Shown: piece by piece, positions 1 to 49,081 of the stretch
How positions within the stretch are numbered: position 1 is the first letter of the stretch
How the letters are laid out: every line of letters begins with the position of its first letter
Assembly (NCBI GenBank): GCA_038046425.1
Contig: JBBSWG010000014.1
Location: 1 to 49,081 of the forward strand
DNA: 49,081 nt
Origin: Nanobdellota archaeon
GTDB lineage: Archaea > Nanobdellota > Nanobdellia > Woesearchaeales > GW2011-AR9
Direction of reading: 5' to 3'
Notes under the pieces: generated by a model
What the model was told of the DNA's origin: nothing
Seen by the model: the letters and a program-made list of their open reading frames with translations, nothing else
The model's database searches: none
Program-made: the position numbers and the translations under genes

Positions 1-89
1 AAGGCTAAAGCAACTAAAGCTAAGGAAAAGAACAGCAGGACTTTATACTTCTGCTCATAGATCTCCTGGATTTTTTCTTTGAGTTTCAT
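1..89 (-). CDS. hypothetical membrane protein, N-terminal fragment running off the window
   Basis: Minus-strand ATG at 89-87 gives MKLKEKIQEIYEQKYKVLLFFSLALVALA..., with a hydrophobic helix. The ORF is cut by the window edge. Confidence 0.3.
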   Translation of the reverse strand, partial: MKLKEKIQEIYEQKYKVLLFFSLALVALA

Positions 90-187
90 GGCAATAAAGG
101 CCCTAGCCAGCCTCCCCGTATATAAAGATTATGAGCATAGCATTGCTTTCGTCCACAGGCCGGCGGGATGATCTAAAAAACTTTCCG

Positions 188-502
188 TCACAACCGATAC
201 GGTCTTTCACCAAATAAAGCTAAGCAATCAACATATTCCGGTTTATCCCAATACCCTTCATTACAATCTTTAATCTTCAGGCAGCAGTACATGGTGGCAC
301 ATTCATAGCGATCCTGTACCGGGTTTGTTTCACAGAGTTCTTGACACCAGTTGCGCCCTTCCCGGCTAAGAAGGTTGCCTTCTTTCTGCAGCTGAGCATA
401 ATAATCGGTACACATGTCGGGATACGTCGGTTCGGAAGGAGGGGAGGAAGAAGAGGGAGAGCAGTTTACAGCGAGGGCTAGGATTATCGCTTTAGGGATC
501 AT
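188..502 (-). CDS. small secreted Cys-rich protein with a lipobox-like signal
   Basis: 104-aa ORF. A hydrophobic N-terminus ends in LALAVNC, followed by a Ser/Pro linker and a multi-Cys domain. No family recognised. Confidence 0.5.
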   Translation of the reverse strand: MIPKAIILALAVNCSPSSSSPPSEPTYPDMCTDYYAQLQKEGNLLSREGRNWCQELCETNPVQDRYECATMYCCLKIKDCNEGYWDKPEYVDCLALFGERPYRL

Positions 503-538
503 AGCATCAGCTTTGGGATTATAGCATTAGCTTTACCA

Positions 539-1087
539 TCATAACATTAAATCATGTTTACCTTTCCCACCCAGGACGCGCCACAGGGCCAGCAGATCAT
601 GGGCGGAACGCATCTCCCATTTATCCCGGGCAAAGGTGCTGAACAGCATCTTTACTTTATATTTCTGGCACAAAGTAAGGTTAAACATCATTCGACGCAG
701 TAGTTGCGGTTGATTTACAGCATTAAGAATTTCGCTGCAGGAAAAAGCAACAACTTTCCCGCGCTCGGCGGCAATTTTACAGAGCACTTGATCAAGCCCA
801 GCACGAGGATAATGTAAGTGGTCGTGGGGATTGATGTGTTCCGTGCCCAGAACCAGGTCTGCCGGAGTCTTTTCCAGCACATAGCGCAGCAATTCTTCGG
901 AAGGAGGACGATAGATCGTCAGCAGTTTCTTGCTCTTGCCCTGCTGGATCAGTTTTAAGGCTTCTTTGGCGCTGTTGCTGGTAATGATCGTAAAATCTTT
1001 ATCCAGAAAGAGGGTACGGGAAAAGCCTAACTGCTGGCTGAATCGCTCCAGTTCTTCATTTTTTGACATAAGCAGGAAATTGTCCAT
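539..1087 (-). CDS. rnp3: RNase P protein component 3 (Rpp30-like)
   Basis: 182 aa. Its size and motif layout (GTEHINPHDHLHYPRAGLDQVL, FSCSEIL, LFSTFARD) resemble the archaeal Rpp30 TIM-barrel/PHP-like subunit. Confidence 0.6.
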   Translation of the reverse strand: MDNFLLMSKNEELERFSQQLGFSRTLFLDKDFTIITSNSAKEALKLIQQGKSKKLLTIYRPPSEELLRYVLEKTPADLVLGTEHINPHDHLHYPRAGLDQVLCKIAAERGKVVAFSCSEILNAVNQPQLLRRMMFNLTLCQKYKVKMLFSTFARDKWEMRSAHDLLALWRVLGGKGKHDLML

Positions 1088-1173
1088 AATCGACCAATTT
1101 AAGCAAAAAACTTATAAAACTTCCCCCTAAAAACAAGTCAACTTTGCCTCGCTAGGAGACAAGGAGGGATCGT

Positions 1174-1377
1174 ATGGATATTCAAATAAGGATGGAACGG
1201 GAGAATATTACTAAAACCATCTCTTTCTCCGGAAAAACCGTACAGGAACTTCTGACAGAATTGGCGGTTAATCCGGAAGCGGTGATTGTTGTACGCCAGG
1301 GAGAGGTATTGACGGAAAAGGAATCACTGCATGATCAAGATACTGTTGAATTACTAAGTGTGATCTCGGGGGGATGA
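1174..1377 (+). CDS. ThiS/MoaD-family ubiquitin-like small modifier or sulfur carrier (SAMP/TtuB-like)
   Basis: 67 aa, of beta-grasp size, with a C-terminal ...VISGG diglycine directly before the stop. A GGAGG Shine-Dalgarno-like motif lies about 7 nt upstream. Confidence 0.75.
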   Translation: MDIQIRMERENITKTISFSGKTVQELLTELAVNPEAVIVVRQGEVLTEKESLHDQDTVELLSVISGG

Positions 1378-1454
1378 GATAAAAAAAAGACCTTGTTTGT
1401 TGAGGAAAGGGAATCCTAATGCACGATGTCAATACTTAAAATACAACACCTAAA

Positions 1455-2393
1455 ATGGCCTGCCACAAATGTCCGGAAAGATCAGTAATTACTTTACAGC
1501 ACGGCGAACTCTGTAAAAACCACTTTTTGAGCTACTTTGAGGATAAAGTGTTCAAGACCATCAAGAAGTATAGTTTAATCTCTCGGCAGGATGTAATTGG
1601 TGTTGCCGCTTCCGGGGGAAAAGATAGCTTAACAGCCCTCTACCTCACGCAGAAATATCTTCAGGAGAATAACCTGAACAATAAACTATTTGCGTTAGCG
1701 ATTGATGAGGGCATCCACGAGTATCGAGCTACCACCTTACAGGATCTACAGGAATTCTGTGAGGGCCGGAACATTCCTGTGACCGTTGTCCGCAGCCAGG
1801 AAATCTTTGGCCAGACTCTGGATGAAGCTTATCCCCGGGTGAATCGAGGAACGAAGAAAAAACCCTGTAATGTCTGTGGAGTCTGGCGTCGCTACCTTAT
1901 CAACAAACACGCGAGAAAATTGGGAGCGACCAAAGTAATTACTGGCCATAACCTTGATGATGAAGCACAGGCGATCGTCATGAACTGGTTTAAAGCTAAT
2001 ACCAGCCTGGCCGCTCATTTAGGCCCGATTTCGGGAGTGGAAGAGCATGAACTGTTTGTACCCCGGGTAAAACCGCTTTATTTTTGCCCAGAGAAAGAAG
2101 TCCGCTTGTATGCGCTGCTCAAAGGTTTCAAAATTCAGTTTGTGGAGTGTCCTTATGCCCGAGATGGATATCGCGCTCAAATCCAGGACTTGCTTAATGA
2201 TTTTGAAGCTAAGTATAAAGGAACAAAGCAAGGAATTATTAACTCTTTCCTGGATATACTTCCTCTACTCAAAGAAAGAGAACGAAAAAGTGAAAAAGGA
2301 ACTATCCAACAATGCCAGGAATGTGGTGAGCCTGCTCATGGAGAAGTATGCAATGCTTGTAAGATTAAAGAAGTGTTGGTGGTGGAGAGTTAA
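1455..2393 (+). CDS. ncsA: tRNA 2-thiolation PP-loop ATPase (NcsA/Ncs6/TtuA family)
   Basis: PP-loop SGGKDS, a central PCNVCG plus a later Cys (Fe-S type), and zinc fingers at the N-terminus (CHKC...C) and C-terminus (CQEC...CNAC). Confidence 0.8.
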   Translation: MACHKCPERSVITLQHGELCKNHFLSYFEDKVFKTIKKYSLISRQDVIGVAASGGKDSLTALYLTQKYLQENNLNNKLFALAIDEGIHEYRATTLQDLQEFCEGRNIPVTVVRSQEIFGQTLDEAYPRVNRGTKKKPCNVCGVWRRYLINKHARKLGATKVITGHNLDDEAQAIVMNWFKANTSLAAHLGPISGVEEHELFVPRVKPLYFCPEKEVRLYALLKGFKIQFVECPYARDGYRAQIQDLLNDFEAKYKGTKQGIINSFLDILPLLKERERKSEKGTIQQCQECGEPAHGEVCNACKIKEVLVVES

Positions 2394-2426
2394 TAAAGGA
2401 TGGACAAAGGCATAATTATTTGGCGT

Positions 2427-2557
2427 AAGCGGGGAGAGCACCAACCCCGAGCGATACAAACTGAGTTGACCTCGGTTGCGGAGGGGGTTGTCCCTTACGG
2501 GGAGGTGCCGCACTAAGCTCTCTGAAGCGGAGAGCGAGGCTGGTGCTCTCCCCGCTT
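2427..2557 (-). repeat. 131-nt long imperfect palindrome, family A copy 1 (MITE-like or structured RNA)
   Basis: Perfect 17-bp terminal inverted repeats: AAGCGGGGAGAGCACCA at 2427-2443 and its complement at 2541-2557. The 43-nt core at 2472-2514 is identical, as reverse complement, to 47131-47173. Confidence 0.8.
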
Positions 2558-2575
2558 CCAGAGAAATTACTGAAC

Positions 2576-3586
2576 ATGGAACAGAACAAGAAACTAGACG
2601 AAGAACGGTATTCCCGACAGCTGCTGCTGCCGGAGATTGGTAAGGAAGGACAGGAAAAGATAGCGCAAGCTACTGTAGCCGTTGTTGGTATCGGCGCCCT
2701 AGGAACAGTAGCCGCTGAACTCTTAGCCCGGGCCGGCATAGGAAAATTGCTGCTGGTGGACCGCGATATCGTGGAAGAGAGCAACCTGCAGCGGCAAGTG
2801 CTGTTTACCGAGGATGATCTTGGAAGAAGCAAAGCCATCGTAGGAAAGGAACGATTGACTAGGATTAATTCCGCTATTACCCTGGAAGCATACCCCATCC
2901 ATCTTAACCGCAAAAACATCGTGTTGCTGGATAAGGCCACCATTATCCTTGATTGTACCGATAACCTGCAGAGCCGCTTTCTGCTGAATGATTATAGCCA
3001 GCAACAGAAAATTCCCTGGATTTATGCAGCAGCCATTAAGACGAACGGGTACGTCTTTCCCATCATTCCCAGTCTTCCGGAAGGAGCCTGCCTGCGTTGT
3101 TTCCTGACTTCGGAAAGCAGCAGCGGGGAAACCTGTGATACCGTCGGCGTATTAAATACGGTTACGGCAGCAGTCGCTTCCCTGCAGGTAACACTGGCCC
3201 TGAAGATAATTTTAGAGGAGATAAAGATGATAAAAATGAAATTATATTCGTTAAATGTCTGGAAGCCGGAATTAAAAGTGTTGACGGTAAAACAAAATCT
3301 GGACTGTCCTGCCTGCTGGGGGAAGTACGAGTATCTGGATGGTCTGAAAGGGGAAGAAGAGATCAGGACGGTTCAATTCTGTTCGACCGGGCGATATCAA
3401 ATAGTAGGCCGGCCGCAGGAGCTTAAAGAAATTCAGCGACGCTGGGAGAAGATTGATGAAGTAAAGCGGGATGATGGCTTGCTACAGTTTAAGAATATCA
3501 TTTTGTTTGCTGATGGGAGGGCGTTGATTAAAGCGAGGTCGGAGCAGGAGGCGTTGGTAGCGTATGCGAAGTGGGTGGGAGACTGA
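2576..3586 (+). CDS. ubaA: ThiF/MoeB/UbaA-type E1-like adenylyltransferase
   Basis: YSRQ..., Rossmann motif VVGIGALG, SNLQRQ, a catalytic-type Cys in ETCDTVGVL, and two CxxC pairs (CLRC, CPAC). ATG 2576 is preferred over the track start at 2543, which lies inside repeat A. Confidence 0.8.
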   Translation: MEQNKKLDEERYSRQLLLPEIGKEGQEKIAQATVAVVGIGALGTVAAELLARAGIGKLLLVDRDIVEESNLQRQVLFTEDDLGRSKAIVGKERLTRINSAITLEAYPIHLNRKNIVLLDKATIILDCTDNLQSRFLLNDYSQQQKIPWIYAAAIKTNGYVFPIIPSLPEGACLRCFLTSESSSGETCDTVGVLNTVTAAVASLQVTLALKIILEEIKMIKMKLYSLNVWKPELKVLTVKQNLDCPACWGKYEYLDGLKGEEEIRTVQFCSTGRYQIVGRPQELKEIQRRWEKIDEVKRDDGLLQFKNIILFADGRALIKARSEQEALVAYAKWVGD

Positions 3587-3704
3587 AATCCACCATTTGG
3601 CCTACGCTCTCCGAGACAGAATTCTACAAAACAATCCTGCCTACATACGAAATATTCAGTTACACATTAGTAAAGAGGAATCTACAAAACATCATCGAGA
3701 AGGA

Positions 3705-4073
3705 CTAAAACGGTAATTTTACTGAAGTGAGGATAGATTCAAGCTGTCTGGCTCGTTTTCGTATTTCACTCTTTCGAGCTAGCCGCGGAAACGTAGTCTG
3801 ATACACGGTTAGTTGTTGATAAAGTTGAGTTATCAAGCTGACAAACTGTTGAGCAACTCCGTCAGAAGGCTGTTGATCTGCTTTCATAGAAAGAGGATGG
3901 AGCTGGCGAGAACGCTCTATAGTAGTTTCTTTCTCATATTGTTCTAATAGGCCCATCATTCCCGCAGTATAGAGATGGAGACGTTCCAGATAAGATTCTA
4001 AATCCTCCCCTGTTCTTTGTCTAATCCCGGAAGGCTGAGGCTGGTATTGAGCTCTGTACTGTGCTGGTCTCAT
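3705..4073 (-). CDS. hypothetical helical protein
   Basis: 122-aa ORF. A TATA-like GATTTATAAAAAA lies about 25-30 nt upstream on the minus strand (about 4090-4105). No family recognised. Confidence 0.45.
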   Translation of the reverse strand: MRPAQYRAQYQPQPSGIRQRTGEDLESYLERLHLYTAGMMGLLEQYEKETTIERSRQLHPLSMKADQQPSDGVAQQFVSLITQLYQQLTVYQTTFPRLARKSEIRKRARQLESILTSVKLPF

Positions 4074-4120
4074 TGCTTCCTTAAAGGTGCCTTTTTTTAT
4101 AAATCTTTCGCTTGTAATTA

Positions 4121-5017
4121 CTAAAAAGTTAACTCCTGGAAAAGACTTAGCCTGACTCTAATTTCCTCCCCCGTATACGCTATCAGCGGCTTTAAGGTAA
4201 CGAAATCTGCTTGTTCCCCCCCCTTTTCCAACACTTTTTCATTGCCCAATACTTCGCCCGTGACTAACGTTAAATCCTGCTGTTCAATAAACGCAGATAA
4301 TTCCTCTTTGTCTTTCAGTACGGTTGACGACAGAGCCTGAGGACTAAATTTCTGCAGCAGTGAAAGATCTAACTTTTTTTCTAGAGTGCCGCTTGCGTCA
4401 ACATACGTCGGAACAATCCGACACCCCCTTTTCATCATCAGCAACCCGGCTAAAATGCTCGCATCATTTTCCATGAGTAAAGAGACCATCCCGCTGGAGC
4501 CGACCGGCAGCCCGCCGGGCCCGGAAATGACCTCCGTATACAGAAAGGCCCCGACCTGATTGATCTCCAGGAAGACAGTATTGGTTGCTGATGAAGAATT
4601 CTTCTGATTTTTATGACTTTTATAATCGGCCTGCAGATTAGTTTCCTGCTCAATATGCTTTCCTAAGAGAATATTCATCTGCAGGGAAGTTAATGGGAAA
4701 GTCTTATCCGAACGGGTCGTTTCCACTTTAAAGGTAGCCGGAAAGGTACGGGGGAGAGAACGAACCAGCGCCAGAGCCGCCTTTTTTATCGCTTCCATCT
4801 CCTTTTCCACTTGCAGGGCAGGAGAATAAGAGGCCAATCCAAACACCAGCCGCAGTTGCTGATGTTCAGGAAAATATTCCATCAGCAGCCGGCCGCGCGT
4901 AGAATGAACTTTCCTTCCGCTCATCGCTTCAATGTTCTGACGCAGCTGCCGTTCAAATGGCGGCATATTCCGCCCTTTTAAGAACAATTCCCCGTAGCGC
5001 AGTAAGAGCACGTCCAT
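4121..5017 (-). CDS. ThiI-like THUMP-domain protein with a degenerate PP-loop, C-terminally short
   Basis: The N-terminal RYGELFLKGRN and GPGGLPVGSSG are ThiI hallmarks. The expected SGGxDS is replaced by MENDAS (4457-4474). LLMMKRGC is retained. Confidence 0.65.
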   Translation of the reverse strand: MDVLLLRYGELFLKGRNMPPFERQLRQNIEAMSGRKVHSTRGRLLMEYFPEHQQLRLVFGLASYSPALQVEKEMEAIKKAALALVRSLPRTFPATFKVETTRSDKTFPLTSLQMNILLGKHIEQETNLQADYKSHKNQKNSSSATNTVFLEINQVGAFLYTEVISGPGGLPVGSSGMVSLLMENDASILAGLLMMKRGCRIVPTYVDASGTLEKKLDLSLLQKFSPQALSSTVLKDKEELSAFIEQQDLTLVTGEVLGNEKVLEKGGEQADFVTLKPLIAYTGEEIRVRLSLFQELTF

Positions 5018-5161
5018 CGCACGCTAGGTATAGCGTTTATTTAAAAAGGTTAGGCTGGCGGGAGCAAGGTTCCGTTTTTAAAGCAAATATTTAAATACCC
5101 CTCGCATATTTATAAGCAGAAGTGCCAACATCATCGCTTTTTAAATGAAGGGGGGTTCACC

Positions 5162-5716
5162 ATGGGAAAAGAAAATAAGAAGGAAGTTAAGATTGTTAAT
5201 ATCGTCGTTTCTACCGCTTTGGAAAAAGATGTGCCGTTAGAGAAGATGGCGGCTACGTTACCTAATACCGAATACAATCCGGAACAATTTCCCGGGTTGG
5301 TGTTGCGGATTAAGGATCCCAAAACTTCCGCGTTGATTTTCTCTAGTGGAAAAGTGGTGTGTACTGGCGCCCGCACGTTAGCGGATGTGGATCGCAGCAT
5401 CCAGAGCATCATCCGCAGCTTAAAGAAGTTGAATATTCACGTTACCATTAAACCTGAAATCACCGTGCAGAATATTGTGGCCTCAGGAAGTATTGGTATG
5501 GATCTAAATCTGAACATTTTGGGAATTAAGTTACCAAATACCGAATATGAGCCGGAACAGTTTCCCGGTTTAGTGCATAAGTTGAAGGGAACGAATGCCA
5601 CCTTCCTGCTGTTCAGCAACGGCAAGATCGTCTGTACCGGCACCAAGACGGAGAAGGAAGTTAATGATGCCACCGATAAGCTGATTGACACGCTGAAGAA
5701 GGTGTTGAAGAAGTAA
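5162..5716 (+). CDS. tbp: TATA-box binding protein
   Basis: Two internal TBP repeats, each containing PEQFPGL and a G(K)(V/I)VCTG motif. Typical length of 184 aa. Confidence 0.95.
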   Translation: MGKENKKEVKIVNIVVSTALEKDVPLEKMAATLPNTEYNPEQFPGLVLRIKDPKTSALIFSSGKVVCTGARTLADVDRSIQSIIRSLKKLNIHVTIKPEITVQNIVASGSIGMDLNLNILGIKLPNTEYEPEQFPGLVHKLKGTNATFLLFSNGKIVCTGTKTEKEVNDATDKLIDTLKKVLKK

Positions 5717-5784
5717 GAGTATCTTTTTGTCTACCTCATTTTAAGCTGTCGCCCTAAGGACGAAACAGATAGAAATAAAAATCA

Positions 5785-6225
5785 ATGAACAATATGAAAC
5801 CAAAAAGCCTTAAAATACAAATAGGAATTTTCTTTATTTTGGCTGGTTTACTTGCTTTATGGTTACTCCTAGTTCTTATTGATGGATTACTATTCAATGC
5901 TTTAGGATTATCCTTTTACGAAGAATACTTTTTTCGCTATCTTTTATTTTTTGGACTGCTTGCAGTTGAAATTTTTGGTTTAATAAAAGCAAAAAAATGG
6001 TCTTATTATTTAGGATTCATTTTAACTATTTTTCTCCTAATTTATACTGGGTTCAACTTACTTCTAATGAAAGGTCCAATCTACGATGTTAATTACACTA
6101 TTTTATCAACAAGCGGCCTCATAAAAGCATTCTTTGTTTGGTTTTTGGGCAGTATAATTCTTTTGTTCATACTAACATATTCGACATATAAACAATACAG
6201 GCTCAAAGAAATATTAAACAAATAA
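5785..6225 (+). CDS. hypothetical polytopic membrane protein
   Basis: 146 aa with about 4 hydrophobic helices. The local composition is AT-rich relative to its neighbours. Confidence 0.5.
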   Translation: MNNMKPKSLKIQIGIFFILAGLLALWLLLVLIDGLLFNALGLSFYEEYFFRYLLFFGLLAVEIFGLIKAKKWSYYLGFILTIFLLIYTGFNLLLMKGPIYDVNYTILSTSGLIKAFFVWFLGSIILLFILTYSTYKQYRLKEILNK

Positions 6226-6372
6226 TTTTAAAAATGCTGGTGCTAAGGTGTTCTTATTAGTGATGGAAAAACTACCCTAGGACTCTTTTCTCCTCTTTAA
6301 CAGACCGAGCGGAACTTCCACCATATTCGCCAAATTGCCGTGGTGAACATAATGTGTTTCCATAACCTAAAT

Positions 6373-6382
6373 CTTTAAAAAG
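6373..6382 (+). promoter_or_regulatory. TATA-box-like element upstream of mcm
   Basis: CTTTAAAAAG lies about 40 nt upstream of ATG 6421, and a GGGGGTG SD-like motif lies in between. Confidence 0.4.
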
Positions 6383-6420
6383 AATTGCGGCACTTAAATC
6401 CCTTCGTAAGGGGGGTGGGC

Positions 6421-8439
6421 ATGGAAGTCGAAGAACAAATCCGCATATTCCGGGAATTCTTGGAGCAGAACTATTACCCCCAGCTGCTGGAAGGCGTCCG
6501 GAAAGGACAAAAATTCTTCGTCATTGACTTTACTGAACTGCTACGCTTCAATCCGGAACTGGCCGAGGAGACCCTAGAAGCGCCTACGGAACTGCTGAAA
6601 GCAGCAGAGCTCGCGGTAAAAGAATTTGACCTACCGGCAACGATTGACAAATTTACCGTCCGCCTGCGTAACCTGCCCCTTACTCAGCGGGTGCAAATCA
6701 ACGAAATCCGCAGTAAACACTTAAATAAATTCATCTGGACCGAAGGTATCGTCCGGCAAAAGTCGGATGTGCGCCCGCACGTCACTGCCTCCCGCTTTGA
6801 GTGCCTGGCCTGTGGGGCAATCATTACCATCTTCCAGTCAGATAAGCGTTATCGCCAGCCGACGCGCTGCTCCTGTGGCCGGGAACGAAAATTTAAAGAG
6901 ATCTCCAAAGAGCTGATTGACGGGCAGGGATTGACCCTGGAAGAGGCGCCAGATGAGCTGGAAAGCGGCCAGCCGAAACGCATCAATGTCTTCCTGAAGG
7001 ATGATTTAGTCTCACCGATCTCAGAACGACGTTGCAGTCCAGGCTCACGGATACGTTTATACGGTTGGGTAGTAGAAGTGCCCGTAATCCTGCAGAAGGG
7101 GGGACAAGCAACGAAATTTGACTTGATCATAGAAGCGAATTATGTTGAGCCGACGCAGGAAGAAGATGTGGACATCCAAATCAGTGAAGAGGAATTGGTG
7201 AAGATTAAAGAAATTGCGGCTCAACCGGATGTTATCTCTAGACTGGCCCATAACATCGCTCCTTCCATCTACGGCCATGACAAGATCAAGGAAGCCCTAG
7301 TGCTGCAGTTGGCGGGCGGTTGCCGGAAGGTCCGTCCAGACGGCATCACGACGAGAGGAGACATGCATCTGCTTTTAGTGGGCGATCCTGGTGCGGCCAA
7401 GAGCCAGCTCCTTAAACGCATCTATAAAATTGCCCCCCGCGCCCGATTTACGAGTGGAAAAGGAGCGACTGCCGCCGGCATCACCGCCAGCGTGGTCAAA
7501 GACGAGTTTTTAGGCGGCTGGAGCCTGGAAGCAGGAACGCTAGTGTTAGCAAACCGCGGCTTTGGTATCATTGACGAAATGGACAAAATGGGAAAAGAAG
7601 ACCGCTCAGCGTTGCATGAAGCGATGGAACAGCAGCAAGTAAGTATCAGTAAAGCTAATATTCAGGCGACGTTACGCTGTGAAACGACAGTTATTGCTGC
7701 GGCCAACCCCAAACTAGGCCGCTTTGATCCTTATGAAGATATCTATCGGCAGATTGACCTGCCACCGACGTTGATTAACCGCTTTGACTTGATCTTTCCC
7801 ATCATGGACCGGCCCAGCCGGGAACGGGATGAAGAGATGGCTTCATTCATTCTTAAGCTGCATCAAAATCCGGCAGCTGCTTCTTCTGATATCCCCTCTG
7901 ACCTGCTTAAAAAATATTTTTCTTACGTTCGTCAGAAAATCCATCCGGTGATGAGTGATGAAGCGATTGAAGAACTTAAGCAGTATTATGTCAGCATGCG
8001 CAGTTCCGGCATCACCGAAGGGGAAATATCTACCATACCGATCACAGCCAGGCAACTGGAAGCTCTGGTACGCTTATCCGAAGCGGCAGCGAAAGTTCGC
8101 CTGTCCAAGACCGTCAGCAGAACCGACGCCCAGAAAGCGATTGAGATGATTGATTACTGCTTAAATCAGATAGCCAAAGACGTGAAGACGGGAAAGATTG
8201 ACATTGATCGGCTGAGTGGTGCGGTCCCCGCTTCCCAGCGCAGCAGCATTGCCATCATTAAAGAGATTATCATCGCTTTGGAAGAGCAGACGGGCAGTAA
8301 AGTGGTAGCGGTAGAGAATATCGTAGAAGCTGCTCGCGAGAAAAACGTCAAAGAGGGTGAAGTGACGGACATTTTAGAAAAGCTGCGCCGTTCTGGGGAC
8401 ATCTTTGAACCTAAGCGCGGCTTTGTACAGAAATTATAG
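6421..8439 (+). CDS. mcm: MCM replicative helicase
   Basis: Zn finger CLACG...CSCG, Walker A GDPGAAKS, Walker B IIDEMDKM, and NRFDLIF. ATG 6421 with an SD is preferred over TTG 6385. Confidence 0.95.
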   Translation: MEVEEQIRIFREFLEQNYYPQLLEGVRKGQKFFVIDFTELLRFNPELAEETLEAPTELLKAAELAVKEFDLPATIDKFTVRLRNLPLTQRVQINEIRSKHLNKFIWTEGIVRQKSDVRPHVTASRFECLACGAIITIFQSDKRYRQPTRCSCGRERKFKEISKELIDGQGLTLEEAPDELESGQPKRINVFLKDDLVSPISERRCSPGSRIRLYGWVVEVPVILQKGGQATKFDLIIEANYVEPTQEEDVDIQISEEELVKIKEIAAQPDVISRLAHNIAPSIYGHDKIKEALVLQLAGGCRKVRPDGITTRGDMHLLLVGDPGAAKSQLLKRIYKIAPRARFTSGKGATAAGITASVVKDEFLGGWSLEAGTLVLANRGFGIIDEMDKMGKEDRSALHEAMEQQQVSISKANIQATLRCETTVIAAANPKLGRFDPYEDIYRQIDLPPTLINRFDLIFPIMDRPSRERDEEMASFILKLHQNPAAASSDIPSDLLKKYFSYVRQKIHPVMSDEAIEELKQYYVSMRSSGITEGEISTIPITARQLEALVRLSEAAAKVRLSKTVSRTDAQKAIEMIDYCLNQIAKDVKTGKIDIDRLSGAVPASQRSSIAIIKEIIIALEEQTGSKVVAVENIVEAAREKNVKEGEVTDILEKLRRSGDIFEPKRGFVQKL

Positions 8440-8470
8440 AGAATGATATGGAAGAGAAGATTCCGTGAAC

Positions 8471-9121
8471 ATGAGTGAGACCATGATTTCCGAAAAGATT
8501 ACTTTACGGGACGCCCAGGAAAGCGAATACTTCCCGGGAGAAGATGAACCGAGTTATCTCTTTACTTCCAGCCAGCGGAAAGTAGTTAGGTGTAATATCT
8601 TTGCCACCATCATTGGCAAGGAAGAAGTGGGAAATATTACTAACCTTATTCTTGATGATGGGACGGCTCAGCTGGTGTTGCGTTCATTTGAGCCGACTTC
8701 ACGGGTACGGGCGTTACAGCTGGGAGAAGTTATCGCGGTAATGGGGCGAGTGCGGGTTTATAATGGGGAACGCTACCTCTCGCCTGAAATAGTGAAAAAG
8801 ATACCTTCGCTCTGGCTGAAAGTGCGCCAGCTGGAATTAGCTCAGCGGAAGCAGCAGGAGTCTCAGGAAGAACCAAAGATTGAACAAGAACTCATAGAAT
8901 CGGAATTAGGGACTGAAGAGCAAAAAGAAGAGCTGAAAGCTGAAGGGTGCGTTGAAGAATTGGTTATTAAAACAGTTAGAGAGAGAGATCAAGGCATCGG
9001 GATGGCTGTGGAAGAGCTGTTGGAATTGTTTCCAGAAGGGCAGACGGAACTGCTCATCGAGAAGATGCAACGGGAGGGTTTACTATTTCAGAATTTGCCG
9101 GGGAGGGTGAAAGTATTGTAA
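8471..9121 (+). CDS. RPA32/Stn1-like OB-fold protein with a C-terminal winged-helix-like domain
   Basis: An OB-like core (VVRCNIFATIIGKEE...VMGRVRVYNGERYLSPE), an acidic linker and a C-terminal wH-like segment. It lies immediately downstream of mcm. GTG 8465 is an alternative start. Confidence 0.5.
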   Translation: MSETMISEKITLRDAQESEYFPGEDEPSYLFTSSQRKVVRCNIFATIIGKEEVGNITNLILDDGTAQLVLRSFEPTSRVRALQLGEVIAVMGRVRVYNGERYLSPEIVKKIPSLWLKVRQLELAQRKQQESQEEPKIEQELIESELGTEEQKEELKAEGCVEELVIKTVRERDQGIGMAVEELLELFPEGQTELLIEKMQREGLLFQNLPGRVKVL

Positions 9122-9137
9122 TTATGGTTGAAATTGT

Positions 9138-9229
9138 AACTGAAACTTTTGCATTTTTATCTAATCTAGGCAAAAGTTTCGAGCCTGCACTTTTGCCATT
9201 TATACCTAAAACGCAAAAGTGCAGGTAAC
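9138..9229 (+). repeat. double-hairpin repeat, family H copy 1
   Basis: Hairpin 1 pairs GAAACTTTTGC (9142-9152) with GCAAAAGTTTC (9170-9180). Hairpin 2 pairs CCTGCACTTTTGC (9184-9196) with GCAAAAGTGCAGG (9213-9225). It is homologous, in inverted orientation, to 34155-34258. Confidence 0.8.
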
Positions 9230-9253
9230 GGAATGTTTTTCTGTGGAAAAATT

Positions 9254-10108
9254 TTAGGTAAACAACAACGGCGTAATATACACTTCTGTAATTGCTGCCA
9301 CTACCAGTAATCCCAGACTGATAAACACTAGATCCAGCACATCAATGAGTAATTGGTCTTTGTTAAGGTTATGTTTAATCACGGCGATGGAGACAATCCC
9401 GCCGGCCAGCCCCATCACAAAATAGGCGGCAATTTCAAAGACACCGTGGGTCATGTAACGAAAAAAGCCAAAAGCAGTGGCATTAAAATAGGAAGCGAAG
9501 TTTATGAGTCCTGCTGCCGCTGCAGTTTGAGCAATTTCTTTCTTGACCACCGCGCCGATGGCCGTGGCGATGACCGAAGCATTCCAAGTGAGGATGAAAA
9601 TAGCACCAGTGCCATACAATAGGCTAAAAATCAGGCAGAAGAACAAAACTTTAATGTTATTGACGAGAATACGGACAAAAACATCAAAGCGAGTAATCCC
9701 CCCAGTTAGCATGCCACGAATGTTATCATTAACATTGAGAATAGCCCGCTCTTGTAGGTTAAACACGCTGGAAACAATGGTGGAAGGGAAGAAGATATAA
9801 ACAAGTGCAAAAGTGATGGTTATCCCAAAGAAGAGGAAAAGCAAGTAGCTTAACACTTTACCATGTTCTTTCAGTAATCGTGATTCTTTCGTGTAGCGCA
9901 GATCAAGCTTTTCCTCATTCTGGATAGTAATATAAAATAAAGGTAGTACCGCCATAACTATAAGAAAAACCATAAGAATACCTGCTACCTCTTTAAACAC
10001 AAAATAGGAGAGAATAAGCCCGACTAAAGTGTAGATCGCACCGGCAATAAACATCTCCCAGGGCTTCTTTTTCACTTTAAATGGATTAAATAGCGCTTCA
10101 AGAACCAT
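9254..10108 (-). CDS. SpoIIM-like (DUF95) integral membrane protein
   Basis: 284 aa, multi-TM, with a pattern reminiscent of the stage II sporulation protein M family (NNIKVLFFCL...GTGAIFIL.WN, THGVFEIAAYF). Confidence 0.5.
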   Translation of the reverse strand: MVLEALFNPFKVKKKPWEMFIAGAIYTLVGLILSYFVFKEVAGILMVFLIVMAVLPLFYITIQNEEKLDLRYTKESRLLKEHGKVLSYLLFLFFGITITFALVYIFFPSTIVSSVFNLQERAILNVNDNIRGMLTGGITRFDVFVRILVNNIKVLFFCLIFSLLYGTGAIFILTWNASVIATAIGAVVKKEIAQTAAAAGLINFASYFNATAFGFFRYMTHGVFEIAAYFVMGLAGGIVSIAVIKHNLNKDQLLIDVLDLVFISLGLLVVAAITEVYITPLLFT

Positions 10109-10245
10109 GAAGCTAGAAGTGGGCCTGCCTATTTAAACGTTTCTGATAGTTTTAAATTACTTTTTCAAACACATTTTTGTGTGTATAGAAAATAAATAGT
10201 TAATGATTTAATATAAAATAAAGTTTATAGTGTAAAGTAGAGTGA

Positions 10246-10266
10246 CCCCTTAATTTCCTATGGAAA
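10246..10266 (-). promoter_or_regulatory. origin recognition box (ORB) left copy
   Basis: The minus strand reads TTTCCATAGGAAATTAAGGGG, a TTCCA-N3-GAAA dyad followed by a G-string. Confidence 0.65.
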
Positions 10267-10665
10267 TTATAAATATAATAATAGAAAACGTTACACTTAC
10301 ATTATTTTTATTATTTTCAATAGTTTTAATATAATTATTAAGATATATATTTTTTAGTTAATAAACATATTATTAAAAATTATTATTAAATTATAATTAA
10401 AATAGGATTAAAATTATTTTCAACAGCGATTATAGTATTATATATTATCTATATAGATAAATAATATATTTAATCTTAATTATTAATTATTTTATTGTTT
10501 ATTTAATGTTAGTTTAACGTTAATTAATTATGTAGTTATTTTATTATTTTGTTATTTTATCGTTATTTTATTATTCATTATTTCTTATGTTTCATTTAAA
10601 TTGAAAAAAGGTAAAGAATATATATAACCTCATCTCTTACTCTTTTTCTACATCAATACCTCTTT

Positions 10666-10686
10666 TTTCCAGGCGAAATCAAGGGG
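10666..10686 (+). promoter_or_regulatory. origin recognition box (ORB) right copy
   Basis: The plus strand reads TTTCCAGGCGAAATCAAGGGG. It is inverted relative to the left box and has the same dyad plus G-string. Confidence 0.65.
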
Positions 10687-10723
10687 TAGGGGTACGTTGA
10701 GAAATAAGAATATTTACGCTTAA

Positions 10724-11926
10724 ATGGGGGATATGATGGAAATAGATCATTTCTTTAAACAATATCTTACCCAGAAATCTCTATTTCTTAGCAAAGTTCC
10801 ATTATCCGCGACTTATCTTCCTGAACAAGTTCCATACCGAGAAGAGCAGTTACAGGAAATTGCTAATATTCTTGCTCCTGCTTTACGGCAGGAAAAACCC
10901 TCTAATCTCTTTATTTATGGTAAGCCCGGAACAGGCAAAACTCTTTCTACTAAACATATTATTCATTCTATAACTTCTCTAGCTGAGCAAAAGAATATTC
11001 CCCTCCGTTGTATCTACATCAACTGTAAGCTTCGTCGCGTTGCTGATACCGAATATCGTCTCGTTGCTCAACTAATCAAAGAATATGGAAAAGAAGTTCC
11101 AGTCACTGGCCTACCCACCGATCAGGTCTATCATCTTTTTTATACCCTCCTCGATCAGCAGAAGCATCTCGTCCTTCTGGTTCTCGATGAGATTGATCAA
11201 CTTACCTCCAAGATTGGTGATGAAATATTATACAATCTAACCAGAATTAACACCGAACTCAAGCAGTCCCAGCTCAGCATCATCGGCATCTCTAACAATT
11301 TAATTTTTGCTGAGAATCTTGATCCCCGGATTAAAAGCAGTTTGAGTGAGGAAGAATTAGTGTTTCCACCGTATAATGCGGTTCAGATTCAGGATATTTT
11401 ACGGCAGCGCAGCAGCCAGGCTTTTCGTGATGGTACGATGCAAGCAGGCGTCATTGAAAAATGTGCTGCCTATGCGGCCCGAGAACATGGTGATGCGCGC
11501 AAAGCAATAGATTTGCTGCGAGTAGCAGGCGAAATTGCGGAACGAAGCGGCAGCGAGATTGTACAGCTACAACATCTTGATGAGGCTCAACGCAAGATTG
11601 AGCATGATACGTTGCTCACCGCTGCTCTCAGCCAGCCTAAACAAGTACAGGCTATTCTTTATTCTTTACTGATCCTGAATAAAGATAACATCTTTACGGG
11701 TGAGATTTATGATCTCTATCGTCGCCTCTGCCGTCAGCATAAATTGAACGTTCTGACGCAACGACGGGTCTCCGATATCCTCGCCGAGCTGGACATGCTG
11801 GGTCTAATCACCGCTCGCATAATTTCTAAAGGGAGATACGGCCGCACTCGGGACATCTCCCTTAATTTAGAAGAAAATGTTCGCAGCAAGCTTAAAGAAC
11901 TGTTAGAAAAGTCTCTCCTCGCCTGA
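10724..11926 (+). CDS. cdc6: Orc1/Cdc6 replication initiator
   Basis: AAA+ Walker A GKPGTGKT, Walker B LVLDEID, and a C-terminal winged-helix region. 400 aa. Confidence 0.95.
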   Translation: MGDMMEIDHFFKQYLTQKSLFLSKVPLSATYLPEQVPYREEQLQEIANILAPALRQEKPSNLFIYGKPGTGKTLSTKHIIHSITSLAEQKNIPLRCIYINCKLRRVADTEYRLVAQLIKEYGKEVPVTGLPTDQVYHLFYTLLDQQKHLVLLVLDEIDQLTSKIGDEILYNLTRINTELKQSQLSIIGISNNLIFAENLDPRIKSSLSEEELVFPPYNAVQIQDILRQRSSQAFRDGTMQAGVIEKCAAYAAREHGDARKAIDLLRVAGEIAERSGSEIVQLQHLDEAQRKIEHDTLLTAALSQPKQVQAILYSLLILNKDNIFTGEIYDLYRRLCRQHKLNVLTQRRVSDILAELDMLGLITARIISKGRYGRTRDISLNLEENVRSKLKELLEKSLLA

Positions 11927-11933
11927 ATCTCTC

Positions 11934-13514
11934 ATGGATAAACAAAAATTAATCAGCCAACTGTTTGATCAGGGACTATTGCTTGGCCAGGATCTTATGG
12001 AAAGTGGACTTTCAGTATCATTTCCTTTTTCTGAACCGGCCTTTTCTGACCAACTTAAGACCGATACGACTTTGCTGGTACTTACCCAGGATTATCTTCA
12101 CCAACAACTGGAATTAACTAAATTTCCTGAAAGCCAGAAATCAGAAACTCCTGTCGAAATCCCTGCTCTCTTACCCACAATAACCGGTACAGCAATAACC
12201 AGTACAACAATAACCGGTATTGTTGCTCCATCTTTTTCTCCCATTATCATCACCTTTCCCACCGCCACGGTCAAGCAATTTGAAGTGAAAGATTTTACCT
12301 CTTTATTCTTGTCACGCTATCGCTTCCTTAGCAATCTGCTGCGCCATCGTTCTGAGCTGCAAAATATCCTGCCGTTAGCCCGTCTGCTGCAAAAAGCTCG
12401 GGCAGAAAAAGGCGAAGGGGGAAGGGAATCCAGCGCGTTCATCGCCATGATCAGCGAGGTTACCATAACCAAAAGCGGAAACATTCTTCTCACGGTCGAA
12501 GATCCCACCGGGTCAGCAAAAGTCCTTATTCCCAAACAGAACCGGGAATTGTTTGCTGTTGCCAAAGAAATTGTCGTTGATGAGGTCTTAGGCATTGTCG
12601 GAACGGTCACGGATAAATTCATCTTTGCCGATGCTATAATCTGGCCGGAAATTCCAGCCCGGGAAATAAAAAAAGTTCCCGTTGATGATTATGCCATCTT
12701 TCTTTCTGACATCCATGTCGGCTCTACTTTGTTCCTGCACGAGGAATTCCAGCGTTTCCTGCAGTGGATTAAAGGGCTAGCGGGTAATGAACAGCAGCGG
12801 GAAATCGCTGCTCGCGTCAAATACATTTTCATTGCCGGTGATTTGGTGGACGGTGTCGGGGTTTATCCTTCCCAGGAAAAAGAACTGGCCATCACTGACA
12901 TCTTTCAACAATATGCTGAATTTACCCGTCTTCTCACTCAGATACCTCTCGATAAACAAATCATTATCTGTCCCGGCAATCATGACGTTGTGCAATTAGC
13001 GGAGCCACAACCAGCGCTTTATCTGGAGTATGCGCCGGAACTCGCAGGGTTACCGAATGTTCACCTCGTACCTAATCCTTCGTTCGTCACCATCGGCGCT
13101 ACTGAACAATTTTCCGGGTTAGACGTGCTGCTGTATCATGGCTACAGCTTTGATTATTTTGTAGCTAATGTTGATGCCATCCGGGCGCAAGGCGGCTATC
13201 ATCGGGCTGACCTGATCATGAAATTTCTCCTGAAGAGGCGACATTTAGCACCTTCATTCAAATCAACGGCCTACTATCCCGGTTATGCGGAGGATCCCCT
13301 GCTTATCACCAAAGTACCAGATCTGCTCGTCACTGGCCATATCCATTATTCCCATGTTGCTAATTATAAAGGTGTGACGATGATCAGTTGCAGCTGCTGG
13401 CAGGGCAAGACCAGTTACCAGGTCAAGCTGGGACATGATCCGGAACCGGCTCGTGTCCCTCTGGTCAATCTCCGCACGCGAGAAGTTAAAATATTGAGGT
13501 TTGGGCGAGAATGA
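11934..13514 (+). CDS. DNA polymerase D (Pol II) small subunit DP1
   Basis: An OB region followed by calcineurin-like phosphoesterase motifs (LSDIHVGS, GDLVDG, GNHD, GH.H). It lies directly upstream of DP2. Confidence 0.9.
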   Translation: MDKQKLISQLFDQGLLLGQDLMESGLSVSFPFSEPAFSDQLKTDTTLLVLTQDYLHQQLELTKFPESQKSETPVEIPALLPTITGTAITSTTITGIVAPSFSPIIITFPTATVKQFEVKDFTSLFLSRYRFLSNLLRHRSELQNILPLARLLQKARAEKGEGGRESSAFIAMISEVTITKSGNILLTVEDPTGSAKVLIPKQNRELFAVAKEIVVDEVLGIVGTVTDKFIFADAIIWPEIPAREIKKVPVDDYAIFLSDIHVGSTLFLHEEFQRFLQWIKGLAGNEQQREIAARVKYIFIAGDLVDGVGVYPSQEKELAITDIFQQYAEFTRLLTQIPLDKQIIICPGNHDVVQLAEPQPALYLEYAPELAGLPNVHLVPNPSFVTIGATEQFSGLDVLLYHGYSFDYFVANVDAIRAQGGYHRADLIMKFLLKRRHLAPSFKSTAYYPGYAEDPLLITKVPDLLVTGHIHYSHVANYKGVTMISCSCWQGKTSYQVKLGHDPEPARVPLVNLRTREVKILRFGRE

Positions 13515-13545
13515 TTACCAAAAATGATCCAAAAATAATACCAAA

Positions 13546-16500
13546 ATGACCTTTACTATACCCGCTTCCCCGGCGATGGAACAGTACTTTCAGACGATTC
13601 AGGCTGAGATTAAGTGTTGTTATACCAAAGCTGCGGAAGCCCGCGCCCTAAATCTTGATCCTGAACCTACAGTTCCTATTCCTCTTGCTGAGAATATGGC
13701 CGAGCGCGTTGTCGGTCTGATTTCCGTGCTTGCTCCTCAGGTTGCTACCTCGGGCATCACCGTCCGGATCATGGAACTGGAAAAGGAATTCGGGCGTTTA
13801 GACTGGCGCGTTGGTTTTGTCATCGCGGAAGAAGTTGCCCAGCAGAAATGGTGTTCTTTTCGCAACTCGCTGGAAGCATTAGAGATGGGCATTCGGGTTG
13901 GTTTTGCTTATTTAACGTTGGGCATCGTTTCTGCACCTTTAGAAGGCTTTATCGGCCTGAAATTAAAGAAGCGTAAGGATGGGAAAGAATATTTTGCTGT
14001 TCGTTATGCGGGCCCGATCCGTGGTGCGGGAGGAACAGCCGCATCAATTTCCGTTATCCTGGCTGACTACGTCCGCATTAAATTTGGGTATGCACCCTAT
14101 GATCCTGAAGAAGCGGAAATCAACCGTTCCGTAGCGGAAGTGGCCGATTATCATGAGCGGGTCACCAACTTGCAATATTTTCCCTCAGAAGAGGAATTGC
14201 GCTTCCTTCTTTCTCATCTGCCGGTGGAAGTGGACGGTGATCCGACGGAGAAGATAGAAGTATCTAATTATAAAGACCTGCCACGGATCGAGACTAACTT
14301 CATCCGTGGTGGCGTGCCGCTGGTCTTGGCGGAAGGTTTATGCCAGAAAGCTGCAAAAATCTGGAAACGGCTTGGTAAGTGGGGCCAGCAATTTTCGTTA
14401 GAGTGGGGTTGGTTAGCAGAATTCCTGAAAGTGAAAGAGCAGGTTCATGCTTCCCAGGCTCAAGCTAAAGGGAATGAAAGTATGACCCGTTCAGTCCAGC
14501 CCAACAATACGTTTCTGATGGATCTCGTCGCGGGCCGGCCGATTCTGACCTATCCGCTTCGTCCCGGTGGCTTTCGCTTGCGTTATGGACGCACCAGAAC
14601 TTCTGGTTTCTCTGCTACTGCATTGCATCCAGCAACCTTACTCGTGCTTGATAAGTACATCGCTATCGGAACGCAACTAAAAGTGGAACGGCCAGGAAAG
14701 GCGGCCGCCGTCACCGTCTGTGAGACTATTGATGGACCGATCGTCAAGCTTCAGGATGGTTCTGTCGTAGCGCTCAAAACGGAAAGTAGTGCCCGACAGT
14801 ACCTTCCCCAAATTGAGGAAATCATTTACCTTGGCGATATCTTGTTTAATTATGGCGATTTTTCTGAGAACGGGCAACGGTTAGTGCCTGCTGGGTATTG
14901 CCCGGAATGGTGGGCGGCTGAATTACAGCAGGCCTTAGAGAAAAAAGAAGAAAGAGACGTCGAGGAAAAATTGGCTCTCGAGCGTTTACAGGAATTATCA
15001 ACAAATTATTTTACCGGTTATCCCACCTTTGAGGAAGCGGTAGCTTTAAGCCAAACCTTGAACCTGCCTTTGCATCCCGAATACACTTTATTCTGGAAAC
15101 TGGTGACGGCTCCAGATTTAGTCCTTCTCCTGAGCTGGTTACAGCAAGGCGAGGTTAAAAGCGATGAAGAGGGTTTACAGAAAATTATCATTCCTTATTA
15201 CAGTTCCGTGGAACATTATGTTAAAAGCAAGTCTGTTCTGGAATCGTTGGGAGTTGAACATCACCTCGTCAACAAGGAGTTAGTCGTGCTGGAGCAGCGG
15301 GAAGCGAAAATTCTTGGCTTCTGCTTTGGTTTTACTGATCAGGATTCGCTTAAGGCTTTAGCGGTTAGCGATGGGCAAGGAGTTGATGGCTTACAGCTTA
15401 TCCAACAACATTGTCCGGTTCCCCTTCGTGACAAAGCGGGTACGTTCATTGGCGCGCGTATGGGCCGGCCGGAAAAAGCAAAGATGCGCCATCTTACTGG
15501 TTCGCCGCAGATGATGTTTCCCGTAGGGGGAGAAGGTGACCGTTTACGCAGCGTGCAGGCAGCAGTCGAAGCTGGTAAAGTCAACAGTACTTTTCCTTTA
15601 TTCTATTGTTCCGCCTGCCAACGCAGCATGATTTATCCCTCCTGTGAAGAATGTCATGCCCGTTGTGAGAAACGATATTATTGCCGGATTTGCGGTGATA
15701 TTCTGCAGGAGCAATGTCGGCATGGCCCAGGCCAGTCGTACAAGACATTTGATTTGGATATTGGCTATTACTTTAAGAAGGCTAAGGATCGTCTCGGTGA
15801 TAAAGTCCATCCTGAATTGGTGAAAGGCGTGCGCGGGACCTCCAATAAAAATCATGTTGTTGAGCATCTGGCGAAAGGCCTGTTGCGGGCGAAACATGCC
15901 ATCTACGTCAACAAGGACGGTACGACCAGGTACGACTGTACGGAACTGCCGATCACTCATTTCAAGCCGAAAGAGATCAAGACTTCTTTAGAGAAGCTGA
16001 AACAGCTTGGGTATGGGTACGACATTCACAAGCAGGAACTCGTCGATGATGATCAAGTTCTGGAACTAAAGCCGCAGGACTTGATTCTGCCTAGTTTTGA
16101 CAGCATTGATGAATCAGCCCCTCAAGTACTGAAACGGGTCGCTGGCTTTGTGGATGATCTCTTAGTGCGCTTTTACCGACAGGAACCGTTTTACCAGATC
16201 AAGAATGAAGAGGGCTTAGTAGGCCAGCTGGTGATTGGTCTGGCTCCGCACATCTCCGCTGGTTTAATCGGTCGGATCATCGGTTTTTCTGATACCCAGG
16301 GACTATTAGCTCATCCGCTCTACCATGCCGGCATGCGCCGTGATGCCGATGGTGATGAAGCCGCGATAATGCTTTTAATGGACGCTTTACTGAATTTCTC
16401 CCGGCAATTCCTTCCGAACACCAGGGGATCAACCATGGACTCACCATTAGTTTTAACCTCGATCCTTAACCCCAGCGAAGTCGATGATCAGGTGCATGGT

Positions 16501-17115
16501 CTCGACGTTGCCTGGCGTTATCCGGTAGAACTGTATGAAGCGGCGTTAGAGATGAAATTTCCCTGGGAAGTTCGTTATCAGCAGAAGAAAGTAGAACAGC
16601 TCGGTGACCGTTTAGGAACGCCGCAGCAGTACGAGGGTTTAGGCTACACTCATCCGGTCGACAATTTCAACAAAGCCGTTACCTGTTCCGCGTACAAGAC
16701 CAAGCCGTCAATGGAAGAGAAATTGTTAGGTCAGATGGAGATTGCCCGCAAAATCCGGGCCGTGGATTTAGATGACGTCGCGAAGTTAGTGATCCAGAAG
16801 CATTTTCTGAAAGATATCAAAGGCAACTTAAAGAAATTTTCTATGCAACAGTTTCGCTGTGTAAAATGCAATGAGAAATACCGCCGTCCGCCCTTGGTGG
16901 GAAAATGCCTGGCCTGCGGGAATAAGCTGTTGTTTACCATCACGGAAGGTTCGGTTGTAAAATACCTCGGCCCCTCACTGCTCCTCGCTCAAAAATATGA
17001 ATTTTCACCCTATCTAAAACAGGTGCTGCAGGTGCTGAAGGTTAATGTGGACAGCGTGTTTGGCAAAGAGAAGGAGAAGCAGGTGGGTTTGTCTGGTTTT
17101 ATCGGACCCCGTTAA
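13546..17115 (+). CDS. DNA polymerase D (Pol II) large subunit DP2
   Basis: 1189 aa. It has the characteristic DP2 blocks (GPIRGAGGTAAS, RMGRPEKA, multiple Cys clusters, RRDADGDE). The length leaves no room for an intein. Confidence 0.9.
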   Translation: MTFTIPASPAMEQYFQTIQAEIKCCYTKAAEARALNLDPEPTVPIPLAENMAERVVGLISVLAPQVATSGITVRIMELEKEFGRLDWRVGFVIAEEVAQQKWCSFRNSLEALEMGIRVGFAYLTLGIVSAPLEGFIGLKLKKRKDGKEYFAVRYAGPIRGAGGTAASISVILADYVRIKFGYAPYDPEEAEINRSVAEVADYHERVTNLQYFPSEEELRFLLSHLPVEVDGDPTEKIEVSNYKDLPRIETNFIRGGVPLVLAEGLCQKAAKIWKRLGKWGQQFSLEWGWLAEFLKVKEQVHASQAQAKGNESMTRSVQPNNTFLMDLVAGRPILTYPLRPGGFRLRYGRTRTSGFSATALHPATLLVLDKYIAIGTQLKVERPGKAAAVTVCETIDGPIVKLQDGSVVALKTESSARQYLPQIEEIIYLGDILFNYGDFSENGQRLVPAGYCPEWWAAELQQALEKKEERDVEEKLALERLQELSTNYFTGYPTFEEAVALSQTLNLPLHPEYTLFWKLVTAPDLVLLLSWLQQGEVKSDEEGLQKIIIPYYSSVEHYVKSKSVLESLGVEHHLVNKELVVLEQREAKILGFCFGFTDQDSLKALAVSDGQGVDGLQLIQQHCPVPLRDKAGTFIGARMGRPEKAKMRHLTGSPQMMFPVGGEGDRLRSVQAAVEAGKVNSTFPLFYCSACQRSMIYPSCEECHARCEKRYYCRICGDILQEQCRHGPGQSYKTFDLDIGYYFKKAKDRLGDKVHPELVKGVRGTSNKNHVVEHLAKGLLRAKHAIYVNKDGTTRYDCTELPITHFKPKEIKTSLEKLKQLGYGYDIHKQELVDDDQVLELKPQDLILPSFDSIDESAPQVLKRVAGFVDDLLVRFYRQEPFYQIKNEEGLVGQLVIGLAPHISAGLIGRIIGFSDTQGLLAHPLYHAGMRRDADGDEAAIMLLMDALLNFSRQFLPNTRGSTMDSPLVLTSILNPSEVDDQVHGLDVAWRYPVELYEAALEMKFPWEVRYQQKKVEQLGDRLGTPQQYEGLGYTHPVDNFNKAVTCSAYKTKPSMEEKLLGQMEIARKIRAVDLDDVAKLVIQKHFLKDIKGNLKKFSMQQFRCVKCNEKYRRPPLVGKCLACGNKLLFTITEGSVVKYLGPSLLLAQKYEFSPYLKQVLQVLKVNVDSVFGKEKEKQVGLSGFIGPR

Positions 17116-17132
17116 TTGCACGATAAAATTCC

Positions 17133-17723
17133 CTAGCACAGATACAGCACGCTTTCTACCGTTCCCACTTCCGTGCTCAAAGGAAAAGCATCCGAGCTAT
17201 CCCTGGCTTTCGTTGCCGGACAGCCTATTCCCCGCCGTACTGGCGGATCGAGCAGGGCCACAACGCCAAACGGCTCCAGCAGCGAGACATTAAGATCATA
17301 ATTTATGTTCCACTTCCCTAAAGTCTGCTCCAGCAGTTCTTCTACTTGCTCCCGCAGAAATATACAGCTATGCTGCTGATTACAGCGGTACCGGGAATAG
17401 CCGCCCGGTCTGGTGTCATAATATTGAGCACAGTCTTCCAGTATATCCTTGCCGAGGCGCGGAAGAGAACCGCTGGGAGAATTACCACCTGCTTGCGGTA
17501 TACAGCCTTGCTCACCGAACTCGCCAGCTTCAGCCGCCGTCGTTTTGAGTATGGCACTCAGCGTACTCTGCGCTAACAGTTCCCGCTGCACCGTCACTTT
17601 TCCTTCCTTCTTCTTTTCCTGCAGGGCAAATTTAGTCATGAACAGCAGGCCCAAAGTAATGAGAATGACAATCACTACCAGTCCTGCCGCTTCCATTTGT
17701 GCCCGTTTTCGGGTGTGTTTCAT
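17133..17723 (-). CDS. small exported protein with a pilin-like (class III signal-like) N-terminus
   Basis: MKHTRKRAQ/MEAAGLVVIVILITLGLLF: a short basic head, then AQ, then a hydrophobic helix. Its start overlaps the upstream stop by 4 nt (ATGA). Confidence 0.45.
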   Translation of the reverse strand: MKHTRKRAQMEAAGLVVIVILITLGLLFMTKFALQEKKKEGKVTVQRELLAQSTLSAILKTTAAEAGEFGEQGCIPQAGGNSPSGSLPRLGKDILEDCAQYYDTRPGGYSRYRCNQQHSCIFLREQVEELLEQTLGKWNINYDLNVSLLEPFGVVALLDPPVRRGIGCPATKARDSSDAFPLSTEVGTVESVLYLC

Positions 17724-18211
17724 GAGTACACCCCCACTTCCACGTAACCGTAACTGTAATAGGGCTCTCCTCCTGCCAGACTATCATCCCGTAACGTCAC
17801 CACAAAAAAAGCAGGATGATAATTCTTTGCCTGCTCCCTCTTCTGGGCATAAAGATAATAAACTTTCTCTTCCGGATAAAGAGCATGAATGGTGATATTG
17901 GAAAACGAGAACAGCTGGAAATAATATCCCTCTAAATGCTCCTGCATCGTTCCGTTAGCCTGACGCAACTTCATGACATCAATACAGTTATCTTCCGGTT
18001 CAGCTTCACCTTTGCTGCACAGCAGTTCCGGCAGGAAGAGCACGTTTAAGGTGGTATCAATGGTCCTCGCTACGGCCAGCTCTTTTCCCCGTTCTTTGAT
18101 TGCTGATTTCTGATACTGGTAATAGAAGATGATGCCTACCGTCAGCAGGATAAAAAATATGAAAAGGATGGCGATGGTTTCCGTAAGCTGGATTTGGCTG
18201 CGGCGGTTCAT
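17720..18211 (-). CDS. small exported protein with a pilin-like N-terminus
   Basis: MNRRSQ/IQLTETIAILFIFFILL: a basic head, Q, IQLTE (a Glu near +5) and a hydrophobic helix. Confidence 0.5.
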   Translation of the reverse strand: MNRRSQIQLTETIAILFIFFILLTVGIIFYYQYQKSAIKERGKELAVARTIDTTLNVLFLPELLCSKGEAEPEDNCIDVMKLRQANGTMQEHLEGYYFQLFSFSNITIHALYPEEKVYYLYAQKREQAKNYHPAFFVVTLRDDSLAGGEPYYSYGYVEVGVYS

Positions 18212-18237
18212 GGTTAATAGTGGGATAGATTACTGGT

Positions 18238-19377
18238 TTAATAGAGCTGGAGGCAGTTATTGAAGCTGAGCTGTTCGTTATCCTGTCTGATCTGCCGGGC
18301 TGAGGAAAGTAAGTCTAAACAGCTAGCCGGTGTCTCTAAACAGGCTCCTGCCGTATTCTGATGAGCTTGTAAAGCTTGTTGGAGAGCAGTAAGGTATGGT
18401 TTACAGGACTGCCTCAAGCTGGGGCTGGGATGAGCTTCATAATAGGCCAGTATCTCCTGCAGTTTCCCCCCGGCTATAGCTGTCGTAATTTCCTTACCTC
18501 CATAAATCTCATTAAGGTACTGTAAGCGCTGGAAAGCTTTCTGCATGTTGCATTCATAGAGTTCCGCGTTTTGAGCAAAAATGGCGGCATAACGGGCAGC
18601 ATCCCGTTCTCCCCCCAGAGAAATAATGCTCGCTTTCCCTCTTCTTTGCCATCGCTCGTTCTTTTTTTGATAATATTCAACTTGGTCTTTTCCGGAGAAG
18701 ACCACAGCCGTGACCACTTCATCATCCAGTAAGCGTACTTTTTCTGGGACGAGGGCCTGTTCTTGAATCACTCCACCATTGCCACCAACAAAATCAATAA
18801 AACGAACTTGTCGGTTCTGGCCAGGGTCAACCGCTTGGAGCTGGCTAGGGCTTACGGCCAGCGTATTGATCCGGAAGCGCGTGGCCATATCCGGTCTAGT
18901 CTCTTCCAGAAACTCTTCGGCAAAAGGCGTGCTTCCCACCACCACATATTTTATGTCGGGAGAAGTGACAAATAAAAAATCAATGATCTTAAAGGGCAGT
19001 TTATAGGGCAGGCTCCACAGGCTTAGCTGGGTAGCCTGAACTTCCGCCGGGCTGAACAGCGGATGCACAGAATCCTGGACGGAACCTGAACCACCTTTTA
19101 GGCCATACTCACTCACGCCCTCATGACAGAAAAAGGTTAAAGCATACTGGTCAAGGTTTGTATCCACGGTCGTCTTAGTTTTTTCTGAAAGGGAAGCAGC
19201 AGTAAAGATAGATTCAACCATGCGGACAAGGTCCTGACGCAGCGTCTCTTCCGAGCGCTGTTTCTGGGAGAAAATCAGGCTGAAGAAGAAAAGTAAAATG
19301 ACTGCTCCGGCAATAAGGACGTAGATCCAGTGGAAGGTCACTTGGATTTGGGCGTGGGAGTTCATTTCTTCATTCAC
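18238..19377 (-). CDS. exported protein with a pilin-like N-terminus (379 aa)
   Basis: MNEEMNSHAQ/IQVTFHWIYVLIAGAVILLFFF shares the AQ-IQ motif with its neighbours. It sits in the operon with the giant protein. Confidence 0.45.
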   Translation of the reverse strand: MNEEMNSHAQIQVTFHWIYVLIAGAVILLFFFSLIFSQKQRSEETLRQDLVRMVESIFTAASLSEKTKTTVDTNLDQYALTFFCHEGVSEYGLKGGSGSVQDSVHPLFSPAEVQATQLSLWSLPYKLPFKIIDFLFVTSPDIKYVVVGSTPFAEEFLEETRPDMATRFRINTLAVSPSQLQAVDPGQNRQVRFIDFVGGNGGVIQEQALVPEKVRLLDDEVVTAVVFSGKDQVEYYQKKNERWQRRGKASIISLGGERDAARYAAIFAQNAELYECNMQKAFQRLQYLNEIYGGKEITTAIAGGKLQEILAYYEAHPSPSLRQSCKPYLTALQQALQAHQNTAGACLETPASCLDLLSSARQIRQDNEQLSFNNCLQLY

Positions 19378-19382
19378 CCTTC

Positions 19383-19940
19383 TTAATTCCCCCGAGCGAG
19401 CTGAGTATAACTCCCTTTCCCTTCCAGGCGCAATGAAAATTGCCCCTTATTAATCTCCAGGCAGAGAAAGCTCGCACTATCAGGGCTGTCTACGGTAATC
19501 GCAAATACTTTTATAGGTACCGGGCCAGCGGGCTTCAGGAAGACGTTCTCGTCGACGCCGGCATAACCACTTTTACCTTCCTGCTGGGCTTGCTGCGCCT
19601 GTTTCCAGACCGTGCAGGCCAACTGATCCCGGCGACAAAGAGCGGTATATTCTTCCTCCGTAAATGGATAGTTCATATCCACAAAACAAATCTGCTCATA
19701 GCGCGAAGGCAGAGTAAATTCCTCTATCTGCGTGGAGCCGTACTGGGTGTAAATGCGCTTCACCGCACTTTCAATATCATTCTTAAACTGGATGAACTGT
19801 ACCTGTTCGCCCTGCTGCAGGAAATTGCCAATAGCTTTATACCCAAAGATGACGATGAGGGCAAAAGTAATTGCCATGACAACGAAGATGAATACTTGTT
19901 CCACGCCCATCGCTTTTTTATTCCAAAAAATGCTTCGCAT
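19383..19940 (-). CDS. small exported protein with a pilin-like N-terminus
   Basis: MRSIFWNKKAMG/VEQVFIFVVMAITFALIVIFGY: a KK-x-x-G motif followed by a hydrophobic helix with an early Glu. Confidence 0.45.
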   Translation of the reverse strand: MRSIFWNKKAMGVEQVFIFVVMAITFALIVIFGYKAIGNFLQQGEQVQFIQFKNDIESAVKRIYTQYGSTQIEEFTLPSRYEQICFVDMNYPFTEEEYTALCRRDQLACTVWKQAQQAQQEGKSGYAGVDENVFLKPAGPVPIKVFAITVDSPDSASFLCLEINKGQFSLRLEGKGSYTQLARGN

Positions 19941-19943
19941 TTT

Positions 19944-22900
19944 TTATCCTCTTCTTTTTTTGGCCAGTTCCTTTAACTTAGCAAACAAATCCTGGGCTTC
20001 ACTCTTACTGGCAACTTTATGAATACCCTTCCCTTGAGCCTGCCGGGAAATTGCTTCCAACTGGGCAAAGACGCTCTTCTCTTCCGGCCGCAGTCCAGGT
20101 TTGAGCTCCTCTTTATGCTCCGCGTAGACCTCAGCCAGCTGCTGCAGTTTTGGCAAATGTTCAGCTTTTCGTTGCAGCACGTTTTCAATATGGGGGATGC
20201 GGCTAGAGTCTTTAGTAAATTCTCTAAAAATAGTTCCCCGTTGCTGCGCTTTTTCCTTCTCCCGGCGGGCTTTTCTGAGCTGTAACAGTTTTTGTTTCCA
20301 GGGTTCTAGGAGAGAGGTGCGTTCCGCTGCTGGTGCCCGTCCCGCGAGACTAGGCAACGTTGGTGTTCCCCGCTTTCCTGACACTTGCCCAAATTTATAT
20401 AATTTATAGTAGTAGATAATAAGATATCCTGTCCCGGCTGCGACCATCACCAATCCCATAATGAGTAAAATCCAGGCGAGATAATTTGATTTCTGAAGAA
20501 ATGACGGCTCCCCTGGTTCTTTCTTCGGTTTCTCCTCTCCAGGTTCCTGATCTATTTTCACCGGGGCATCAAAGCGGCAGGGATCCTGCGCTTTCCGATA
20601 CTCATCATGATTGCCAAAAGCATCTTGATCGTAATCTTCCTGTCCATCCGCAATACCATCCGTATTAGAGTCCGCCTTCATAAAGTCCAGCTGGCATTCC
20701 GTAGCATGGTACATTTTCTCCCAATAATCCGGCAGGCCATCGTTATCAAAGTCAATGCTGCGGTTAAATTCAGGAGTTTGACCATCGGCACAACCCTGTG
20801 CATCGACAACGTCACCCGCACCCGTAGCGGGACAGAGATCACAACTCGTTCTGTCGCTAATTCCATCGCTGTCCGCATCAGTAAAGGAAATCTGCCGGCT
20901 TCCAGAAATATTCTTGCCAGCATAATTCTCCGCAGTATAACAAAGCCAGCCGTTGCTGGTGAACGCAAGTTGCTGGCCCAAATAATTCTGATTGGCAACG
21001 CAGGAATTTAAGGAAGCATGCTGTCCATACTTGATCTTGCTTACGCCTACAGCATCCTGATAATGCAACTCGGCATTGATCGAGGTACAGGAAGAACTCT
21101 CATTAAGCACGATGTCAATGACCGGAGCTGCTGCCTGCTTACAGAGGGTGTGATTGCTTGACGTTACCAGAACACCATCGCTTTCTGCCGGCAAGCTGAG
21201 CCAGCCGGCTCGATCCTGTACCTGTACCCGTGCTTTATATTTGTGGCTTTCATTTAAGCTGGCAACCGGTATCTCCAGCGGCAGCCCGGCGGACCAGCTA
21301 CCGTTAAGGATGAACGTTCCTCCCAGTGTACCACCTATCGTTTTGCTGGAGCTCGGCAAACTCGCTAAACTGGTGGCAGTTTTATTGCTGATAAACGTGG
21401 TGAGCTCAGGCGTTGATGAAATCTGCAGCCCCAAATCGTAGATTTGGTACAGATAATTGCTGACGTTCTGCTCACCGGTATAAATAAAAATCTGTAAGGC
21501 CGGGCTGCCGCAAGTAAGGTTTCCATCTTCCATCTTCGTAATGTTCGGCGGCGTTAGATCGATGGTAAACCGGGATGTCGCTTCCACCTGATGATCGCCC
21601 AAAGTACAACGTAACGGAATCTGATGATATTTCTCCGTCAATCCATAAAACTCCTGGGTATGGACTTTATCTCCCGTAACCGCCATCAGGATATGCTGTC
21701 CATTGTCCCGCCATTCACAGAGGGCAGACTTGCTGGTCTGAACGGTAACATTCAGGGAGGTGAAAGGTAAATAGTCTCCATCCGGCCAGACCGAGGTAAG
21801 GCCGCCTACCTGGCGGTAATCCACCGTAAAATTGATGGTGCGCAATTCTGAAAAATCGCCGGCCGCATTCCGGCACATCGTCGTCAGGGTAAAATCTTTG
21901 GTTAAGCCGGTAAAGGTGTTAACATTAAATCCCCGGCGATGTTTGGTGTGAAGGATTAAAGGTAAAGAAGGATCAGCTCCCGCCACTTCCCCCTCGGCTC
22001 CGGGAAAGGCAAAATTCATCAACGTGTACTGATCATGGCCAAGATCGCTGTACTTGCAGAGCGTCTTATCGTCAGTTTCTGCCACTACATCAACTTTCGT
22101 ACCCTCTAGCAACAGCGGCGGCTCCGTTTCCGCCTTGGTGATAATAGGGGGAGAAGGATCATACTCTAAATTCATTTTCTGTTGTGGGCCTACCTCTCCA
22201 TCAAGATTCTTACATTTTACATAAAGTGCTTTCACCCCGCCGATTTCTGAGTAGGGGGAAGCACCGCTATTATTGGGAAATGGGGAGAAGAGGTATCTCA
22301 TCTCGGGCGTCGGGGAAAGAACCCGTAAGGCGGGCACGGTATCATAGGTAAATGCCGGCAGAAATTCAAACCGGCATTCCTGCGTCGGCACTTTAGTGAG
22401 GAACTGCCAGTCAAAACTGGGTTTATTGCTGCTGCCCCATTGCTCATCGAGATAGTAATGAAGAAGCGGCTTCTCTAACATGATGCCATAGCCTTCGATG
22501 GACACTGTCCCACACTGGGGTGAATATACTGCCGTCTTCCCTTGATCGGTGGAATAATAACAAATTTCCGTCGAGTTCTCCAGCGTGAAGGTAGAGGAGT
22601 ACTCTTTATAATTTGGACTGCTCAGGTAATAGCACCCCTCGCCCAGACAATAAAACGTTTTATCGCAGGTGAAGCCTTCCGCTGTACATTCAAAATCTAC
22701 CTCGACGGCATCAATAAAGAACTCTTTCCAGCCGAATAAGGTGGGCTTAGCCACTCGTTTTCCTTCCCGCAGCACGATTTGGCTGCTGGGCGGGGTAAAG
22801 TCAACCGTGAAAGAAAAGAAATCTTCATACGTTTCTGGCGTCAATAACTCCCGGCAGATGATTTTATGCTCACCATTGTATTTCCCTTCAATAAAGCCGG

Positions 22901-25900
22901 GGACGAAAGGCGTTTCATGTACTTTTCCCTGCTCGTCGCTCAGGAAGTCAGCGATTTTCTCATTGCTGCTGGTCTTATACAACTCGCAGCGAGCACCAGC
23001 GGCGGTTGCTGTCCGAAACTTAATTTCCGGCGAGGAAACAATGCCCTTCAATGCCGGATGAACAATATCAATGCGCTCTTCTAAATCAAAGGTAAGGCGG
23101 TCCGCTTTCTGATTGGCATTGCCCTGGTTGTCGGTACAGGTTACATTCACGTCATAAATTACGCCCGGCAGATTTTCGTAAACCGCCTCTTTTTTCTGCT
23201 CTTTGGTGAGCGCTTTAACCTGTGTTTCTCCCAGCGGCAGGACGCTGGTTACGATAAATGAGCAGGCCATAGGCTCATTCGTTCCTTCTAAATACACCGT
23301 CAACTTAGTCTTATCCGCGAGCGTTATTTCTTTATGATTGATCTCAAATTGCGGCAAGACATTATCCACAAACACGAACGTTTCCTGGATGTTTTCCTGG
23401 TTGTGGTATTTGTCGGTAGAGTAAAATTTTAGGCGATAAGTCTCGCCGTTGATTTTCTTTTGCAGGAATGCTGACTCTAAAAGATTAACGGTTACCAGTT
23501 CCTGAGTTTGTATTCCGGGATAGGATACCTGGGAATTCCTAAAATCCTCCGTCGTACAGAAACTTTGGGCATCGGCAGCAGCGCTGGTCAGGCAATAATG
23601 GAACGTGCCCAGGGCATTTTTCTGGGAAGGAAAGGGATGGAAATCATCATTCCCCAAAAAAGTTGCGTTGGGAGTGGCGTGTGAGATTACCTGCATCCCT
23701 TCCGGAACGGTTACCGTATGGGGCGGGCTGACATCTAGTTTACAATTTTGTCGCTGGGCACCGCTGGTAAAGCCAGTACAATCATCCTGTCCATCACCAT
23801 CGCCATCTTTAATGCAGGAACCGGGTGAAAAGCTGTCGTGAGCGCCTTGCCAGCTGCAGCGTTTCCAGCTACAGCGGTCAGCAGAGGGAATGATCTCGCC
23901 AAAGGGTGTTCTGTGGATGTTGCTGGAATCACTACCGGAACCAGCACATTCCAGTTCCGTAGTATAGCTATAACAGTTAGCATTTTTGGTGGGCACGTCA
24001 CCACAGGAATTACATTGACTGAGCTCCGAATCAGAAAAACATTTTCCTAAAGCGGAGCAGACTTGCGCGTTACAATAATAATTTTCAAATACGGTAGCTG
24101 TTTTACTGCAACGGGAACATTGGTCGTCATCATCATACTTTTCCTGCACACAGTAGCCATGCCCCGTTTCCGGCGTTACTAAGCCGGGCATATTGAGAAC
24201 ACCGTAATCAATGATTGGTTCCGAGTTAGCAGCAGCGTCAACCCAGGCACATTTCGCACCTAAACAATTGTTAATCGTACAGGCATCATTGCTTTGATAT
24301 TCAAAACAGCTATTGAGTTCCGCACAGCTCGTACAGCCATTGACGATAGATTTTGTATAGTCATAGTAGCAGAAATTAGTAGCCTCTGCCGGATCAGCAG
24401 CCCCGTAACAGGTAAAGCGGGAATAATATAAGCCAAACGGATCGGCAAACAGGTTACAGGGACCGGCATCCTGGCAATCAGCCCTGAACTCGGAGATGGA
24501 GGAACAGAAATAATTCTCGCCGGGGCCGTCACGCCCGGCACAATTTTGCACCGTAGCCAGCTTATTTTCATTGCTGCAAGTGTATACTGTTTTCCGCACA
24601 GCTGTATTCCCCACCAGGCAGAACGTTTCCCAGCCAGCACTTTCATGATAGCGTTCTTCGCATTCTTTATCACCGAGCGTGATGGTTCGTACGGTTTCAG
24701 CTGCTGATTGCTTAGTAGGATATTGTGCTTTGATGCTGTAAGTATAGGTTTGTTCCCATTCGACTTTATCATCAAGGTAGGAATTCTGGGCCGGGGAGAA
24801 GATGAACGGTTCCGGTTCTCCCTCTTCAGTTTGTTTCGTAACCAGATAACCGATCACTTCCGGGCAGGGCTTGAGCCATTCTAAACGAACCTGCTTCTTT
24901 CCCGGCACGTGTTGCAGCGAGAATTGTTCTACGTTCTTCTGCTCCTCAGCTTGTCCTTCGGTACATTCGCCGACATAGGCAGTCAAAAGTAGGTTACCAA
25001 GATCAACCAACTGGCCTGCAGCTACCGTGAATGATTTTTCAGCCTGAAAATTCAAGTGCGTGGCCGTAATGGTGTGCTCCCCTTCCAACATACTTAACTC
25101 AAATGTTCCTATTTCCTGAAGATCATCAGAATATTGTGAATAGCCGCGGAAATTGCCATCAATATAGATTTTAACCCCATATTGCTGCTCATCAATATCA
25201 GCTAGGCTATTCCCATTAGCATCAACCGCTGTTTTTCCTTTTACCCCCTGTACGGCAGCCAGGCTTAACGTAAAGTCTTCCGTCTGCTCGGCCGTGAGCT
25301 GAACTTGCTTTTGCTGGGGCTGATAATTGATCTTGCTGGCGGTGATGGTATATTGTCCTGAGACTAACTCCGTAATCACATAATTTCCGGCCTGGTCACT
25401 ATAAACCTGCCCGCTGGCTGGACCGGTCCAGGAGATGGTAACTCCAGAAAGGCCAGTTCCAGTTAAAGAATCAGTAACCGTCCCTAAAACTTTCAACGCC
25501 CCGCCAGCGCTCAACGTTACCGTTTTCTCAGCTACTTGGCCCGAGCCCAGAGAAATGGTGGCTGAAGCTGATTGAAACCCCGATTTTGTGACCGTAACCA
25601 GATAGCTGGAAGGGTTTAACCCCGTGAATTCAACCCGGCCATCACTTCCCGTGGTTCCCGACTGGGCTACGCCCTGAATTTGTACTAAAGCGTCAACAAC
25701 CGGTCCCTGAGCATCCCGCACCGTAACTCTGATTATCCCTGGCTGTACTTCAACTTGACAGAGCTGCTGGTTACAGCTGGCTACCGTCATACCAACAGGA
25801 TTATCATACTGCACGACAGGATTAGGAGGGGGAAAACCTAATTTCTTAGCCATATCATCACACTGAAACTTATTTAATCCAAACTGACAGAATTGGTTGC

Positions 25901-26276
25901 TGATTTTACAACAGCCGGGTGAGCAGTAAAAGTTGTATTGGTTTTCTGGTACAGCTACTCCTCCCAGATTTTGACATTTTCCCAGGGCATGCTGCTGACA
26001 ATCAGCAGAACAGGTCACGAGCTCACACTCCGGAACGATACTGCAATCCTGCCCCGGCAGAAAATATTGCGACAGGCTGCAGCCAGGATGAGTATCACAA
26101 TCTTCCGCCGCTTCCGTGTCAAGTGTATCGAAAACGCAGTAGAGATCTTCGCTGGCGCTAGGGTAGATGTAACAGCCCGCTACTTGTGCCTGAGAATTAA
26201 AAGCGTTAAGAAGGAAGAATAAAACTACCAGTAGTACTAAAGCTACAATAATCGGGCCTCTTTTTAGTACGCTCAT
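19944..26276 (-). CDS. giant (2110 aa) Cys-rich cell-surface protein with a C-terminal TM anchor and cytoplasmic tail
   Basis: N-terminal signal. CarboxypepD_reg-like beta-sandwich repeats at about 25250-25740. Long Cys-rich tracts. Aspartate-rich repeats like thrombospondin type 3 at 20577-20885. TM helix at 20406-20483. A 153-aa K/E/Q-rich tail. Confidence 0.85.
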   Translation of the reverse strand: MSVLKRGPIIVALVLLVVLFFLLNAFNSQAQVAGCYIYPSASEDLYCVFDTLDTEAAEDCDTHPGCSLSQYFLPGQDCSIVPECELVTCSADCQQHALGKCQNLGGVAVPENQYNFYCSPGCCKISNQFCQFGLNKFQCDDMAKKLGFPPPNPVVQYDNPVGMTVASCNQQLCQVEVQPGIIRVTVRDAQGPVVDALVQIQGVAQSGTTGSDGRVEFTGLNPSSYLVTVTKSGFQSASATISLGSGQVAEKTVTLSAGGALKVLGTVTDSLTGTGLSGVTISWTGPASGQVYSDQAGNYVITELVSGQYTITASKINYQPQQKQVQLTAEQTEDFTLSLAAVQGVKGKTAVDANGNSLADIDEQQYGVKIYIDGNFRGYSQYSDDLQEIGTFELSMLEGEHTITATHLNFQAEKSFTVAAGQLVDLGNLLLTAYVGECTEGQAEEQKNVEQFSLQHVPGKKQVRLEWLKPCPEVIGYLVTKQTEEGEPEPFIFSPAQNSYLDDKVEWEQTYTYSIKAQYPTKQSAAETVRTITLGDKECEERYHESAGWETFCLVGNTAVRKTVYTCSNENKLATVQNCAGRDGPGENYFCSSISEFRADCQDAGPCNLFADPFGLYYSRFTCYGAADPAEATNFCYYDYTKSIVNGCTSCAELNSCFEYQSNDACTINNCLGAKCAWVDAAANSEPIIDYGVLNMPGLVTPETGHGYCVQEKYDDDDQCSRCSKTATVFENYYCNAQVCSALGKCFSDSELSQCNSCGDVPTKNANCYSYTTELECAGSGSDSSNIHRTPFGEIIPSADRCSWKRCSWQGAHDSFSPGSCIKDGDGDGQDDCTGFTSGAQRQNCKLDVSPPHTVTVPEGMQVISHATPNATFLGNDDFHPFPSQKNALGTFHYCLTSAAADAQSFCTTEDFRNSQVSYPGIQTQELVTVNLLESAFLQKKINGETYRLKFYSTDKYHNQENIQETFVFVDNVLPQFEINHKEITLADKTKLTVYLEGTNEPMACSFIVTSVLPLGETQVKALTKEQKKEAVYENLPGVIYDVNVTCTDNQGNANQKADRLTFDLEERIDIVHPALKGIVSSPEIKFRTATAAGARCELYKTSSNEKIADFLSDEQGKVHETPFVPGFIEGKYNGEHKIICRELLTPETYEDFFSFTVDFTPPSSQIVLREGKRVAKPTLFGWKEFFIDAVEVDFECTAEGFTCDKTFYCLGEGCYYLSSPNYKEYSSTFTLENSTEICYYSTDQGKTAVYSPQCGTVSIEGYGIMLEKPLLHYYLDEQWGSSNKPSFDWQFLTKVPTQECRFEFLPAFTYDTVPALRVLSPTPEMRYLFSPFPNNSGASPYSEIGGVKALYVKCKNLDGEVGPQQKMNLEYDPSPPIITKAETEPPLLLEGTKVDVVAETDDKTLCKYSDLGHDQYTLMNFAFPGAEGEVAGADPSLPLILHTKHRRGFNVNTFTGLTKDFTLTTMCRNAAGDFSELRTINFTVDYRQVGGLTSVWPDGDYLPFTSLNVTVQTSKSALCEWRDNGQHILMAVTGDKVHTQEFYGLTEKYHQIPLRCTLGDHQVEATSRFTIDLTPPNITKMEDGNLTCGSPALQIFIYTGEQNVSNYLYQIYDLGLQISSTPELTTFISNKTATSLASLPSSSKTIGGTLGGTFILNGSWSAGLPLEIPVASLNESHKYKARVQVQDRAGWLSLPAESDGVLVTSSNHTLCKQAAAPVIDIVLNESSSCTSINAELHYQDAVGVSKIKYGQHASLNSCVANQNYLGQQLAFTSNGWLCYTAENYAGKNISGSRQISFTDADSDGISDRTSCDLCPATGAGDVVDAQGCADGQTPEFNRSIDFDNDGLPDYWEKMYHATECQLDFMKADSNTDGIADGQEDYDQDAFGNHDEYRKAQDPCRFDAPVKIDQEPGEEKPKKEPGEPSFLQKSNYLAWILLIMGLVMVAAGTGYLIIYYYKLYKFGQVSGKRGTPTLPSLAGRAPAAERTSLLEPWKQKLLQLRKARREKEKAQQRGTIFREFTKDSSRIPHIENVLQRKAEHLPKLQQLAEVYAEHKEELKPGLRPEEKSVFAQLEAISRQAQGKGIHKVASKSEAQDLFAKLKELAKKRRG

Positions 26277-26303
26277 GATACAGTCAGAATTAAATCGTCT
26301 TCG

Positions 26304-26311
26304 TTTATAAA
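26304..26311 (-). promoter_or_regulatory. TATA-box-like element for the giant gene
   Basis: TTTATAAA is centred about 31 nt upstream of the minus-strand ATG at 26276, which suggests a leaderless or short-leader transcript. Confidence 0.45.
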
Positions 26312-26331
26312 GGTGCTGGGTGTAATAAAAC

Positions 26332-26877
26332 TCATTTCCCCCGCGACATCCTGCGCAGCAGGGTAAACACGTCTTTCGTCTCCCGCTTCGTGAAAGGAAG
26401 ATAAACCGGTCCTTCTTTCTTTTCCCCTAAAAGCTGCTCTAAACGCTCTAGGGCTTTCTGCTGTGATGGGGAAAGAAACCGTCGTTTCCGCTGCTCCTGC
26501 ACGACCAGGACAAGTTTCCGGAAATTTTCCGGAAGAAGAACTTTCGTAGGCGCTAGGCCCCAAGAGGCCAGTATCGTCTCCATTTTTTGATGTTTGGCTT
26601 TATCTTTATGCTCAGCCTGCTGACGCTGGATTCTCCTTTTGACCCCTGGCGGGGATGGGTACGGGTAATACCACCGCTTTTCTTCTGTCTGCTCTTCCGG
26701 CAGGGGCAAGGAAAGCGATCTTTCTGGTGCGAATAAAAATTTCCAGAGAAGATAAGCGAGGGCCAGGCCCAGTAGAAAGAGAATGAGCAGGGTTGCTGCG
26801 GTCATGAGCGAGAAGAAATAAGTTGGAGAATATAATTGTTTCCCTAACTGTGCTATCCCAATGTTATTTAACTCCAC
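26332..26877 (-). CDS. single-pass membrane protein with a basic helical tail
   Basis: 181 aa with a GTG start. The N-terminus ...GIAQLGKQ... is followed by a TM helix, then a K/R/E/Q-rich tail resembling the tail of the giant protein. The start codon is uncertain. Confidence 0.45.
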   Translation of the reverse strand: MELNNIGIAQLGKQLYSPTYFFSLMTAATLLILFLLGLALAYLLWKFLFAPERSLSLPLPEEQTEEKRWYYPYPSPPGVKRRIQRQQAEHKDKAKHQKMETILASWGLAPTKVLLPENFRKLVLVVQEQRKRRFLSPSQQKALERLEQLLGEKKEGPVYLPFTKRETKDVFTLLRRMSRGK

Positions 26878-26884
26878 TCCCTAA

Positions 26885-26897
26885 ATCTTTAAATATT
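26885..26897 (+). promoter_or_regulatory. TATA-box-like element for the zinc-ribbon gene
   Basis: ATCTTTAAATATT lies about 30 nt upstream of ATG 26923. The same ATCTTTAAA core is seen upstream of mcm (6371) and at 32920-32933. Confidence 0.4.
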
Positions 26898-26922
26898 CCT
26901 CATCATCTTAGCCCGTTAAACC

Positions 26923-27312
26923 ATGTCGAACATCCAGTTGCGCAGCTGTGAACTCTGTAAGGCGGAAGTGCCTGCTAGTTCAGTTAAATTGTATCCTAAA
27001 AGCAATGAGCAGACCTGGATGCTCTGTGAGCCCTGCTGCGAAAAGATGAAACAGCGCCGAGCGGTAGGACAACCAGCTTCTAAACAAGAACAGCAGCAGC
27101 CGATTCGTAATATCGTGCAGCGAACCTTGGCCAAGGTGAAATCTGCAGCCCAGTCTGAGTCTGGCTCTGATTCTTCTGCCGCGGCGGAATACCTGCAGTT
27201 GCATTGCCGGCGCTGCAATTATCATTATCGGGTGGACGAGAAGAAGGCCGGTACGCGGGTGAATCCGGCCTGCCCCTATTGCGGGAAAGGGGATCAAGTG
27301 GAGAGGAAGTGA
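26923..27312 (+). CDS. double zinc-ribbon protein, paralog 1
   Basis: CELC...CEPCC at the N-terminus and CRRCNYHYRVDEKKAG...CPYCGKGDQ at the C-terminus. It is clearly a paralog of 33007-33306. Confidence 0.7.
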   Translation: MSNIQLRSCELCKAEVPASSVKLYPKSNEQTWMLCEPCCEKMKQRRAVGQPASKQEQQQPIRNIVQRTLAKVKSAAQSESGSDSSAAAEYLQLHCRRCNYHYRVDEKKAGTRVNPACPYCGKGDQVERK

Positions 27313-27431
27313 GAATTTTGCGCAGGAAAATTCTCGGGTGGGGGAACGGGGTGGAGAATTCAATTGCCCATAACAAAGGTTATTCAAAACCTCCTATCCT
27401 TTCACCCCGGCCAGCTTCACTTCTTTGATGA

Positions 27432-27638
27432 TTTCCGGATAATAAGCATAGGCTAGTGGTCATAAAGCTTCCGCCATACAGCCCAGAACTGAATCCCATC
27501 GAACAAGTTTGGAAAAAAGTAAAGAAGTGGCTGGCAATCACGCCGTGGGCAACTGAAAAAGAGTTTGAAATAAAATTGGCTGAGGCTTTGAACAACCCTG
27601 ATTTTAAGGTTAAAATGTTTGAATATTACTCACATTAA
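27432..27638 (+). pseudogene. IS630/Tc1-mariner family DDE transposase, C-terminal remnant
   Basis: FPDNKHRLVVIKLPPYSPELNPIEQVWKKVK carries the diagnostic PYSPELNPIE block. Only about 68 codons remain, preceded by an in-frame stop, and no N-terminal part or TIRs were found. Confidence 0.75.
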
Positions 27639-27691
27639 CTATACCTGAAAGCAAAAAGCATATAAAGTCGTGTATACGTTTAAAACATTAT

Positions 27692-29923
27692 ATGAAAAAG
27701 AGGAAGAATAATCGTTTTAGTATCCTGATAACAGTATTAGTGGTGATTATTTTGGGCTTTCTACTGCTCAAATTCCTGCCAAAGCCCCTCGTTCTAGTTC
27801 CTACGCCAGAACAGAGGGTAGAACAGTTGCTATCTCCAGCACTCCAGACAGATTATTCGCCTCCAGCCTCTTTACAGAATAACAGTTTCTATCGTGCTGG
27901 CTTTACTCCTGCGGAAACTTTGAAAAGTTATATGCTAACGTTCACCAATGATAAAAATTATACCGATGCCTACCAGTATTTGATCCAGTTCCAGCAAGGG
28001 TTGAATGGTATTGGTTTAAACAGTGCTCTAGAAATCGATAAGGCTTTGGCAGAATCGCTGGCAATTGCTGCCGCAAATGTAGAATCAGTTGGAGAAAATG
28101 ATAAAGAAGCCTGTTCCTACTTCAACTCCCTGTTGAATCCTTCCTTACTGGTAATGGATTTAACGCTCTGGACGGGAAAATCAGAGATTTATTCAGCTTT
28201 CCAGAAATATCGGAACATTGGAATCCAATGTGAGTTTTACTTTCCCGCTTTGCAGCACGGAATGTTTACCTACGATGTCCGCACGGGAAAAATGGTACAA
28301 AGAACTCTGTTCTGCGATCCCTCGGAGGGAAAAGTAAAGTGTTTTAGTGTCTGGAATTACTTTTGGAAATTTGCAGCGGATCCTGCCGCTGGTGCTGTTA
28401 ATTATGGCGCTGGCTGCAGCCTAACCGATTGGATGCGACAGGGGTTTGTCTGCGTGAATGGGATTGATCTACGTGGTTCAACCAGCGGGATTAGGCAGCT
28501 GAAATTAAAGTATTATCAATATCTTAAAATCCATGATCAAATATTTCCTTTGAGTAATTCTTCTTATGTCGTAGAAGAAGATGTAACGGATTCTTTCCAC
28601 AATGCCCTGGGAGCGAGCGGGAGAAATATTCTCAATAATGTGAAACGCAAATGTTCCCAAATAAAGGATAAAGCATCGTTGTATGGTAACTTGGCAGCAG
28701 GAATTTCAGATTTATATGAGGAAGGTTCTTCGTCTATTACTGGCGGAGTAGTAGGGATAGACACTACCCTAACTGAAACCGAAGAAGACCTGCAACAGCA
28801 GTATGAAAAAGCCATGCTGTTTGCCTCTTTGTTTTCCGAAGCCTGTATGCAGGACTTTAGTAATTTGGGGAATAGCCTTGGTGGTGGAATAGATAGTTTA
28901 GGGGGAAGAAACCTGAACACACCACTTTCCTGTATCATCTCTGATCTTGCTGGAAGTGGTTCGTCACAGTTACGAGAAACTGTTGAATGCTTTGCCCAGT
29001 TTGGACAGCAGCAGAAAATGGGGGCTCTGCTCAGTACCAGCGACAGTGTGCAAGGGATTCCTGATCCTAAATGTAAGATGTCTGATGCACGAGCATCAAA
29101 AGAAGCTTTGGAAAGTCTAACGCCACCATCTCCTATGGAAAAGACCCTGTATGAGGGTCTAAAAGGGAAAAGCGACTTTAGAGTTGTAGATACCAATTTA
29201 TTTCCCTATTTATGTGAGACGTGTAATAAGCCTAATATGGGTGCTTTTACGCCGATTGCTATAACTAAAGATGAAAACGGTAACACTATAGAAGCGAAAC
29301 AAGATGGGCCTATTATCTATAAAGAGGGGTACCAATATGATAGAGAGACTATAAAGCACGAAGAATGGCATGCATCGTGTCCCCAGTGCACTGAGGAACA
29401 GGTAAAGGAGTTAACGAAGAAAGGAGAAGATCCACCTAAAAAAACAGTGACCCCAGCAGAAGCAAAAAAGTACTGTAAAGATTGTACTACTTTGCCTGAT
29501 GAAAAGCCTAAGGAGGGTTATCCTGAGCCAGAAGGGGAAGATGCATGTTCTGCTAATGCACAGAGAATAGAAGCATTTCTAAACTGTATGGAACCAAAAA
29601 GTCAAGAAACTTTCTCCCAGCCTCCGGGAAACCGGCCAACACCTGATCCTGCCCCTGACGATGTCGGACAAGATATTACTTCCTGTGCGGAAGCGGTCTC
29701 AGCAGGCGGAATGTTCAGTAATCCTGTGGTGGGCTCACGGGACGATTGTATGTTTGGTGATCAGGATTGTAATATCCCTGGCGCTTATTACGGAGGAATA
29801 ATTCAAGGAAAGATAAATAAAAAGTGCCAGTATGCGCAAGACGATAGTGGTTTGCAATGTCCTTCTGATTTAGGTATGGGGACGGGAGTTGGAATGGAAG
29901 CGATTCCAGAAGGTTCTTCTTAG
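27692..29923 (+). CDS. large N-terminally anchored extracellular protein with a Cys-rich C-terminus
   Basis: 743 aa with an N-terminal TM/signal anchor RFSILITVLVVIILGFLLL. A TATA-like CATATAAAG lies about 28 nt upstream. No family recognised. Confidence 0.6.
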   Translation: MKKRKNNRFSILITVLVVIILGFLLLKFLPKPLVLVPTPEQRVEQLLSPALQTDYSPPASLQNNSFYRAGFTPAETLKSYMLTFTNDKNYTDAYQYLIQFQQGLNGIGLNSALEIDKALAESLAIAAANVESVGENDKEACSYFNSLLNPSLLVMDLTLWTGKSEIYSAFQKYRNIGIQCEFYFPALQHGMFTYDVRTGKMVQRTLFCDPSEGKVKCFSVWNYFWKFAADPAAGAVNYGAGCSLTDWMRQGFVCVNGIDLRGSTSGIRQLKLKYYQYLKIHDQIFPLSNSSYVVEEDVTDSFHNALGASGRNILNNVKRKCSQIKDKASLYGNLAAGISDLYEEGSSSITGGVVGIDTTLTETEEDLQQQYEKAMLFASLFSEACMQDFSNLGNSLGGGIDSLGGRNLNTPLSCIISDLAGSGSSQLRETVECFAQFGQQQKMGALLSTSDSVQGIPDPKCKMSDARASKEALESLTPPSPMEKTLYEGLKGKSDFRVVDTNLFPYLCETCNKPNMGAFTPIAITKDENGNTIEAKQDGPIIYKEGYQYDRETIKHEEWHASCPQCTEEQVKELTKKGEDPPKKTVTPAEAKKYCKDCTTLPDEKPKEGYPEPEGEDACSANAQRIEAFLNCMEPKSQETFSQPPGNRPTPDPAPDDVGQDITSCAEAVSAGGMFSNPVVGSRDDCMFGDQDCNIPGAYYGGIIQGKINKKCQYAQDDSGLQCPSDLGMGTGVGMEAIPEGSS

Positions 29924-29932
29924 TATTTGTCC

Positions 29933-30859
29933 TTACCTTTTTTTCTCCATTGTTGCTCGTTGCAACTCTTCAAGGCATTCCCTATTCCCGGCACAGATTT
30001 GGTTTATTAATGCTTTGGTGTTATCCTGATTGATATTGTAGTTCTGAAGCAGCTCTAAGCAGGAGGCATTATTCCGGCACTCAGCATCGATGATTTCCCG
30101 ATAGAAAGGTATTCTAAGAGTATCAGCGGGGTAATCTATAGCCGGAAAATACTTCCCTTCTTGAATATTCTCTCTAATGTTCTTTATTACATCAGGAAAA
30201 CCTTTCCATTCAGTTATGATTTCTCTCGCTTTATCTTTATTTCCAAACAGCCATTCTATTTTGCCGGCAAGAAGAATCTTTCCGTCCCGCAAGGCCCGAT
30301 CTCGTAGGGCGGGTAGTTCATCATCGGAAGTTAATTTAATTACTTCCTCATCATAGGACCGCTTATAAAATAATTCCCGCGCTTTGTTGATGTCTCCTAA
30401 ATAAACGTAAACTCTGGCAGCATCAACTTCTCGTTGGAAGTCTTTTTGTTCATAGTGTTGTATCGCTTCCTGCATCTTCTGAGCATGCTCTCTACTTCCG
30501 GGCCGATAAAAACAGTTAGCAAACTTCACATCGGCAGCAATTACTTCATCCAGTAACATCCAGCGAGCATGATCCCAGTGCATCCCGCTGTAGAGATAAG
30601 TTTTATCAGCTATATCTTTGAACTTTCTCTGATGCAGGTCGAGGAGTTTGCTCTTATTACAATCTATTTTAGGAGGTTTTTCCCTAAGAAACTCCGGCAC
30701 GATCCGAAGGTTTTTGATATATTGTTCGTATTCTTCTTGTTTTGGCCTGCTGGGAGCAATAAGCGGCGAGGGAGTGGATTGTGCCAGAGATGTGAAGATG
30801 GACCAACTTCCCGCCACCAGAAGTGCTACTAACCCTAAGCTGAGGCGGCGTTTTTCCAT
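29933..30859 (-). CDS. secreted helical-repeat (TPR-like) protein
   Basis: 308 aa. Signal peptide LGLVALLVAGSWSIFTSLAQS, helical-repeat-like segments and C-terminal Cys pairs. Confidence 0.55.
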   Translation of the reverse strand: MEKRRLSLGLVALLVAGSWSIFTSLAQSTPSPLIAPSRPKQEEYEQYIKNLRIVPEFLREKPPKIDCNKSKLLDLHQRKFKDIADKTYLYSGMHWDHARWMLLDEVIAADVKFANCFYRPGSREHAQKMQEAIQHYEQKDFQREVDAARVYVYLGDINKARELFYKRSYDEEVIKLTSDDELPALRDRALRDGKILLAGKIEWLFGNKDKAREIITEWKGFPDVIKNIRENIQEGKYFPAIDYPADTLRIPFYREIIDAECRNNASCLELLQNYNINQDNTKALINQICAGNRECLEELQRATMEKKR

Positions 30860-30961
30860 TAAGTGGTTATAGGCAATAATCTTTATAAATATTTCCAGAG
30901 GAAACGCTTTATCCCAGTTCTATCTGATCGCTTCTTCCGAAAGCCAAACAATCACGAATTA

Positions 30962-31618
30962 TTATCCTTTCACCCCCACCACCATCTCTCCATACGCGCT
31001 TAATTCCGCGGGTATATTTATTTTTCGCAGGAGAGTATTCTGAAATCCGGAATCACTCACCACCATCCCTCCCCCGGCCAGCTTCTCCACAATGTTCTGC
31101 TCATAATCTGGATGTGGCTCTTTCATGATCCGAAAGGCCCGCTCAAAATAAAGATTAAAATGGGGTAAAGAAGAAGGCAACGTCGAAATAATTTCAAAAA
31201 TATTTCCTTCCCGGCAGGTGAGGGTAACCAGAATTTCTTTCCAGTAGAAAGAAAGGGCTTTCCGTTCTTCTCCATCCCGTTCTTTTCCAGGTTCTTCTCC
31301 GAAGGACAAACCGGCATCGTCCAGAATAGTCCTGATGGCTTCCTGGACGGGGTAAAGGTCAACGAATAACAAGTTAGCTTTCTCCAGCTTAGGAAAAAGG
31401 TGTTCAAGGTAATATAATGGCCAGAAAAGGTCGGCTCCCGAGCCGGGATAGAGTACCGAGACTTCTTTATTTGGAAAGTTTGGCAACTGTTTTAACCATG
31501 ATAACTTTTCCCACTCATCCTGGAAGAAAAATTGCTTGATTTTTTCTCCATCGTGCTTATTTGTACGCAATCCTTGCGGCGGGACTTTTCGCGGGATGAG
31601 GGAAATGAGGTTGTTCAT
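30962..31618 (-). CDS. hypothetical protein, possibly a Rossmann/SAM-methyltransferase-like fold
   Basis: 218 aa. YPGSGADLF followed by LLFVDLYP resembles methyltransferase motifs I and II. This is weak evidence. Confidence 0.4.
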   Translation of the reverse strand: MNNLISLIPRKVPPQGLRTNKHDGEKIKQFFFQDEWEKLSWLKQLPNFPNKEVSVLYPGSGADLFWPLYYLEHLFPKLEKANLLFVDLYPVQEAIRTILDDAGLSFGEEPGKERDGEERKALSFYWKEILVTLTCREGNIFEIISTLPSSLPHFNLYFERAFRIMKEPHPDYEQNIVEKLAGGGMVVSDSGFQNTLLRKINIPAELSAYGEMVVGVKG

Positions 31619-31712
31619 AGAGGGTTTTGAATGAACTGTATTTTTATTATGTGGAATACGCCGCTGCTAACGTCGCCTCAAGACCCTCCAGTGAGGGGAG
31701 GCTAAGGTCTAA
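31619..31712 (+). repeat. intergenic repeat, family C copy 1
   Basis: AGAGGGTTTTGAAT...GTGGAATACGCCGCTGCTAACGTCGCCTCAAGACCCTCCAGTGAGGGGAGGC aligns by eye with 39404-39497, and partly with the reverse complement of 41265-41331. Confidence 0.7.
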
Positions 31713-31782
31713 TCATCCTCGCGATCTCTATAAGCTACCACAGCAGCGAAATATTTAAAAGTTACTGCTCGCTCGGCAGCCT

Positions 31783-32679
31783 ATGCCCGTCTCTCGGCCA
31801 GCCTCCTGGTTCTTATTGTCCCTATTATTCCTTTCCTTCTTCCTCCTGGCCTGTTCCAAAGAGGAAAATGTCACCGGAAGCTCTACCCGCAGCATCAGTA
31901 CGCTTACCGTTGTTGTTCGTGATGAAACCGGGCAGCCCTTGCCCGAAGCTAAAGTCTATCTGAACCAAGAATTCAAAGGGAAAACCAGCAAATACGGCAG
32001 CAGTGCCGGGACGCAAACGCTGGTGCTTACCGCTTCAGAAAATAAAATCGTCGTACGCAAAGAAGGCTATGCGGATTCTCTGCCGGTTACGGTCAGTGCC
32101 GCTGAGGGTGAGCAGTCGATTACGTTAATCCTGGAACTGAAAAAAGCAGTATATCTGGTGAGTGTCGAGCAGGACAATACGCCGATGGGCGGGGTGCGAG
32201 TGACACTCTTCCCGGAAGGCAGCAGTCTTCCGCTAGCGGTGGAAGAGACTGATTGGCATGGTGATGCTTTTTTTTCTGATGTTTCTGATGGCACCTATAT
32301 CATTACTCTCAGTAAAGAAGGATATGAGATCCAGCGCTGGAAGAGAGAGATTGATTATGCTAAAGGGGGAGAATTTGCCTCCAGTATGTTTGAGCTGGAA
32401 CCCAGTGCGGGGTTACAGGTTAAGGTGTATGATACATCTGGAAATTCGCTGGCTAATGCGGAAGTGACCCTCTATGCGCTGGCTGAATATAATGAGCCGG
32501 GAACACCATTACCTTTAGCGGTGGAATATACGTCCCGGGAAGGGATAGCAGAATTTACTTCCGTAGACTATGGTAATGCTTATGTAGTGCAGGTGAAAAA
32601 AGCAGGATATGATGCGGAAATGGAAGAGATTGTTCTCTTTAGTGGTAACCGCGTTCTCTCTATCGAATTAAACCGCTAA
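31783..32679 (+). CDS. lipobox-containing surface protein with four CarboxypepD_reg/PEGA-like repeats
   Basis: The signal ends in FLLAC-S. There are repeated modules of about 65 aa, each ending in K(E/A)GY... (VRKEGYAD, LSKEGYEI, VKKAGYDA). Confidence 0.65.
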   Translation: MPVSRPASWFLLSLLFLSFFLLACSKEENVTGSSTRSISTLTVVVRDETGQPLPEAKVYLNQEFKGKTSKYGSSAGTQTLVLTASENKIVVRKEGYADSLPVTVSAAEGEQSITLILELKKAVYLVSVEQDNTPMGGVRVTLFPEGSSLPLAVEETDWHGDAFFSDVSDGTYIITLSKEGYEIQRWKREIDYAKGGEFASSMFELEPSAGLQVKVYDTSGNSLANAEVTLYALAEYNEPGTPLPLAVEYTSREGIAEFTSVDYGNAYVVQVKKAGYDAEMEEIVLFSGNRVLSIELNR

Positions 32680-32681
32680 AG

Positions 32682-32693
32682 TTTTATAAATAC
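32682..32693 (+). promoter_or_regulatory. TATA box of the tRNA-Arg gene
   Basis: TTTTATAAATAC is centred about 28 nt upstream of tRNA position 1 (32716). Confidence 0.55.
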
Positions 32694-32715
32694 TCTTCTT
32701 TCTTCTTGGCCCGTT

Positions 32716-32873
32716 GAGCCCGTAGCCCAGCCTGGATAAGGCGTCAGCCTTCTACAGCCAAAAGCTCTATTGGTAAACTACTGATGAGCAGGTTGCTGAG
32801 AGCTGAAGATCGGGGGAAGTTACTGCCGCTTTAATGACAGTTTAACTCCCGAATTCAAATCCCCTCGGGCTCA
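32716..32873 (+). tRNA. tRNA-Arg (anticodon TCT) with two introns
   Basis: Perfect 7-bp acceptor stem GAGCCCG/CGGGCTC. D-arm with GG. Anticodon stem TCAGC/GCTGA with loop CTTCTA|A (anticodon at 32751-32753). T-arm GGGGG/CCCCT with TTCAAAT. Intron 1 is about 32755-32800 (position 37/38). Intron 2 is about 32817-32853, inside the T-arm. CCA is not encoded. Confidence 0.75.
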
Positions 32874-33006
32874 TCCTTTCCTATGATCTCTATTTTTCCG
32901 GCTCAACTATCCGATGCACCAGCAATATCTTTAAATACTTCCGCCCTGTTTATCCTAACTTATTATTACAAATATCAAAAACATTATCCTAAAAAAGGTG
33001 AATTTC

Positions 33007-33306
33007 ATGGACATCCGCCGGCGACAGACCTGTGAGAAATGCCGTACTTCTGTTCCCCTGGAAAAGATCCGCTTATTTCCCGGCAGCAATAATAAAACGA
33101 TAGCCGTCTGTGTCTCCTGCTCCAGTAAGATTACCAAGCCCCCAGAAAAGACTAAACCGCTTCCGTCTTTGCCGGCAGCCGAATTCGTCACCCTGCTCTG
33201 TAAACGCTGTAATTATGCTTTCCGTGCAGATAAAAGTAAAGCCGGGGTAACCCATCGCTTACATTGCCCCTACTGTGGAAAATCAGACCAATTGAAGAAG
33301 CAATAA
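33007..33306 (+). CDS. double zinc-ribbon protein, paralog 2
   Basis: CEKC...CVSC and CKRCNYAFRADKSKAG...CPYCGKSDQ. ATG 33007 is preceded by GGTGA. The track start GTG 32998 is an alternative. Confidence 0.7.
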   Translation: MDIRRRQTCEKCRTSVPLEKIRLFPGSNNKTIAVCVSCSSKITKPPEKTKPLPSLPAAEFVTLLCKRCNYAFRADKSKAGVTHRLHCPYCGKSDQLKKQ

Positions 33307-33308
33307 AC

Positions 33309-34091
33309 ATGGTCTATGTTAATGAACTACGGCATCTGAACCTGAAATCAGCGGAATTGGAGAGCTCAACACTCATCCGCGAGCTGAAGGAAAAAGTAAC
33401 CTATCCCCTGACTGTGGAAAAGCTGCAGGGCCAGCTGGCAGAACTGCTGCTTTCTGAGACGGATAAAGAGATGATGCTACATGCCTTCCATCTGCTGCAG
33501 CCGACGATCGAAGAGCTGATGAGCTTATTGACGGATCAATCTTCCCGGTATGAGGAAATAAACCTGCAGCGGGCCTTGACGATCTTAAATGAGCTGCTGG
33601 TGCCCTTGAATAAAAACATTGATTATGCTGAAGAAATCCTCAATTGGCAGGAAAACTGGATTGCCCAGACTATTCCCGTTCTTAACAGCATTCCCCGTAG
33701 TAAAACCGGGGAGGAGAAAGCTGCCTGGAACCGGCATTTCAGTGATTTCTTTGAGAAGGTGTTGCGGAACGGCGAGTTTAGCTTTAATTATCATGATCTG
33801 GTCAATGAGGCGCATCGGGACCATATTCGGGGCCTCGACGAGGGCATGGGAAAAGGCTTTCTCCTGCGCATCACCCTAGAGGAAGAGCTTAAGAAAGTTA
33901 ACTACGAAACGCTGAAAGCGCGCCTAGCTCCGGAAACTGTGGAGTTCCTGGAACATGTTCGGGGGAATGTGGAAGTGATCAAGAGGGGCGTGGAACGGTC
34001 TTATCAGGCTAATATGCGGATGGTGCAGTGGACATTAGTGATGTATGCGTATATTAAATGGTTGACGAATCCTTGGGAGAAGTTTCGGTGA
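33309..34091 (+). CDS. hypothetical all-helical protein
   Basis: ATG 33309 lies 2 nt after the stop of the zinc-ribbon gene, so the two are probably co-transcribed. About 260 aa with no recognisable motif. The track start at 33264 overlaps the upstream gene. Confidence 0.55.
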   Translation: MVYVNELRHLNLKSAELESSTLIRELKEKVTYPLTVEKLQGQLAELLLSETDKEMMLHAFHLLQPTIEELMSLLTDQSSRYEEINLQRALTILNELLVPLNKNIDYAEEILNWQENWIAQTIPVLNSIPRSKTGEEKAAWNRHFSDFFEKVLRNGEFSFNYHDLVNEAHRDHIRGLDEGMGKGFLLRITLEEELKKVNYETLKARLAPETVEFLEHVRGNVEVIKRGVERSYQANMRMVQWTLVMYAYIKWLTNPWEKFR

Positions 34092-34337
34092 AGCAGAGGA
34101 CGGCGCCGGCGGGCTCGCCGACGCGGGCTACCGTTCCCGTTGCTTAGCGTCGCTTCCGGAACCTGCACTTTTGCGTTTTATGGTAAGTGTATACATTAGC
34201 AAAAGTGCAGGTTCGGAACTTTTGCCTAGATTAGATAAAACTGCAAAAGTTCCGGAAACAAGCAGGCGTCGGATAGACGGACGAATCTCTGTAACCACCA
34301 CCGCTCGCCCGCCTCTTTGGCGGCCGTCCACTGCTTC
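34089..34337. repeat. GC-rich long palindromic element hosting family H copy 2
   Basis: The outer arm GAAGCAGAGGACGGCGCC (34089-34106) pairs with GGCGGCCGTCCACTGCTTC (34319-34337). The element begins on the stop codon of the upstream CDS. Confidence 0.6.
34155..34258 (-). repeat. double-hairpin repeat, family H copy 2
   Basis: ACCTGCACTTTTGC (34161-34174) pairs with GCAAAAGTGCAGGT (34199-34212). GGAACTTTTGC (34215-34225) pairs with GCAAAAGTTCC (34243-34253). It is the reverse complement of copy 1, including the 17-nt loop of one hairpin. Confidence 0.8.
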
Positions 34338-34368
34338 ACTGGGGTGAAGTATTACTAAAGTGAGAAAG

Positions 34369-34378
34369 GTATTTAAAG
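34369..34378 (+). promoter_or_regulatory. TATA box of the tRNA-Cys gene
   Basis: GTATTTAAAG is centred about 28 nt upstream of tRNA position 1 (34402). Confidence 0.55.
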
Positions 34379-34401
34379 GAAGGTAATTCCTATCTTCTTC
34401 T

Positions 34402-34551
34402 GCACCTGTAGCCAAATCCGGCAAGGCAATCGCCTGCAGTGGATTGCTGTGGTGAGCAATCGCGATGACCAGAAGACAGCGATCACTTGTGGGTTCAAAT
34501 ATTCAAGAGGAAAACACTTAACCTCCTGAAGCGGAAATCCCACCAGGTGCT
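34402..34551 (+). tRNA. tRNA-Cys (anticodon GCA) with two introns
   Basis: Perfect acceptor stem GCACCTG/CAGGTGC with discriminator T73, the Cys identity base. Anticodon stem ATCGC/GCGAT with loop CTGCAG|A (anticodon at 34436-34438). T-arm GTGGG/CCCAC with TTCAAAT. Intron 1 is about 34440-34477 (37/38). Intron 2 is about 34501-34538, in or next to the T-loop. Confidence 0.75.
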
Positions 34552-34560
34552 TTTATTATC

Positions 34561-35655
34561 ATGTCCAAAACCGGTCTCTTCTCATTAGAACTCGCGGCCA
34601 TCATGAATGAACTGCAGACCCTAGCCCAGGCAAAAATAACCTCAATTCACCAATTTGGCCCGGAATTCCTTTTCCAGTTGCATCAGGCGGGGAAAGGAAA
34701 GCTGCTGCTGCGGATCGTGCCCGGAAAATTGCTCGGTTTGACCAAGAAAAAAGAAGCAGCGCTCAAGCCCACGGAATTCTGCCTTCAATTGCGCCGCTGG
34801 CTGGAAGGGGGAATCATTACCAGTTTACGGCAGAAGGAAGCGGAACGGATTGTCGTCTTGGAAGTAGACAAAAAAGGGGAAAAAGAAGACCGATTCCTGG
34901 TAATTATCGAGCTGTTCTCGAAAGGCAATATCATCGTAACTGACCAGAATTATGTTATCCTTACCCTCTTTGAGCAACAGGAGTGGAAAGATCGCCAGGT
35001 CAAGCGGGGAGAAAAGTACCTATTTCCAAAGGCCGGCGCCAACTGGAAACAGATTACGGGAGAGGAATTGGCTGCTTTATTGAGCAAAAGCGGAAAACGA
35101 AATTTGGTTACAGCGTTAGCTACAGAGCTAGGTTTAGGAGGTTTGTATGCCGAAGAGCTTTGTATCATTGCGGACGTGGATAAAGTGTTGCTTCCAGCAC
35201 AGGTAAGCCCTTTCCAGATAACTTCTCTCCGCCGGGCCTTGACTCATCTCCTGAACCTTATTATGATTCCCCAAGGTTACTTTTATCCGGATGAAATCAC
35301 TCCTTTTCCCCTAACGAATCAGCAGGCTCTTCAAATAACTGTTTCCTATGCCGAAGCTGTCGATACTATCATTCCTTTCCCCAAATCTTCTCCCTACTTA
35401 GGCAAAATAAGCCAATTACAGCATACACTCATCCAGCAGGAGCAGGCGATTGTCGAGTATCAACAGAGCAGCGTTGAGAATAGGCATCGGGGTGAATTGA
35501 TCTATGAAAATTATGCTGCCCTGCAGAAACTGCTGGCGGCAATCCAGGAATGGAAACAGCAGCACGGCTGGGAAGTCGTGGCTCAGGAATTGCAGAAATT
35601 GCCTAAAATTAAACAGATTAACCTCAAAGAAAAGACAATTATAGTAGAATGCTGA
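34561..35655 (+). CDS. NFACT-N domain protein (RqcH/Rqc2/FbpA-like), lacking the C-terminal half
   Basis: The N-terminal pattern (ELQTLAQAKITSIHQ..., LRRWLEGGIITSLRQKEAERIVVLEV) and an HhH-like ALATELGLGGLYAEELC fit the family. At 364 aa it has no room for the NFACT-R/C domains. Confidence 0.6.
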   Translation: MSKTGLFSLELAAIMNELQTLAQAKITSIHQFGPEFLFQLHQAGKGKLLLRIVPGKLLGLTKKKEAALKPTEFCLQLRRWLEGGIITSLRQKEAERIVVLEVDKKGEKEDRFLVIIELFSKGNIIVTDQNYVILTLFEQQEWKDRQVKRGEKYLFPKAGANWKQITGEELAALLSKSGKRNLVTALATELGLGGLYAEELCIIADVDKVLLPAQVSPFQITSLRRALTHLLNLIMIPQGYFYPDEITPFPLTNQQALQITVSYAEAVDTIIPFPKSSPYLGKISQLQHTLIQQEQAIVEYQQSSVENRHRGELIYENYAALQKLLAAIQEWKQQHGWEVVAQELQKLPKIKQINLKEKTIIVEC

Positions 35656-35701
35656 ATAAGGGAATGACCAATGACGGGAGATCAAATAGTGAAATGTTAA
35701 A

Positions 35702-36799
35702 ATGCCTGATTACAACACTAAGATCGAGGATTTAGAGAAGGAGTTGCGCACAACAAAGTACAATAAGGCTACGCAGGGCCATATCGGGCTGGTTAAAGCC
35801 AAGTTAGCCCTGCTCAAAGAGAAGCAAGCGGGAAGAGTTCAGCAGAAGACGGGTAAGTCGGAGCATGGCTATTCTGTTCGTAAATCCGGTGATGCGACCG
35901 TGCTCTTGTTAGGTTTTCCTTCAACCGGAAAATCAACCTTACTCAATAAGTTGACGGATGCTCAGTCCGAAGTTGCTGCCTACGCTTTCACGACTCTTAC
36001 CGTCATTCCAGGCATGATGGAGTACAAGCAGGCGAAGATTCAGATTTTAGACGTTCCCGGAATTGTGAGCGGGGCGGCTTCCGGCCGGGGCCGCGGCCGG
36101 GAAGTTTTAGCGGTGATCAGGAATGCCGACTTAGTGCTGATCATCGTGGACGTCACCCAGCCCGAGCAATACCATGCTATCTTGCGGGAAGTCTGGGAAT
36201 CCGGAATCCGTATCAACAAGACCAAGTCGGAAGTCTATATCAAGAAGACAGCTCGGGGCGGGATTCAAATCGGTAAAACGGTCCCGCTGGACGTGGAAGA
36301 GGCAACGCTGGCCCGCATCTTACAGGAATTTAAGATCAATAATGCGGAAGTGCTGATCCGGAGCGTGGTGGATGTCGATGATTTCATTGACGCGATTGAA
36401 GGCAACAAGAAATATCTACCGGCGATAATCTGTGTGAATAAGGTTGATTTGGTGTCGGTGGGGGCAGCGGAGAAAGTCCGGAAGGAATTAAATGCCGATA
36501 TCTTGATTTCCGCTGAACAGAATATTAATGTTGGATCGTTGAAAGAGCTCATTTATGACAAATTAAATTTTATCCGCATCTATATGAAAGAGCCGAAAAA
36601 AGAAGCGGATAAGAACGTGCCGCTGATCATGACGAAAGGCGTCACCATCCAGGACGTCTGTACTAAGCTGCATAAAGATTTTGTTTCCCGGTTTAAGTTT
36701 GCCCGGGTGTGGGGAAACTCAGCTAAATTTCCAGGACAGCGCCTGATGCTCAATCACCGGCTGCAGGACCAGGATGTGCTGGAACTGCATGGGCGATGA
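35702..36799 (+). CDS. DRG-family (Obg-like) GTPase with a TGS domain
   Basis: G1 GFPSTGKST, G2 FTT, G3 DVPG, G4 NKVD, and a C-terminal TGS-like segment. 365 aa. Confidence 0.9.
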   Translation: MPDYNTKIEDLEKELRTTKYNKATQGHIGLVKAKLALLKEKQAGRVQQKTGKSEHGYSVRKSGDATVLLLGFPSTGKSTLLNKLTDAQSEVAAYAFTTLTVIPGMMEYKQAKIQILDVPGIVSGAASGRGRGREVLAVIRNADLVLIIVDVTQPEQYHAILREVWESGIRINKTKSEVYIKKTARGGIQIGKTVPLDVEEATLARILQEFKINNAEVLIRSVVDVDDFIDAIEGNKKYLPAIICVNKVDLVSVGAAEKVRKELNADILISAEQNINVGSLKELIYDKLNFIRIYMKEPKKEADKNVPLIMTKGVTIQDVCTKLHKDFVSRFKFARVWGNSAKFPGQRLMLNHRLQDQDVLELHGR

Positions 36800-36861
36800 A
36801 TTTTTGTTATTTATCCAATAAAGTGTGAATGTTTATAAAAACTCTCTTTAATATGAACTTC

Positions 36862-38970
36862 ATGTGCGGCCTCCTGGGCATCTTTAATGACCCTCATGCG
36901 TATCGAAAGATTAAACGGGGCCTGGCCCTGCTCCAGAAGAGGGGAAAAGATTATGCGGGCATCGCATCGTTACATGCTATCCACCATGCTCCTAAGATTA
37001 AAGATCTTCCTCCTTTGTCCGGAGACCATGTGCTCGGCCATGTTCTTCATGCCGTCGTTGAATGCGTACCCCAACCCCTAAAACAACAGGGAATTCTAGC
37101 CGCGAATTGCGAAATCTATAACTGGAAAGAGTTACAGCAGCAGTATCATCTTCCCGCCAGGAATGATGCGGAATTACTCTTGCAATTCCTGGATAAATTT
37201 GGCGTGACGAAACTAGCAGAGTTAGATGGGGTGTACTCCTTTGCCCACTGGCAGCAGGGGAAAGTAGTCTTAGCGCGTGATATTCTCGGCGAGAAGCCGT
37301 TATGGTTCTCTCACACTACGGAACGCTTTGCCTTCTGCTCGGAAAAGAAAGTGTTGGAAAAGATCGGTTTTGTGGATATACAGGAGCTCAATCCCCGTCA
37401 GATCCTGTTCTATGATCTCGGCAGAAATACCCTTCATCTTCACCATCGCCCTTTCTTTACCCTGCAGCCAGAGCATGCCGCCTCCTATGAACTCCTTAAA
37501 GTAAAGATTGAAGCGCTGCTGGAAGCGGCGATCGAAAAAAGGATTCCGGCGCAGAAAGTCGGCTTGTTGTTCTCGGGAGGCGTTGATTCGGCTTTCCTCG
37601 CCCAGGCACTGAAACAGAAAGGGGTAGATTTTACCTGTTATACGGCTGCTTTAGATACCGAGCCAGCGGCTGCCGATCTCGTCCAGGCCCGGAAGGTTGC
37701 CCAGCTCCTGGATCTTCCCCTGAAAGTGAAATTGCTGCGTCTGGAGGAAGTGCCAGCGTATCTTAAAATCATTGTTCCCTTGATTGAAGACAGTAATGTA
37801 ACGAAAGTGGGCGTCGCGTTACCTTTTTTTCTGGCCTGCGAACTTGCGCAGCAAGATGGCTGTAAAGTGATCTTTTCCGGCTTAGGCAGCGAAGAGCTTT
37901 TTGCCGGGTATGAGCGGCATAAATTAGCGGGCAAGGTCAATGAAGAATGCTTATCCGGCTTGCTGAAGATGTACGAGCGGGACTTGTATCGGGATGATGT
38001 GGTTACCATGTATCATGGCCTGGAATTGCGCCTGCCTTTCTTAGACACGCGATTGGTAGAGTACGCTTTACGGATTCCGGCGCGGTATAAAATTAAAGAG
38101 AAAATGGGCAAATTCATCCTGCGGGACCTTGCTGCCAGCATGCTTCCACCAGAAGTAGCCTTCCGCAAGAAGATTGCCGCGCAATACGGTTCCCGCTTTG
38201 ATTATGCACTGGAGAAATTGGCTAAGCGCTATCGCTATCTCTCCAAATCAGCCTATGTACGAACATTTTATCCTGCCCACAACCTAAAATTAGGCGTCCT
38301 GTTTTCCGGCGGGAAAGACAGTACTTATGCGGCTTTGATCATGAAAAGGCAGAATTATGAATTGAGCTGTTTAATTACCTTAAAATCTGCTAATCCTGAC
38401 TCCTACATGTTCCATACGCCGGCTATTGAACTGACCAGATTACAGGCCCAGGTGATGGGGATACCTATTCTCTATCAACAGACCTCCGGCCGGAAAGAGC
38501 AGGAGCTGAAGGATCTGGAAACCGCGCTTCGGCTCGCGAAGAAAAAATATAAGATTGATGGCGTGGTTTCCGGCGCTTTAGCTTCTACCTATCAGCGCAA
38601 CCGTATCGAAAGGGCCTGTGATAAAGTAGGTTTAAAAATCTTCACTCCCCTCTGGCATAAGCCGCAGGCGGACCAGTTGCGGGAATTACTGCAGCAGGGA
38701 TTTAAGGTTATCCTGACTTCCATCTCGGCTGAAGGCCTGGATGAGAAGTGGTTAGGAAGACCGTTGGATGATACCATGATCCTGGATTTGGAACGGTTGC
38801 ATAAAACCATCGGGATTAATGTCGCTCTCGAGGGGGGAGAAGCCGAAAGCTTAGTGTTGGATTGCCCCTTATTCCGGAAAAAGATTAAGATAGTGGAAGC
38901 GGAGAAGGTGATGGAAAGGAGGAATACGGGAAGGCTGATGATTCGGAAAGTGGTGGTGGAAGGGAAATAA
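36862..38970 (+). CDS. fusion protein combining AsnB-type glutamine amidotransferase/asparagine-synthase-like domains with a Dph6/MJ0570-type diphthine-ammonia ligase domain
   Basis: MCGLLGIF gives the Ntn Cys2, so ATG 36862 is preferred to 36829. The first PP-loop is LFSGGVDS. The second module, LFSGGKDSTY...YMFHT...GAL.S.YQ..R...PLW...EGGE.ES, is typical of the Diphthami_syn_2 family. Confidence 0.75.
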   Translation: MCGLLGIFNDPHAYRKIKRGLALLQKRGKDYAGIASLHAIHHAPKIKDLPPLSGDHVLGHVLHAVVECVPQPLKQQGILAANCEIYNWKELQQQYHLPARNDAELLLQFLDKFGVTKLAELDGVYSFAHWQQGKVVLARDILGEKPLWFSHTTERFAFCSEKKVLEKIGFVDIQELNPRQILFYDLGRNTLHLHHRPFFTLQPEHAASYELLKVKIEALLEAAIEKRIPAQKVGLLFSGGVDSAFLAQALKQKGVDFTCYTAALDTEPAAADLVQARKVAQLLDLPLKVKLLRLEEVPAYLKIIVPLIEDSNVTKVGVALPFFLACELAQQDGCKVIFSGLGSEELFAGYERHKLAGKVNEECLSGLLKMYERDLYRDDVVTMYHGLELRLPFLDTRLVEYALRIPARYKIKEKMGKFILRDLAASMLPPEVAFRKKIAAQYGSRFDYALEKLAKRYRYLSKSAYVRTFYPAHNLKLGVLFSGGKDSTYAALIMKRQNYELSCLITLKSANPDSYMFHTPAIELTRLQAQVMGIPILYQQTSGRKEQELKDLETALRLAKKKYKIDGVVSGALASTYQRNRIERACDKVGLKIFTPLWHKPQADQLRELLQQGFKVILTSISAEGLDEKWLGRPLDDTMILDLERLHKTIGINVALEGGEAESLVLDCPLFRKKIKIVEAEKVMERRNTGRLMIRKVVVEGK

Positions 38971-38986
38971 AAATCCCCGCAAACAA

Positions 38987-39415
38987 ATGAAAAGAGCTAA
39001 AAAAGTCGTCATCTGCTTCGGCACCTTTGACCTGCTGCATTTAGGGCACCTGCACTATTTTCGGCAGGCCAGGAAACATGGTGATTATCTTGTTGTGGTC
39101 ATTGCCCGGGATCGTACCAAAAGAAAGCAGAACAAAAAAACCATCTTTAACGAGCTGGAACGGCTGCAGATGGTACAGAGCCTAAAGTTGGTGGATAAAG
39201 CCGTTCTCGGTCATCCCCGCAATCACTTTAAAATCATCATTAAGCACAAACCAGAGGTTATCTGTTTAGGGTATGATCATGCGATCAAAGAGAAGCGGTT
39301 GGCGAAAGAACTGGGGAAATATAGGTTGTATCCAGAGATTAAGAGAATGAAAGCGTATAAAGCTGGAAAATATAAAGGAGGGAAGATGAAAAAGTTCATC
39401 CTTAGAGGGTTTTGA
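38987..39415 (+). CDS. cytidylyltransferase-fold nucleotidyltransferase (RibL/FAD synthetase-like)
   Basis: 142 aa. GTFDLLHLGH (the HxGH motif) followed by VVVIARD, with the size and layout of archaeal RibL/TagD-like enzymes. Confidence 0.6.
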   Translation: MKRAKKVVICFGTFDLLHLGHLHYFRQARKHGDYLVVVIARDRTKRKQNKKTIFNELERLQMVQSLKLVDKAVLGHPRNHFKIIIKHKPEVICLGYDHAIKEKRLAKELGKYRLYPEIKRMKAYKAGKYKGGKMKKFILRGF

Positions 39416-39497
39416 ATAGATCGTGCTTTTCTACGTGAAGTACGTCGATTTCAACGTCGCCTCAAAACCCTCCAGCGTGGGGTACGAGGTTTCTGTT
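39404..39497 (+). repeat. intergenic repeat, family C copy 2
   Basis: AGAGGGTTTTGAAT...GTGAAGTACGTCGATTTCAACGTCGCCTCAAAACCCTCCAGCGTGGGG. It starts inside the last codons of the upstream CDS. Confidence 0.7.
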
Positions 39498-39643
39498 AAA
39501 CCCGCTTCTATTAATTATTCCGTTAATTGTCCAGATAGTACCCACTAATTACTATTTCCCTCACCCCGCGCCAGGAATTTTTCTGCACAAAATTTTCTAA
39601 ATCCACAACCTATTTAAACCCATCTCTTTCCTAAACCGTTACC

Positions 39644-40219
39644 ATGGACCTCACTACCCCCAAAATCAACAGCCTCGCTCCTTCATTCACCAGCAAAGCT
39701 TTCCAGAACAACGAGATTAAGACCATCAGCTTAACCAGCTATCGCGGGAAATGGGTGGTGTTGGTATTTTATCCCGCCGATTTTACCTTTATTTGCCCGA
39801 CCGAGCTGGGAGACCTCGCCGATAAATATGATGAATTCCAGAAACTGAATGCGGAAGTTCTGAGCGTCAGCACCGATACCGCCTTTGTCCATAAGGCCTG
39901 GCATGATAACTCGCCGACCATTAAAAAAATCCGTTTTCCCATGCTGGCTGATCCTACCGGCACGATCTGTAAAGCTTACGGTACGTACATTCCCGAAGAA
40001 GGCTTATGCTGGCGGGGAACATTTATCATTGATCCGGATGGCCTCATTAAAGCCTACGAGTTGCATGACAACAGCATCGGCCGGAACAGCAGTGAATTGT
40101 TGCGGAAGGTTAAAGCAGCTCAATATGTGCGGGAGCATGGCGGAGAAGTCTGTCCCGCTAACTGGGAGCCGGGAAAGGCAACCCTAAAACCTGGTTTGGA
40201 ATTAGTGGGGAAGATTTAA
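39644..40219 (+). CDS. typical 2-Cys peroxiredoxin (AhpC/Prx1 type)
   Basis: Peroxidatic FYPADFTFICPTE and resolving EVCPANW motifs. Confidence 0.9.
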   Translation: MDLTTPKINSLAPSFTSKAFQNNEIKTISLTSYRGKWVVLVFYPADFTFICPTELGDLADKYDEFQKLNAEVLSVSTDTAFVHKAWHDNSPTIKKIRFPMLADPTGTICKAYGTYIPEEGLCWRGTFIIDPDGLIKAYELHDNSIGRNSSELLRKVKAAQYVREHGGEVCPANWEPGKATLKPGLELVGKI

Positions 40220-40243
40220 ATAGTAAAATCCTTTTATAGGAAA

Positions 40244-40354
40244 ATGTTTTCCGGAAACAACATGGGAAATCCAGACTGGTATAAAATTGGAATGATTATC
40301 ATCATCATCCTTTTAATCATCGCCCTCATCTGGAGTTTTGTGAGACCACAATGA
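40244..40354 (+). CDS. candidate 36-aa single-TM micro-protein
   Basis: MFSGNNMGNPDWYKIGMIIIIILLIIALIWSFVRPQ. Its TGA overlaps the ATG of the next ORF (ATGA at 40351-40354). It is below the size cutoff of the ORF track. Confidence 0.3.
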   Translation: MFSGNNMGNPDWYKIGMIIIIILLIIALIWSFVRPQ

Positions 40355-40626
40355 ATCTTAACCGGTTTATTGGTGCACTGTTGGTGATTTCTACTCTGGT
40401 TGCTATTGTTGTAATTTTGTGGTACCTCTTGGGCAGTTCTCCAACGCCGGACCAATTGCTTTGGGCTGTAGTTCTTCCTTTGTATATCTATATTTTCTAT
40501 ACCAGGGAAAAATTTAATGAGAAACTTTATAAAACCAGGGAAGGGCTGTTAAAGGAAATTTCTGAAACGAGAGAGAAGTTATTAGGAGAACTCTCAGAAA
40601 TTAAGCAGGCTCTTGGTAAGAAGTGA
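40351..40626 (+). CDS. small two-TM membrane protein
   Basis: 91 aa, with two hydrophobic helices and then a charged helix. Confidence 0.45.
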   Translation: MNLNRFIGALLVISTLVAIVVILWYLLGSSPTPDQLLWAVVLPLYIYIFYTREKFNEKLYKTREGLLKEISETREKLLGELSEIKQALGKK

Positions 40627-40640
40627 CCAGAGGACTAAAC

Positions 40641-41237
40641 ATGACCTACACCGAACAAAACTTTGAACATCTGCTGGGGACGCCCGGCTTTAGCGACCAA
40701 CTATTGAAAAATCATTTTAAGCTCTACGCTGGTTACGTGGCCAATACCAATAAATTGCTGGATAGGCTGATGACTTTAGTTAAAGAAGGCAATACGGCCA
40801 CTCCTGAATTTGCCGAGCTGAAACGCCGGTTCGGCTGGGAATTTAACGGCATGCGCTGGCACGAGTTATATTTTGGCAATATGAGCAAGACCAAGAAGAC
40901 CTTGCCGGAAAGCTCGCTTCTCTACCAGAAGATGGTGGAAGTGTTTGGTTCCGGTGAGAATTGTGAGAAAGCCTTTGTGGCTACGGGCTCGATGAGGGGC
41001 ATTGGCTGGGTTGTCACGAGTTATGATCCAGTCGCTAAAAGATTATTTCAGGTCTGGGTGAATGAGCATGATATGGGTCATCTGGCCGGGACTGTTCCGA
41101 TTTTAATCATGGACGTGTTTGAGCATGCCTTTATGCTGGATTATGGATTGGACCGGGCGGGTTACATCAAGGCTTTCTTAAATGCGATTGATTGGGAGGT
41201 GGCGGGGGGAAGGTTTGATAAAGCGATAAAGCAGTAA
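40641..41237 (+). CDS. Fe/Mn superoxide dismutase family protein
   Basis: C-terminal DVFEHAFMLDYG (the D-x-x-E-H ligand block), plus N-terminal NHFKLYAGYV and WHELYF histidines. ATG 40641 is preferred to GTG 40623. Confidence 0.75.
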   Translation: MTYTEQNFEHLLGTPGFSDQLLKNHFKLYAGYVANTNKLLDRLMTLVKEGNTATPEFAELKRRFGWEFNGMRWHELYFGNMSKTKKTLPESSLLYQKMVEVFGSGENCEKAFVATGSMRGIGWVVTSYDPVAKRLFQVWVNEHDMGHLAGTVPILIMDVFEHAFMLDYGLDRAGYIKAFLNAIDWEVAGGRFDKAIKQ

Positions 41238-41264
41238 AAAGAATAAAACAAGAAGCCCGAATTC

Positions 41265-41331
41265 GACGCTTTCCTAGAGGGCCTGATGGCGGACGTTGAT
41301 AGGCTATACTTCATCCCAGCGACGTATTATA
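41265..41331 (-). repeat. intergenic repeat, family C copy 3 (divergent, inverted)
   Basis: The reverse complement reads ATAATACGTCGCTGG[18-nt insert]AACGTCCGCCATCAGGCCCTCTAG. It aligns with copy 1 (AATACGCCGCTGCTAACGTCGCCTCAAGACCCTCCAG). Confidence 0.5.
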
Positions 41332-41359
41332 TGTAAACTAAAAACGTGATAGCATAAGA

Positions 41360-42151
41360 TTATCTAAGAACCGCCGAGGCAGATTGAAGATATCCCCTTA
41401 CTTTTTCAATATTCAACAAGTCATCGCCATAGGCAGAAGTTATTTTATCTCTTAATCCCCCTTCAGCATCAATACAAAAATCATTGGCTTTAATCTGCTG
41501 AAGAATCTCCCTTAATCTTGGAGCAAGATTTTCTCCGGTAAATCCACCGGCAAAACCGATAGTTAAATCCAGACATTGTTCCTTTAATTCTGAATAAATT
41601 GCCACCGATGATTCCAGATCAAATGGCCTTCCTCGGCCCCCGGAAGGATCAATTAGAACATAACTTATCAGATCTTGATATTCTTTAATCTTTTGGGCTA
41701 TTTGATTTGGTGTTTTTCCCTCCATCGCTTTAAGTGAAGCCTGGAAAACAATTTGCATCTCGGGGTATTGCTCTCTTATTCTTGCCACTTGCCCCAGGTC
41801 TGGCCAGACTATGTTTAATTGTAGAGCTCTGCACCAACTCTTATCATAAACGTCATCAAATATTTGAGCAACTTGCTGTGATAAAGTATCGATTTCTCTG
41901 GAGTTATAATGTACCATGGTCAACACTTGTCCACCAGTTGCTCTCAATAAGTCTGGAAGGGAATTTGCCGGAGGATATCTTCTATTTTGGGTTGTTTGTC
42001 CATTAAGAGTCTTATAGCTTACCAGAAATCCAAGCATAGGAATATGGGGGCTATCCCTAGAATAACCAGCTTCAGAAAACTCTTTACAGATGGCTCTCGT
42101 TTCCGGAATATTTGCTGGCCCGGTAATCCCAACATATGCTTTTGCTTTCAT
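41360..42151 (-). CDS. TIM-barrel protein, phosphoribosylanthranilate-isomerase-like
   Basis: LIDPSGGRGRPFD and GFAGGFTGENL resemble the phosphate-binding motifs of the TrpF family. This is a weak assignment. Confidence 0.35.
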   Translation of the reverse strand: MKAKAYVGITGPANIPETRAICKEFSEAGYSRDSPHIPMLGFLVSYKTLNGQTTQNRRYPPANSLPDLLRATGGQVLTMVHYNSREIDTLSQQVAQIFDDVYDKSWCRALQLNIVWPDLGQVARIREQYPEMQIVFQASLKAMEGKTPNQIAQKIKEYQDLISYVLIDPSGGRGRPFDLESSVAIYSELKEQCLDLTIGFAGGFTGENLAPRLREILQQIKANDFCIDAEGGLRDKITSAYGDDLLNIEKVRGYLQSASAVLR

Positions 42152-42191
42152 AATAAACCAGAATTGTAGTTAAATTATAAACATTTTGTCC

Positions 42192-42878
42192 CTAAATCGG
42201 GGATCCTGACGGCTGGCGCTGATAGGCCCTACTTAGCCTTTCCTTCATTCTTTTCTTCCCTTTCGTCACCACCGCAAACAAAAAGCTGCGCCGCTGCTGG
42301 ATGTTCTGTAATCCTGCTTCCTGAAACAACCTAAGCATCTCTTTCCGGCTATTAACCTTCTGACAGCCCGGCTCCAGATGCTCAAAAAGCCAATGAATAC
42401 CATGAAAAAAGAAATTGATATCAACAATCATCACTATTCCACCTTTCTTGGCCACCCGCATCATCTCCCGCAAGGCTTTCTGCTGATCACCGTAATGATG
42501 AAAAGCTTCCGTGCTGACCACGTAATCAAAAGAGTTAGAAGCAAAAGGAAGAGCGTGGACATTTCCCGGCATTAAGGTAACCGCTGCTGAAACTCTTTCT
42601 CTAGCCTTAGCTAGCATTTCCGGAGAGAGATCTACACCCACCAGCTGAAGCTTCTTCTCCCCATTTTTTCTTTCCAAAGCTTTCAATAATTGCCCCGTGC
42701 CACAACTAACGTCCAATAATTTTCCTTTGCTTGAGAAATCAACTTCTTCCAGCACCGGCCGCTGAAAGCCACGCATCCAGAACTGGAATAAAGGGAAGTC
42801 ATAGGTTTTAGACCAACGGCGGAAGAAGGAAAGATTCTGGTTCAGATTGTCTGGTAAATTATCTGGTCGGCTCTTCAT
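42192..42878 (-). CDS. class I SAM-dependent methyltransferase (UbiE/Methyltransf_11-like)
   Basis: Motif I LLDVSCGTGQL, with the post-I and motif II spacing typical of the family. Confidence 0.75.
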   Translation of the reverse strand: MKSRPDNLPDNLNQNLSFFRRWSKTYDFPLFQFWMRGFQRPVLEEVDFSSKGKLLDVSCGTGQLLKALERKNGEKKLQLVGVDLSPEMLAKARERVSAAVTLMPGNVHALPFASNSFDYVVSTEAFHHYGDQQKALREMMRVAKKGGIVMIVDINFFFHGIHWLFEHLEPGCQKVNSRKEMLRLFQEAGLQNIQQRRSFLFAVVTKGKKRMKERLSRAYQRQPSGSPI

Positions 42879-42885
42879 TCTTTTC

Positions 42886-43284
42886 TCATCGTGCCCGATC
42901 CACCATCTCTTTAACCTCTTTCTCCACTTCTTCGGCCTCTTCCCGGCTCACCTCGGGAAAGAACTGCGAAATCATCGTCGGCTTCATTCCGATGATCTTA
43001 ACTTTTCCCGCTTCTTCCAGCACATTGATCTTACAGGGAAGACAGAGCGAGATCAGCCGGTTCTGGTTCAGGAATTGATGCGCATATTTTCCGGAACAGA
43101 TTTCAATGATCTTTAACGGCTGCTGTTCAAAGCCTTTCGCTGCCAGCCGTTCTTTCACATCATAAACCTGGAATAAAGACCAGCCTTTTTGCTCCACCGC
43201 TTTCAGTACGGAAATAACCGCATCGTCAAAGCTTTTATCCGTTTCCACCATGTAGGCAAAATCATTACCCTTCATTTTAATCAC
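42886..43284 (-). CDS. DUF302 domain protein
   Basis: 132 aa. The pattern ...FDDAV..V..A....G.......D.........F......I.E.C....A........I...LPC.I.V.E is typical of DUF302. Confidence 0.6.
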   Translation of the reverse strand: MIKMKGNDFAYMVETDKSFDDAVISVLKAVEQKGWSLFQVYDVKERLAAKGFEQQPLKIIEICSGKYAHQFLNQNRLISLCLPCKINVLEEAGKVKIIGMKPTMISQFFPEVSREEAEEVEKEVKEMVDRAR

Positions 43285-43292
43285 CTCTATTT

Positions 43293-43931
43293 CTAATCAC
43301 CTCTCTTTCTAAATAAGTTATGAATGAACATTTGAGGCACACCCCACGGTGTTAGATGCTCCTCTTCAAAACTCTTTAGGTGCTCAAACTCACAAAACAG
43401 CTTTCTCATCGAATCTTCAGAGAAGTGTTTTACCTCTAAGCCGCTGCAGCGGGTTGGCCCCTGGAAGGAAAAAGCTGAAATAATTAAGTAGCCGCCCGGC
43501 ACCAGGAACTGCCATGCCGCTTTCGCATAGTCCTGTGCTTCTTGCTCTTTAGTTAAGAAATGAAGCACCGCCCGATCATGCCAGAGGCCATATCTGTCGT
43601 TCGTTTTGAATTTCCTGATATCTGACACTATCCATTGAACTCCGTTTACCTTATCCCCTAATCTTTTCTTTGCTTTATCTAAAGCCGTTGAAGAAACATC
43701 TAAAACAGTTATATTCCTAAAACCCTGAGCAAGAAGATGATCTACTAAAGTAGAATCTCCTGCGCCAACATCAATAATTTTTGCGTCTTTGGCCAGACTG
43801 GTTTCCGCAATTAAACTAAGTGAGGTTTGGGGAGTTTCCTGATACCAGCTTACCCTGTGGGTTTTTTTGCTCTGATAGATGCTATTCCAGTGTTCTTGGG
43901 CGTTGAAAATCATTTTTACTATCCCCGCCAT
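43293..43931 (-). CDS. class I SAM-dependent methyltransferase (TehB/thiopurine-MT-like)
   Basis: Motif I IIDVGAGDSTL, then ITVLDVS, then the N-terminal W...Y pattern. Confidence 0.7.
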   Translation of the reverse strand: MAGIVKMIFNAQEHWNSIYQSKKTHRVSWYQETPQTSLSLIAETSLAKDAKIIDVGAGDSTLVDHLLAQGFRNITVLDVSSTALDKAKKRLGDKVNGVQWIVSDIRKFKTNDRYGLWHDRAVLHFLTKEQEAQDYAKAAWQFLVPGGYLIISAFSFQGPTRCSGLEVKHFSEDSMRKLFCEFEHLKSFEEEHLTPWGVPQMFIHNLFRKRGD

Positions 43932-43954
43932 TTTCCCCCGCCATTTCCGGCCGT

Positions 43955-44398
43955 TTACCAGCCCTTACAGCATTCAATCAAGCGCTTCACTTTCCCCTGA
44001 AAAGCCGGCTTTTCCCGGTACAGATACAGCAGAATATGCCCCCACCATAAAAAGGTTAGGAAAACCAGAATCTTTAAGAATTCCGGAGGAAACTGCAGCA
44101 GGCTATATGCCCCCAGAGTTAAAGTTAGCAGAAAAGGCAGGCGAAATAAAGTCAGTTCTTCTTTAACTTTCTTTTCCACCAGATAAAATATTCCCACTAC
44201 GGTCTGCCCCAGCAGCAACGCCAGCAGCACCAGATTATTAAACCATCCCATTTTATACAGCAGCAGGAGAACCACCCAGCTTACCGTTATGGCCGTGCAG
44301 AGCACACAGCCGCGGACAGAAAAGAGGCTCTTCACCAGCAAAAAAATAAAGAAGAGAGCAGTAATCCCCAGCAAGACCGTAAACACCGTTATTTCCAT
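43955..44398 (-). CDS. four-TM membrane protein with an intramembrane CxxC
   Basis: 147 aa. VRGCVLCTAI lies at a helix start and there is a C-terminal IECCKGW. It may be DsbB/VKOR-like, but this is unproven. Confidence 0.4.
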   Translation of the reverse strand: MEITVFTVLLGITALFFIFLLVKSLFSVRGCVLCTAITVSWVVLLLLYKMGWFNNLVLLALLLGQTVVGIFYLVEKKVKEELTLFRLPFLLTLTLGAYSLLQFPPEFLKILVFLTFLWWGHILLYLYREKPAFQGKVKRLIECCKGW

Positions 44399-44445
44399 GT
44401 TAATCGTTAATATCTCTGTTGATTTATTTTTTAAGTCAATCTATT

Positions 44446-45000
44446 TTAATAGATAGTTATCCCGGCAAATTGTAAGAGCAATCCCGCCATCAGGAGCAGG
44501 GCAAAGGTTAACAGCACGCCCTGAAACGGCAGCATTTTACCGCTGCGCCAGAGCGTGATGCGATGGCTGAAAGCCGGGGCAACTGAAACGATACTGCCGC
44601 CTAATAAGCTGCCTAGCAGAAAGCTGGAAAAGAGATACGTTCGGTTAAGCACGGAGCCGTACGTTCCCAGCAGAGATAGGGAAAAAGGGATAGTCCCTTT
44701 CATCAAGGGCAGAAGGGGAATTACGGTAAGCAGGAATGAAAGCAGGATCAGCAGCAGTTTTTGGCCGGGAAAATACCGGCGATACTTTTTCTCAATGAGG
44801 TTAGCGACCCACCAGCCGGTTACTACCGCAAATGCTCCAACCAACAACCCTATCACCAGGACATTTACGCCCAGCCATAAGGCTCCCCCGGCAGCTACGG
44901 CTACACCGGCGGTGCATAACGGGCAGTGGGCCTGCACGAAAGGTACCAGGAGTACCAACGCTGTAAGTGCCAGTACCGCTATGATAAAGCTTTTCTTCAT
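44446..45000 (-). CDS. polytopic membrane protein with an N-terminal CxxC
   Basis: 184 aa. After the signal comes AHCPLCTAG, followed by 5-6 hydrophobic helices. Confidence 0.4.
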   Translation of the reverse strand: MKKSFIIAVLALTALVLLVPFVQAHCPLCTAGVAVAAGGALWLGVNVLVIGLLVGAFAVVTGWWVANLIEKKYRRYFPGQKLLLILLSFLLTVIPLLPLMKGTIPFSLSLLGTYGSVLNRTYLFSSFLLGSLLGGSIVSVAPAFSHRITLWRSGKMLPFQGVLLTFALLLMAGLLLQFAGITIY

Positions 45001-45012
45001 ATTTTCATATCT

Positions 45013-45510
45013 TCATATTTTCATAAACTCCGTGATGCTGCCATCTTTACCGACAGCATAAATTGTCCAGCGGCCTTGCTTGCTTCCGGGCATCCCCGGC
45101 GAGCCCGAAGGCATGCCTGGTAAGGCAATACCAGCAATATCTGGTTTTTCTGCCATTAACTTGACGATTGCTTCCGTTGGCATATGCCCTTCCACGAAAT
45201 AGTTTCCAATAACGGAAGTATGGCAGCTTTGCATTTGCTGCGGGATATGGTATTTATCTTTAACGGGGGAAAGATCATCCACTTGGTTTACAGTTACAGC
45301 ATAATCATTCTTTTCCATATACCTCAGGTACAAGTCGCAGCAGCCACAGCTTTGGGATTTAAAGAGTGTTACCTGACTGGCGGCAACATTAGCAGTATCA
45401 GTGGTAGTATCAGGAGTAGCCGCTTTTTTGGAACAGCCAGCCAGTACCAGGACTGCCAGAAGAAAGAAAAGCACGACGTACCATTTCAGCTTATTTAGTT
45501 TCATAGTCAA
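45013..45510 (-). CDS. DUF411 (CopG-type) metal-binding protein, lipobox-anchored
   Basis: The signal ends in LAGC-S. The family blocks SCGCCDLY, SCHTSVIGNYFVEGHMP and GIALPGMPSGSPGM are present. Confidence 0.8.
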   Translation of the reverse strand: MTMKLNKLKWYVVLFFLLAVLVLAGCSKKAATPDTTTDTANVAASQVTLFKSQSCGCCDLYLRYMEKNDYAVTVNQVDDLSPVKDKYHIPQQMQSCHTSVIGNYFVEGHMPTEAIVKLMAEKPDIAGIALPGMPSGSPGMPGSKQGRWTIYAVGKDGSITEFMKI

Positions 45511-45965
45511 CAGCCTCCCACCATTGCTGGTAAAGTTTCCAATTTCTCATTTCCGTTTTTAGCATTTTTATTCTCAGACTGCACGTTCACCTTTCCGGCT
45601 GGCAGTCTCGCCGGCAAGGTACCATGATGCTCATACATCATCTTTTCATTTTCCGTCCAGCTGGACATATCTAATCCCGTACTTAATCCCGTACTGCCGG
45701 TGTTACTGCCGGCGCTGGCCACTTTTCCAGCTAGCTGGTTAACCTGCTTATTCAGCGAACTGAGCTGAAAAGACTGCAGGACCGAAAAGATCAAGACCAT
45801 GCCTACCGCAATAACCAGAAGATAGCTTAAAGCTTTTCCCGGTTCCTTCTTCCCTATATTTCTCTCCGAATTGTTCTCTGAATCCCTTTTCTCTAAACTT
45901 TTCTCTAAAGGCAAATGCTGTCGGGATATTTTCTCACCGGATATTTTTTCGCTTTCCATAGCCAT
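45507..45965 (-). CDS. hypothetical single-TM protein
   Basis: 152 aa with a charged N-terminus, one TM helix and a C-terminal ...MVGGC. It overlaps the next gene by 4 nt. Confidence 0.45.
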   Translation of the reverse strand: MAMESEKISGEKISRQHLPLEKSLEKRDSENNSERNIGKKEPGKALSYLLVIAVGMVLIFSVLQSFQLSSLNKQVNQLAGKVASAGSNTGSTGLSTGLDMSSWTENEKMMYEHHGTLPARLPAGKVNVQSENKNAKNGNEKLETLPAMVGGC

Positions 45966-46243
45966 CCTCCCCCTGATTGAATATTATATCTCTATTATAT
46001 CTCTAAACACCATGCTCAATGCCCCGATACTTGTTGCTGGCCAGGTTAAGGTAATTGGGTTCTATCAGGTAATTGGATCCTATCCCTTTTTCCCGCTAAG
46101 GGAATGAAACCGCTTAATAAACTGCTGGTGAAACTGGTTTCGGGGAAGAGGTACGAGTCCATTTACCACCCTTATCAGAAGATAGTTTCATTAAGCTTAT
46201 AACGAGCCAAAATCAACTCTTATCACTTGCCGCTGGAAGGAAA

Positions 46244-46870
46244 ATGTCACTGGAAGGAAAACTTAGTGGATTTATGGATAAATTTAATGACAGATTTAAT
46301 AGATCGTTAAGCCGTTCTGGTGCTGCTTATTCCCTGGCTGTTGGCCTGGCTCTGGGCGTGGCCTTCTCTGGTTGTGCGCCGAAGGATGAAGGGGAGAACG
46401 AGAACACTATCCAGCGCTATAACTGCGCTATGAATGAATGTCTTCCTGACCCAAATGGGCCGTATGCAGTTTCAGACTGTAATAATGAATGTGGTGGGGC
46501 AGGTAACGGAGATGGTGGTAACGGGCAGCAGATGGATTACCTAAGGGCTACGAAAGATGGAGTTCCGATATGTCCTTTGGGGTGGACTCAAGGTATCAAT
46601 GCATACGCAACAGGTGGGAGCATAATTGTAGGTGGCAATTGTGTTGGTGATCATATCCAGATGGAATTTGGGCCTACTCCCTCACCAGGTGGTTCGGCTC
46701 CTTGTCTTTGGATATTACAAAAAGCCTTCCCGGATGGTCAATGTCCTTCACTTGAACTCCTTTCCGGCCAGGCTACTGTTACTGGCAGCACCGGTTCCTT
46801 TCGTGTTGCCGGCAACTGTTCTTGTGATCCCTATTCTGCCGAATTTAGTTTGCCATTAAGCGTGCTGTAG
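46244..46870 (+). CDS. secreted Cys-rich protein with a lipobox-like signal
   Basis: 208 aa. The signal ends in AFSGC-A and is followed by multiple Cys pairs. No family recognised. Confidence 0.5.
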   Translation: MSLEGKLSGFMDKFNDRFNRSLSRSGAAYSLAVGLALGVAFSGCAPKDEGENENTIQRYNCAMNECLPDPNGPYAVSDCNNECGGAGNGDGGNGQQMDYLRATKDGVPICPLGWTQGINAYATGGSIIVGGNCVGDHIQMEFGPTPSPGGSAPCLWILQKAFPDGQCPSLELLSGQATVTGSTGSFRVAGNCSCDPYSAEFSLPLSVL

Positions 46871-46947
46871 GTTTAAGAGAATTCTCGGTTTTTTAGATTA
46901 ACTTTTTATTTTTGCTTCATCTTCACTTCAGTAATACTTCACTATTC

Positions 46948-47083
46948 TGAAGCATGACCAGCATCCTAAGGTCAAAACTCCTGCGGGTTTAGAAGCAGGC
47001 GCGTCGCGGGGGGTTGCCCCCTATGGGGACGCAGCGCCTTTCGAGAACACATCAAGAGTTTTGAAGATGCTGGTCATGCTTCA
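46948..47083. repeat. 136-nt long palindromic element, family B
   Basis: The perfect 18-bp arms are TGAAGCATGACCAGCATC (46948-46965) and GATGCTGGTCATGCTTCA (47066-47083). Inner stems are TCAAAACTC/GAGTTTTGA and GGCGC/GCGCC. The core GCGGGGGGTTGCCCCCTATGGGGAC (47006-47030) is related to the family A core. Confidence 0.75.
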
Positions 47084-47086
47084 CGG

Positions 47087-47311
47087 GAAGCGGGGAGAGC
47101 ACCAGCCTCGCTCTGCGTTTCTTCTACCTCAGTGCGGCACCTCCCCGTAAGGGACAACCCCCTCCGCAACCGATATCAACTCCGCTTGTATCGCTCGGGT
47201 AACGAAGGACACAAATATTTATACCGATTAGTTGTGTCCTTCGAATATAATAAGTGACTATTGGTATAATTATTAGGGTCACTTATTATAAATTGGTGCT
47301 CTCCCAGCTTC
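47087..47311 (+). repeat. family A copy 2, carrying an insertion of about 94 nt
   Basis: GAAGCGGGGAGAGCACCA (47087-47104) pairs with TTGGTGCTCTCCCAGCTTC (47293-47311). The core at 47131-47173 is identical to the reverse complement of 2472-2514. Extra AT-rich hairpins lie at 47203-47243 and 47252-47284. Confidence 0.8.
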
Positions 47312-47374
47312 AGGATAGTGAAGTATTACGTAAAAAGTTAACTTTTAAAAATACCACCCTTTTTTACCGCTCTG

Positions 47375-48634
47375 ATGATTTCCTCCAACCAAGACCAGAC
47401 CTTCAACCAAGACCGGACTTCATTCATTCCATCCCCTCGTTCTGCTAACCACTACCATTCCTACAACTACGGCGAACTTCCGCAGGGCTGCCAGTACTGC
47501 GTCCGCGGCGAGAAGTTGGTCTATTTTGTTACCGGGCTCTGCCCACGGAAATGCTCTTTCTGTCCGGTTTCCGATGAGAAATTCGGGCAGGATATCACTT
47601 TTGCCAATGAGCGGAAAGTATTCAGTGAGCAGGAGCTTCTGCTGGAGGCGAACGTAATGACGGCCAAAGGAGCCGGTATTACCGGTGGCGATCCGCTGGC
47701 ACGGCTTCCTCGCACCATTGCATTCATCCGGCTGATGAAGCAACAGTACGGAAAACAGTTTCATATCCATCTTTACACTTCGCTTAATTTAGTTACGGAG
47801 CAGGCTTTGCAGCAGCTTTACGATGCCGGGTTAGATGAAATCCGTTTCCATTTAGATTTAGAGTCGGAACAATTCTGGTCCAGGCTGCTGCTGGCTAAAA
47901 AATTCCCCTGGAAAATAGGCGTAGAGTTGCCCGTCATCCCGGGCCAGGAACCAGAACAGAAAAAAGTTATCAATTATATCCACGGTAACATTGATTTTCT
48001 GGTGTTAAATGAGTTAGAGGTGGCGGATAACCGCCAATCTACCCTGTTGCAGCAGGGCTTTACGACTAAAGACCAGTGGAGTTATGCGGTAAAAGGCTCT
48101 TTGGAGGCAGGACAGGAATTATTAGATTATATCCAACGGCAAGGCTATTCTTTCTCAGCGCATCTTTGTACCGCCCGACTTAAAGATAAGGTGCAGCTGG
48201 GTAATCGGCTAAGACGGGAAGCACAGGGAGCCAGAAAAAAGTTTGATCAGGTAGATGAAGAAGGCCTGCTTACGAGGGGAGCGTTATATCTGCCGGAGCT
48301 GGTGCCGGGCTTTGGCTATCGGAAGAAGTTAGAAGCCTGTAATAAGTTAGAAGCTAGTAATAAGTTTAATAAGCCCGAACTTCTGGAAAGATTACGCTCT
48401 TTGCTCTCGATGATAAAAGAGGATTGCCGATTGACGAACGAGGAGATCTTTTTGGACAGGGAAAAGCCCCGAATTCTGCTTTCGGCGAAGAAAATCAAGC
48501 CGCTGCAGAAGAAGTTCCGCCGGTGGGGATTGATTCCGGCCATCGTCAAGGAATATCCGACGGCGGATCAGTTAGAGATAGAGGTGGAATTGTTTGGGGG
48601 AGACGGGGTTGGAGGGAGACGGAGTTGGAACTAG
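47375..48634 (+). CDS. radical SAM protein (PflA-related, COG2108-like)
   Basis: CxxxCxxC in GLCPRKCSFCP, preceded by CQYC. A TATA-like CTTTTAAAAATA lies about 25-30 nt upstream of the ATG. Confidence 0.75.
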   Translation: MISSNQDQTFNQDRTSFIPSPRSANHYHSYNYGELPQGCQYCVRGEKLVYFVTGLCPRKCSFCPVSDEKFGQDITFANERKVFSEQELLLEANVMTAKGAGITGGDPLARLPRTIAFIRLMKQQYGKQFHIHLYTSLNLVTEQALQQLYDAGLDEIRFHLDLESEQFWSRLLLAKKFPWKIGVELPVIPGQEPEQKKVINYIHGNIDFLVLNELEVADNRQSTLLQQGFTTKDQWSYAVKGSLEAGQELLDYIQRQGYSFSAHLCTARLKDKVQLGNRLRREAQGARKKFDQVDEEGLLTRGALYLPELVPGFGYRKKLEACNKLEASNKFNKPELLERLRSLLSMIKEDCRLTNEEIFLDREKPRILLSAKKIKPLQKKFRRWGLIPAIVKEYPTADQLEIEVELFGGDGVGGRRSWN

Positions 48635-48682
48635 AAGTCTTTAAATAAGAGTTTTGTTATGGTACGATAAAAGAGGCGCCTG

Positions 48683-49081
48683 GTGAAAAGAACAATAATT
48701 TTTATAACTTTGGCTTATCTTTCAATTCTTTCTGGAGTTACTCTGGCGCAGCCAGTTGATTCTCCCTGGCCCACCTTCCATGGAAGTGCCCAGCATGGGG
48801 GCCAGAGCAGATATGACACTTCACCTATTGATGGCACGATCAAATGGGCTTTTGAGGCTGGGGGTGCCATTGAATCCAGCCCGGTTATTGATAAGAACGG
48901 AACGATTTATTTTGGTGCCCATGATGGGTTGTTATACGCTCTTAACCCTGATGGAACTTTGAAGTGGACTTTTGCTGCCGGACCATCAGTATATGATAAT
49001 CGGTGGAAAGTAGCCAAATCAATGATGGCTACGCCGGCTATTGCTAAAGGGGGGACAATTTATATTTATTCTTCGGCTAAC
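48683..49081 (+). CDS. secreted PQQ-like beta-propeller repeat protein, 5' part running off the window
   Basis: GTG 48683 opens a frame to the window end: VKRTIIFITLAYLSILSGVTLAQP..., then repeats such as SSPVIDKNGTIYFGAHDGLLYALNPDGTLKW. The 48756-48962 track ORF is in another frame. Confidence 0.6.
   Translation, partial: MKRTIIFITLAYLSILSGVTLAQPVDSPWPTFHGSAQHGGQSRYDTSPIDGTIKWAFEAGGAIESSPVIDKNGTIYFGAHDGLLYALNPDGTLKWTFAAGPSVYDNRWKVAKSMMATPAIAKGGTIYIYSSAN

Follow-up and report, generated by a model that had tools for sequence, protein, structure and literature searches.

Prokaryotic MITEs are small, non-coding, multi-copy intergenic elements with terminal inverted repeats and fixed-length target-site duplications; they vary in presence between relatives, yield stable stem-loop transcripts and can be nested (PMC10969869). 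The archaeal examples in a 2024 review come from Sulfolobus (SM1–SM4), Halobacterium, Haloquadratum and Desulfurococcus, with none from DPANN archaea, and target duplications are described there as fading with age (PMC10969869). A bulk survey with MITE-Tracker gave a very high MITE density for one 'Woesearchaea' genome and described no families (PMC11602168). Two further types of short palindrome invite comparison. The bacterial ERIC/IRU and Correia elements are imperfect palindromes of ~127–155 nt, often located within transcription units, whose co-transcribed hairpins alter mRNA processing or stability; cleavage by RNase III at Correia and by RNase E at ERIC has been shown in bacteria (PMC10969869). 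IS200/IS605-derived palindromes and the REP/RAYT system are hairpin-centred, short and abundant, with structure prevailing over sequence; they have neither terminal inverted repeats nor duplications and are linked to a Y1/HUH gene.

Here we report a 131-nt hairpin module (copy A; 2427–2557, + strand) within a 49,081-nt stretch of Nanobdellota archaeon DNA (contig JBBSWG010000014.1; hereafter the window). Copy A very likely belongs to a large, apparently undescribed MITE-like family of Woesearchaeota and Nanoarchaeota (DPANN archaea). The family shares with prokaryotic MITEs all the properties listed above, its stem-loop transcripts being predicted, and the likeness to named MITEs is one of described features. 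Three traits set it apart. MITEs are typically AT-rich, whereas these elements are richer in GC (55–63%) than the genome (46%); a parent insertion sequence was not found; and one and the same hairpin module, with its G/C-run apex, serves two classes of ends whose duplications measure 8 and 9 bp. ERIC/IRU and Correia, the best analogy for copy A in its mRNA, differ in being bacterial, unrelated in sequence and flanked by TA-type duplications, and their effects are experimentally established, whereas an effect here would be predicted from the sequence. Unlike the IS200/IS605-derived and REP/RAYT palindromes, the family has duplications and lacks a recurrent neighbouring gene. Our literature searches turned up neither the motif nor any account of a MITE family in Woesearchaeota.

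The outer 17 bp of copy A (2427–2443, AAGCGGGGAGAGCACCA) pair without mismatch to 2541–2557 (TGGTGCTCTCCCCGCTT), and the arm pairing reaches 23 nt at 91%. Just inside the arms lies a tandem-GA helix (CCGAGC/GCGAGG). The centre is a 43-nt block (2472–2514, +) made up of an inner stem, GCGG/CCGC, and the apex; it is identical, as reverse complement, to 47131–47173. The 21-nt apex (2483–2503, +; GGGGGTTGTCCCTTACGGGGA), a G-run, a C-run and a further G-run, is the signature of the family; the window contains this centre three times, where chance predicts 0.00 occurrences. The 131-mer folds to −72.7 kcal/mol as RNA (z = −6.3) and to −39 kcal/mol as DNA (z = −6.5). A covariance model, R1, built from 34 GTAT-class hairpins taken from other genomes and from module 1 of the 47-kb element (see below), with copy A kept out of the training set, covered copy A end to end (2428–2557; 30 bits, E = 1.5e-4). 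Scanning the window with R1 revealed nothing else credible beyond the family members reported here.

The second locus is a composite element of 399 nt (46931–47329), in which an outer inverted repeat, GTAATACTTCACTATTCTGAAGC (46931–46953) and GCTTCAGGATAGTGAAGTATTAC (47307–47329), encloses two modules. Module 1 (46950–47083, +) is a GTAT-type hairpin with arms GAAGCATGACCAGCATC and GATGCTGGTCATGCTTC and an apex at 47009–47029, scoring 129 bits with R1, to whose training set it belongs. Its arms are unrelated to those of copy A and its apex (GGGGGTTGCCCCCTATGGGGA) is nearly identical. Module 2, or copy B (47080–47312, −), has its apex at 47142–47162 and arms at 47088–47104 and 47296–47312 that pair with one mismatch. 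Between its arm and its body sits an AT-rich insert (47200–47296; 97 nt, 29% GC) containing two small hairpins, AAGGACACAA...TTGTGTCCTT and AATAAGTGAC...GTCACTTATT, and TATA-like stretches ~150 nt upstream of a radical-SAM gene at 47375; no second copy of the insert was present in the window or the fetched loci. A groundwater Woesearchaeote (L028) has a composite of the same two-module architecture, whose outer repeat is perfect over 15 bp. An exact copy of the outer-end motif stands alone in the spacer before an NFACT-domain gene (GTAATACTTCAC..., 34332–34355, −) and is possibly the relic of another element. Comparable solo motifs are present at over ten further loci.

Copies A and B are homologous over 120 nt (2446–2565 versus 47080–47199) at 88% identity. 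Their 14 differences lie at 2460, 2462, 2470, 2471, 2560 and 2562, with the other eight within 2515–2530, the only patch in which half of the positions differ. Given 14 differences in 120 nt, a clean 43-nt run has a probability of about 0.02, so the centre is better kept than the flanks, though modestly. The earlier note, which drew attention to this element, was right about the perfect 17-bp arms of a 131-nt palindrome and about the 43-nt core shared with 47131–47173. It erred in describing the segments between arms and core as 16 nt long and completely different: they measure 28 and 26 nt, and only 2515–2530 is half different. Its claim that conservation is concentrated in arms and core holds for the modestly cleaner centre and fails for the remainder, the homology running through all 120 nt. 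It also missed both arms of copy B, the third hairpin at 46950–47083 and the outer repeat around the two modules. Copy B is oriented opposite to copy A and occupies the non-coding spacer from 46870 to 47375; a sense-strand role common to both is therefore not apparent.

The window contains further repeats. A second, unrelated palindromic family with the motif CAAAAGTGCAGGT occupies two intergenic sites (9134–9233 and 34154–34261), whose arms are complementary to each other over 63 nt (89%) and 27 nt (93%). A direct repeat of ~80 nt (31618–31698 and 39403–39482; 77–79% identity) carries the hairpin CCCTCCAGTGAGGGG 85–160 nt upstream of two + strand genes, at 31783 (CarboxypepD_reg/Ig-like) and 39644 (AhpC peroxiredoxin), and may be a shared promoter or leader. 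By far the largest open reading frame in the window encodes 2110 aa (19944–26276, −).

A degenerate form of the 21-nt apex, GGGGGTTGYCCCYTAYGGGGA, identified at least 113 loci in at least 55 species-representative genomes. Among the matches listed, nearly all were labelled Woesearchaeota, Nanoarchaeota or 'archaeon', one came from a single-cell genome, and several genomes had 7–11 loci each. In viral contigs, the exact apex gave no match. Every copy around the apex is a long hairpin. The copies, mostly intergenic and in either orientation, measure ~130–170 nt, or 300–400 nt for composites, and their coding capacity is limited to spurious short open reading frames. Some records named 'uncultured Methanosarcinales archaeon' also carry the family (L010, L022, L026, L074 and other CAY.../CAZ... 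TPA_asm MAGs). These labels are probably wrong, since a Woesearchaeota MAG encodes a protein with 81.5% identity to one at L074. One match lay on a contig binned as 'Bacilli bacterium' (L086), probably through binning contamination.

All modules share one anatomy: a long, near-perfect palindrome of variable sequence, a tandem G–A inner helix, a short inner stem and the G/C/G-run apex. Class GTAT elements (130–135 nt) have mutually paired ends, GTATGTGCATAGCATC or GTATTTGTTTAGCATC. Inwards follow a conserved asymmetric loop and a helix AGGUCRAAAYYC/GRRUUUYGAAG, and beyond a stretch of variable sequence come the inner stem, which is short and covaries, and the apex. Class GGCT elements (158–169 nt) end in GGCT-N8-AAAT, which forms an outer stem. 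This encloses a small extra hairpin, CCGAGCGAAGCGAGA, and the long hairpin, which contains a tandem-GA helix that is self-complementary (as in GCGAGC/GCGAGC) together with the inner stem and apex. Because the MAFFT alignment of this class was too poor for RNAalifold (nine trivial pairs), we relied on per-sequence folds, in which the delimited elements formed an outer stem, the long hairpin and the small hairpin. The copies in the window represent a third arrangement with GTAATAC... ends and outer repeats GTAATACTTCA..., the complete form of which consists of two modules head to head. Combining the inner stem of copy A with the apex in a metagenome scan retrieved three loci, of which two represent the L112 element, and these three left the ends of copy A's subfamily undefined. 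L112 (equivalent to L120 and L121; core at L112:1723), whose inner stem is most like that of copy A, has 18-nt direct repeats, ACTTTCTCAGAAACGGCT, on its two sides, which far exceed the 8–9-bp duplications of the other classes.

The invariance of the apex across the 113 loci is in part ascertainment, as the loci were retrieved with the apex itself. In 19 extra copies found by the model, with an apex off the pattern, the G-run, C-run and second G-run were kept while the loops varied (TTG/TCG/AAG/ATG/AGG and CTAC/TTAC/ATCC/CTCC). The one C-run is able to pair with either G-run. Conservation of the runs in these independently found copies hints at a function beyond that of passive selfish DNA. 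Secondary insertions of 40–70 nt lie in or directly after the apex at L045:4545–4742, L056:2244–2414, L071:870–1037, L080 (~888–1113) and L041 (~5887–6112), a pattern that suggests that the apex may be a preferred landing site for other small elements. The apex is the family's most unusual trait, alongside the use of one module by classes that differ in ends and duplication length and the variation of inverted ends among copies within a genome.

Evidence for mobility comes from the boundaries and the dispersal of the elements. Of 106 non-redundant elements, 13 had perfect 9-bp direct repeats beside GGCT... inverted ends, all of class GGCT, and 8 had perfect 8-bp repeats beside GTATGT/GTATTT... 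ends, mostly of class GTAT; swapped-flank controls gave 0.25 perfect repeats, with a maximum of 1–2. The terminal inverted ends (GGCT..., GTATGT..., GTAATAC...) match at 8–10 of 10 positions. Copies with identical arms occur in different flanks of one genome (for example, L013 and L073). Relative to neighbouring genes, 24 copies lie in the same orientation, 22 in the opposite one, 21 between divergent and 13 between convergent genes, and the flanking genes are unrelated housekeeping genes. Inverted ends also differ between copies within one genome, with their complementarity intact, which would be unusual if one sequence-specific transposase reads the ends.

Inverted ends of the IS903 type (9-bp duplication) and the IS6 type (8-bp) begin GGC(T/A)CTG.... 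We take the GGCT-class ends, GGCTCTGT.../GGCTTTGG..., with their 9-bp duplication, to resemble IS903-type ends (IS5 family), and GGCTCTGTTGCAAA-type ends presumably occur in the IS6 family (8-bp duplication). An IS5- or IS6-like transposase was not found near any copy in the window or the fetched loci. No protein family recurred within 2.5 kb of the copies, and the ~0.9 Mb of fetched loci, with more than 130 copies, contained neither a multi-copy protein nor a transposase; none was detected by Pfam among the 18 open reading frames of the window. Searches for an autonomous parent, using inverted GGCT 15-mers 0.5–3.5 kb apart and orphan and long-range pairs of eight end sequences, returned nothing convincing. 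In size, lack of coding capacity, inverted ends, fixed-length duplications, dispersed copies and empty sites, the family conforms to the usual definition of a MITE, the parent element, for which no candidate was found, being the exception.

The genomic context of copy A provides the empty sites. It lies between ncsA (1455–2393, +), encoding a PP-loop tRNA thiolase, and ubaA (2576–3586, +; ATG at 2576), encoding a ThiF-type E1, in an operon whose first gene encodes a ThiS/SAMP-like ubiquitin-fold protein (1174–1377, +). The ncsA–ubaA spacer measures 182 nt. In genomes whose NcsA is 83–84% identical, ubaA starts 2 nt past the ncsA stop codon (L116) or overlaps ncsA by 8 nt (L117–L119), and the family model found no match at these loci. 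With the two genes 2 nt apart or overlapping, these junctions are empty sites for the element. The genome of L116 (nzgw59) contains the family elsewhere, at L006. In an independent assembly of the window's organism, a contig breaks within the 43-nt repeat; this is a typical repeat-induced break, and the insertion exists in that sample too. GCA_964469545.1 encodes a protein with 100% identity to the window's NcsA, and named homologues, from ~71% identity downward, are Woesearchaeota or Nanoarchaeota proteins. With Woesearchaeota as the best homologues, a Methanosarcina origin, which the SAMP/ncsA/ubaA context might suggest, was rejected. The L116 genome also differs at the MCM helicase, which has 684 aa and no intein in the window (6385–8439); the L116 orthologue (L116:6449–6933) is 1232 aa long and carries an intein as well as a LAGLIDADG domain, a further presence/absence difference of a mobile element.

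Copy A itself looks like a solo module of the composite's second type with eroded outer ends. An outer-end motif is common to copy A, the 47-kb composite, L028 and L063. From the outer repeats of 46931–47329, L028 and L063, and from the spacer length, the full inserted element would span 167 nt (2409–2575, +), with CATAATT (2411–2417) and AATTACTG (2565–2572), which are loosely complementary, as its candidate decayed ends. A weak candidate for a decayed left target-site duplication is ATGGACAAA (2400–2408, +), with ATGGAACAG (2576–2584), the start of ubaA, as its partner; they match at 6 of 9 positions, with boundaries picked after the fact. Taken as a duplication, they would delimit the 167-nt element (2409–2575) and leave an ancestral spacer of 6 nt. 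Neither of the two complete composites seen, 46931–47329 and that at L028, has a target-site duplication, which counts against the mobile reading for the GTAATAC... class to which the window's copies belong. Because its outer ends are decayed and a convincing duplication is lacking, copy A is probably an immobile relic.

Several proposals of the earlier note can be judged at this point. It offered three readings, a functional RNA, a protein-binding module and a non-autonomous mobile element; the last is supported at the level of the family, through dispersed copies devoid of open reading frames, inverted repeats, 8- and 9-bp duplications and empty sites, of which the 2-nt spacer at L116 and the 8-nt overlaps at L117–L119 are the instances that concern copy A. 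The suggestion that copy A was recently active fares poorly in view of its decayed ends and the absence of a clear duplication. Target-site duplications exist in the family (13/106 at 9 bp and 8/106 at 8 bp); copy A has a candidate matching at 6/9, and the composite showed none. The census extends the two copies first noted to the loci in at least 55 genomes that share the apex. Synteny also argues for the proposed placement inside one transcription unit, since ThiS, ncsA and ubaA are tightly packed head to tail in relatives. A functional RNA found no support, as set out below.

We propose that the modules are carried between terminal inverted repeats, two classes being flanked by 8- or 9-bp duplications. 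Duplications of fixed length would stem from the staggered cutting of a DDE-type transposase acting in trans; no candidate for it was found in the window or the fetched loci. In the window's lineage, an element would have landed at the ncsA/ubaA junction, converting a tight or overlapping pair into one spaced by 182 nt, and afterwards lost its recognisable ends. Neither a T-run terminator nor a TATA-like box suitably spaced from the ATG is present between the hairpin and ubaA; copy A is therefore most likely transcribed within the SAMP–ncsA–ubaA mRNA, with ubaA presumably expressed by read-through. A hairpin of ~−70 kcal/mol in this mRNA would uncouple translation of ubaA from that of ncsA. 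As with ERIC and Correia in bacteria, it may also affect how the mRNA is processed or how stable it is. Since the genes that it separates are in contact or overlapping in relatives, copy A is most probably selfish DNA and no dedicated RNA gene.

A mobile origin is compatible with a later takeover of the ncsA–ubaA copy by the host as an intercistronic regulator, acting as a processing site, a stabiliser or a translational uncoupler. The 17-bp arms still pair without mismatch, in contrast to the decayed outer ends and duplication, if any; ubaA must be expressed through the hairpin, as neither a T-run nor a TATA box intervenes; and bacterial MITEs act in this manner, RNase III cutting Correia and RNase E cutting ERIC (PMC10969869). 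However, the case concerns a single locus, relatives function without the element, and palindrome correction at the DNA level can also produce perfect arms. We regard such a takeover as unlikely.

The retention of arm shape rather than arm sequence would be accounted for if the elements moved as single-stranded DNA hairpins by means of a structure-specific enzyme, in the manner of IS200/IS605 derivatives, REP/RAYT or rolling hairpins. Ends that vary between copies of one genome yet remain complementary, DNA-like mismatches, a hairpin that is stable as DNA, and the secondary insertions in or beside the apex at L045, L056, L071 and L080 all fit this route. It is nevertheless improbable: known Y1/HUH systems do not make fixed 8–9-bp duplications, as two classes here do, true terminal inverted repeats are present, and neither a TnpA/RAYT-like nor any other recurrent gene lies nearby. 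Integron attC sites, which form same-orientation arrays between cassettes with R-box GTTRRRY ends and intI nearby, were also rejected; the present copies are single, dispersed and in both orientations, with ends of GGCT, GTAT or GTAAT and no shared neighbour gene.

Pairing within the family is strong enough to raise the question of a structured RNA, encoded by a small RNA gene or acting in cis within an mRNA, and spread by function and not by transposition. In the GTAT-class alignment, 95.3% of cells are paired, compared with 42–46% in controls with slid partners, and in 24 of the 35 pairs both partners have changed. Such family-wide complementarity with many double changes, together with kept apex runs and variable loops and the cleaner 43-nt centre of copies A and B (P about 0.02), would suit an RNA. 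The sense strand is also slightly more stable, folding 2.5 kcal/mol better on average by a measure that includes the G-rich apex. The mismatches point the other way. G–U (16) and A–C (16) are equally frequent in the stems, and other mismatches (40), the transversion type, exceed both. RNA under selection would accept G–U far more than A–C; their equality indicates that the strands are equivalent, as in a randomly decaying DNA palindrome. Orientation relative to genes is unbiased, inverted ends with fixed-length target duplications and empty sites in relatives speak against an RNA gene, and the sequences read contain no conserved promoter or terminator beside the copies. Rfam gave no match in the window at the gathering score, and permissive scans yielded miRNA-hairpin noise alone, far below threshold. 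A functional RNA is thus very improbable. By eye, the internal loops were also compared with a kink-turn, bulge–helix–bulge, tRNA T-arm, box C/D and hammerhead, all of which were rejected with the needed nucleotides out of register.

The paired arms are best explained, from the alignments, as a property of the DNA. Their near-perfection despite sequence turnover may come from recent copying, from 'quasipalindrome' correction on a template or from transposition itself requiring the hairpin, with RNA selection the less likely cause. A local duplication or chance palindrome confined to two copies, to which the two close copies in the 49-kb window and the rarity of the exact inner stem and apex in metagenomes (three loci) might point, is refuted by the apex census, with the same architecture at all those loci and 0.00 chance matches expected, and by the covariance model that ties copy A to the family, and its probability is negligible.

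Copy A is thus best read as a member of a MITE-like family that is frequent in tiny, streamlined DPANN genomes, with several copies per genome in many lineages. With no transposase in the ~0.9 Mb around its copies, the question arises as to what mobilises it: an uncommon resident element, the archaeal host or a virus. For practical purposes, the family is a handy marker of strain variation and a cause of assembly breaks in metagenome-derived genomes, and its palindromes should not be annotated as small-RNA genes. The translationally coupled SAMP–NcsA–UbaA operon for thiolation and SAMPylation appears to tolerate a hairpin of ~−70 kcal/mol at a position where the genes overlap in relatives. More speculatively, the G/C/G-run hairpin module might be a functional nucleic-acid device, since classes that differ in their ends and in duplication length share it and its arms remain paired while their sequence turns over; we hold this to be quite doubtful. 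Were it a handle for transposition, a structure-guided rather than sequence-guided system would operate in transposase-poor DPANN genomes, and were it a binding site for a conserved host protein, each insertion would become a regulatory hairpin.

Follow-up and report, generated by a model that had tools for sequence, protein, structure and literature searches.

The double hairpin at positions 9138-9229 is one copy of a dispersed repeat family whose members move as units. We conclude, with a probability of about 0.8, that the element is a non-autonomous, non-coding, MITE-like mobile DNA repeat of Woesearchaeota-type DPANN archaea, consisting of two adjacent hairpins. The stretch of DNA analysed (the window, 49,081 nucleotides) belongs to contig C14 in a genome of 1.12 Mb (G000; 76 contigs, 46.6% GC). 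Archaeal MCM and Cdc6/Orc1 are encoded in the window, and copy 1 of the element is located between them; copy 2 lies in the opposite orientation (Table 1).

Table 1. Positions of the two element copies and of neighboring features in the window.
Feature	Coordinates	Strand	Evidence or context
Convergent ORF upstream of copy 1	8465..9121	+	G001 ortholog aligns as far as the stop codon
Left target-site duplication of copy 1, TAAC	9137..9140	+	Same 4-mer at 9226-9229
Copy 1, two-hairpin element, 85 bp, A-to-B orientation	9141..9225	+	Sequence, fold, duplication offset
Hairpin A of copy 1: GAAACTTTTGC (9142-9152), 17-nt loop, GCAAAAGTTTC (9170-9180)	9142..9180	+	
Hairpin B of copy 1: CCTGCACTTTTGC (9184-9196), 16-nt loop, GCAAAAGTGCAGG (9213-9225)	9184..9225	+	
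Right target-site duplication of copy 1, TAAC	9226..9229	+	Sequence, duplication offset
Convergent ORF downstream of copy 1, membrane protein	9254..10108	-	Context
Host repeat of copy 2, GC-rich palindromic, ~150 bp without the insert	34089..34337	.	Copy 2 at apex
Target-site duplication of copy 2, GGAA, left on the + strand	34158..34161	+	Uninterrupted paralogs CTTCC-GGAA-CAGG, with GGAA once
Copy 2, A-to-B orientation	34162..34253 (34254 if the terminal C is counted)	-	Sequence, empty site, fold
Right target-site duplication of copy 2, GGAA	34254..34257	+	Alternative boundary: GAAA at 34255-34258, one mismatch
Probable multi-intron tRNA-Cys(GCA) downstream of copy 2	34402..34551	+	ARAGORN after removing two segments

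On the forward strand, copy 1 reads AACT-GAAACTTTTGC-ATTTTTATCTAATCTAG-GCAAAAGTTTC-GAG-CCTGCACTTTTGC-CATTTATACCTAAAAC-GCAAAAGTGCAGG-TAAC over 9138-9229. The first-pass annotation, which gave these limits, had the locus right but drew it slightly wide, as the element proper spans 9141-9225 and is flanked by TAAC. The second locus (34155-34258) is an inverted copy that contains both hairpins of copy 1 in reverse order; hairpin A there is GGAACTTTTGC...GCAAAAGTTCC, and the loop of hairpin B exceeds that of copy 1 in length. Both loci contain two perfect hairpins each, built on CTTTTGC/GCAAAAG, as had been proposed. Also as proposed, the 17-nt A loops are nearly identical (ATTTTTATCTAATCTAG in copy 1 versus AGTTTTATCTAATCTAG in copy 2, with a difference at a single position) and the A stems carry a paired change, GAAAC/GTTTC in copy 1 versus GGAAC/GTTCC in copy 2. 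When folded as single-stranded DNA, copies 1 and 2 form two hairpins on either strand, the folding energies being -25.8 to -28 kcal/mol (z-scores versus shuffles, -7.1 to -9.0). The half-site GCAAAAGT had been described as confined to the two loci, which is incorrect. It occurs 14 times in the window versus 2.8 times expected (0 of 100 shuffles reach 14), with eight sites inside the two loci and six elsewhere (6756, 9807, 12516, 19861, 47597 and 48968); these outlying sites are isolated and form no hairpin.

The hairpin pair moves as a single unit that starts 5 nt before the first core and stops 6 nt past the last core. The target is A/T-rich and weakly specific, and 4 bp of it are duplicated on insertion. 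For copy 2 there is an exact empty site. With the copy removed, its joined flanks can be aligned over their full length to at least eight uninterrupted paralogs of the host repeat (C66, C45, C38, C14:51009-51159, C6, C1, C12 and C2), the C66 paralog sharing 92% identity with them over 152 nt. The empty site in the paralogs is ...CGCTTCC-GGAA-CAGGC..., and the filled site is ...CGCTTCC-GGAA-[CCTGCAC...AAAGTTCC]-GGAA-ACAAGC...; copy 2 is thus bordered by a 4-bp duplication and sits at the apex of the host palindrome.

Duplications were scored at every distinct recoverable insertion site in six genomes by comparing the 4-mers that lie 5 nt upstream of the first CTTTTGC and 6 nt downstream of the last GCAAAAG, with ten control offsets for comparison. 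A perfect 4-bp direct repeat is present at this fixed offset at 25 of 29 distinct insertion sites, versus 1 of 290 at the control offsets. Two of the remaining sites have one mismatch and two have a larger difference. The perfect repeats take 18 different forms (among them AACC five times, CATC three times, and also TAAC, TAAG, TAAT, TTTT and ACTT), and this variation among sites indicates that they are duplicated target and not element sequence. Judged by eye, the short stretch separating hairpins A and B does not match the duplicated 4-mer.

The landing places are gene spacers and the interiors of other repeats. Comparison of the C24 copy with those on C36 and C53 places the element at different positions within another repeat family, GAGGGTTTTGAAT...TCAAAACCCTC. 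Copy 1 does lie between convergent genes (8465-9121 on the forward and 9254-10108 on the reverse strand), as first described. In a genome of the same genus (G001, archaeon isolate nzgw59), these genes are conserved and are separated by a 28-nt spacer without the element.

Members of the family are 82-110 bp long, non-coding, and consist of only the two adjacent hairpins. A genome-wide census of the hairpins, recommended with the first-pass annotation, gave six full copies in G000 (two on C14 and one each on C24, C59, C36 and C53) and three solo or truncated units (C13, C6 and C51). The double hairpins on C24 and C59 are at C24:4062-4144 and C59:18299-18404. Those on C36 and C53 are copies of one insertion event, located in a duplicated host repeat, and have a compensated core change, CTTTTGT...ACAAAA, in hairpin B. 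Copies are found in spacers, behind stop codons and near tRNA genes, in either orientation.

At least four archaeal MAGs beyond G000 and G001 carry the element, as do approximately 12 metagenome contigs. G001 has at least about 10 matches, and a genome from another genus of the same family (G005) has four. The MAG CAZGZA01 (G274) has approximately 20 copies, and JACPID01 (G275) and CAYHXI01 (L046) are carriers as well. Copy number per carrier genome is low (6-20), and the distribution among relatives is patchy. Clear matches were obtained in two of 40 other relatives searched, G001 and G005, both of which are among the 24 genomes of the same family; two further matches (E of 0.002 and 0.01) span 18-29 nt only. 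Among 250 genomes sampled evenly across the order, the hairpins number 10 in G000 and 0-4 in the others, mostly single sites unlike the family, as counted by an exact-pattern scan to which variants with changed cores are invisible. The first pattern scan of genome contigs was swamped by chance bacterial matches and unrelated repeats (a Clostridiales MAG and a Parabeggiatoa MAG). The viral contigs scanned for the element gave zero matches.

Each hairpin has a near-invariant 7-bp core, CTTTTGC/GCAAAAG, adjoining the loop, and the core is present four times per element. Outside the core is a stem extension of 5-6 bp, variable in sequence and with complementary arms. The loop bases beside the outer arms are conserved (RTTTT in loop A, AAAAC in loop B), and the outer arms therefore constitute a subterminal inverted repeat of 12-13 bp, (A)CTTTTGC-RTTTT, located 5-6 nt inside either end. 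The terminal 5-6 nt are not conserved in sequence, and 55% of their cells pair between ends, with no covariation. Hairpin A has TAG at the inner end of its loop, and the rest of the element varies.

The paired stem change had been taken as a sign that the hairpin is maintained and not decaying neutrally, and the wider alignment bears this out. The two-hairpin fold pairs 94.9% of cells over 26 distinct copies, drawn from six genomes, and the extensions take at least ten fully complementary forms: CGAAA/TTTCG, CGGAA/TTCCG, CTGCA/TGCAG, CTACA/TGTAG, CTAAA/TTTAG, GTTAA/TTAAC, GTAAA/TTTAC, CTGAA/TTCAG, TTGAA/TTCAA and CTAAC/GTTAG. Changes on both sides involve nine covarying pairs and 70 cells, although copies within a genome are close kin and the independent compensatory events are far fewer than 70. 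The covariation score is 0.270 versus 0.072 for shuffled alignments (0 of 500 reach it) and 0.04 or less for slid partners, a shuffle comparison that overstates independence because of the same kinship. Pairing between the hairpins (outer with outer and inner with inner arms) shows no covariation, at 0.027 versus 0.038. Extension cells are paired in 269 of 310 cases within hairpins, versus 86 of 155 and 82 of 155 between them. Compensated changes also occur in the core, as GTTTTGC/GCAAAAC in hairpin B of G005 and G275 and as CTTTTGT/ACAAAAG. The A and B extensions differ within one copy, which makes a protein that reads the extension sequence unlikely; it is the pairing itself that is kept. 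The hairpin-A extension of G001, CTCGA...CCTCG, is not complementary, indicating that pairing outside the core is not obligatory.

It is possible, though we lean against it, that the covariation is unselected and arose by templated correction in a quasi-palindrome (intrastrand template switching) or from a palindromic founder of each subfamily. Such an origin is consistent with the presence of mostly one stem haplotype per hairpin within a genome (CTAAA/TTTAG and GTTAA/TTAAC occur ten times each), which is what keeps the number of independent compensatory events small, and with the tolerance of an unpaired A extension in G001. It is harder to reconcile with the ten or more complementary extension haplotypes that stand on one conserved core across six genomes and metagenome contigs, and with the compensated changes inside the core. 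Both mechanisms require a DNA hairpin, so they would modify the interpretation of the repeat as a mobile DNA element and would not replace it.

The mobile element shares many properties with MITEs. It is short, non-coding, multi-copy and intergenic, has target duplications, inverted-repeat arms and a stable hairpin fold, is present or absent between close relatives, and nests in other repeats; its length is well under the limit of approximately 500 bp used for non-coding MITEs. Agreement with the terminal inverted repeats of MITEs is only partial. The inverted repeat is subterminal, the 5-6 nt outside it are neither conserved nor complementary between ends, and the element has two separate hairpins with their own covarying stems in place of one long TIR pair. 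A further difference is that no parent IS with matching ends was found among the four Pfam transposase families examined in five fragmented carrier MAGs. Archaeal MITEs in reviews are limited to those of Sulfolobus (SM1-SM4), Halobacterium, Haloquadratum and a few others (PMC10969869), and a bulk survey that reports high MITE density in a Woesearchaeal genome does not describe the families (PMC11602168). No description of the two-hairpin family was found in the literature searched.

Mitochondrial double-hairpin elements (DHEs) were reportedly described by Paquin, Laforest and Lang in 2000, in Allomyces. DHEs of fungi and other eukaryotes are small, non-coding mobile units of two adjacent hairpins with no known enzyme, and the archaeal element is probably alike in these respects. 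DHEs reside in organelle genomes, and their sequence is probably unrelated. The term double-hairpin element recurs in PMC4478555 and PMC5910586.

The enzyme that moves the element was sought in five carrier genomes (G000, G001, G005, G274 and G275). Carrier MAGs are 85-96% complete where completeness is known, and all are fragmented. Profiles PF01609, PF07282, PF13546, PF00665, PF01797 and PF03050 were searched, and the ends of the matches were inspected. DDE_Tnp_1, rve and IS66 genes are present in some of the five genomes, with ends unrelated to ACTTTTGC. DDE_5 (PF13546) is absent from all five, and no tested transposase family is common to them. Three candidate partners were rejected: an IS at C14:56835-58395, whose ends (CAGGCCGTCCCATAATTC) do not match; the rve genes, which are without ACTTTTGC ends; and the IS66 of G274, which has GTAATAC-type ends. 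Outer-arm pairs spaced 0.6-3 kb apart are absent from the five fragmented genomes, and no distant right end occurs within 5 kb in 42 metagenome loci. The search with outer arms instead gave elements of approximately 120 nt with nested inserts, and a composite of approximately 400 bp in G001. In this composite only the outer arms (CTTTTGCGTTTTTTGGCAC...GTGCCAAAAAACGCAAAAG) remain of the element, and they enclose unrelated GC-rich sequence. The composite is present at three sites, one of them with a 4-bp duplication (GTTG). Its retention of the outer arms alone suggests that these are the parts needed for movement. Since the carrier genomes are fragmented MAGs, the partner gene may simply be unassembled.

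An HUH transposase (RAYT or TnpA-Y1) that moves hairpins on single-stranded DNA by peel-and-paste would make the element REPIN/BIME-like or an IS200/IS605 derivative (PATE), which we consider very unlikely. IS200/IS605 elements and PATEs resemble it in having a similar hairpin close to each end, both on one strand, and termini that need not be inverted repeats. IS200/IS605 elements insert 3' of a fixed tetra- or pentanucleotide and make no target duplication, whereas the 4-mers flanking the present element vary by site and are duplicated perfectly at 25 of 29 sites. Nor was the corresponding enzyme detected in the five carriers: there is no match to Y1_Tnp/RAYT (PF01797) at E <= 0.01, and the TnpB zinc ribbon (PF07282) is absent, with control genomes positive for both. 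The likeness to REP, BIME and REPIN sequences extends to palindrome doublets of approximately 100 bp in inverted arrangement, with a conserved core and a variable spacer (PMC3116915; 10.1101/2021.07.10.451892), and to compensated stems in extragenic, dispersed positions. As in REP doublets, there are two hairpins, each of which has GTTTT at the outer side of its loop. The non-conserved termini and the insertion of a copy at the apex of another palindrome also speak for a REPIN- or PATE-type element. Against this, the element differs from REPINs in its variable 4-bp duplications, its low copy number and its lack of a GTAG or CGTC head, as read from the alignment of copies, as well as in the absence of a Y1/RAYT gene from its five carrier genomes. 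REPINs are moreover stated as not detected in archaea (10.1101/2021.07.10.451892).

It is also very unlikely that RNA-level selection acts on the copies as small structured RNA genes or as RNA elements in cis, such as a terminator, a transcript stabiliser or a processing signal. A stable RNA of about 90 nt, a bidirectional terminator and a locus-specific protein site had all been suggested at first. None of these functional readings is supported, since the repeat is mobile, duplicates 4 bp of its target and has exact empty sites; it is not an RNA gene, terminator or operator specific to the locus. The same conclusion is favored by the ortholog spacer without the element in G001, by the patchy distribution, and by mismatches without strand bias. 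The hairpins are indeed very stable and covarying, and the positions of copies in spacers, behind stop codons and near tRNA genes would suit an RNA. However, copies occur in both orientations and nest within other repeats, and the window contains no Rfam match at gathering threshold; around copy 2, matches at E <= 10 are chance-level and miRNA-like only. Mismatches on the A-to-B strand comprise 6 G:T and 13 A:C (6 and 7 when the unpaired A extension of G001 is excluded). This lack of asymmetry provides no indication of strand-specific wobble tolerance, and hence no sign of RNA-level selection. Some copies may have a secondary use as RNA elements.

Copy 2 had also been placed upstream of a tRNA-Cys gene. 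No tRNA is found in the unspliced window by ARAGORN or Rfam, but ARAGORN calls a tRNA-Cys(GCA) once two segments of approximately 36-38 nt are cut from 34402-34551 in a permissive brute-force test. The candidate has GCACCTG/CAGGTGC as its acceptor and GGGTTCAAAT as its T-loop. The call after segment removal is consistent with the multi-intron tRNAs of G000, a 1.12-Mb genome with no more than six tRNAs called by ARAGORN. A tRNA-Cys downstream of copy 2 is plausible, if not rigorously shown. The element itself is unlikely to be a BHB intron, as it has no bulge-helix-bulge motif and none of its copies is found within a tRNA or rRNA gene.

Least probable is that the ACTTTTGC-N-GCAAAAGT palindromes are sites for a host DNA-binding protein (regulator or chromatin) kept for host function, with their spread a form of seeding: the four near-invariant 7-8-bp half-sites per element, maintained across genera while the rest varies, and a truncated copy directly upstream of a tRNA promoter would fit such sites. 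Against this, the copies have no conserved position, either with respect to genes or from one genome to the next, and are found between convergent genes and within other repeats. The element is missing from most relatives, so that no need of a conserved host factor is implied, and recognition by a transposase explains the invariance of the core equally well. No host function is evident for either copy in the window, and two other host roles were also rejected. TATA-like TTTATA sequences in the G000 loops are not conserved in other genomes, which discounts the loops as promoters, and origin-recognition boxes, considered for copy 1 given its position between MCM and Cdc6/Orc1, do not agree with a dispersed and mobile element.

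Returning to the MITE-like mobile element, we propose that an enzyme acting in trans would bind the ACTTTTGC cores and cut the target with a 4-bp stagger. ACTTTTGC is probably recognised by a protein, most likely as part of the transposition machinery. Given that the terminal bases are not conserved, the position of the donor cut would probably depend on the distance to the core or on the foot of the hairpin rather than on terminal sequence. Pairing would be kept at the DNA level, as a hairpin or cruciform, and could be maintained because transposition requires it or because one arm serves as template for correcting the other. A 4-bp staggered cut fits a DDE-type or similar enzyme and argues against HUH-type single-strand transposition; terminal 5-6 nt that are neither conserved nor mutually inverted are atypical of DDE transposon ends. 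The stems covary within hairpins and not between ends, which is unusual for transposon ends and suggests that the enzyme recognises shape together with a short core. A larger proposal, which we regard as doubtful and put forward tentatively, is an undescribed transposition system in which recognition of a DNA hairpin or cruciform and its short core would be followed by cleavage at a set distance from that core, irrespective of the termini. In the same tentative scheme, the target cut would be staggered by 4 bp and often fall in other palindromes, and the system would be an archaeal counterpart of REPIN-RAYT with a different chemistry.

We conclude that the element represents a new MITE-like family with unusual hairpin ends. 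It is a well-bounded case: the empty site is exact, 4 bp are duplicated, and an invariant 7-bp core occurs four times. The ACTTTTGC hairpins and the position of the cuts, 5-6 nt beyond the core, provide bait for finding the enzyme. Elements of this kind mimic structured RNAs with "compensatory" changes, and masking them is advised when DPANN MAGs are to be searched for RNA genes. Streamlining is expected of ultra-small DPANN genomes; G000 is nevertheless crowded with nested non-coding repeats.

Copy 2 of the double hairpin, a mobile two-hairpin MITE-like repeat, is inserted at the apex (TTCC-GGAA) of a GC-rich palindromic repeat whose family, with a unit of about 150 bp, has at least 10 copies in the source genome, G000. 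The double hairpin has also inserted twice, independently, in the repeat family GAGGGTTTTGAAT...GTGAAGTRCGTCG...TCAAAACCCTC-CAGCG-GAGGGG, which is abundant in the same genome (more than 30 matches genome-wide by BLAST). Within this repeat, the 3' strand of the long-range stem can alternatively pair with a downstream GAGGG.

Three copies of a composite element of about 400 bp, in which double-hairpin outer arms (CTTTTGCGTTTTTTGGCAC...) enclose a GC-rich structured interior, occur in G001, a genome of the same genus. Two double-hairpin copies in the metagenome-assembled genome CAZGZA01 (G274) each host a further small inserted palindrome (TGTCATAAAAGC...GCTTTTTGACA), which is a third level of nesting.

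Palindromes of the CTTTTGC/GCAAAAG type also underlie bacterial repeat families that are unrelated to the double hairpin, a chance likeness exemplified by the arrays of AAAACTTTTGCGTGGAAATCAGTTTCAGGCAAAAGTTT in Parabeggiatoa. Beyond the window, the contig to which it belongs (C14 of G000) carries an insertion sequence, intact in appearance, whose open frame of 486 codons matches DDE_Tnp_1. The inverted repeats of this insertion sequence start CAGGCCGTCCCATAATTC and bear no relation to the double hairpin.

Coordinates of host repeats, composites and other repeat loci (C, contig; L, locus recovered in searches).
Feature	Genome	Location
GC-rich repeat, interrupted by copy 2	G000	window 34089-34337
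GC-rich repeat, paralogs	G000	C66:15451-15602; C45:9617-9768; C38:7047-7202; C14:51009-51159; C6:1657-1798
GC-rich repeat, further paralogs	G000	C1; C12; C2
CAGCG-GAGGGG repeat	G000	window 27372-27397; 31617-31698; 39427-39516
CAGCG-GAGGGG repeat, elsewhere	G000	C24:3960-4215; C36; C53; C21; C40; C20; others
Composite	G001	L144, C4:17000-17400; L145, C32:14870-15260; L182, C8 (contig end)
Double hairpin with palindrome insert	G274	L146, C2:42910-43041; L147, C6:23547-23679
Insertion sequence	G000	C14:56835-58395
Tandem GTGAAAAGAATGCGGGGGACGTGATTCGAACACGCGTACCCACTAAG	G000	C51:9339-9560
Unrelated repeats	Clostridiales MAG JAAYBB01	L021; L025; L030; L039; L098
Unrelated repeats	Parabeggiatoa MAG QNEL01	L038; L041; L054; L072; L089

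ARAGORN, with introns allowed, recovered only six tRNA genes in the 1.12 Mb of G000, five of them intron-bearing. The majority of its tRNA genes appear to carry several interruptions each and to be missed by standard finders. Elsewhere in this genome, beyond the window, a truncated double-hairpin copy adjoins GTGAAAAGAATGCGGGGGACGTGATTCGAACACGCGTACCCACTAAG, which occurs there twice in tandem and is the reverse complement of a tRNA 3' half; the sequence that follows differs between the two copies. These tandem copies may represent intron-rich or duplicated tRNA genes.

What the first reader, a model, noticed from the sequence alone, without database searches (positions are those of the whole stretch)
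17133..26877. An operon encoding a 2110-aa surface giant together with four or five small proteins bearing pilin-like N-termini
- Six co-directional genes are packed with gaps of 3-55 nt or a 4-nt overlap.
- The giant has a signal peptide, CarboxypepD_reg-like sandwiches, very long Cys-rich tracts, calcium-repeat-like Asp clusters, a C-terminal TM helix and a 153-aa charged tail.
- The four downstream proteins (185, 379, 163 and 196 aa) all begin with a short basic head and then a hydrophobic helix. Three share (A/S)Q-(I/M)(Q/E) right at the junction: RRSQ-IQLTE, SHAQ-IQVTF and KRAQ-MEAAG. This resembles archaeal class III (prepilin-type) signals with Q near +1 and an early Glu.
- The upstream 181-aa protein also has ...IAQ-LGKQ... 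before its helix.
- This looks like a minor-pilin set paired with a giant adhesin, a plausible cell-cell attachment apparatus. I do not recognise any of the components beyond domain level.
Basis: partly seen in the sequence, partly recalled or inferred. Interest (0 to 1): 0.7.

Follow-up and report, generated by a model that had tools for sequence, protein, structure and literature searches.

The report
Woesearchaeal pilin-like genes with giant surface protein
A groundwater DPANN archaeon (Woesearchaeota) carries a tightly packed gene block for a 2,110-residue, disulfide-rich membrane-anchored surface protein followed by four proteins with type IV pilin-type signal sequences; the block is kept intact in about 80 related species and is uncharacterised, so it is a good candidate for the structure these tiny symbionts use to contact other cells.

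Summary

The four downstream proteins (185, 379, 163 and 196 aa) carry archaeal class III (prepilin-type) signals.
- In more than 200 homologues a variable 4-39 aa leader ends in [KR][GA]. In three families an invariant Gln and a hydrophobic helix follow.
- This matches the [KR][GA]|Q[IVL] site of Methanococcus Epd pilins cut by EppA.
- AlphaFold2 gives a long N-terminal helix plus a 4-stranded sheet for p163, and a helix plus a large head for p379. Foldseek, Pfam, NCBIfam and PDB profiles match no known pilin.

The upstream 181-aa protein is not pilin-like. It is a paralogue of the giant's TM segment and cytoplasmic tail.

Giant-185-379-163-196 keeps the same order in 57 of 58 adequately covered Woesearchaeota genomes. 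It is usually the first half of a cluster of about 17 genes with ten more pilin-like genes.

No assembly ATPase, platform protein or prepilin peptidase lies in the window, the sequence up to 10 kb beyond each end, or the 81 related loci screened.

Verdict: a new variant of an archaeal type IV filament module.

The parts
26332..26877 (-). 181-aa single-pass membrane protein ('up181'). It is a short paralogue of the giant's TM segment and cytoplasmic tail, and it is not pilin-like. The true start is probably Met25 (nt 26805).
   Evidence: blastp matches (E = 8e-11 to 5e-3; six of the ten at or below 8e-5) fall on the C-terminal TM+tail part of the 135-418-aa genes that sit directly upstream of the giant in other genomes. 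Those genes in turn match the giant's aa 34-195 and about 1905-2109. Alignments begin at about its residues 23-33, close to Met25. An AATATTTAAA box at 26888-26897 lies only 11 nt from the GTG.
19944..26276 (-). 2110-aa giant surface protein. It comprises a Sec-type signal, a Cys-rich N-domain, two CarboxypepD_reg domains, a long Cys-rich and Ig-like ectodomain, an Asp-rich Ca-type motif cluster, a TM helix and a 153-aa basic cytoplasmic tail.
   Evidence: Full-length relatives of 2050-2250 aa occur only in Woesearchaeota/Nanoarchaeota, at 37-64% identity. All 76 Cys are conserved in at least 90% of the 24 aligned family members.
26304..26311 (-). TTTATAAA, a TATA-box-like element 28 nt upstream of the giant's ATG. 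It may be an internal archaeal promoter giving a near-leaderless mRNA.
   Evidence: Read directly from the sequence. This is inference only.
25752..26177 (-). N-terminal Cys-rich domain of the giant (aa 34-175, 16 Cys). It is also present in the small paralogues encoded upstream of the giant in other genomes.
   Evidence: blastp of the small paralogues against the giant.
25257..25739 (-). Two CarboxypepD_reg (prealbumin-like) beta-sandwich domains, aa about 180-340.
   Evidence: PF13620, E = 5.3e-29, two matched stretches.
23556..24662 (-). Central Cys-rich tract of the giant (aa 539-907, 32 conserved Cys).
20607..20879 (-). Asp-rich DxDxDG / DxDxD motif cluster (aa 1800-1890), of the calcium-binding type.
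   Evidence: No Pfam family matched at E < 0.1.
20409..20489 (-). C-terminal transmembrane helix of the giant (aa 1930-1956).
   Evidence: hydropathy.
19947..20405 (-). 153-aa basic cytoplasmic tail of the giant (35 K/R, 18 D/E). Its last 60 residues or so are among the better conserved parts of the protein.
19383..19940 (-). p185: a pilin-like protein with a class III-type N-terminus, NKKA|MGVEQVFIF. It has no Gln at +1 but a conserved Gln at +5.
   Evidence: 69 of 76 family members have [KR][GA] next to the helix. Relatives keep a basic KKG/KKA leader upstream, which supports the 185-aa start over the 175-aa gene call.
18238..19377 (-). p379: a large pilin-like protein, MNSHA|QIQVTFHW. It has a 49-residue N-terminal helix, then a beta domain and a helical bundle.
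   Evidence: AlphaFold2 pLDDT 91.9. No PDB fold match.
17720..18211 (-). p163: a pilin-sized protein, MNRRS|QIQLTE, with an invariant Glu at +6.
   Evidence: helix 2-57 plus 4 antiparallel strands, pLDDT 77.7. 740 representative clusters match at E <= 1e-10.
17133..17723 (-). p196: a pilin-like protein, MKHTRKRA|QMEAAG, with a Glu at +3 that is invariant in the 44-sequence alignment and 6 conserved Cys. It overlaps p163 by 4 nt, and that overlap is conserved across genomes.
   Evidence: It shares only the N-terminal region of about 67 residues with p163 (hhalign probability 85%).

Best explanation
This block is the first half of a surface-structure gene cluster conserved across the order Woesearchaeales (DPANN, class Nanoarchaeia).

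**The four small proteins (p185, p379, p163, p196).** They are type IV pilin-like subunits made with class III signal peptides.
- A prepilin peptidase encoded elsewhere is inferred to remove the short basic leader at [KR][GA]|Q. For the three Gln+1 proteins this is the EppA type of site.
- That leaves a hydrophobic N-terminal helix.
- A type IV filament machinery encoded elsewhere is inferred to pack those helices into a short pilus-like or pseudopilus stalk.
- The four proteins are non-interchangeable orthologue families, each single-copy and always in one fixed order. They are therefore most likely minor (initiating, tip or base) subunits rather than the bulk pilin.

**The giant.** The co-transcribed 2110-aa protein is exported by Sec.
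- It stays anchored by its C-terminal TM helix, with a conserved basic tail in the cytoplasm.
- It displays a rigid ectodomain of about 1900 aa that probably holds about 38 disulfides.
- It is inferred to dock onto or be organised by the pilin-like complex, forming the cell-contact apparatus of these episymbionts.

**Shown:** gene layout, signal-motif conservation, predicted topology, synteny.
**Inferred:** cleavage, assembly, physical association and the attachment function.
For: **Signal.**
- In the p379 family (117 of 120 homologues anchored) and the p163 family (102 of 120), the leader is 4-39 aa long. Column entropy is 3.1-3.9 bits at positions -8 to -4.
- Position -1 is G or A in 117/117 p379 homologues, and G, A or S in 102/102 p163 homologues. 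Positions -2 and -3 are mostly K or R.
- Gln at +1 and the following helix are nearly invariant.
- An independent set of 81 genome loci gives the same result for p196 (60 of 62 with Gln at +1). p185 has the [KR][GA] motif in 69 of 76.
- The site equals the RA|QI, KG|QV, KG|QL and KG|QI sites of M. maripaludis EpdA-E, whose peptidase EppA requires Gln at +1 (PMC4371748).

**Topology.** Each protein has a single N-terminal hydrophobic segment and an even number of Cys, most of them conserved across the family. This fits an exported, disulfide-bonded head.

**Fold.** p163 has helix 2-57 plus a 4-stranded antiparallel sheet. p379 has helix 15-63 plus a globular head, with pLDDT 91.9.

**Unit.** 57 of 58 loci with enough flank keep giant-185-379-163-196 in order at 34-58% identity, although the flanking genes differ. 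The 4-nt p163/p196 overlap is conserved.

**Context.**
- In 47 of 67 loci the block runs straight into about ten further genes. Their proteins each have a single N-terminal hydrophobic helix, and in the three loci read through nearly all begin with a KKG/KKA-type head before it.
- Archaeal type IV filament loci are known to combine several minor pilins with large adhesin-like proteins. Standalone pilin loci are also known (PMC4858521; preprint 10.64898/2026.04.22.720090).
- FlaI/FlaJ-type genes are reported for Woesearchaeota (PMC6642349).
Against: - No curated pilin model is matched. Pfam Class_IIIsignal, Pilin_N and the NCBIfam models fail on the window proteins and on 144 N-termini from the cluster.
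- PDB sequence profiles find nothing.
- Foldseek finds no pilin: best E = 0.11 for p163 and 0.035 for p379, with TM-scores of 0.25 or less.
- No secretion ATPase motif was found in the window or the 81 related loci screened. No polytopic platform or peptidase candidate was seen in the four complete clusters examined or in the family-wide hydropathy counts. Pfam found none in the window or the sequence up to 10 kb beyond each end.
- One groundwater study states that type IV pilus components are missing in DPANN (10.1101/2020.05.14.094862).
- The early acidic residue sits at +3 or +6, not at +5 as in EppA substrates. p185 lacks Gln at +1.
- The window copies have atypical residues at the site: S at -1 in p163 and H at -2 in p379.
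- The giant has its own membrane anchor. It is evenly conserved along its whole length, unlike fast-evolving host-recognition adhesins.
Confidence: 0.55

Rival explanations
1. **Bindosome-like, non-filament use of class III signals.** The four proteins are cleaved by a prepilin peptidase but remain as a membrane-embedded, surface-exposed complex. It scaffolds or positions the giant in the envelope, comparable to the Sulfolobus bindosome, and no extended pilus forms.
For: - The giant is itself membrane-anchored.
- There are fourteen different single-copy pilin-like families, and no major pilin was identified among them.
- No ATPase is linked to the cluster.
- Class III signals on non-pilin surface proteins are reported to be widespread in archaea (preprint 10.64898/2026.04.22.720090).
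Against: - The second half of the cluster contains 90-130-aa proteins of the size of Epd/Tad-type major pilins.
- No substrate-binding domain was detected.
- The known bindosome still needs its own ATPase and platform protein.
Confidence: 0.2
2. **Uncleaved signal-anchor proteins.** The four are ordinary type II (N-in) membrane proteins that form a complex with the giant. The [KR][GA]Q motif serves another purpose, such as topology or helix packing, and no type IV filament machinery is involved.
For: - No pilin family or fold match was found.
- No peptidase or ATPase was found nearby.
- One paper claims that DPANN lack type IV pilus parts.
- A loose 'basic residue plus hydrophobic stretch' rule is not specific: 10 of 45 window ORFs pass it.
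Against: - Conservation starts abruptly at positions -3 and -2, after leaders of very variable length and sequence. Position -1 is restricted to G, A or rarely S, and +1 is an invariant Gln. That is the signature of a peptidase recognition site.
- The pattern matches experimentally mapped EppA sites.
Confidence: 0.13
3. **Core cell-envelope (S-layer-like) complex.** The cluster encodes a housekeeping wall or envelope scaffold of Woesearchaeales rather than a host-attachment device.
For: - The cluster is present in essentially every Woesearchaeota genome sampled.
- The giant's length is narrowly conserved at 2050-2250 aa, and all 76 of its Cys are conserved.
- There is a weak partial match to an anammox S-layer glycoprotein model, confined to the CarboxypepD_reg region (41 bits against a cut-off of 1400).
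Against: - The S-layer match is far below the cut-off and covers only a common domain.
- The giant is Cys-rich and carries a cytoplasmic tail.
- Expression level and lattice formation are unknown.
Confidence: 0.1

Closest known systems
Epd pilus / archaeal type IV filament 'system 1' (clade 1) of Methanococcus maripaludis and relatives, with EppA-processed pilins
   Same: - It has the same processing-site pattern, [KR][GA]|Q[IVLM], with an obligatory Gln at +1.
- It has many distinct pilin-like proteins: 14 predicted EppA substrates in M. maripaludis, and about 14 pilin-like families in the full Woesearchaeal cluster.
- Several minor pilins are co-encoded with large adhesin-like proteins.
- Some of its pilin genes stand apart from the machinery.
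   Different: - The pilin-like proteins here match no Pfam or NCBIfam pilin model, including Class_IIIsignal.
- The acidic residue is at +3 or +6, not +5.
- No ATPase, split platform protein, EppA or MinD-like gene lies in or near the cluster.
- The large protein has no DUF2341/PilY-like domain.
- Unlike the Epd adhesins, it has a C-terminal TM anchor and a cytoplasmic tail.
Bacterial minor-pilin operons with a large adhesin (P. aeruginosa fimU-pilVWXY1E), and the T2SS GspH-I-J-K pseudopilus tip
   Same: - Four different small pilin-like proteins, one of them much larger, are encoded in a fixed order next to a large Ca-motif-bearing surface protein.
   Different: - No sequence or fold homology was detected.
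- PilY1 has no membrane anchor and rides on the pilus tip, whereas the giant here is a single-pass membrane protein.
- This is an archaeal class III signal without the bacterial G|F/M...E5 pattern.
SPEARE and other giant surface proteins of DPANN archaea (Nanohaloarchaeota)
   Same: - They share the overall topology: a very large extracytoplasmic part, a TM helix near the C-terminus and a C-terminal cytoplasmic region.
- They occur in a host-dependent DPANN lineage (PMC6642349).
   Different: - The giant has no protease, laminin-G, toxin or restriction-endonuclease domain. Its tail is a 153-aa basic segment.
- The giant is highly conserved rather than variable.
- The giant is strictly linked to pilin-like genes.
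Sulfolobus bindosome (class III-signal surface proteins assembled by the Bas system)
   Same: Class III signal peptides are used on proteins that are probably not bulk filament subunits.
   Different: - There are no sugar-binding domains.
- There is no linked BasE/BasF-type ATPase or platform protein.

Membership tests
Archaeal class III signal peptide (type IV prepilin-like) proteins | A short, positively charged leader ends in [KRDE][GA(S)] immediately before a hydrophobic stretch of about 20 residues near the N-terminus. | tested here: met
   Position -1 is G or A in 117/117 p379 homologues and G, A or S in 102/102 p163 homologues. Positions -2 and -3 are mostly K or R. Leaders are 4-39 aa long and unconserved. 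The window copies read RRS|Q, SHA|Q, KRA|Q and KKA|M.
Archaeal class III signal peptide (type IV prepilin-like) proteins | The leader is cleaved by an A24-family prepilin peptidase (PibD, FlaK or EppA). | not testable with these tools
   This needs N-terminal proteomics or an in vitro cleavage assay.
Archaeal class III signal peptide (type IV prepilin-like) proteins | The protein is recognised by curated pilin or class III signal models (Pfam Class_IIIsignal, Pilin_N; NCBIfam pilin models). | tested here: not met
   No pilin family was found among the six window proteins or among 144 N-termini from all pilin-like families of the cluster. Only scattered noise hits appeared, such as ComGC in 2 of 144 at E = 0.06.
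Type IV pilin fold | A long N-terminal alpha-helix of about 50 residues packs against an antiparallel beta-sheet head. | tested here: inconclusive
   The AlphaFold2 secondary-structure order fits for p163: helix 2-57, then 4 strands at 103-161, pLDDT 77.7. It partly fits for p379: helix 15-63, then a beta domain and a helical bundle, pLDDT 91.9. Foldseek against the PDB gives no pilin and no hit below E = 0.03.
Type IV filament (TFF) system | The genome encodes a FlaI/PilB-type ATPase, a FlaJ/PilC/TadC platform protein and a prepilin peptidase. | tested here: inconclusive
   None was found in the 49-kb window (Pfam), in the sequence up to 10 kb beyond each end, or by Walker-motif screening of the window and 81 related loci. 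Hydropathy checks of the cluster families found no polytopic candidate. The rest of each genome could not be searched. The literature conflicts: PMC6642349 and the 2026 preprint report such genes in Woesearchaeota or DPANN, while 10.1101/2020.05.14.094862 says they are missing.
Epd / system-1 pilus (EppA substrates) | Gln at +1, which EppA requires. | tested here: met
   Gln at +1 occurs in 55/57 (p379), 62/63 (p163) and 60/62 (p196) of the motif-bearing homologues. The comparison is with PMC4371748, Table 1. It is not met for p185, where +1 is M, L or V.
Epd / system-1 pilus (EppA substrates) | A Glu at +5, as described for EppA substrates (PMC4371748). | tested here: not met
   The consensus N-termini are QIEVTFNW (p379), QxxMTETIA (p163) and QMEMIGL (p196). 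The acidic residue is at +3 or +6. No pilin or class III signal model was matched in Pfam.
Epd / system-1 pilus (EppA substrates) | The locus contains an ATPase, two platform genes, EppA and DUF2341 (PilY-like) adhesins. | tested here: not met
   Apart from the giant's CarboxypepD_reg domains, no cluster gene has any Pfam hit.
PilY1-type pilus-tip adhesin | A soluble secreted adhesin with a PilY1 beta-propeller or DUF2341 domain and no membrane anchor. | tested here: not met
   The giant has a TM helix at aa 1930-1956 and a 153-aa tail. Pfam, NCBIfam and PDB sequence searches find only CarboxypepD_reg.
SPEARE proteins | A cytoplasmic type III restriction-enzyme region, laminin-G domains and a protease domain. 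| tested here: not met
   none of these domains is present. Only the membrane topology is shared.
S-layer glycoprotein | A match to a known S-layer family above its cut-off. | tested here: not met
   NF052345 scores 41 bits against a cut-off of 1400, and only over aa 252-428.

The most novel reading that the evidence does not exclude
The block, together with its ten-gene continuation in other genomes, encodes a previously undescribed organelle that defines the Woesearchaeales lineage. About 14 dedicated pilin-like subunits would build a fixed-composition stalk around a rigid giant transmembrane protein held by about 38 disulfides. The giant's conserved cytoplasmic tail would couple the structure to the cell interior. 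On this reading it is a host-contact or cytoplasmic-bridge device, possibly for uptake of macromolecules or DNA, and not an ordinary adhesive pilus. It might be assembled by machinery unlike the canonical ATPase/platform pair.
Probability: 0.2. Interest if true: 0.85.

Novelty: new variant of a known kind. Interest (0 to 1): 0.62.

Why it matters
Woesearchaeota are among the most abundant DPANN archaea in groundwater and sediments. None has been grown in pure culture, and how they contact their hosts is unknown.

This work defines a concrete set of genes present in nearly every sampled genome:
- one giant protein in which every cysteine is conserved;
- four obligatorily linked pilin-like proteins;
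- usually ten more pilin-like proteins downstream.

All of these are currently annotated as hypothetical proteins or by a generic domain name only.

The set gives direct targets for metaproteomics (N-terminal processing), cryo-ET and immunolabelling, and complex prediction.

It would also supply candidate pilins for DPANN filament ATPases. Makarova et al. [quoted passage not shown]

If the apparatus mediates host contact, its unusually strong conservation would point to a conserved, generic target or mechanism. That differs from the strain-specific recognition expected of an adhesin.

Tried and rejected
1. **Curated families.** Pfam and NCBIfam scans of the six proteins, and of 144 N-termini from all pilin-like cluster families, gave only noise.
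2. **PDB sequence profiles.** Searches with the p163, p196 and p185 families and with the giant found nothing relevant.
3. **Foldseek.** Both AlphaFold2 models were searched against the PDB. There was no hit below E = 0.03 and no pilin. Fold-level membership is therefore unproven.
4. **Homology among the four.** p163 and p196 share only the N-terminal region of about 67 residues (hhalign probability 85%). p185 against p163 gave probability 8%. I rejected the idea that the four are recent paralogues.
5. **The giant as a class III substrate.** It starts MxxKKRG followed by a hydrophobic run. I rejected this in favour of a Sec/SPase I signal. The leader is only 3-7 aa, the hydrophobic region is followed at once by small-x-small residues (SQA|Q, ISA|E) and the Cys-rich domain, and no long helix follows.
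6. **The upstream 181-aa protein as a fifth pilin.** Rejected.
7. **Assembly machinery.** I searched the window, the contig extensions and the related loci using a Walker-motif regex, TM counts and Pfam. None was found. A whole-genome search was not possible with these tools.
8. **The neighbouring 743-aa Cys-rich protein (27692-29923).** It showed no blastp similarity to the 500-820-aa protein family usually encoded upstream of the cluster in other genomes.
9. **Literature.** Searches for a description of this cluster (Woesearchaeota with pilin, type IV pili or class III signal; DPANN with prepilin peptidase or EppA) found none.
10. **Exact look-up of the 379-aa product.** It failed because gene callers use the ATG start, which gives 375 aa.

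Full report
**What is in the window.** The window is archaeal. It encodes MCM, Cdc6/Orc1, both PolD subunits, TBP and an RNase P p30 subunit. Exact-match look-ups place it in a groundwater metagenome from Hainich well H51 and in MAG GCA_964469545.1, labelled 'Nanoarchaeota archaeon'.

**The six genes.** All lie on the minus strand.
- 26877-26332: 181 aa
- 26276-19944: 2110 aa
- 19940-19383: 185 aa
- 19377-18238: 379 aa (375 aa from the ATG that gene callers use)
- 18211-17720: 163 aa
- 17723-17133: 196 aa

The gaps are 55, 3, 5 and 26 nt, followed by a 4-nt overlap. The block ends convergently against PolD DP2.

**The giant.**
- It has an N-terminal signal and two CarboxypepD_reg domains (E = 5e-29).
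- It has 76 Cys, concentrated at aa 1-200 and 500-900.
- DxDxDG motifs lie at aa 824, 1800 and 1842, with further DxDxD motifs at 1869 and 1881.
- A TM helix spans aa 1930-1956, followed by a 153-aa tail with 35 K/R and 18 D/E.
- Nothing else is recognised by Pfam, NCBIfam or PDB sequence search.
- Full-length relatives occur only in Woesearchaeota/Nanoarchaeota. They are 2050-2250 aa long and 37-64% identical. Where named, they are called only 'carboxypeptidase regulatory-like domain-containing protein'.
- In a 24-sequence alignment all 76 Cys are conserved in at least 90% of sequences. Conservation is even along the whole length, including the end of the cytoplasmic tail.
- Its N-terminus (MxxKKRG, a hydrophobic run, then small-x-small residues and the Cys-rich domain) reads as a Sec/SPase I signal, not a prepilin signal.
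- The protein is therefore a rigid, probably heavily disulfide-bonded, single-pass membrane protein with a conserved cytoplasmic tail.

**N-termini of the four small proteins.** Each has one N-terminal hydrophobic segment. The comparative data decide the question.
- The 379-aa protein has at least 289 homologues and the 163-aa protein at least 175.
- A profile of the 163-aa family finds 740 representative clusters at E <= 1e-10 among 1.84 billion proteins.
- With sequences aligned on the conserved core, leaders are 4-39 residues long and unconserved (3.1-3.9 bits of entropy at positions -8 to -4).
- Positions -3 and -2 are mostly K or R.
- Position -1 is G or A in 117/117 p379 homologues, and G, A or S in 102/102 p163 homologues.
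- Gln at +1 and the following helix are almost invariant.
- An independent set of 81 genome loci gives the same picture. Gln at +1 occurs in 55/57 (p379), 62/63 (p163) and 60/62 (p196) of the motif-bearing homologues. p185 has [KR][GA]|(M/L/V)GVGQVF.
- This is the pattern tabulated for the EppA-dependent Epd pilins of Methanococcus maripaludis: RA|QI, KG|QV, KG|QL and KG|QI. EppA requires Gln at +1 (PMC4371748).
The junction lies before the Q, not after it.
- A loose 'basic residue plus hydrophobic stretch' rule is unspecific in this window (10 of 45 ORFs). The Gln+1 form is found only in these three adjacent genes.

**Structure.**
- AlphaFold2 on a 43-sequence alignment gives p379 a confident model (pLDDT 91.9, pTM 0.86). 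It has a 49-residue N-terminal helix (15-63), a beta-rich domain (68-250) and a C-terminal helical bundle (260-372).
- On 48 sequences p163 is predicted with moderate confidence (pLDDT 77.7). It has helix 2-57, two short helices and four antiparallel strands at 103-161. That is the secondary-structure order of a type IV pilin.
- Foldseek against the PDB returns nothing significant for either model.
- PDB sequence profiles return nothing.
- Pfam and NCBIfam pilin models return nothing, even on 144 N-termini from the wider cluster.
- These are therefore pilin-like by signal and by topology, but they do not belong to any curated pilin family.
- The four are not recent paralogues. p163 and p196 share only the N-terminal region of about 67 residues. 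p185 shows nothing beyond the hydrophobic helix.
- Each has an even number of Cys, most of them conserved across its family, which fits exported, disulfide-bonded heads.

**The upstream 181-aa protein.** It is not pilin-like.
- It matches (E = 8e-11 to 5e-3, six of ten hits at or below 8e-5) the C-terminal TM+tail part of the 135-418-aa genes that lie directly upstream of the giant in other genomes.
- Those genes are miniature versions of the giant. They carry a Sec signal, the giant's N-terminal Cys-rich domain (aa 34-195), a TM helix and the giant's tail (aa about 1905-2109).
- The window copy has kept only the TM helix and the tail.
- Alignments begin at about its residues 23-33, close to Met25. 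A TATA-like AATATTTAAA sits only 11 nt from the annotated GTG. The 'IAQ-LGKQ' stretch is therefore probably not even translated.
- A second TATA-like box (TTTATAAA, 26304-26311) lies 28 nt upstream of the giant's ATG.

**Conservation as a unit.**
- A scan of one genome per GTDB species with the p379 family returned 80 loci, all Woesearchaeota/Nanoarchaeia. Several ENA records are mistitled 'Methanosarcinales'.
- The giant, p185, p379, p163 and p196 are found in 75, 79, 79, 75 and 74 of 81 loci, at 34-58% identity. The misses are mostly at contig ends or gaps.
- Of 58 loci with enough flank, 57 have all five genes in the same order and on the same strand. The p163/p196 4-nt overlap is conserved.
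- Flanking genes differ between genomes.

**The block is half of something larger.** Clustering the ORFs of these loci gives a common arrangement of about 17 co-directional genes.
- First come a Cys-rich protein of 500-820 aa, the mini-giant, the giant, and p185-p379-p163-p196.
- Ten more genes follow (about 118, 116, 270-680, 330, 100, 220, 135, 160, 110 and 390 aa).
- Each of their products has a single N-terminal hydrophobic helix. In the loci read through, nearly all begin with M..KKG or KKA before it.
- An RPA-like gene usually comes next.
- The second half follows p196 directly in 47 of 67 loci. It is separated in 20, and it is absent from this window.
- Hydropathy checks found no polytopic membrane protein among the cluster families. 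No secretion-ATPase Walker motif occurs in the window or the related loci.
- Extending the window's contig by up to 10 kb at each end shows no filament machinery either.

**Most likely mechanism.**
- The four proteins are class III-signal, type IV pilin-like subunits.
- A prepilin peptidase encoded elsewhere cuts at [KR][GA]|Q. The Gln+1 rule points to an EppA-like enzyme.
- The freed hydrophobic helices are assembled by a filament ATPase and platform protein encoded elsewhere.
- The four are distinct, single-copy, fixed-order orthologue families that stay attached to the giant even when the cluster splits. They are best read as minor subunits (initiator, tip or base) that organise or dock the giant.
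- The giant itself stays anchored in the membrane and presents an ectodomain of about 1900 aa.
- In host-dependent DPANN cells the obvious role is cell-cell contact.
- Cleavage, assembly, association and function are all inferences.
- I put about 0.8 on 'class III/pilin-like proteins' and 0.55 on the whole model.

**Rivals.**
- A bindosome-like, non-filament complex (0.2).
- Uncleaved signal-anchor proteins (0.13).
- A housekeeping envelope scaffold (0.1).

**Comparison with what is known.**
- Archaeal type IV filament loci with several minor pilins and large adhesin-like proteins are established, as are standalone pilin loci (PMC4858521; preprint 10.64898/2026.04.22.720090).
- 'System 1' (Epd-like) is reported in some DPANN. 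FlaI/FlaJ-type genes are reported in Woesearchaeota (PMC6642349). One groundwater study states that type IV pilus parts are missing in DPANN.
- Makarova et al. noted nanoarchaeal filament ATPases whose pilins could not be found.
- My literature searches found no description of this cluster.
- It differs from the Epd system in five ways. It has no match to any Pfam or NCBIfam pilin model. Its acidic residue is not at +5. It has no linked machinery. It has no PilY/DUF2341 domain. Its giant has a TM anchor and a cytoplasmic tail, a topology shared with nanohaloarchaeal SPEARE proteins, though none of their domains are present.
- I class it as a new variant of a known kind.

**Limits.**
- The presence of a peptidase, an ATPase and a platform protein elsewhere in these genomes could not be tested with the tools available.
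- No multimer prediction was possible.
- The p163 model is only moderately confident.

Noticed in passing
window 10109-10723: This AT-rich intergenic region (GC 0.357 for 10-12 kb, against about 0.46 elsewhere) lies directly upstream of cdc6/orc1. MCM and both PolD subunits are nearby, so it is a likely replication origin. Only short AT-rich direct and inverted repeats were seen.
   Followed up: partly
window 26923-27312 (+) and 32998-33306 (+): Two paralogous small zinc-ribbon ORFs (129 and 102 aa) share an N-terminal CxxC...CxxCC/CxxC and a C-terminal C[KR]RCNY..R.D..KAG......CPYCG. One sits in the divergent promoter region of the operon. Their function is unknown.
   Followed up: no
window 27692-29923 (+): A 743-aa Cys-rich protein with an N-terminal anchor or signal has no Pfam or NCBIfam match. 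It is transcribed divergently from the operon and showed no blastp similarity to the 500-820-aa protein usually encoded upstream of the cluster. It is followed by other secreted proteins (29933-30859; a protein with three CarboxypepD_reg stretches at 31783-32679).
   Followed up: partly
L021:12359-18637, L031:12300-19851, L076:12283-18155 (and 47 of 67 loci): In most Woesearchaeota the five-gene block continues with about ten more genes. Each product has a single N-terminal hydrophobic helix, and nearly all begin with a KKG/KKA-type head. They include 90-130-aa proteins of the size of Epd/Tad-type major pilins. An RPA-like OB-fold gene and a YdjM-family gene follow. This second half is not in the window.
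   Followed up: partly
L021:1816-2883, L008:1955-3019, L076:2178-3248: 'Mini-giant' genes lie directly upstream of the giant. They encode a Sec signal, the giant's N-terminal Cys-rich domain, a TM helix and the giant's cytoplasmic tail. Length varies from 135 to 418 aa between genomes through loss of the ectodomain.
   Followed up: yes
window 36829-38970 (+): A 713-aa fusion combines a glutamine-amidotransferase/asparagine-synthase-like part with a diphthamide-synthase (Diphthami_syn_2) part. The same fusion is present next to the cluster in L008.
   Followed up: no
L011-L013, L018-L020 and many other loci (record titles): Many GTDB representative MAGs deposited as 'uncultured Methanosarcinales archaeon' (ENA TPA assemblies) carry this Woesearchaeota-specific cluster at 40-50% identity. 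Their record titles are probably taxonomically wrong.
   Followed up: no
window 5785-6225 (+): A 146-aa ORF begins MNNMKPKS|LKIQIGIFFILAGLL, a basic head followed by a hydrophobic helix. It may be another class III-like or signal-anchored protein outside the block.
   Followed up: no

What the first reader, a model, noticed from the sequence alone, without database searches (positions are those of the whole stretch)
47006..47173. A shared G-run / C-run / G-run core in two otherwise unrelated palindromic elements, present in opposite senses within one locus
- The family B core is GCGGGGGGTTGCCCCCTATGGGGAC (47006-47030).
- The family A core, read on its other strand, is GCGGAGGGGGTTGTCCCTTACGGGGAGG.
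- Both follow the pattern G5-TTG-C3-5-YTAY-G4A, although the surrounding arms are unrelated.
- The central C-run can pair with either G-run, giving two mutually exclusive hairpins as in a switch. On the complementary strand one loop becomes a GNRA-type GUAA.
- In the 46.9-47.3 kb locus the two cores are in opposite orientation, so within a single transcript they could also pair with each other over about 20 nt.
Basis: seen in the sequence. Interest (0 to 1): 0.6.

Follow-up and report, generated by a model that had tools for sequence, protein, structure and literature searches.

The report
Conserved three-stranded cap on archaeal hairpin transposons
The shared G-run/C-run/G-run core is real: it is a 21-base cap at the tip of every hairpin module carried by small non-coding transposons in one order of tiny groundwater archaea, and its variants change in threes, which fits a miniature triple helix and not the proposed two-hairpin switch.

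Summary
Cores sit at 47009-47029 (+) and 47142-47162 (-), and a third at 2483-2503 (+). The genome, a groundwater Woesearchaeota-type DPANN MAG, holds 33 copies. All 34 hairpins that I found by their arms alone carry the core at the tip. Arms of families A and B show no similarity beyond chance.

The locus 46931-47329 is one composite MITE. Its 23-nt ends match an IS66-family (ISBst12-like) transposase element from groundwater metagenomes, and sister copies have 8-bp target duplications.

The core occurs in many genera of this order, with many different closing stems and ends. It was not found in 130 genomes of sister orders.

The switch reading fails. Hairpin 2 (C10-C13 with G17-G20) covaries, but hairpin 1 (G1-G5 with the C-run) does no better than shuffled columns. 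Instead G-run 1 covaries in mirror register: G1/C10/G20 becomes A1/T10/A20, and G2/C11/G19 becomes A2/T11/A19. This is the signature of G.G-C to A.A-T base triples.

Best reading: a triplex cap on the fold-back, probably single-stranded DNA, form of the element. The fold is inferred and its function is unknown. Earlier notes of this scan had already called these repeats MITEs. The shared cap and its three-way covariation are new here.

The parts
46931..46953 (+). Left terminal inverted repeat (TIR X, GTAATACTTCACTATTCTGAAGC) of the composite MITE
   Evidence: Inverted repeat I1, 23 nt, 96% complementary. 51 copies in the genome. Identical ends flank a 452-aa DDE_Tnp_IS66 transposase in metagenome locus L232.
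47307..47329 (-). Right terminal inverted repeat (TIR X)
   Evidence: Sister composites C21, C24 and C37 have 8-bp target-site duplications (TTTACTTA, TGACGAGC, TGTTTTCA). None is visible at this copy.
46948..47083 (+). Hairpin module B. Its arms carry AGCATCCTAAGGTCAAAAC...GTTTTGAAGATGCT, with a conserved asymmetric loop.
   Evidence: Inverted repeat I2, 18 nt, 100% complementary. 17 arm-defined copies, each with 79-82 nt between the arm motifs unless interrupted. Folds shown.
46999..47008 (+). 5' strand of the closing stem of core B (GCGCGTCGCG, with a GT-N/A internal loop three pairs below the core)
   Evidence: Covarying variants cgcg/cgca, tgct/agca, cgtg/caca, aatc/gata and aacg/cgta in other copies and genomes.
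47009..47029 (+). Core, family B copy: GGGGGTTGCCCCCTATGGGGA (positions 1-21; T at position 16 where the consensus has C)
47030..47038 (+). 3' strand of the closing stem of core B (CGCAGCGCC)
47078..47091 (.). Fusion joint GCTTCACGGGAAGC. It is what remains of two abutting inner TIRs (right end of the B element, left end of the A element).
   Evidence: Seen directly in the sequence. The inner parts of TIR X (GCTTCA / GAAGC) are kept on both sides, and the same joint is present in C21, C24 and C37.
47087..47311 (-). Hairpin module A, read on the minus strand. The outer arms are 47087-47104 and 47294-47311, and both arms carry GAGCGA.
   Evidence: Inverted repeat I4, 18 nt, 94% complementary. 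17 arm-defined copies, each 90-92 nt between the GAGCG motifs unless interrupted.
47142..47162 (-). Core, family A copy: GGGGGTTGTCCCTTACGGGGA on the minus strand
47202..47291 (.). A further small palindromic element (two hairpins, 47203-47243 and 47246-47290) inserted into an arm of module A in this copy only
   Evidence: Absent from sister composites C21, C24 and C37. Related copies at C4:1837-1926 and C68:2872-2961. Inverted repeats I7 and I8.
2446..2565 (+). Second family A hairpin of the window, with its core at 2483-2503 (+)
   Evidence: 88% identical to 47080-47199. Core match.

Best explanation
The core is the conserved tip of a class of about 110-nt hairpin modules. These modules form the body of small non-coding transposons (MITEs) in one order of DPANN archaea (Woesearchaeota-type).

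Shown:
- It is always at the centre of the hairpin.
- It is closed by stems that differ freely in sequence but stay complementary.
- It is carried by MITEs with several unrelated ends. One end type, the one in this window, matches an IS66-family, ISBst12-like transposase element.
- It is far more conserved than arms or ends across genera.
- Its variable positions change as two triads, 1/10/20 and 2/11/19, from G/C/G to A/T/A.

Inferred:
- In single-stranded form, C10-C12(13) pairs with G(17)18-G20 as a short hairpin.
- The 5' G-run lies in that hairpin's major groove, antiparallel to G-run 2, and forms G.G-C (or the isosteric A.A-T) base triples.
- Positions 5-9 are the return linker.
- The mirror-image fold (C+.G-C / T.A-T) on the complementary strand fits the covariation equally well.

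Further inferred, weakly:
- The relevant form is DNA (a lagging-strand hairpin or an extruded cruciform) and not RNA.
- The compact cap helps the element. It could seed and stabilise the fold-back that brings the two ends together, or shield the hairpin tip from palindrome-cutting nucleases.

It is not a two-state switch.
For: Position and obligacy: 34/34 arm-defined hairpins carry the core.

Covarying closing stems occur across genomes, for example gcgaca/tgtcgc, ggagca/tgctcc, cggatcc/ggatccg and gagcca/tggctc.

Spread:
- 12 of 61 relatives.
- Many Woesearchaeota/Nanoarchaeota-labelled MAGs.
- 0 real hits in 130 genomes of other orders of the class.

Mobility:
- TIR plus 8-bp duplications.
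- The IS66-family partner with the same ends, which holds no core itself.
- An in-frame insertion in the valyl-tRNA synthetase gene that same-genus orthologues lack.

Triads, in an unbiased sample of 121 cores from 5 families:
- Positions 1/10/20 are GCG 90, ATA 26, other 5.
- Positions 2/11/19 are GCG 102, ATA 13, other 6.

Triads, order-wide:
- About 144 of about 148 listed T10/A20 cores have A1. The pattern matched in 65 genomes of 52 genera, and 150 further matches were not listed.
- 22 of 22 T11/A19 cores have A2, in 14 genera.
- Both variant classes occur in all three closing-stem superfamilies and coexist with the canonical core in single genomes.

Formal counts on 49 distinct cores:
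- Hairpin 2: 20 double changes against 5.4 expected.
- Columns 1-10/2-11/3-12: 19 against 5.5, 95.9% complementary, slid controls at most 79%.
- Hairpin 1: no signal.
- The six highest mutual-information pairs are exactly the two triads.

Geometry: a purine third strand antiparallel to the duplex purine strand with reverse-Hoogsteen pairing is the defined purine motif (review PMC7583470).

DNA and not RNA:
- Core orientation relative to neighbouring genes is mixed.
- Isolated mismatches in the arms show no G.U preference on either strand: GT 23, AC 17, other 69.
- No Rfam family matches.
Against: - Only two independent covariation classes exist. No 3/12/18 class and no double class was found. 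Copies are related, so the counts overstate independence.
- Transfer of a whole core between elements could keep the three changes linked without selection.
- Single changes in G-run 1 alone exist: A1-, A2- and A3-only as a few copies each, and A4-only as 13 of the 121 cores, all in G113. A few G1/T10/A20 cores also exist.
- The connectivity is unusual. The third strand is joined to the pyrimidine strand, so a 4-5-nt linker must cross back over the helix.
- No physical or expression data exist.
- The strand and the kind of nucleic acid are unresolved.
- No functional test of any kind bears on the proposed role.
Confidence: 0.5

Rival explanations
1. The same three-stranded fold, but working in RNA. 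The hairpin modules would be transcribed, and the cap would be an RNA tertiary motif. It could be a purine triple on the G-rich strand, like the tRNA 9-23-12 and 46-22-13 triples. Or it could be a classical C+.G-C / U.A-U major-groove triplex on the C-rich strand. It would serve transcript stability or protein binding.
For: - The covariation cannot tell DNA from RNA, or one strand from the other.
- Pyrimidine-motif triple helices are well documented in natural RNAs (PMC7583470).
- The locus folds far better than shuffles as RNA, z = -11.2.
Against: - There is no orientation bias relative to flanking genes.
- The arms show no G.U-tolerant pattern on either strand.
- Composites carry the two cores in opposite senses, so one transcript cannot present both in the same sense.
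- There is no Rfam match.
- Three or four consecutive C+.G-C triples are unfavourable at neutral pH, and purine-motif triplexes are reported to exclude RNA strands (Semerad and Maher 1994, cited in PMC7583470). Both points rest on my own knowledge of that literature.
Confidence: 0.15
2. The core is a sequence-specific binding site for a lineage-specific protein, such as a host factor or a transposition accessory protein. The triads would be co-inherited alleles, or would reflect joint protein contacts, and not nucleic-acid base triples.
For: - Near-invariant positions (T7, G8, C12, C16, G17, G18, A21) are not explained by pairing.
- The motif is restricted to one order, as a lineage-specific partner would predict.
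Against: - Three core alleles coexist in single genomes, for example G113. That favours shape-preserving (isosteric) changes over base-specific reading.
- The mirror-register coupling does not fit the two-fold symmetry of dimeric DNA binders.
- Linker and loop positions vary freely within each allele class while the triad stays intact.
- No candidate protein was identified.
Confidence: 0.15
3. The core has no function. It would be a relic of common descent of all these hairpin modules, or a sequence spread between them by conversion, that happens to be slow to decay.
For: - MITE bursts give many near-identical copies.
- Nested insertions and recombination among these elements are rife.
Against: - Arms and ends have diverged beyond recognition between families and genera while the core is kept.
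- Within the core, unpaired linker and loop positions vary (entropy 0.95-1.7 bits) while G-run, C-run and G8/C16/A21 positions do not.
- The preferred base at positions 1 and 2 depends on the 10-20 and 11-19 pairs.
Confidence: 0.12
4. One reading: a bistable RNA switch in which the C-run alternates between pairing with G-run 1 and with G-run 2.
For: On the canonical sequence both helices can be drawn. RNAfold in fact picks G-run 1 with the C-run for several copies.
Against: - Hairpin 1 shows no covariation.
- The abundant A1/T10/A20 and A2/T11/A19 variants keep hairpin 2 but create mismatches in every antiparallel register of hairpin 1. Paired fractions are 0.78-0.86, against 0.96 for the parallel register.
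- Only three C positions (10-12) are conserved, against nine G positions.
Confidence: 0.03

Closest known systems
Prokaryotic MITEs mobilised in trans by an IS, here the IS66 family, ISBst12 group (single-ORF transposase, ends starting GTAA/GTRA, 8-bp direct repeats; example ISDge4 in PMC12898284)
   Same: - 23-nt terminal inverted repeats starting GTAA.
- 8-bp target duplications in sister copies.
- No coding capacity, and dozens of dispersed copies.
- Ends identical to those of a 1.59-kb element encoding a 452-aa DDE_Tnp_IS66 protein.
   Different: - The body is not a deletion derivative of the IS. The IS holds no core or hairpin module.
- The same hairpin-plus-core body is found between other, unrelated ends in this and other genomes.
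- The centre, not the ends, is the most conserved part across genera.
Intramolecular purine-motif triplexes / H-DNA (R.R-Y; G.G-C and A.A-T triples, third strand antiparallel to the duplex purine strand)
   Same: - Mirror-related purine runs.
- The coupled change G.G-C to A.A-T at two layers.
- The antiparallel register of the two purine runs (definitions in PMC7583470).
   Different: - It has only 3-4 layers.
- The Watson-Crick partner is an intrastrand C-run lying between the two G-runs, so the third strand joins the pyrimidine strand through a chain-reversing 4-5-nt linker instead of a simple fold-back.
- It is a conserved, dispersed, mobile-element motif and not a long homopurine tract.
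- Formation has not been shown physically.
Base triples of the tRNA core (A9.A23-U12 alternating with G9.G23-C12; G46.G22-C13), the classic case of triples found by three-way covariation (from my own knowledge; tRNA-Phe triples are mentioned in PMC7583470)
   Same: - Purine.purine-pyrimidine major-groove triples.
- They are recognised through coupled G/C/G to A/U/A changes.
- A strand that turns back into the groove of an adjacent short helix.
   Different: - The tRNA triples are isolated layers in a large RNA.
- Here there are consecutive layers in a 21-nt cap of a mobile DNA element.
- There is no sequence or functional relation.
REP/REPIN elements with RAYT transposases, and IS200/IS605-derived palindromic elements (PATEs)
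   Same: - Short, dispersed, hairpin-forming, mostly intergenic repeats.
- For those families, single-stranded DNA folding matters.
   Different: - No Y1 transposase and no TnpB was found in the genome.
- There is no conserved 5' GTAG guide tetranucleotide.
- The elements here have TIRs and 8-bp duplications.
- The conserved part is the tip and not the stem.
Rickettsia palindromic elements (RPEs) inserted in frame in protein genes (from my own knowledge)
   Same: One B-type hairpin with its core sits in frame, without stops, in a variable loop of the valyl-tRNA synthetase gene. It adds about 39 residues that orthologues lack.
   Different: - There is a single case here, in an archaeon, with an unrelated sequence.
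- Most copies are intergenic.

Membership tests
MITE of the IS66 family (ISBst12 group) | Terminal inverted repeats matching those of an autonomous IS66-family element | tested here: met
   TIR X at 46931-46953 and 47307-47329 equals the ends of L232:1-1593, which encodes a 452-aa protein matching DDE_Tnp_IS66 (E = 8e-27), and of L276:1084-2619.
MITE of the IS66 family (ISBst12 group) | 8-bp target-site duplication | tested here: inconclusive
   Met at sister composites C21, C24 and C37 and at C2:33028. No duplication is visible at the window copy itself or at L276.
MITE of the IS66 family (ISBst12 group) | Small, non-coding, multi-copy, with insertion polymorphism between relatives | tested here: met
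   399 nt with no credible ORF. 51 TIR X copies in the genome. The ValRS insertion is absent in same-genus genomes. The 47202-47291 insert is present in this copy only.
Bistable RNA switch / riboswitch-like element | Two mutually exclusive helices, each supported by covariation | tested here: not met
   Hairpin 2 is supported. Hairpin 1 is indistinguishable from shuffled columns, and the common variants disrupt it.
Bistable RNA switch / riboswitch-like element | Match to a curated RNA family, or a fixed position and orientation relative to a regulated gene | tested here: not met
   No Rfam hit at E up to 10, except a chance lncRNA match well outside both cores (47282-47372). Orientation relative to neighbouring genes is mixed.
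Intramolecular purine-motif (R.R-Y) triplex | Purine third strand antiparallel to the purine strand of a Watson-Crick helix | tested here: met
   The covariation register is 1 with 20 and 2 with 19 (sum 21), while 10-20 and 11-19 are Watson-Crick (sum 30). This is inference from sequence only.
Intramolecular purine-motif (R.R-Y) triplex | Isomorphous triples G.G-C and A.A-T exchanged as units | tested here: met
   Two classes, at layers 1 and 2. About 144 of about 148 listed cores and 22 of 22 conform. No variation occurs at layer 3, and layer 4 is not constrained.
Intramolecular purine-motif (R.R-Y) triplex | Physical formation (Mg-dependent melting transition, N7 protection of duplex purines) | not testable with these tools
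   This needs oligonucleotide biophysics.
REP/REPIN-RAYT or IS200/IS605 PATE | A Y1 (HUH) transposase, or TnpB, in the genome | tested here: not met
   PF01797 and PF07282 gave no match in the 95.8%-complete genome, and the control genomes rang.
GNRA tetraloop hairpin (on the complementary strand) | A conserved G-N-R-A loop closed by a helix | tested here: not met
   Only family A gives GTAA. The other loop types give GTAG, GGAT, GTAT, GAAG and so on.

The most novel reading that the evidence does not exclude
The 21-nt core is a naturally selected intramolecular DNA triple helix. It would be a three-layer G.G-C/A.A-T cap that single-stranded or cruciform-extruded MITE DNA adopts, and that many unrelated transposon families of one archaeal order have kept because it promotes their spread or survival. 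Possible roles are to seed fold-back of the element so that its ends meet, or to make the hairpin tip resistant to palindrome-processing nucleases. That would be the first sequence-conserved, covariation-supported triplex motif in a mobile DNA element. The same 21-mer in a Streptomyces repeat hints that the fold may recur elsewhere.
Probability: 0.3. Interest if true: 0.8.

Novelty: new variant of a known kind. Interest (0 to 1): 0.62.

Why it matters
MITEs are normally defined by their ends, and their interiors are treated as filler. Here the interior tip is the most conserved part. It is shared by elements with different ends across many genera of a poorly known archaeal order.

The tip carries a three-way covariation signal of the kind that revealed the tRNA base triples. 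If the triplex forms, it is a compact, testable nucleic-acid motif of 21 nt. It would be a rare natural case in which non-B DNA structure is under selection in a mobile element. It would also give a handle on how palindromic transposons persist in very small genomes, including inside an essential gene.

In practice the motif is a precise marker for finding these repeats, which break assemblies of DPANN genomes.

Tried and rejected
- Rfam at a permissive threshold on the locus and on the Streptomyces look-alike found nothing.
- Viral contigs gave 9 hits, all in high-GC DNA without hairpin context, so these are chance matches.
- Two literature searches for DPANN/Woesearchaeota MITEs or palindromic repeats found nothing relevant.
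- A third covariation class (A3/T12/A18) was sought. Hit counts equalled the controls, and the one candidate lacks a closing stem. A double class was also absent.
- G.T versus A.C asymmetry in the arms, meant to pick the folded strand, gave no signal. A loose count gave 353 against 412, and clean isolated mismatches gave 23 against 17.
- The only IS in the genome itself is IS1182/IS5-like, at C14:56835-58395, with unrelated ends. It is not the partner.
- Y1 transposase and TnpB are absent.
- The idea that the core is itself a tiny nested insertion was rejected. It has no ends or duplications of its own, is always exactly central, and no arm-defined hairpin lacks it.
- Other readings I considered from the sequence and dropped because key bases or geometry are missing: K-turn, UNCG tetraloop (register 31 is contradicted by T10-A20), bulge-helix-bulge intron, group II domain V, and an ORB-like origin box.
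- My first greedy palindrome extender was unreliable, and I replaced it with direct alignments.

Full report
**What is there**

The window is contig C14:1-49081 of a 1.12-Mb, 76-contig genome with 46.6% G+C. Earlier notes of this scan call it a groundwater Woesearchaeota (DPANN) genome. The public records that share its repeats carry Woesearchaeota, Nanoarchaeota or plain 'archaeon' groundwater labels. Two of these records (isolates nzgw59 and nzgw58) match loci of the same-genus genomes G001 and G002.

The finding lies in the 505-nt gap between a 208-aa ORF and a radical-SAM gene.

The quoted sequences are exact. Core B is at 47009-47029 (+) and core A at 47142-47162 (-). The two are 18/21 complementary. 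A third core, of family A, is at 2483-2503.

**The locus is one composite transposon**

- 46931-46953 and 47307-47329 are 23-nt inverted repeats that recur 51 times in the genome.
- The same B(+)/A(-) composite occurs at C21:40007-40314, C24:7986-8292 and C37:16071-16376. Each of these is flanked by its own 8-bp direct duplication.
- The joint GCTTCACGGGAAGC (47078-47091) is what is left of two abutting inner ends. The composite therefore arose from two neighbouring elements and now moves as one.
- 47202-47291 is a further small palindromic insert found only in this copy.
- A scan of metagenome contigs with the end sequence found its autonomous partner. L232:1-1593 has the same ends around a single 452-aa ORF that matches DDE_Tnp_IS66 (E = 8e-27). 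L276:1084-2619 is a frameshifted copy. Most other hits are such IS ends at contig breaks.
- Single-ORF IS66 elements (the ISBst12 group) with GTRA-type ends and 8-bp repeats are described, for example ISDge4 (PMC12898284).
- The IS itself contains neither the core nor the hairpin modules.
- The genome's only own IS is IS1182/IS5-like and has unrelated ends.

**The core is obligate at hairpin tips, widespread in the order and more conserved than anything around it**

- The pattern GGGGGWTGNCCCNNNCGGGGA occurs 26 times in the genome, against 0 for the reversed control. There are 33 copies at up to 4 mismatches.
- I searched by arm motifs alone. All 17 B-type and all 17 A-type hairpins hold the core at their centre, with tightly conserved lengths of 79-82 and 90-92 nt.
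- Arms of A and B align no better than shuffles.
- In other genomes the core sits between quite different, perfectly complementary closing stems, inside elements with other ends.
- It was found in 12 of 61 relatives.
- At class level it was found in 4 of 20 genomes of the same order, but in none of 130 genomes of other orders, apart from one chance-like hit.
- A few public contigs labelled Methanosarcinales also carry it. I did not verify those labels.
- Viral contigs gave only chance hits.

**Testing the switch idea**

I number the core as G1-G5, W6, T7, G8, N9, C10-C12, N13-N15, C16, G17-G20, A21.

I searched five repeat-rich genomes from five families with a pattern that allows any purine or pyrimidine at the run positions. 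This gave 121 real cores, 49 of them distinct.

- Hairpin 2 (10-13 with 17-20) is supported. There are 20 double-change cells against 5.4 +/- 1.8 in shuffles (0 of 500), and the slid controls are much lower. The register 10-20, 11-19, 12-18 is fixed by T10-A20 and T11-A19. This excludes the UNCG-type register.
- Hairpin 1 (1-5 with 9-13) is not supported. It is 80.0% paired against 79.3% in shuffles, with 3 double changes against 4.5.
- No antiparallel register of G-run 1 with the C-run exceeds 0.86 paired. The parallel alignment 1-10, 2-11, 3-12 reaches 0.96, with 19 double changes against 5.5 +/- 1.7 (0 of 500).

**The triads**

- Positions 1/10/20 are GCG in 90 cores, ATA in 26 and anything else in 5.
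- Positions 2/11/19 are GCG in 102, ATA in 13 and anything else in 6.
- The six highest mutual-information pairs of the whole core are exactly these two triads.
- Order-wide, the T10/A20 pattern matched in 65 genomes of 52 genera. About 144 of about 148 real listed cores have A1, and 150 further matches were not listed.
- All 22 T11/A19 cores, from 14 genera, have A2.
- Within each class the linker (TTG, ATG, ACG, TCG, AGG, TGG, AAG, TAG) and the loop vary freely.
- Both classes occur with all three kinds of closing stem, and they coexist with canonical cores in one genome.
- In this genome C20:17953 and C41:63 carry the A1/T10/A20 core. C20:17953 differs from the core of its closest arm relative, C2:5767, by exactly those three bases.

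**Interpretation**

G-run 1 is coupled to G-run 2 in antiparallel register (1 with 20, 2 with 19), while the C-run is Watson-Crick paired to G-run 2. The coupled change is G/G-C to A/A-T.

That is the definition of purine-motif base triples: a purine third strand, antiparallel to the duplex purine strand, with reverse-Hoogsteen pairing (PMC7583470).

A plausible fold has these features:
- The closing stem stacks on a 3-4-bp apical helix.
- The 5' strand continues up the major groove as G1-G3(4).
- G5 may pair with the conserved C16.
- Positions 6-9, with the invariant G8, return to the base of the helix.

The complementary strand could form the mirror pyrimidine-motif fold (C+.G-C / T.A-T) with the same covariation, so sequence alone cannot choose the strand.

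*Caveats.* There are only two classes. Copies are related. Whole-core conversion could keep the changes linked. Some single changes in G-run 1 are tolerated, notably A4. The linker topology is unusual. Nothing physical has been measured.

**DNA or RNA, and function**

- Orientation of the cores relative to flanking genes is mixed.
- Clean isolated mismatches in the arms are random in type (GT 23, AC 17, other 69). They do not have the G.U-rich pattern of conserved RNA helices.
- The two cores of each composite face opposite ways.
- The elements are transposons, and one of them sits in frame inside the valyl-tRNA synthetase gene.
- Purine-motif triplexes are reported to exclude RNA strands (Semerad and Maher 1994, listed in PMC7583470).

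I therefore favour a DNA-level structure, on transiently single-stranded or cruciform DNA, at modest confidence.

The core is kept in MITEs with unrelated ends, and the IS66-like partner lacks it. So it is not a transposase-binding site of that IS. I propose that it benefits fold-back elements in general. It could seed and stabilise the hairpin or cruciform that juxtaposes the ends, or protect the tip. This step is inference only.

A 45-100-nt mini-element (TATCGAAAA...) has landed inside the core in six copies, at two different points and in both families. This is consistent with an exposed tip.

**Comparison and verdict**

- The element is a MITE with IS66-type ends, and membership is largely met.
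- It is not a REP/RAYT or IS200/IS605 derivative. No Y1 transposase or TnpB was found.
- It matches no Rfam family.
- The cap has no described counterpart that I could find.

The switch, the GNRA loop and the core-to-core pairing do not.

Earlier notes of this scan had already classed these repeats as MITE-like selfish DNA. New here are the shared cap, its restriction to the order, the IS66 partner and the triad covariation.

Noticed in passing
G000:C3:10147-10259 (outside the window; gene C3:9474-12068, minus strand): A B-type hairpin with its core is inserted in frame, without stops, in a variable loop of the valyl-tRNA synthetase gene. It adds about 39 residues (SILRSKLPQIPEAGASRGVAPYGDAAPTENEARVLKML...) that orthologues in same-genus and same-family genomes lack. 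This resembles the Rickettsia palindromic elements.
   Followed up: partly
G000: C53:27880, C56:36153, C59:6855 (B type); C20:17746, C29:9959, C18:25219 (A type): A tiny palindromic element of 45-100 nt, starting TATCGAAAA and built around GCGAAGC-type mini-hairpins, is inserted inside the core itself. It sits in G-run 2 in the B copies and in the loop in the A copies. C56 carries a further nested insert.
   Followed up: partly
L232:1-1593 and L276:1084-2619 (groundwater metagenome contigs): A 1.5-1.6-kb IS66-family, ISBst12-like element (single 452-aa transposase) has the same 22-23-nt ends as the window's MITE. Most of the 70 metagenome hits to the end sequence are copies of it at contig breaks.
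   Followed up: yes
G000:C14:56835-58395 (same contig, beyond the window end): An IS1182/IS5-like insertion sequence encodes a 469-aa transposase (DUF772 + DDE_Tnp_1_6). Its ends, CAGGCCGTCCCATAATTC, are unrelated to those of the MITEs.
   Followed up: yes
L018, L020, L031, L039, L087, L093, L105, L112, L124, L128 (Streptomyces genomes): A repeat found in several Streptomyces species and strains holds the identical 21-mer GGGGGTTGCCCCCTCCGGGGA. In the copies whose flanks are kept (for example L031, L087, L093, L124) it lies next to a hairpin (GGACGGGCTG...CAGCCCGTC), and both are closed by GTCCTCAAGC/GCTTGAGGAC. There is no Rfam family. It could be convergence, or chance in high-GC DNA.
   Followed up: partly
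L034, L050, L057, L058, L061 (public MAG contigs labelled uncultured Methanosarcinales): Typical cores with gacaa/atgtc-type closing stems occur on contigs labelled Methanosarcinales, one of them 969 kb long. The labels were not checked, so this may be mis-binning or transfer.
   Followed up: no
window 47202-47291: A roughly 90-nt two-hairpin element is inserted in an arm of module A in this copy only. Relatives lie at C4:1837-1926 and C68:2872-2961.
   Followed up: partly
window 46889-46908 and 47331-47350: A further 20-nt inverted repeat (80% complementary) lies outside the MITE ends. The composite may therefore sit inside yet another palindromic element, which could explain why no 8-bp duplication is visible at this copy.
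   Followed up: no
G000: A-type arms, e.g. window 47105-47115 and 47186-47197; also L001, L003, L008: GAGCGA occurs on both arms of A-type hairpins as a direct repeat, not an inverted one, so the two copies face each other as a potential tandem G.A internal loop. A related CCGAGC-GAAGCGAG bulge lies near the ends of unrelated elements in other genomes.
   Followed up: no
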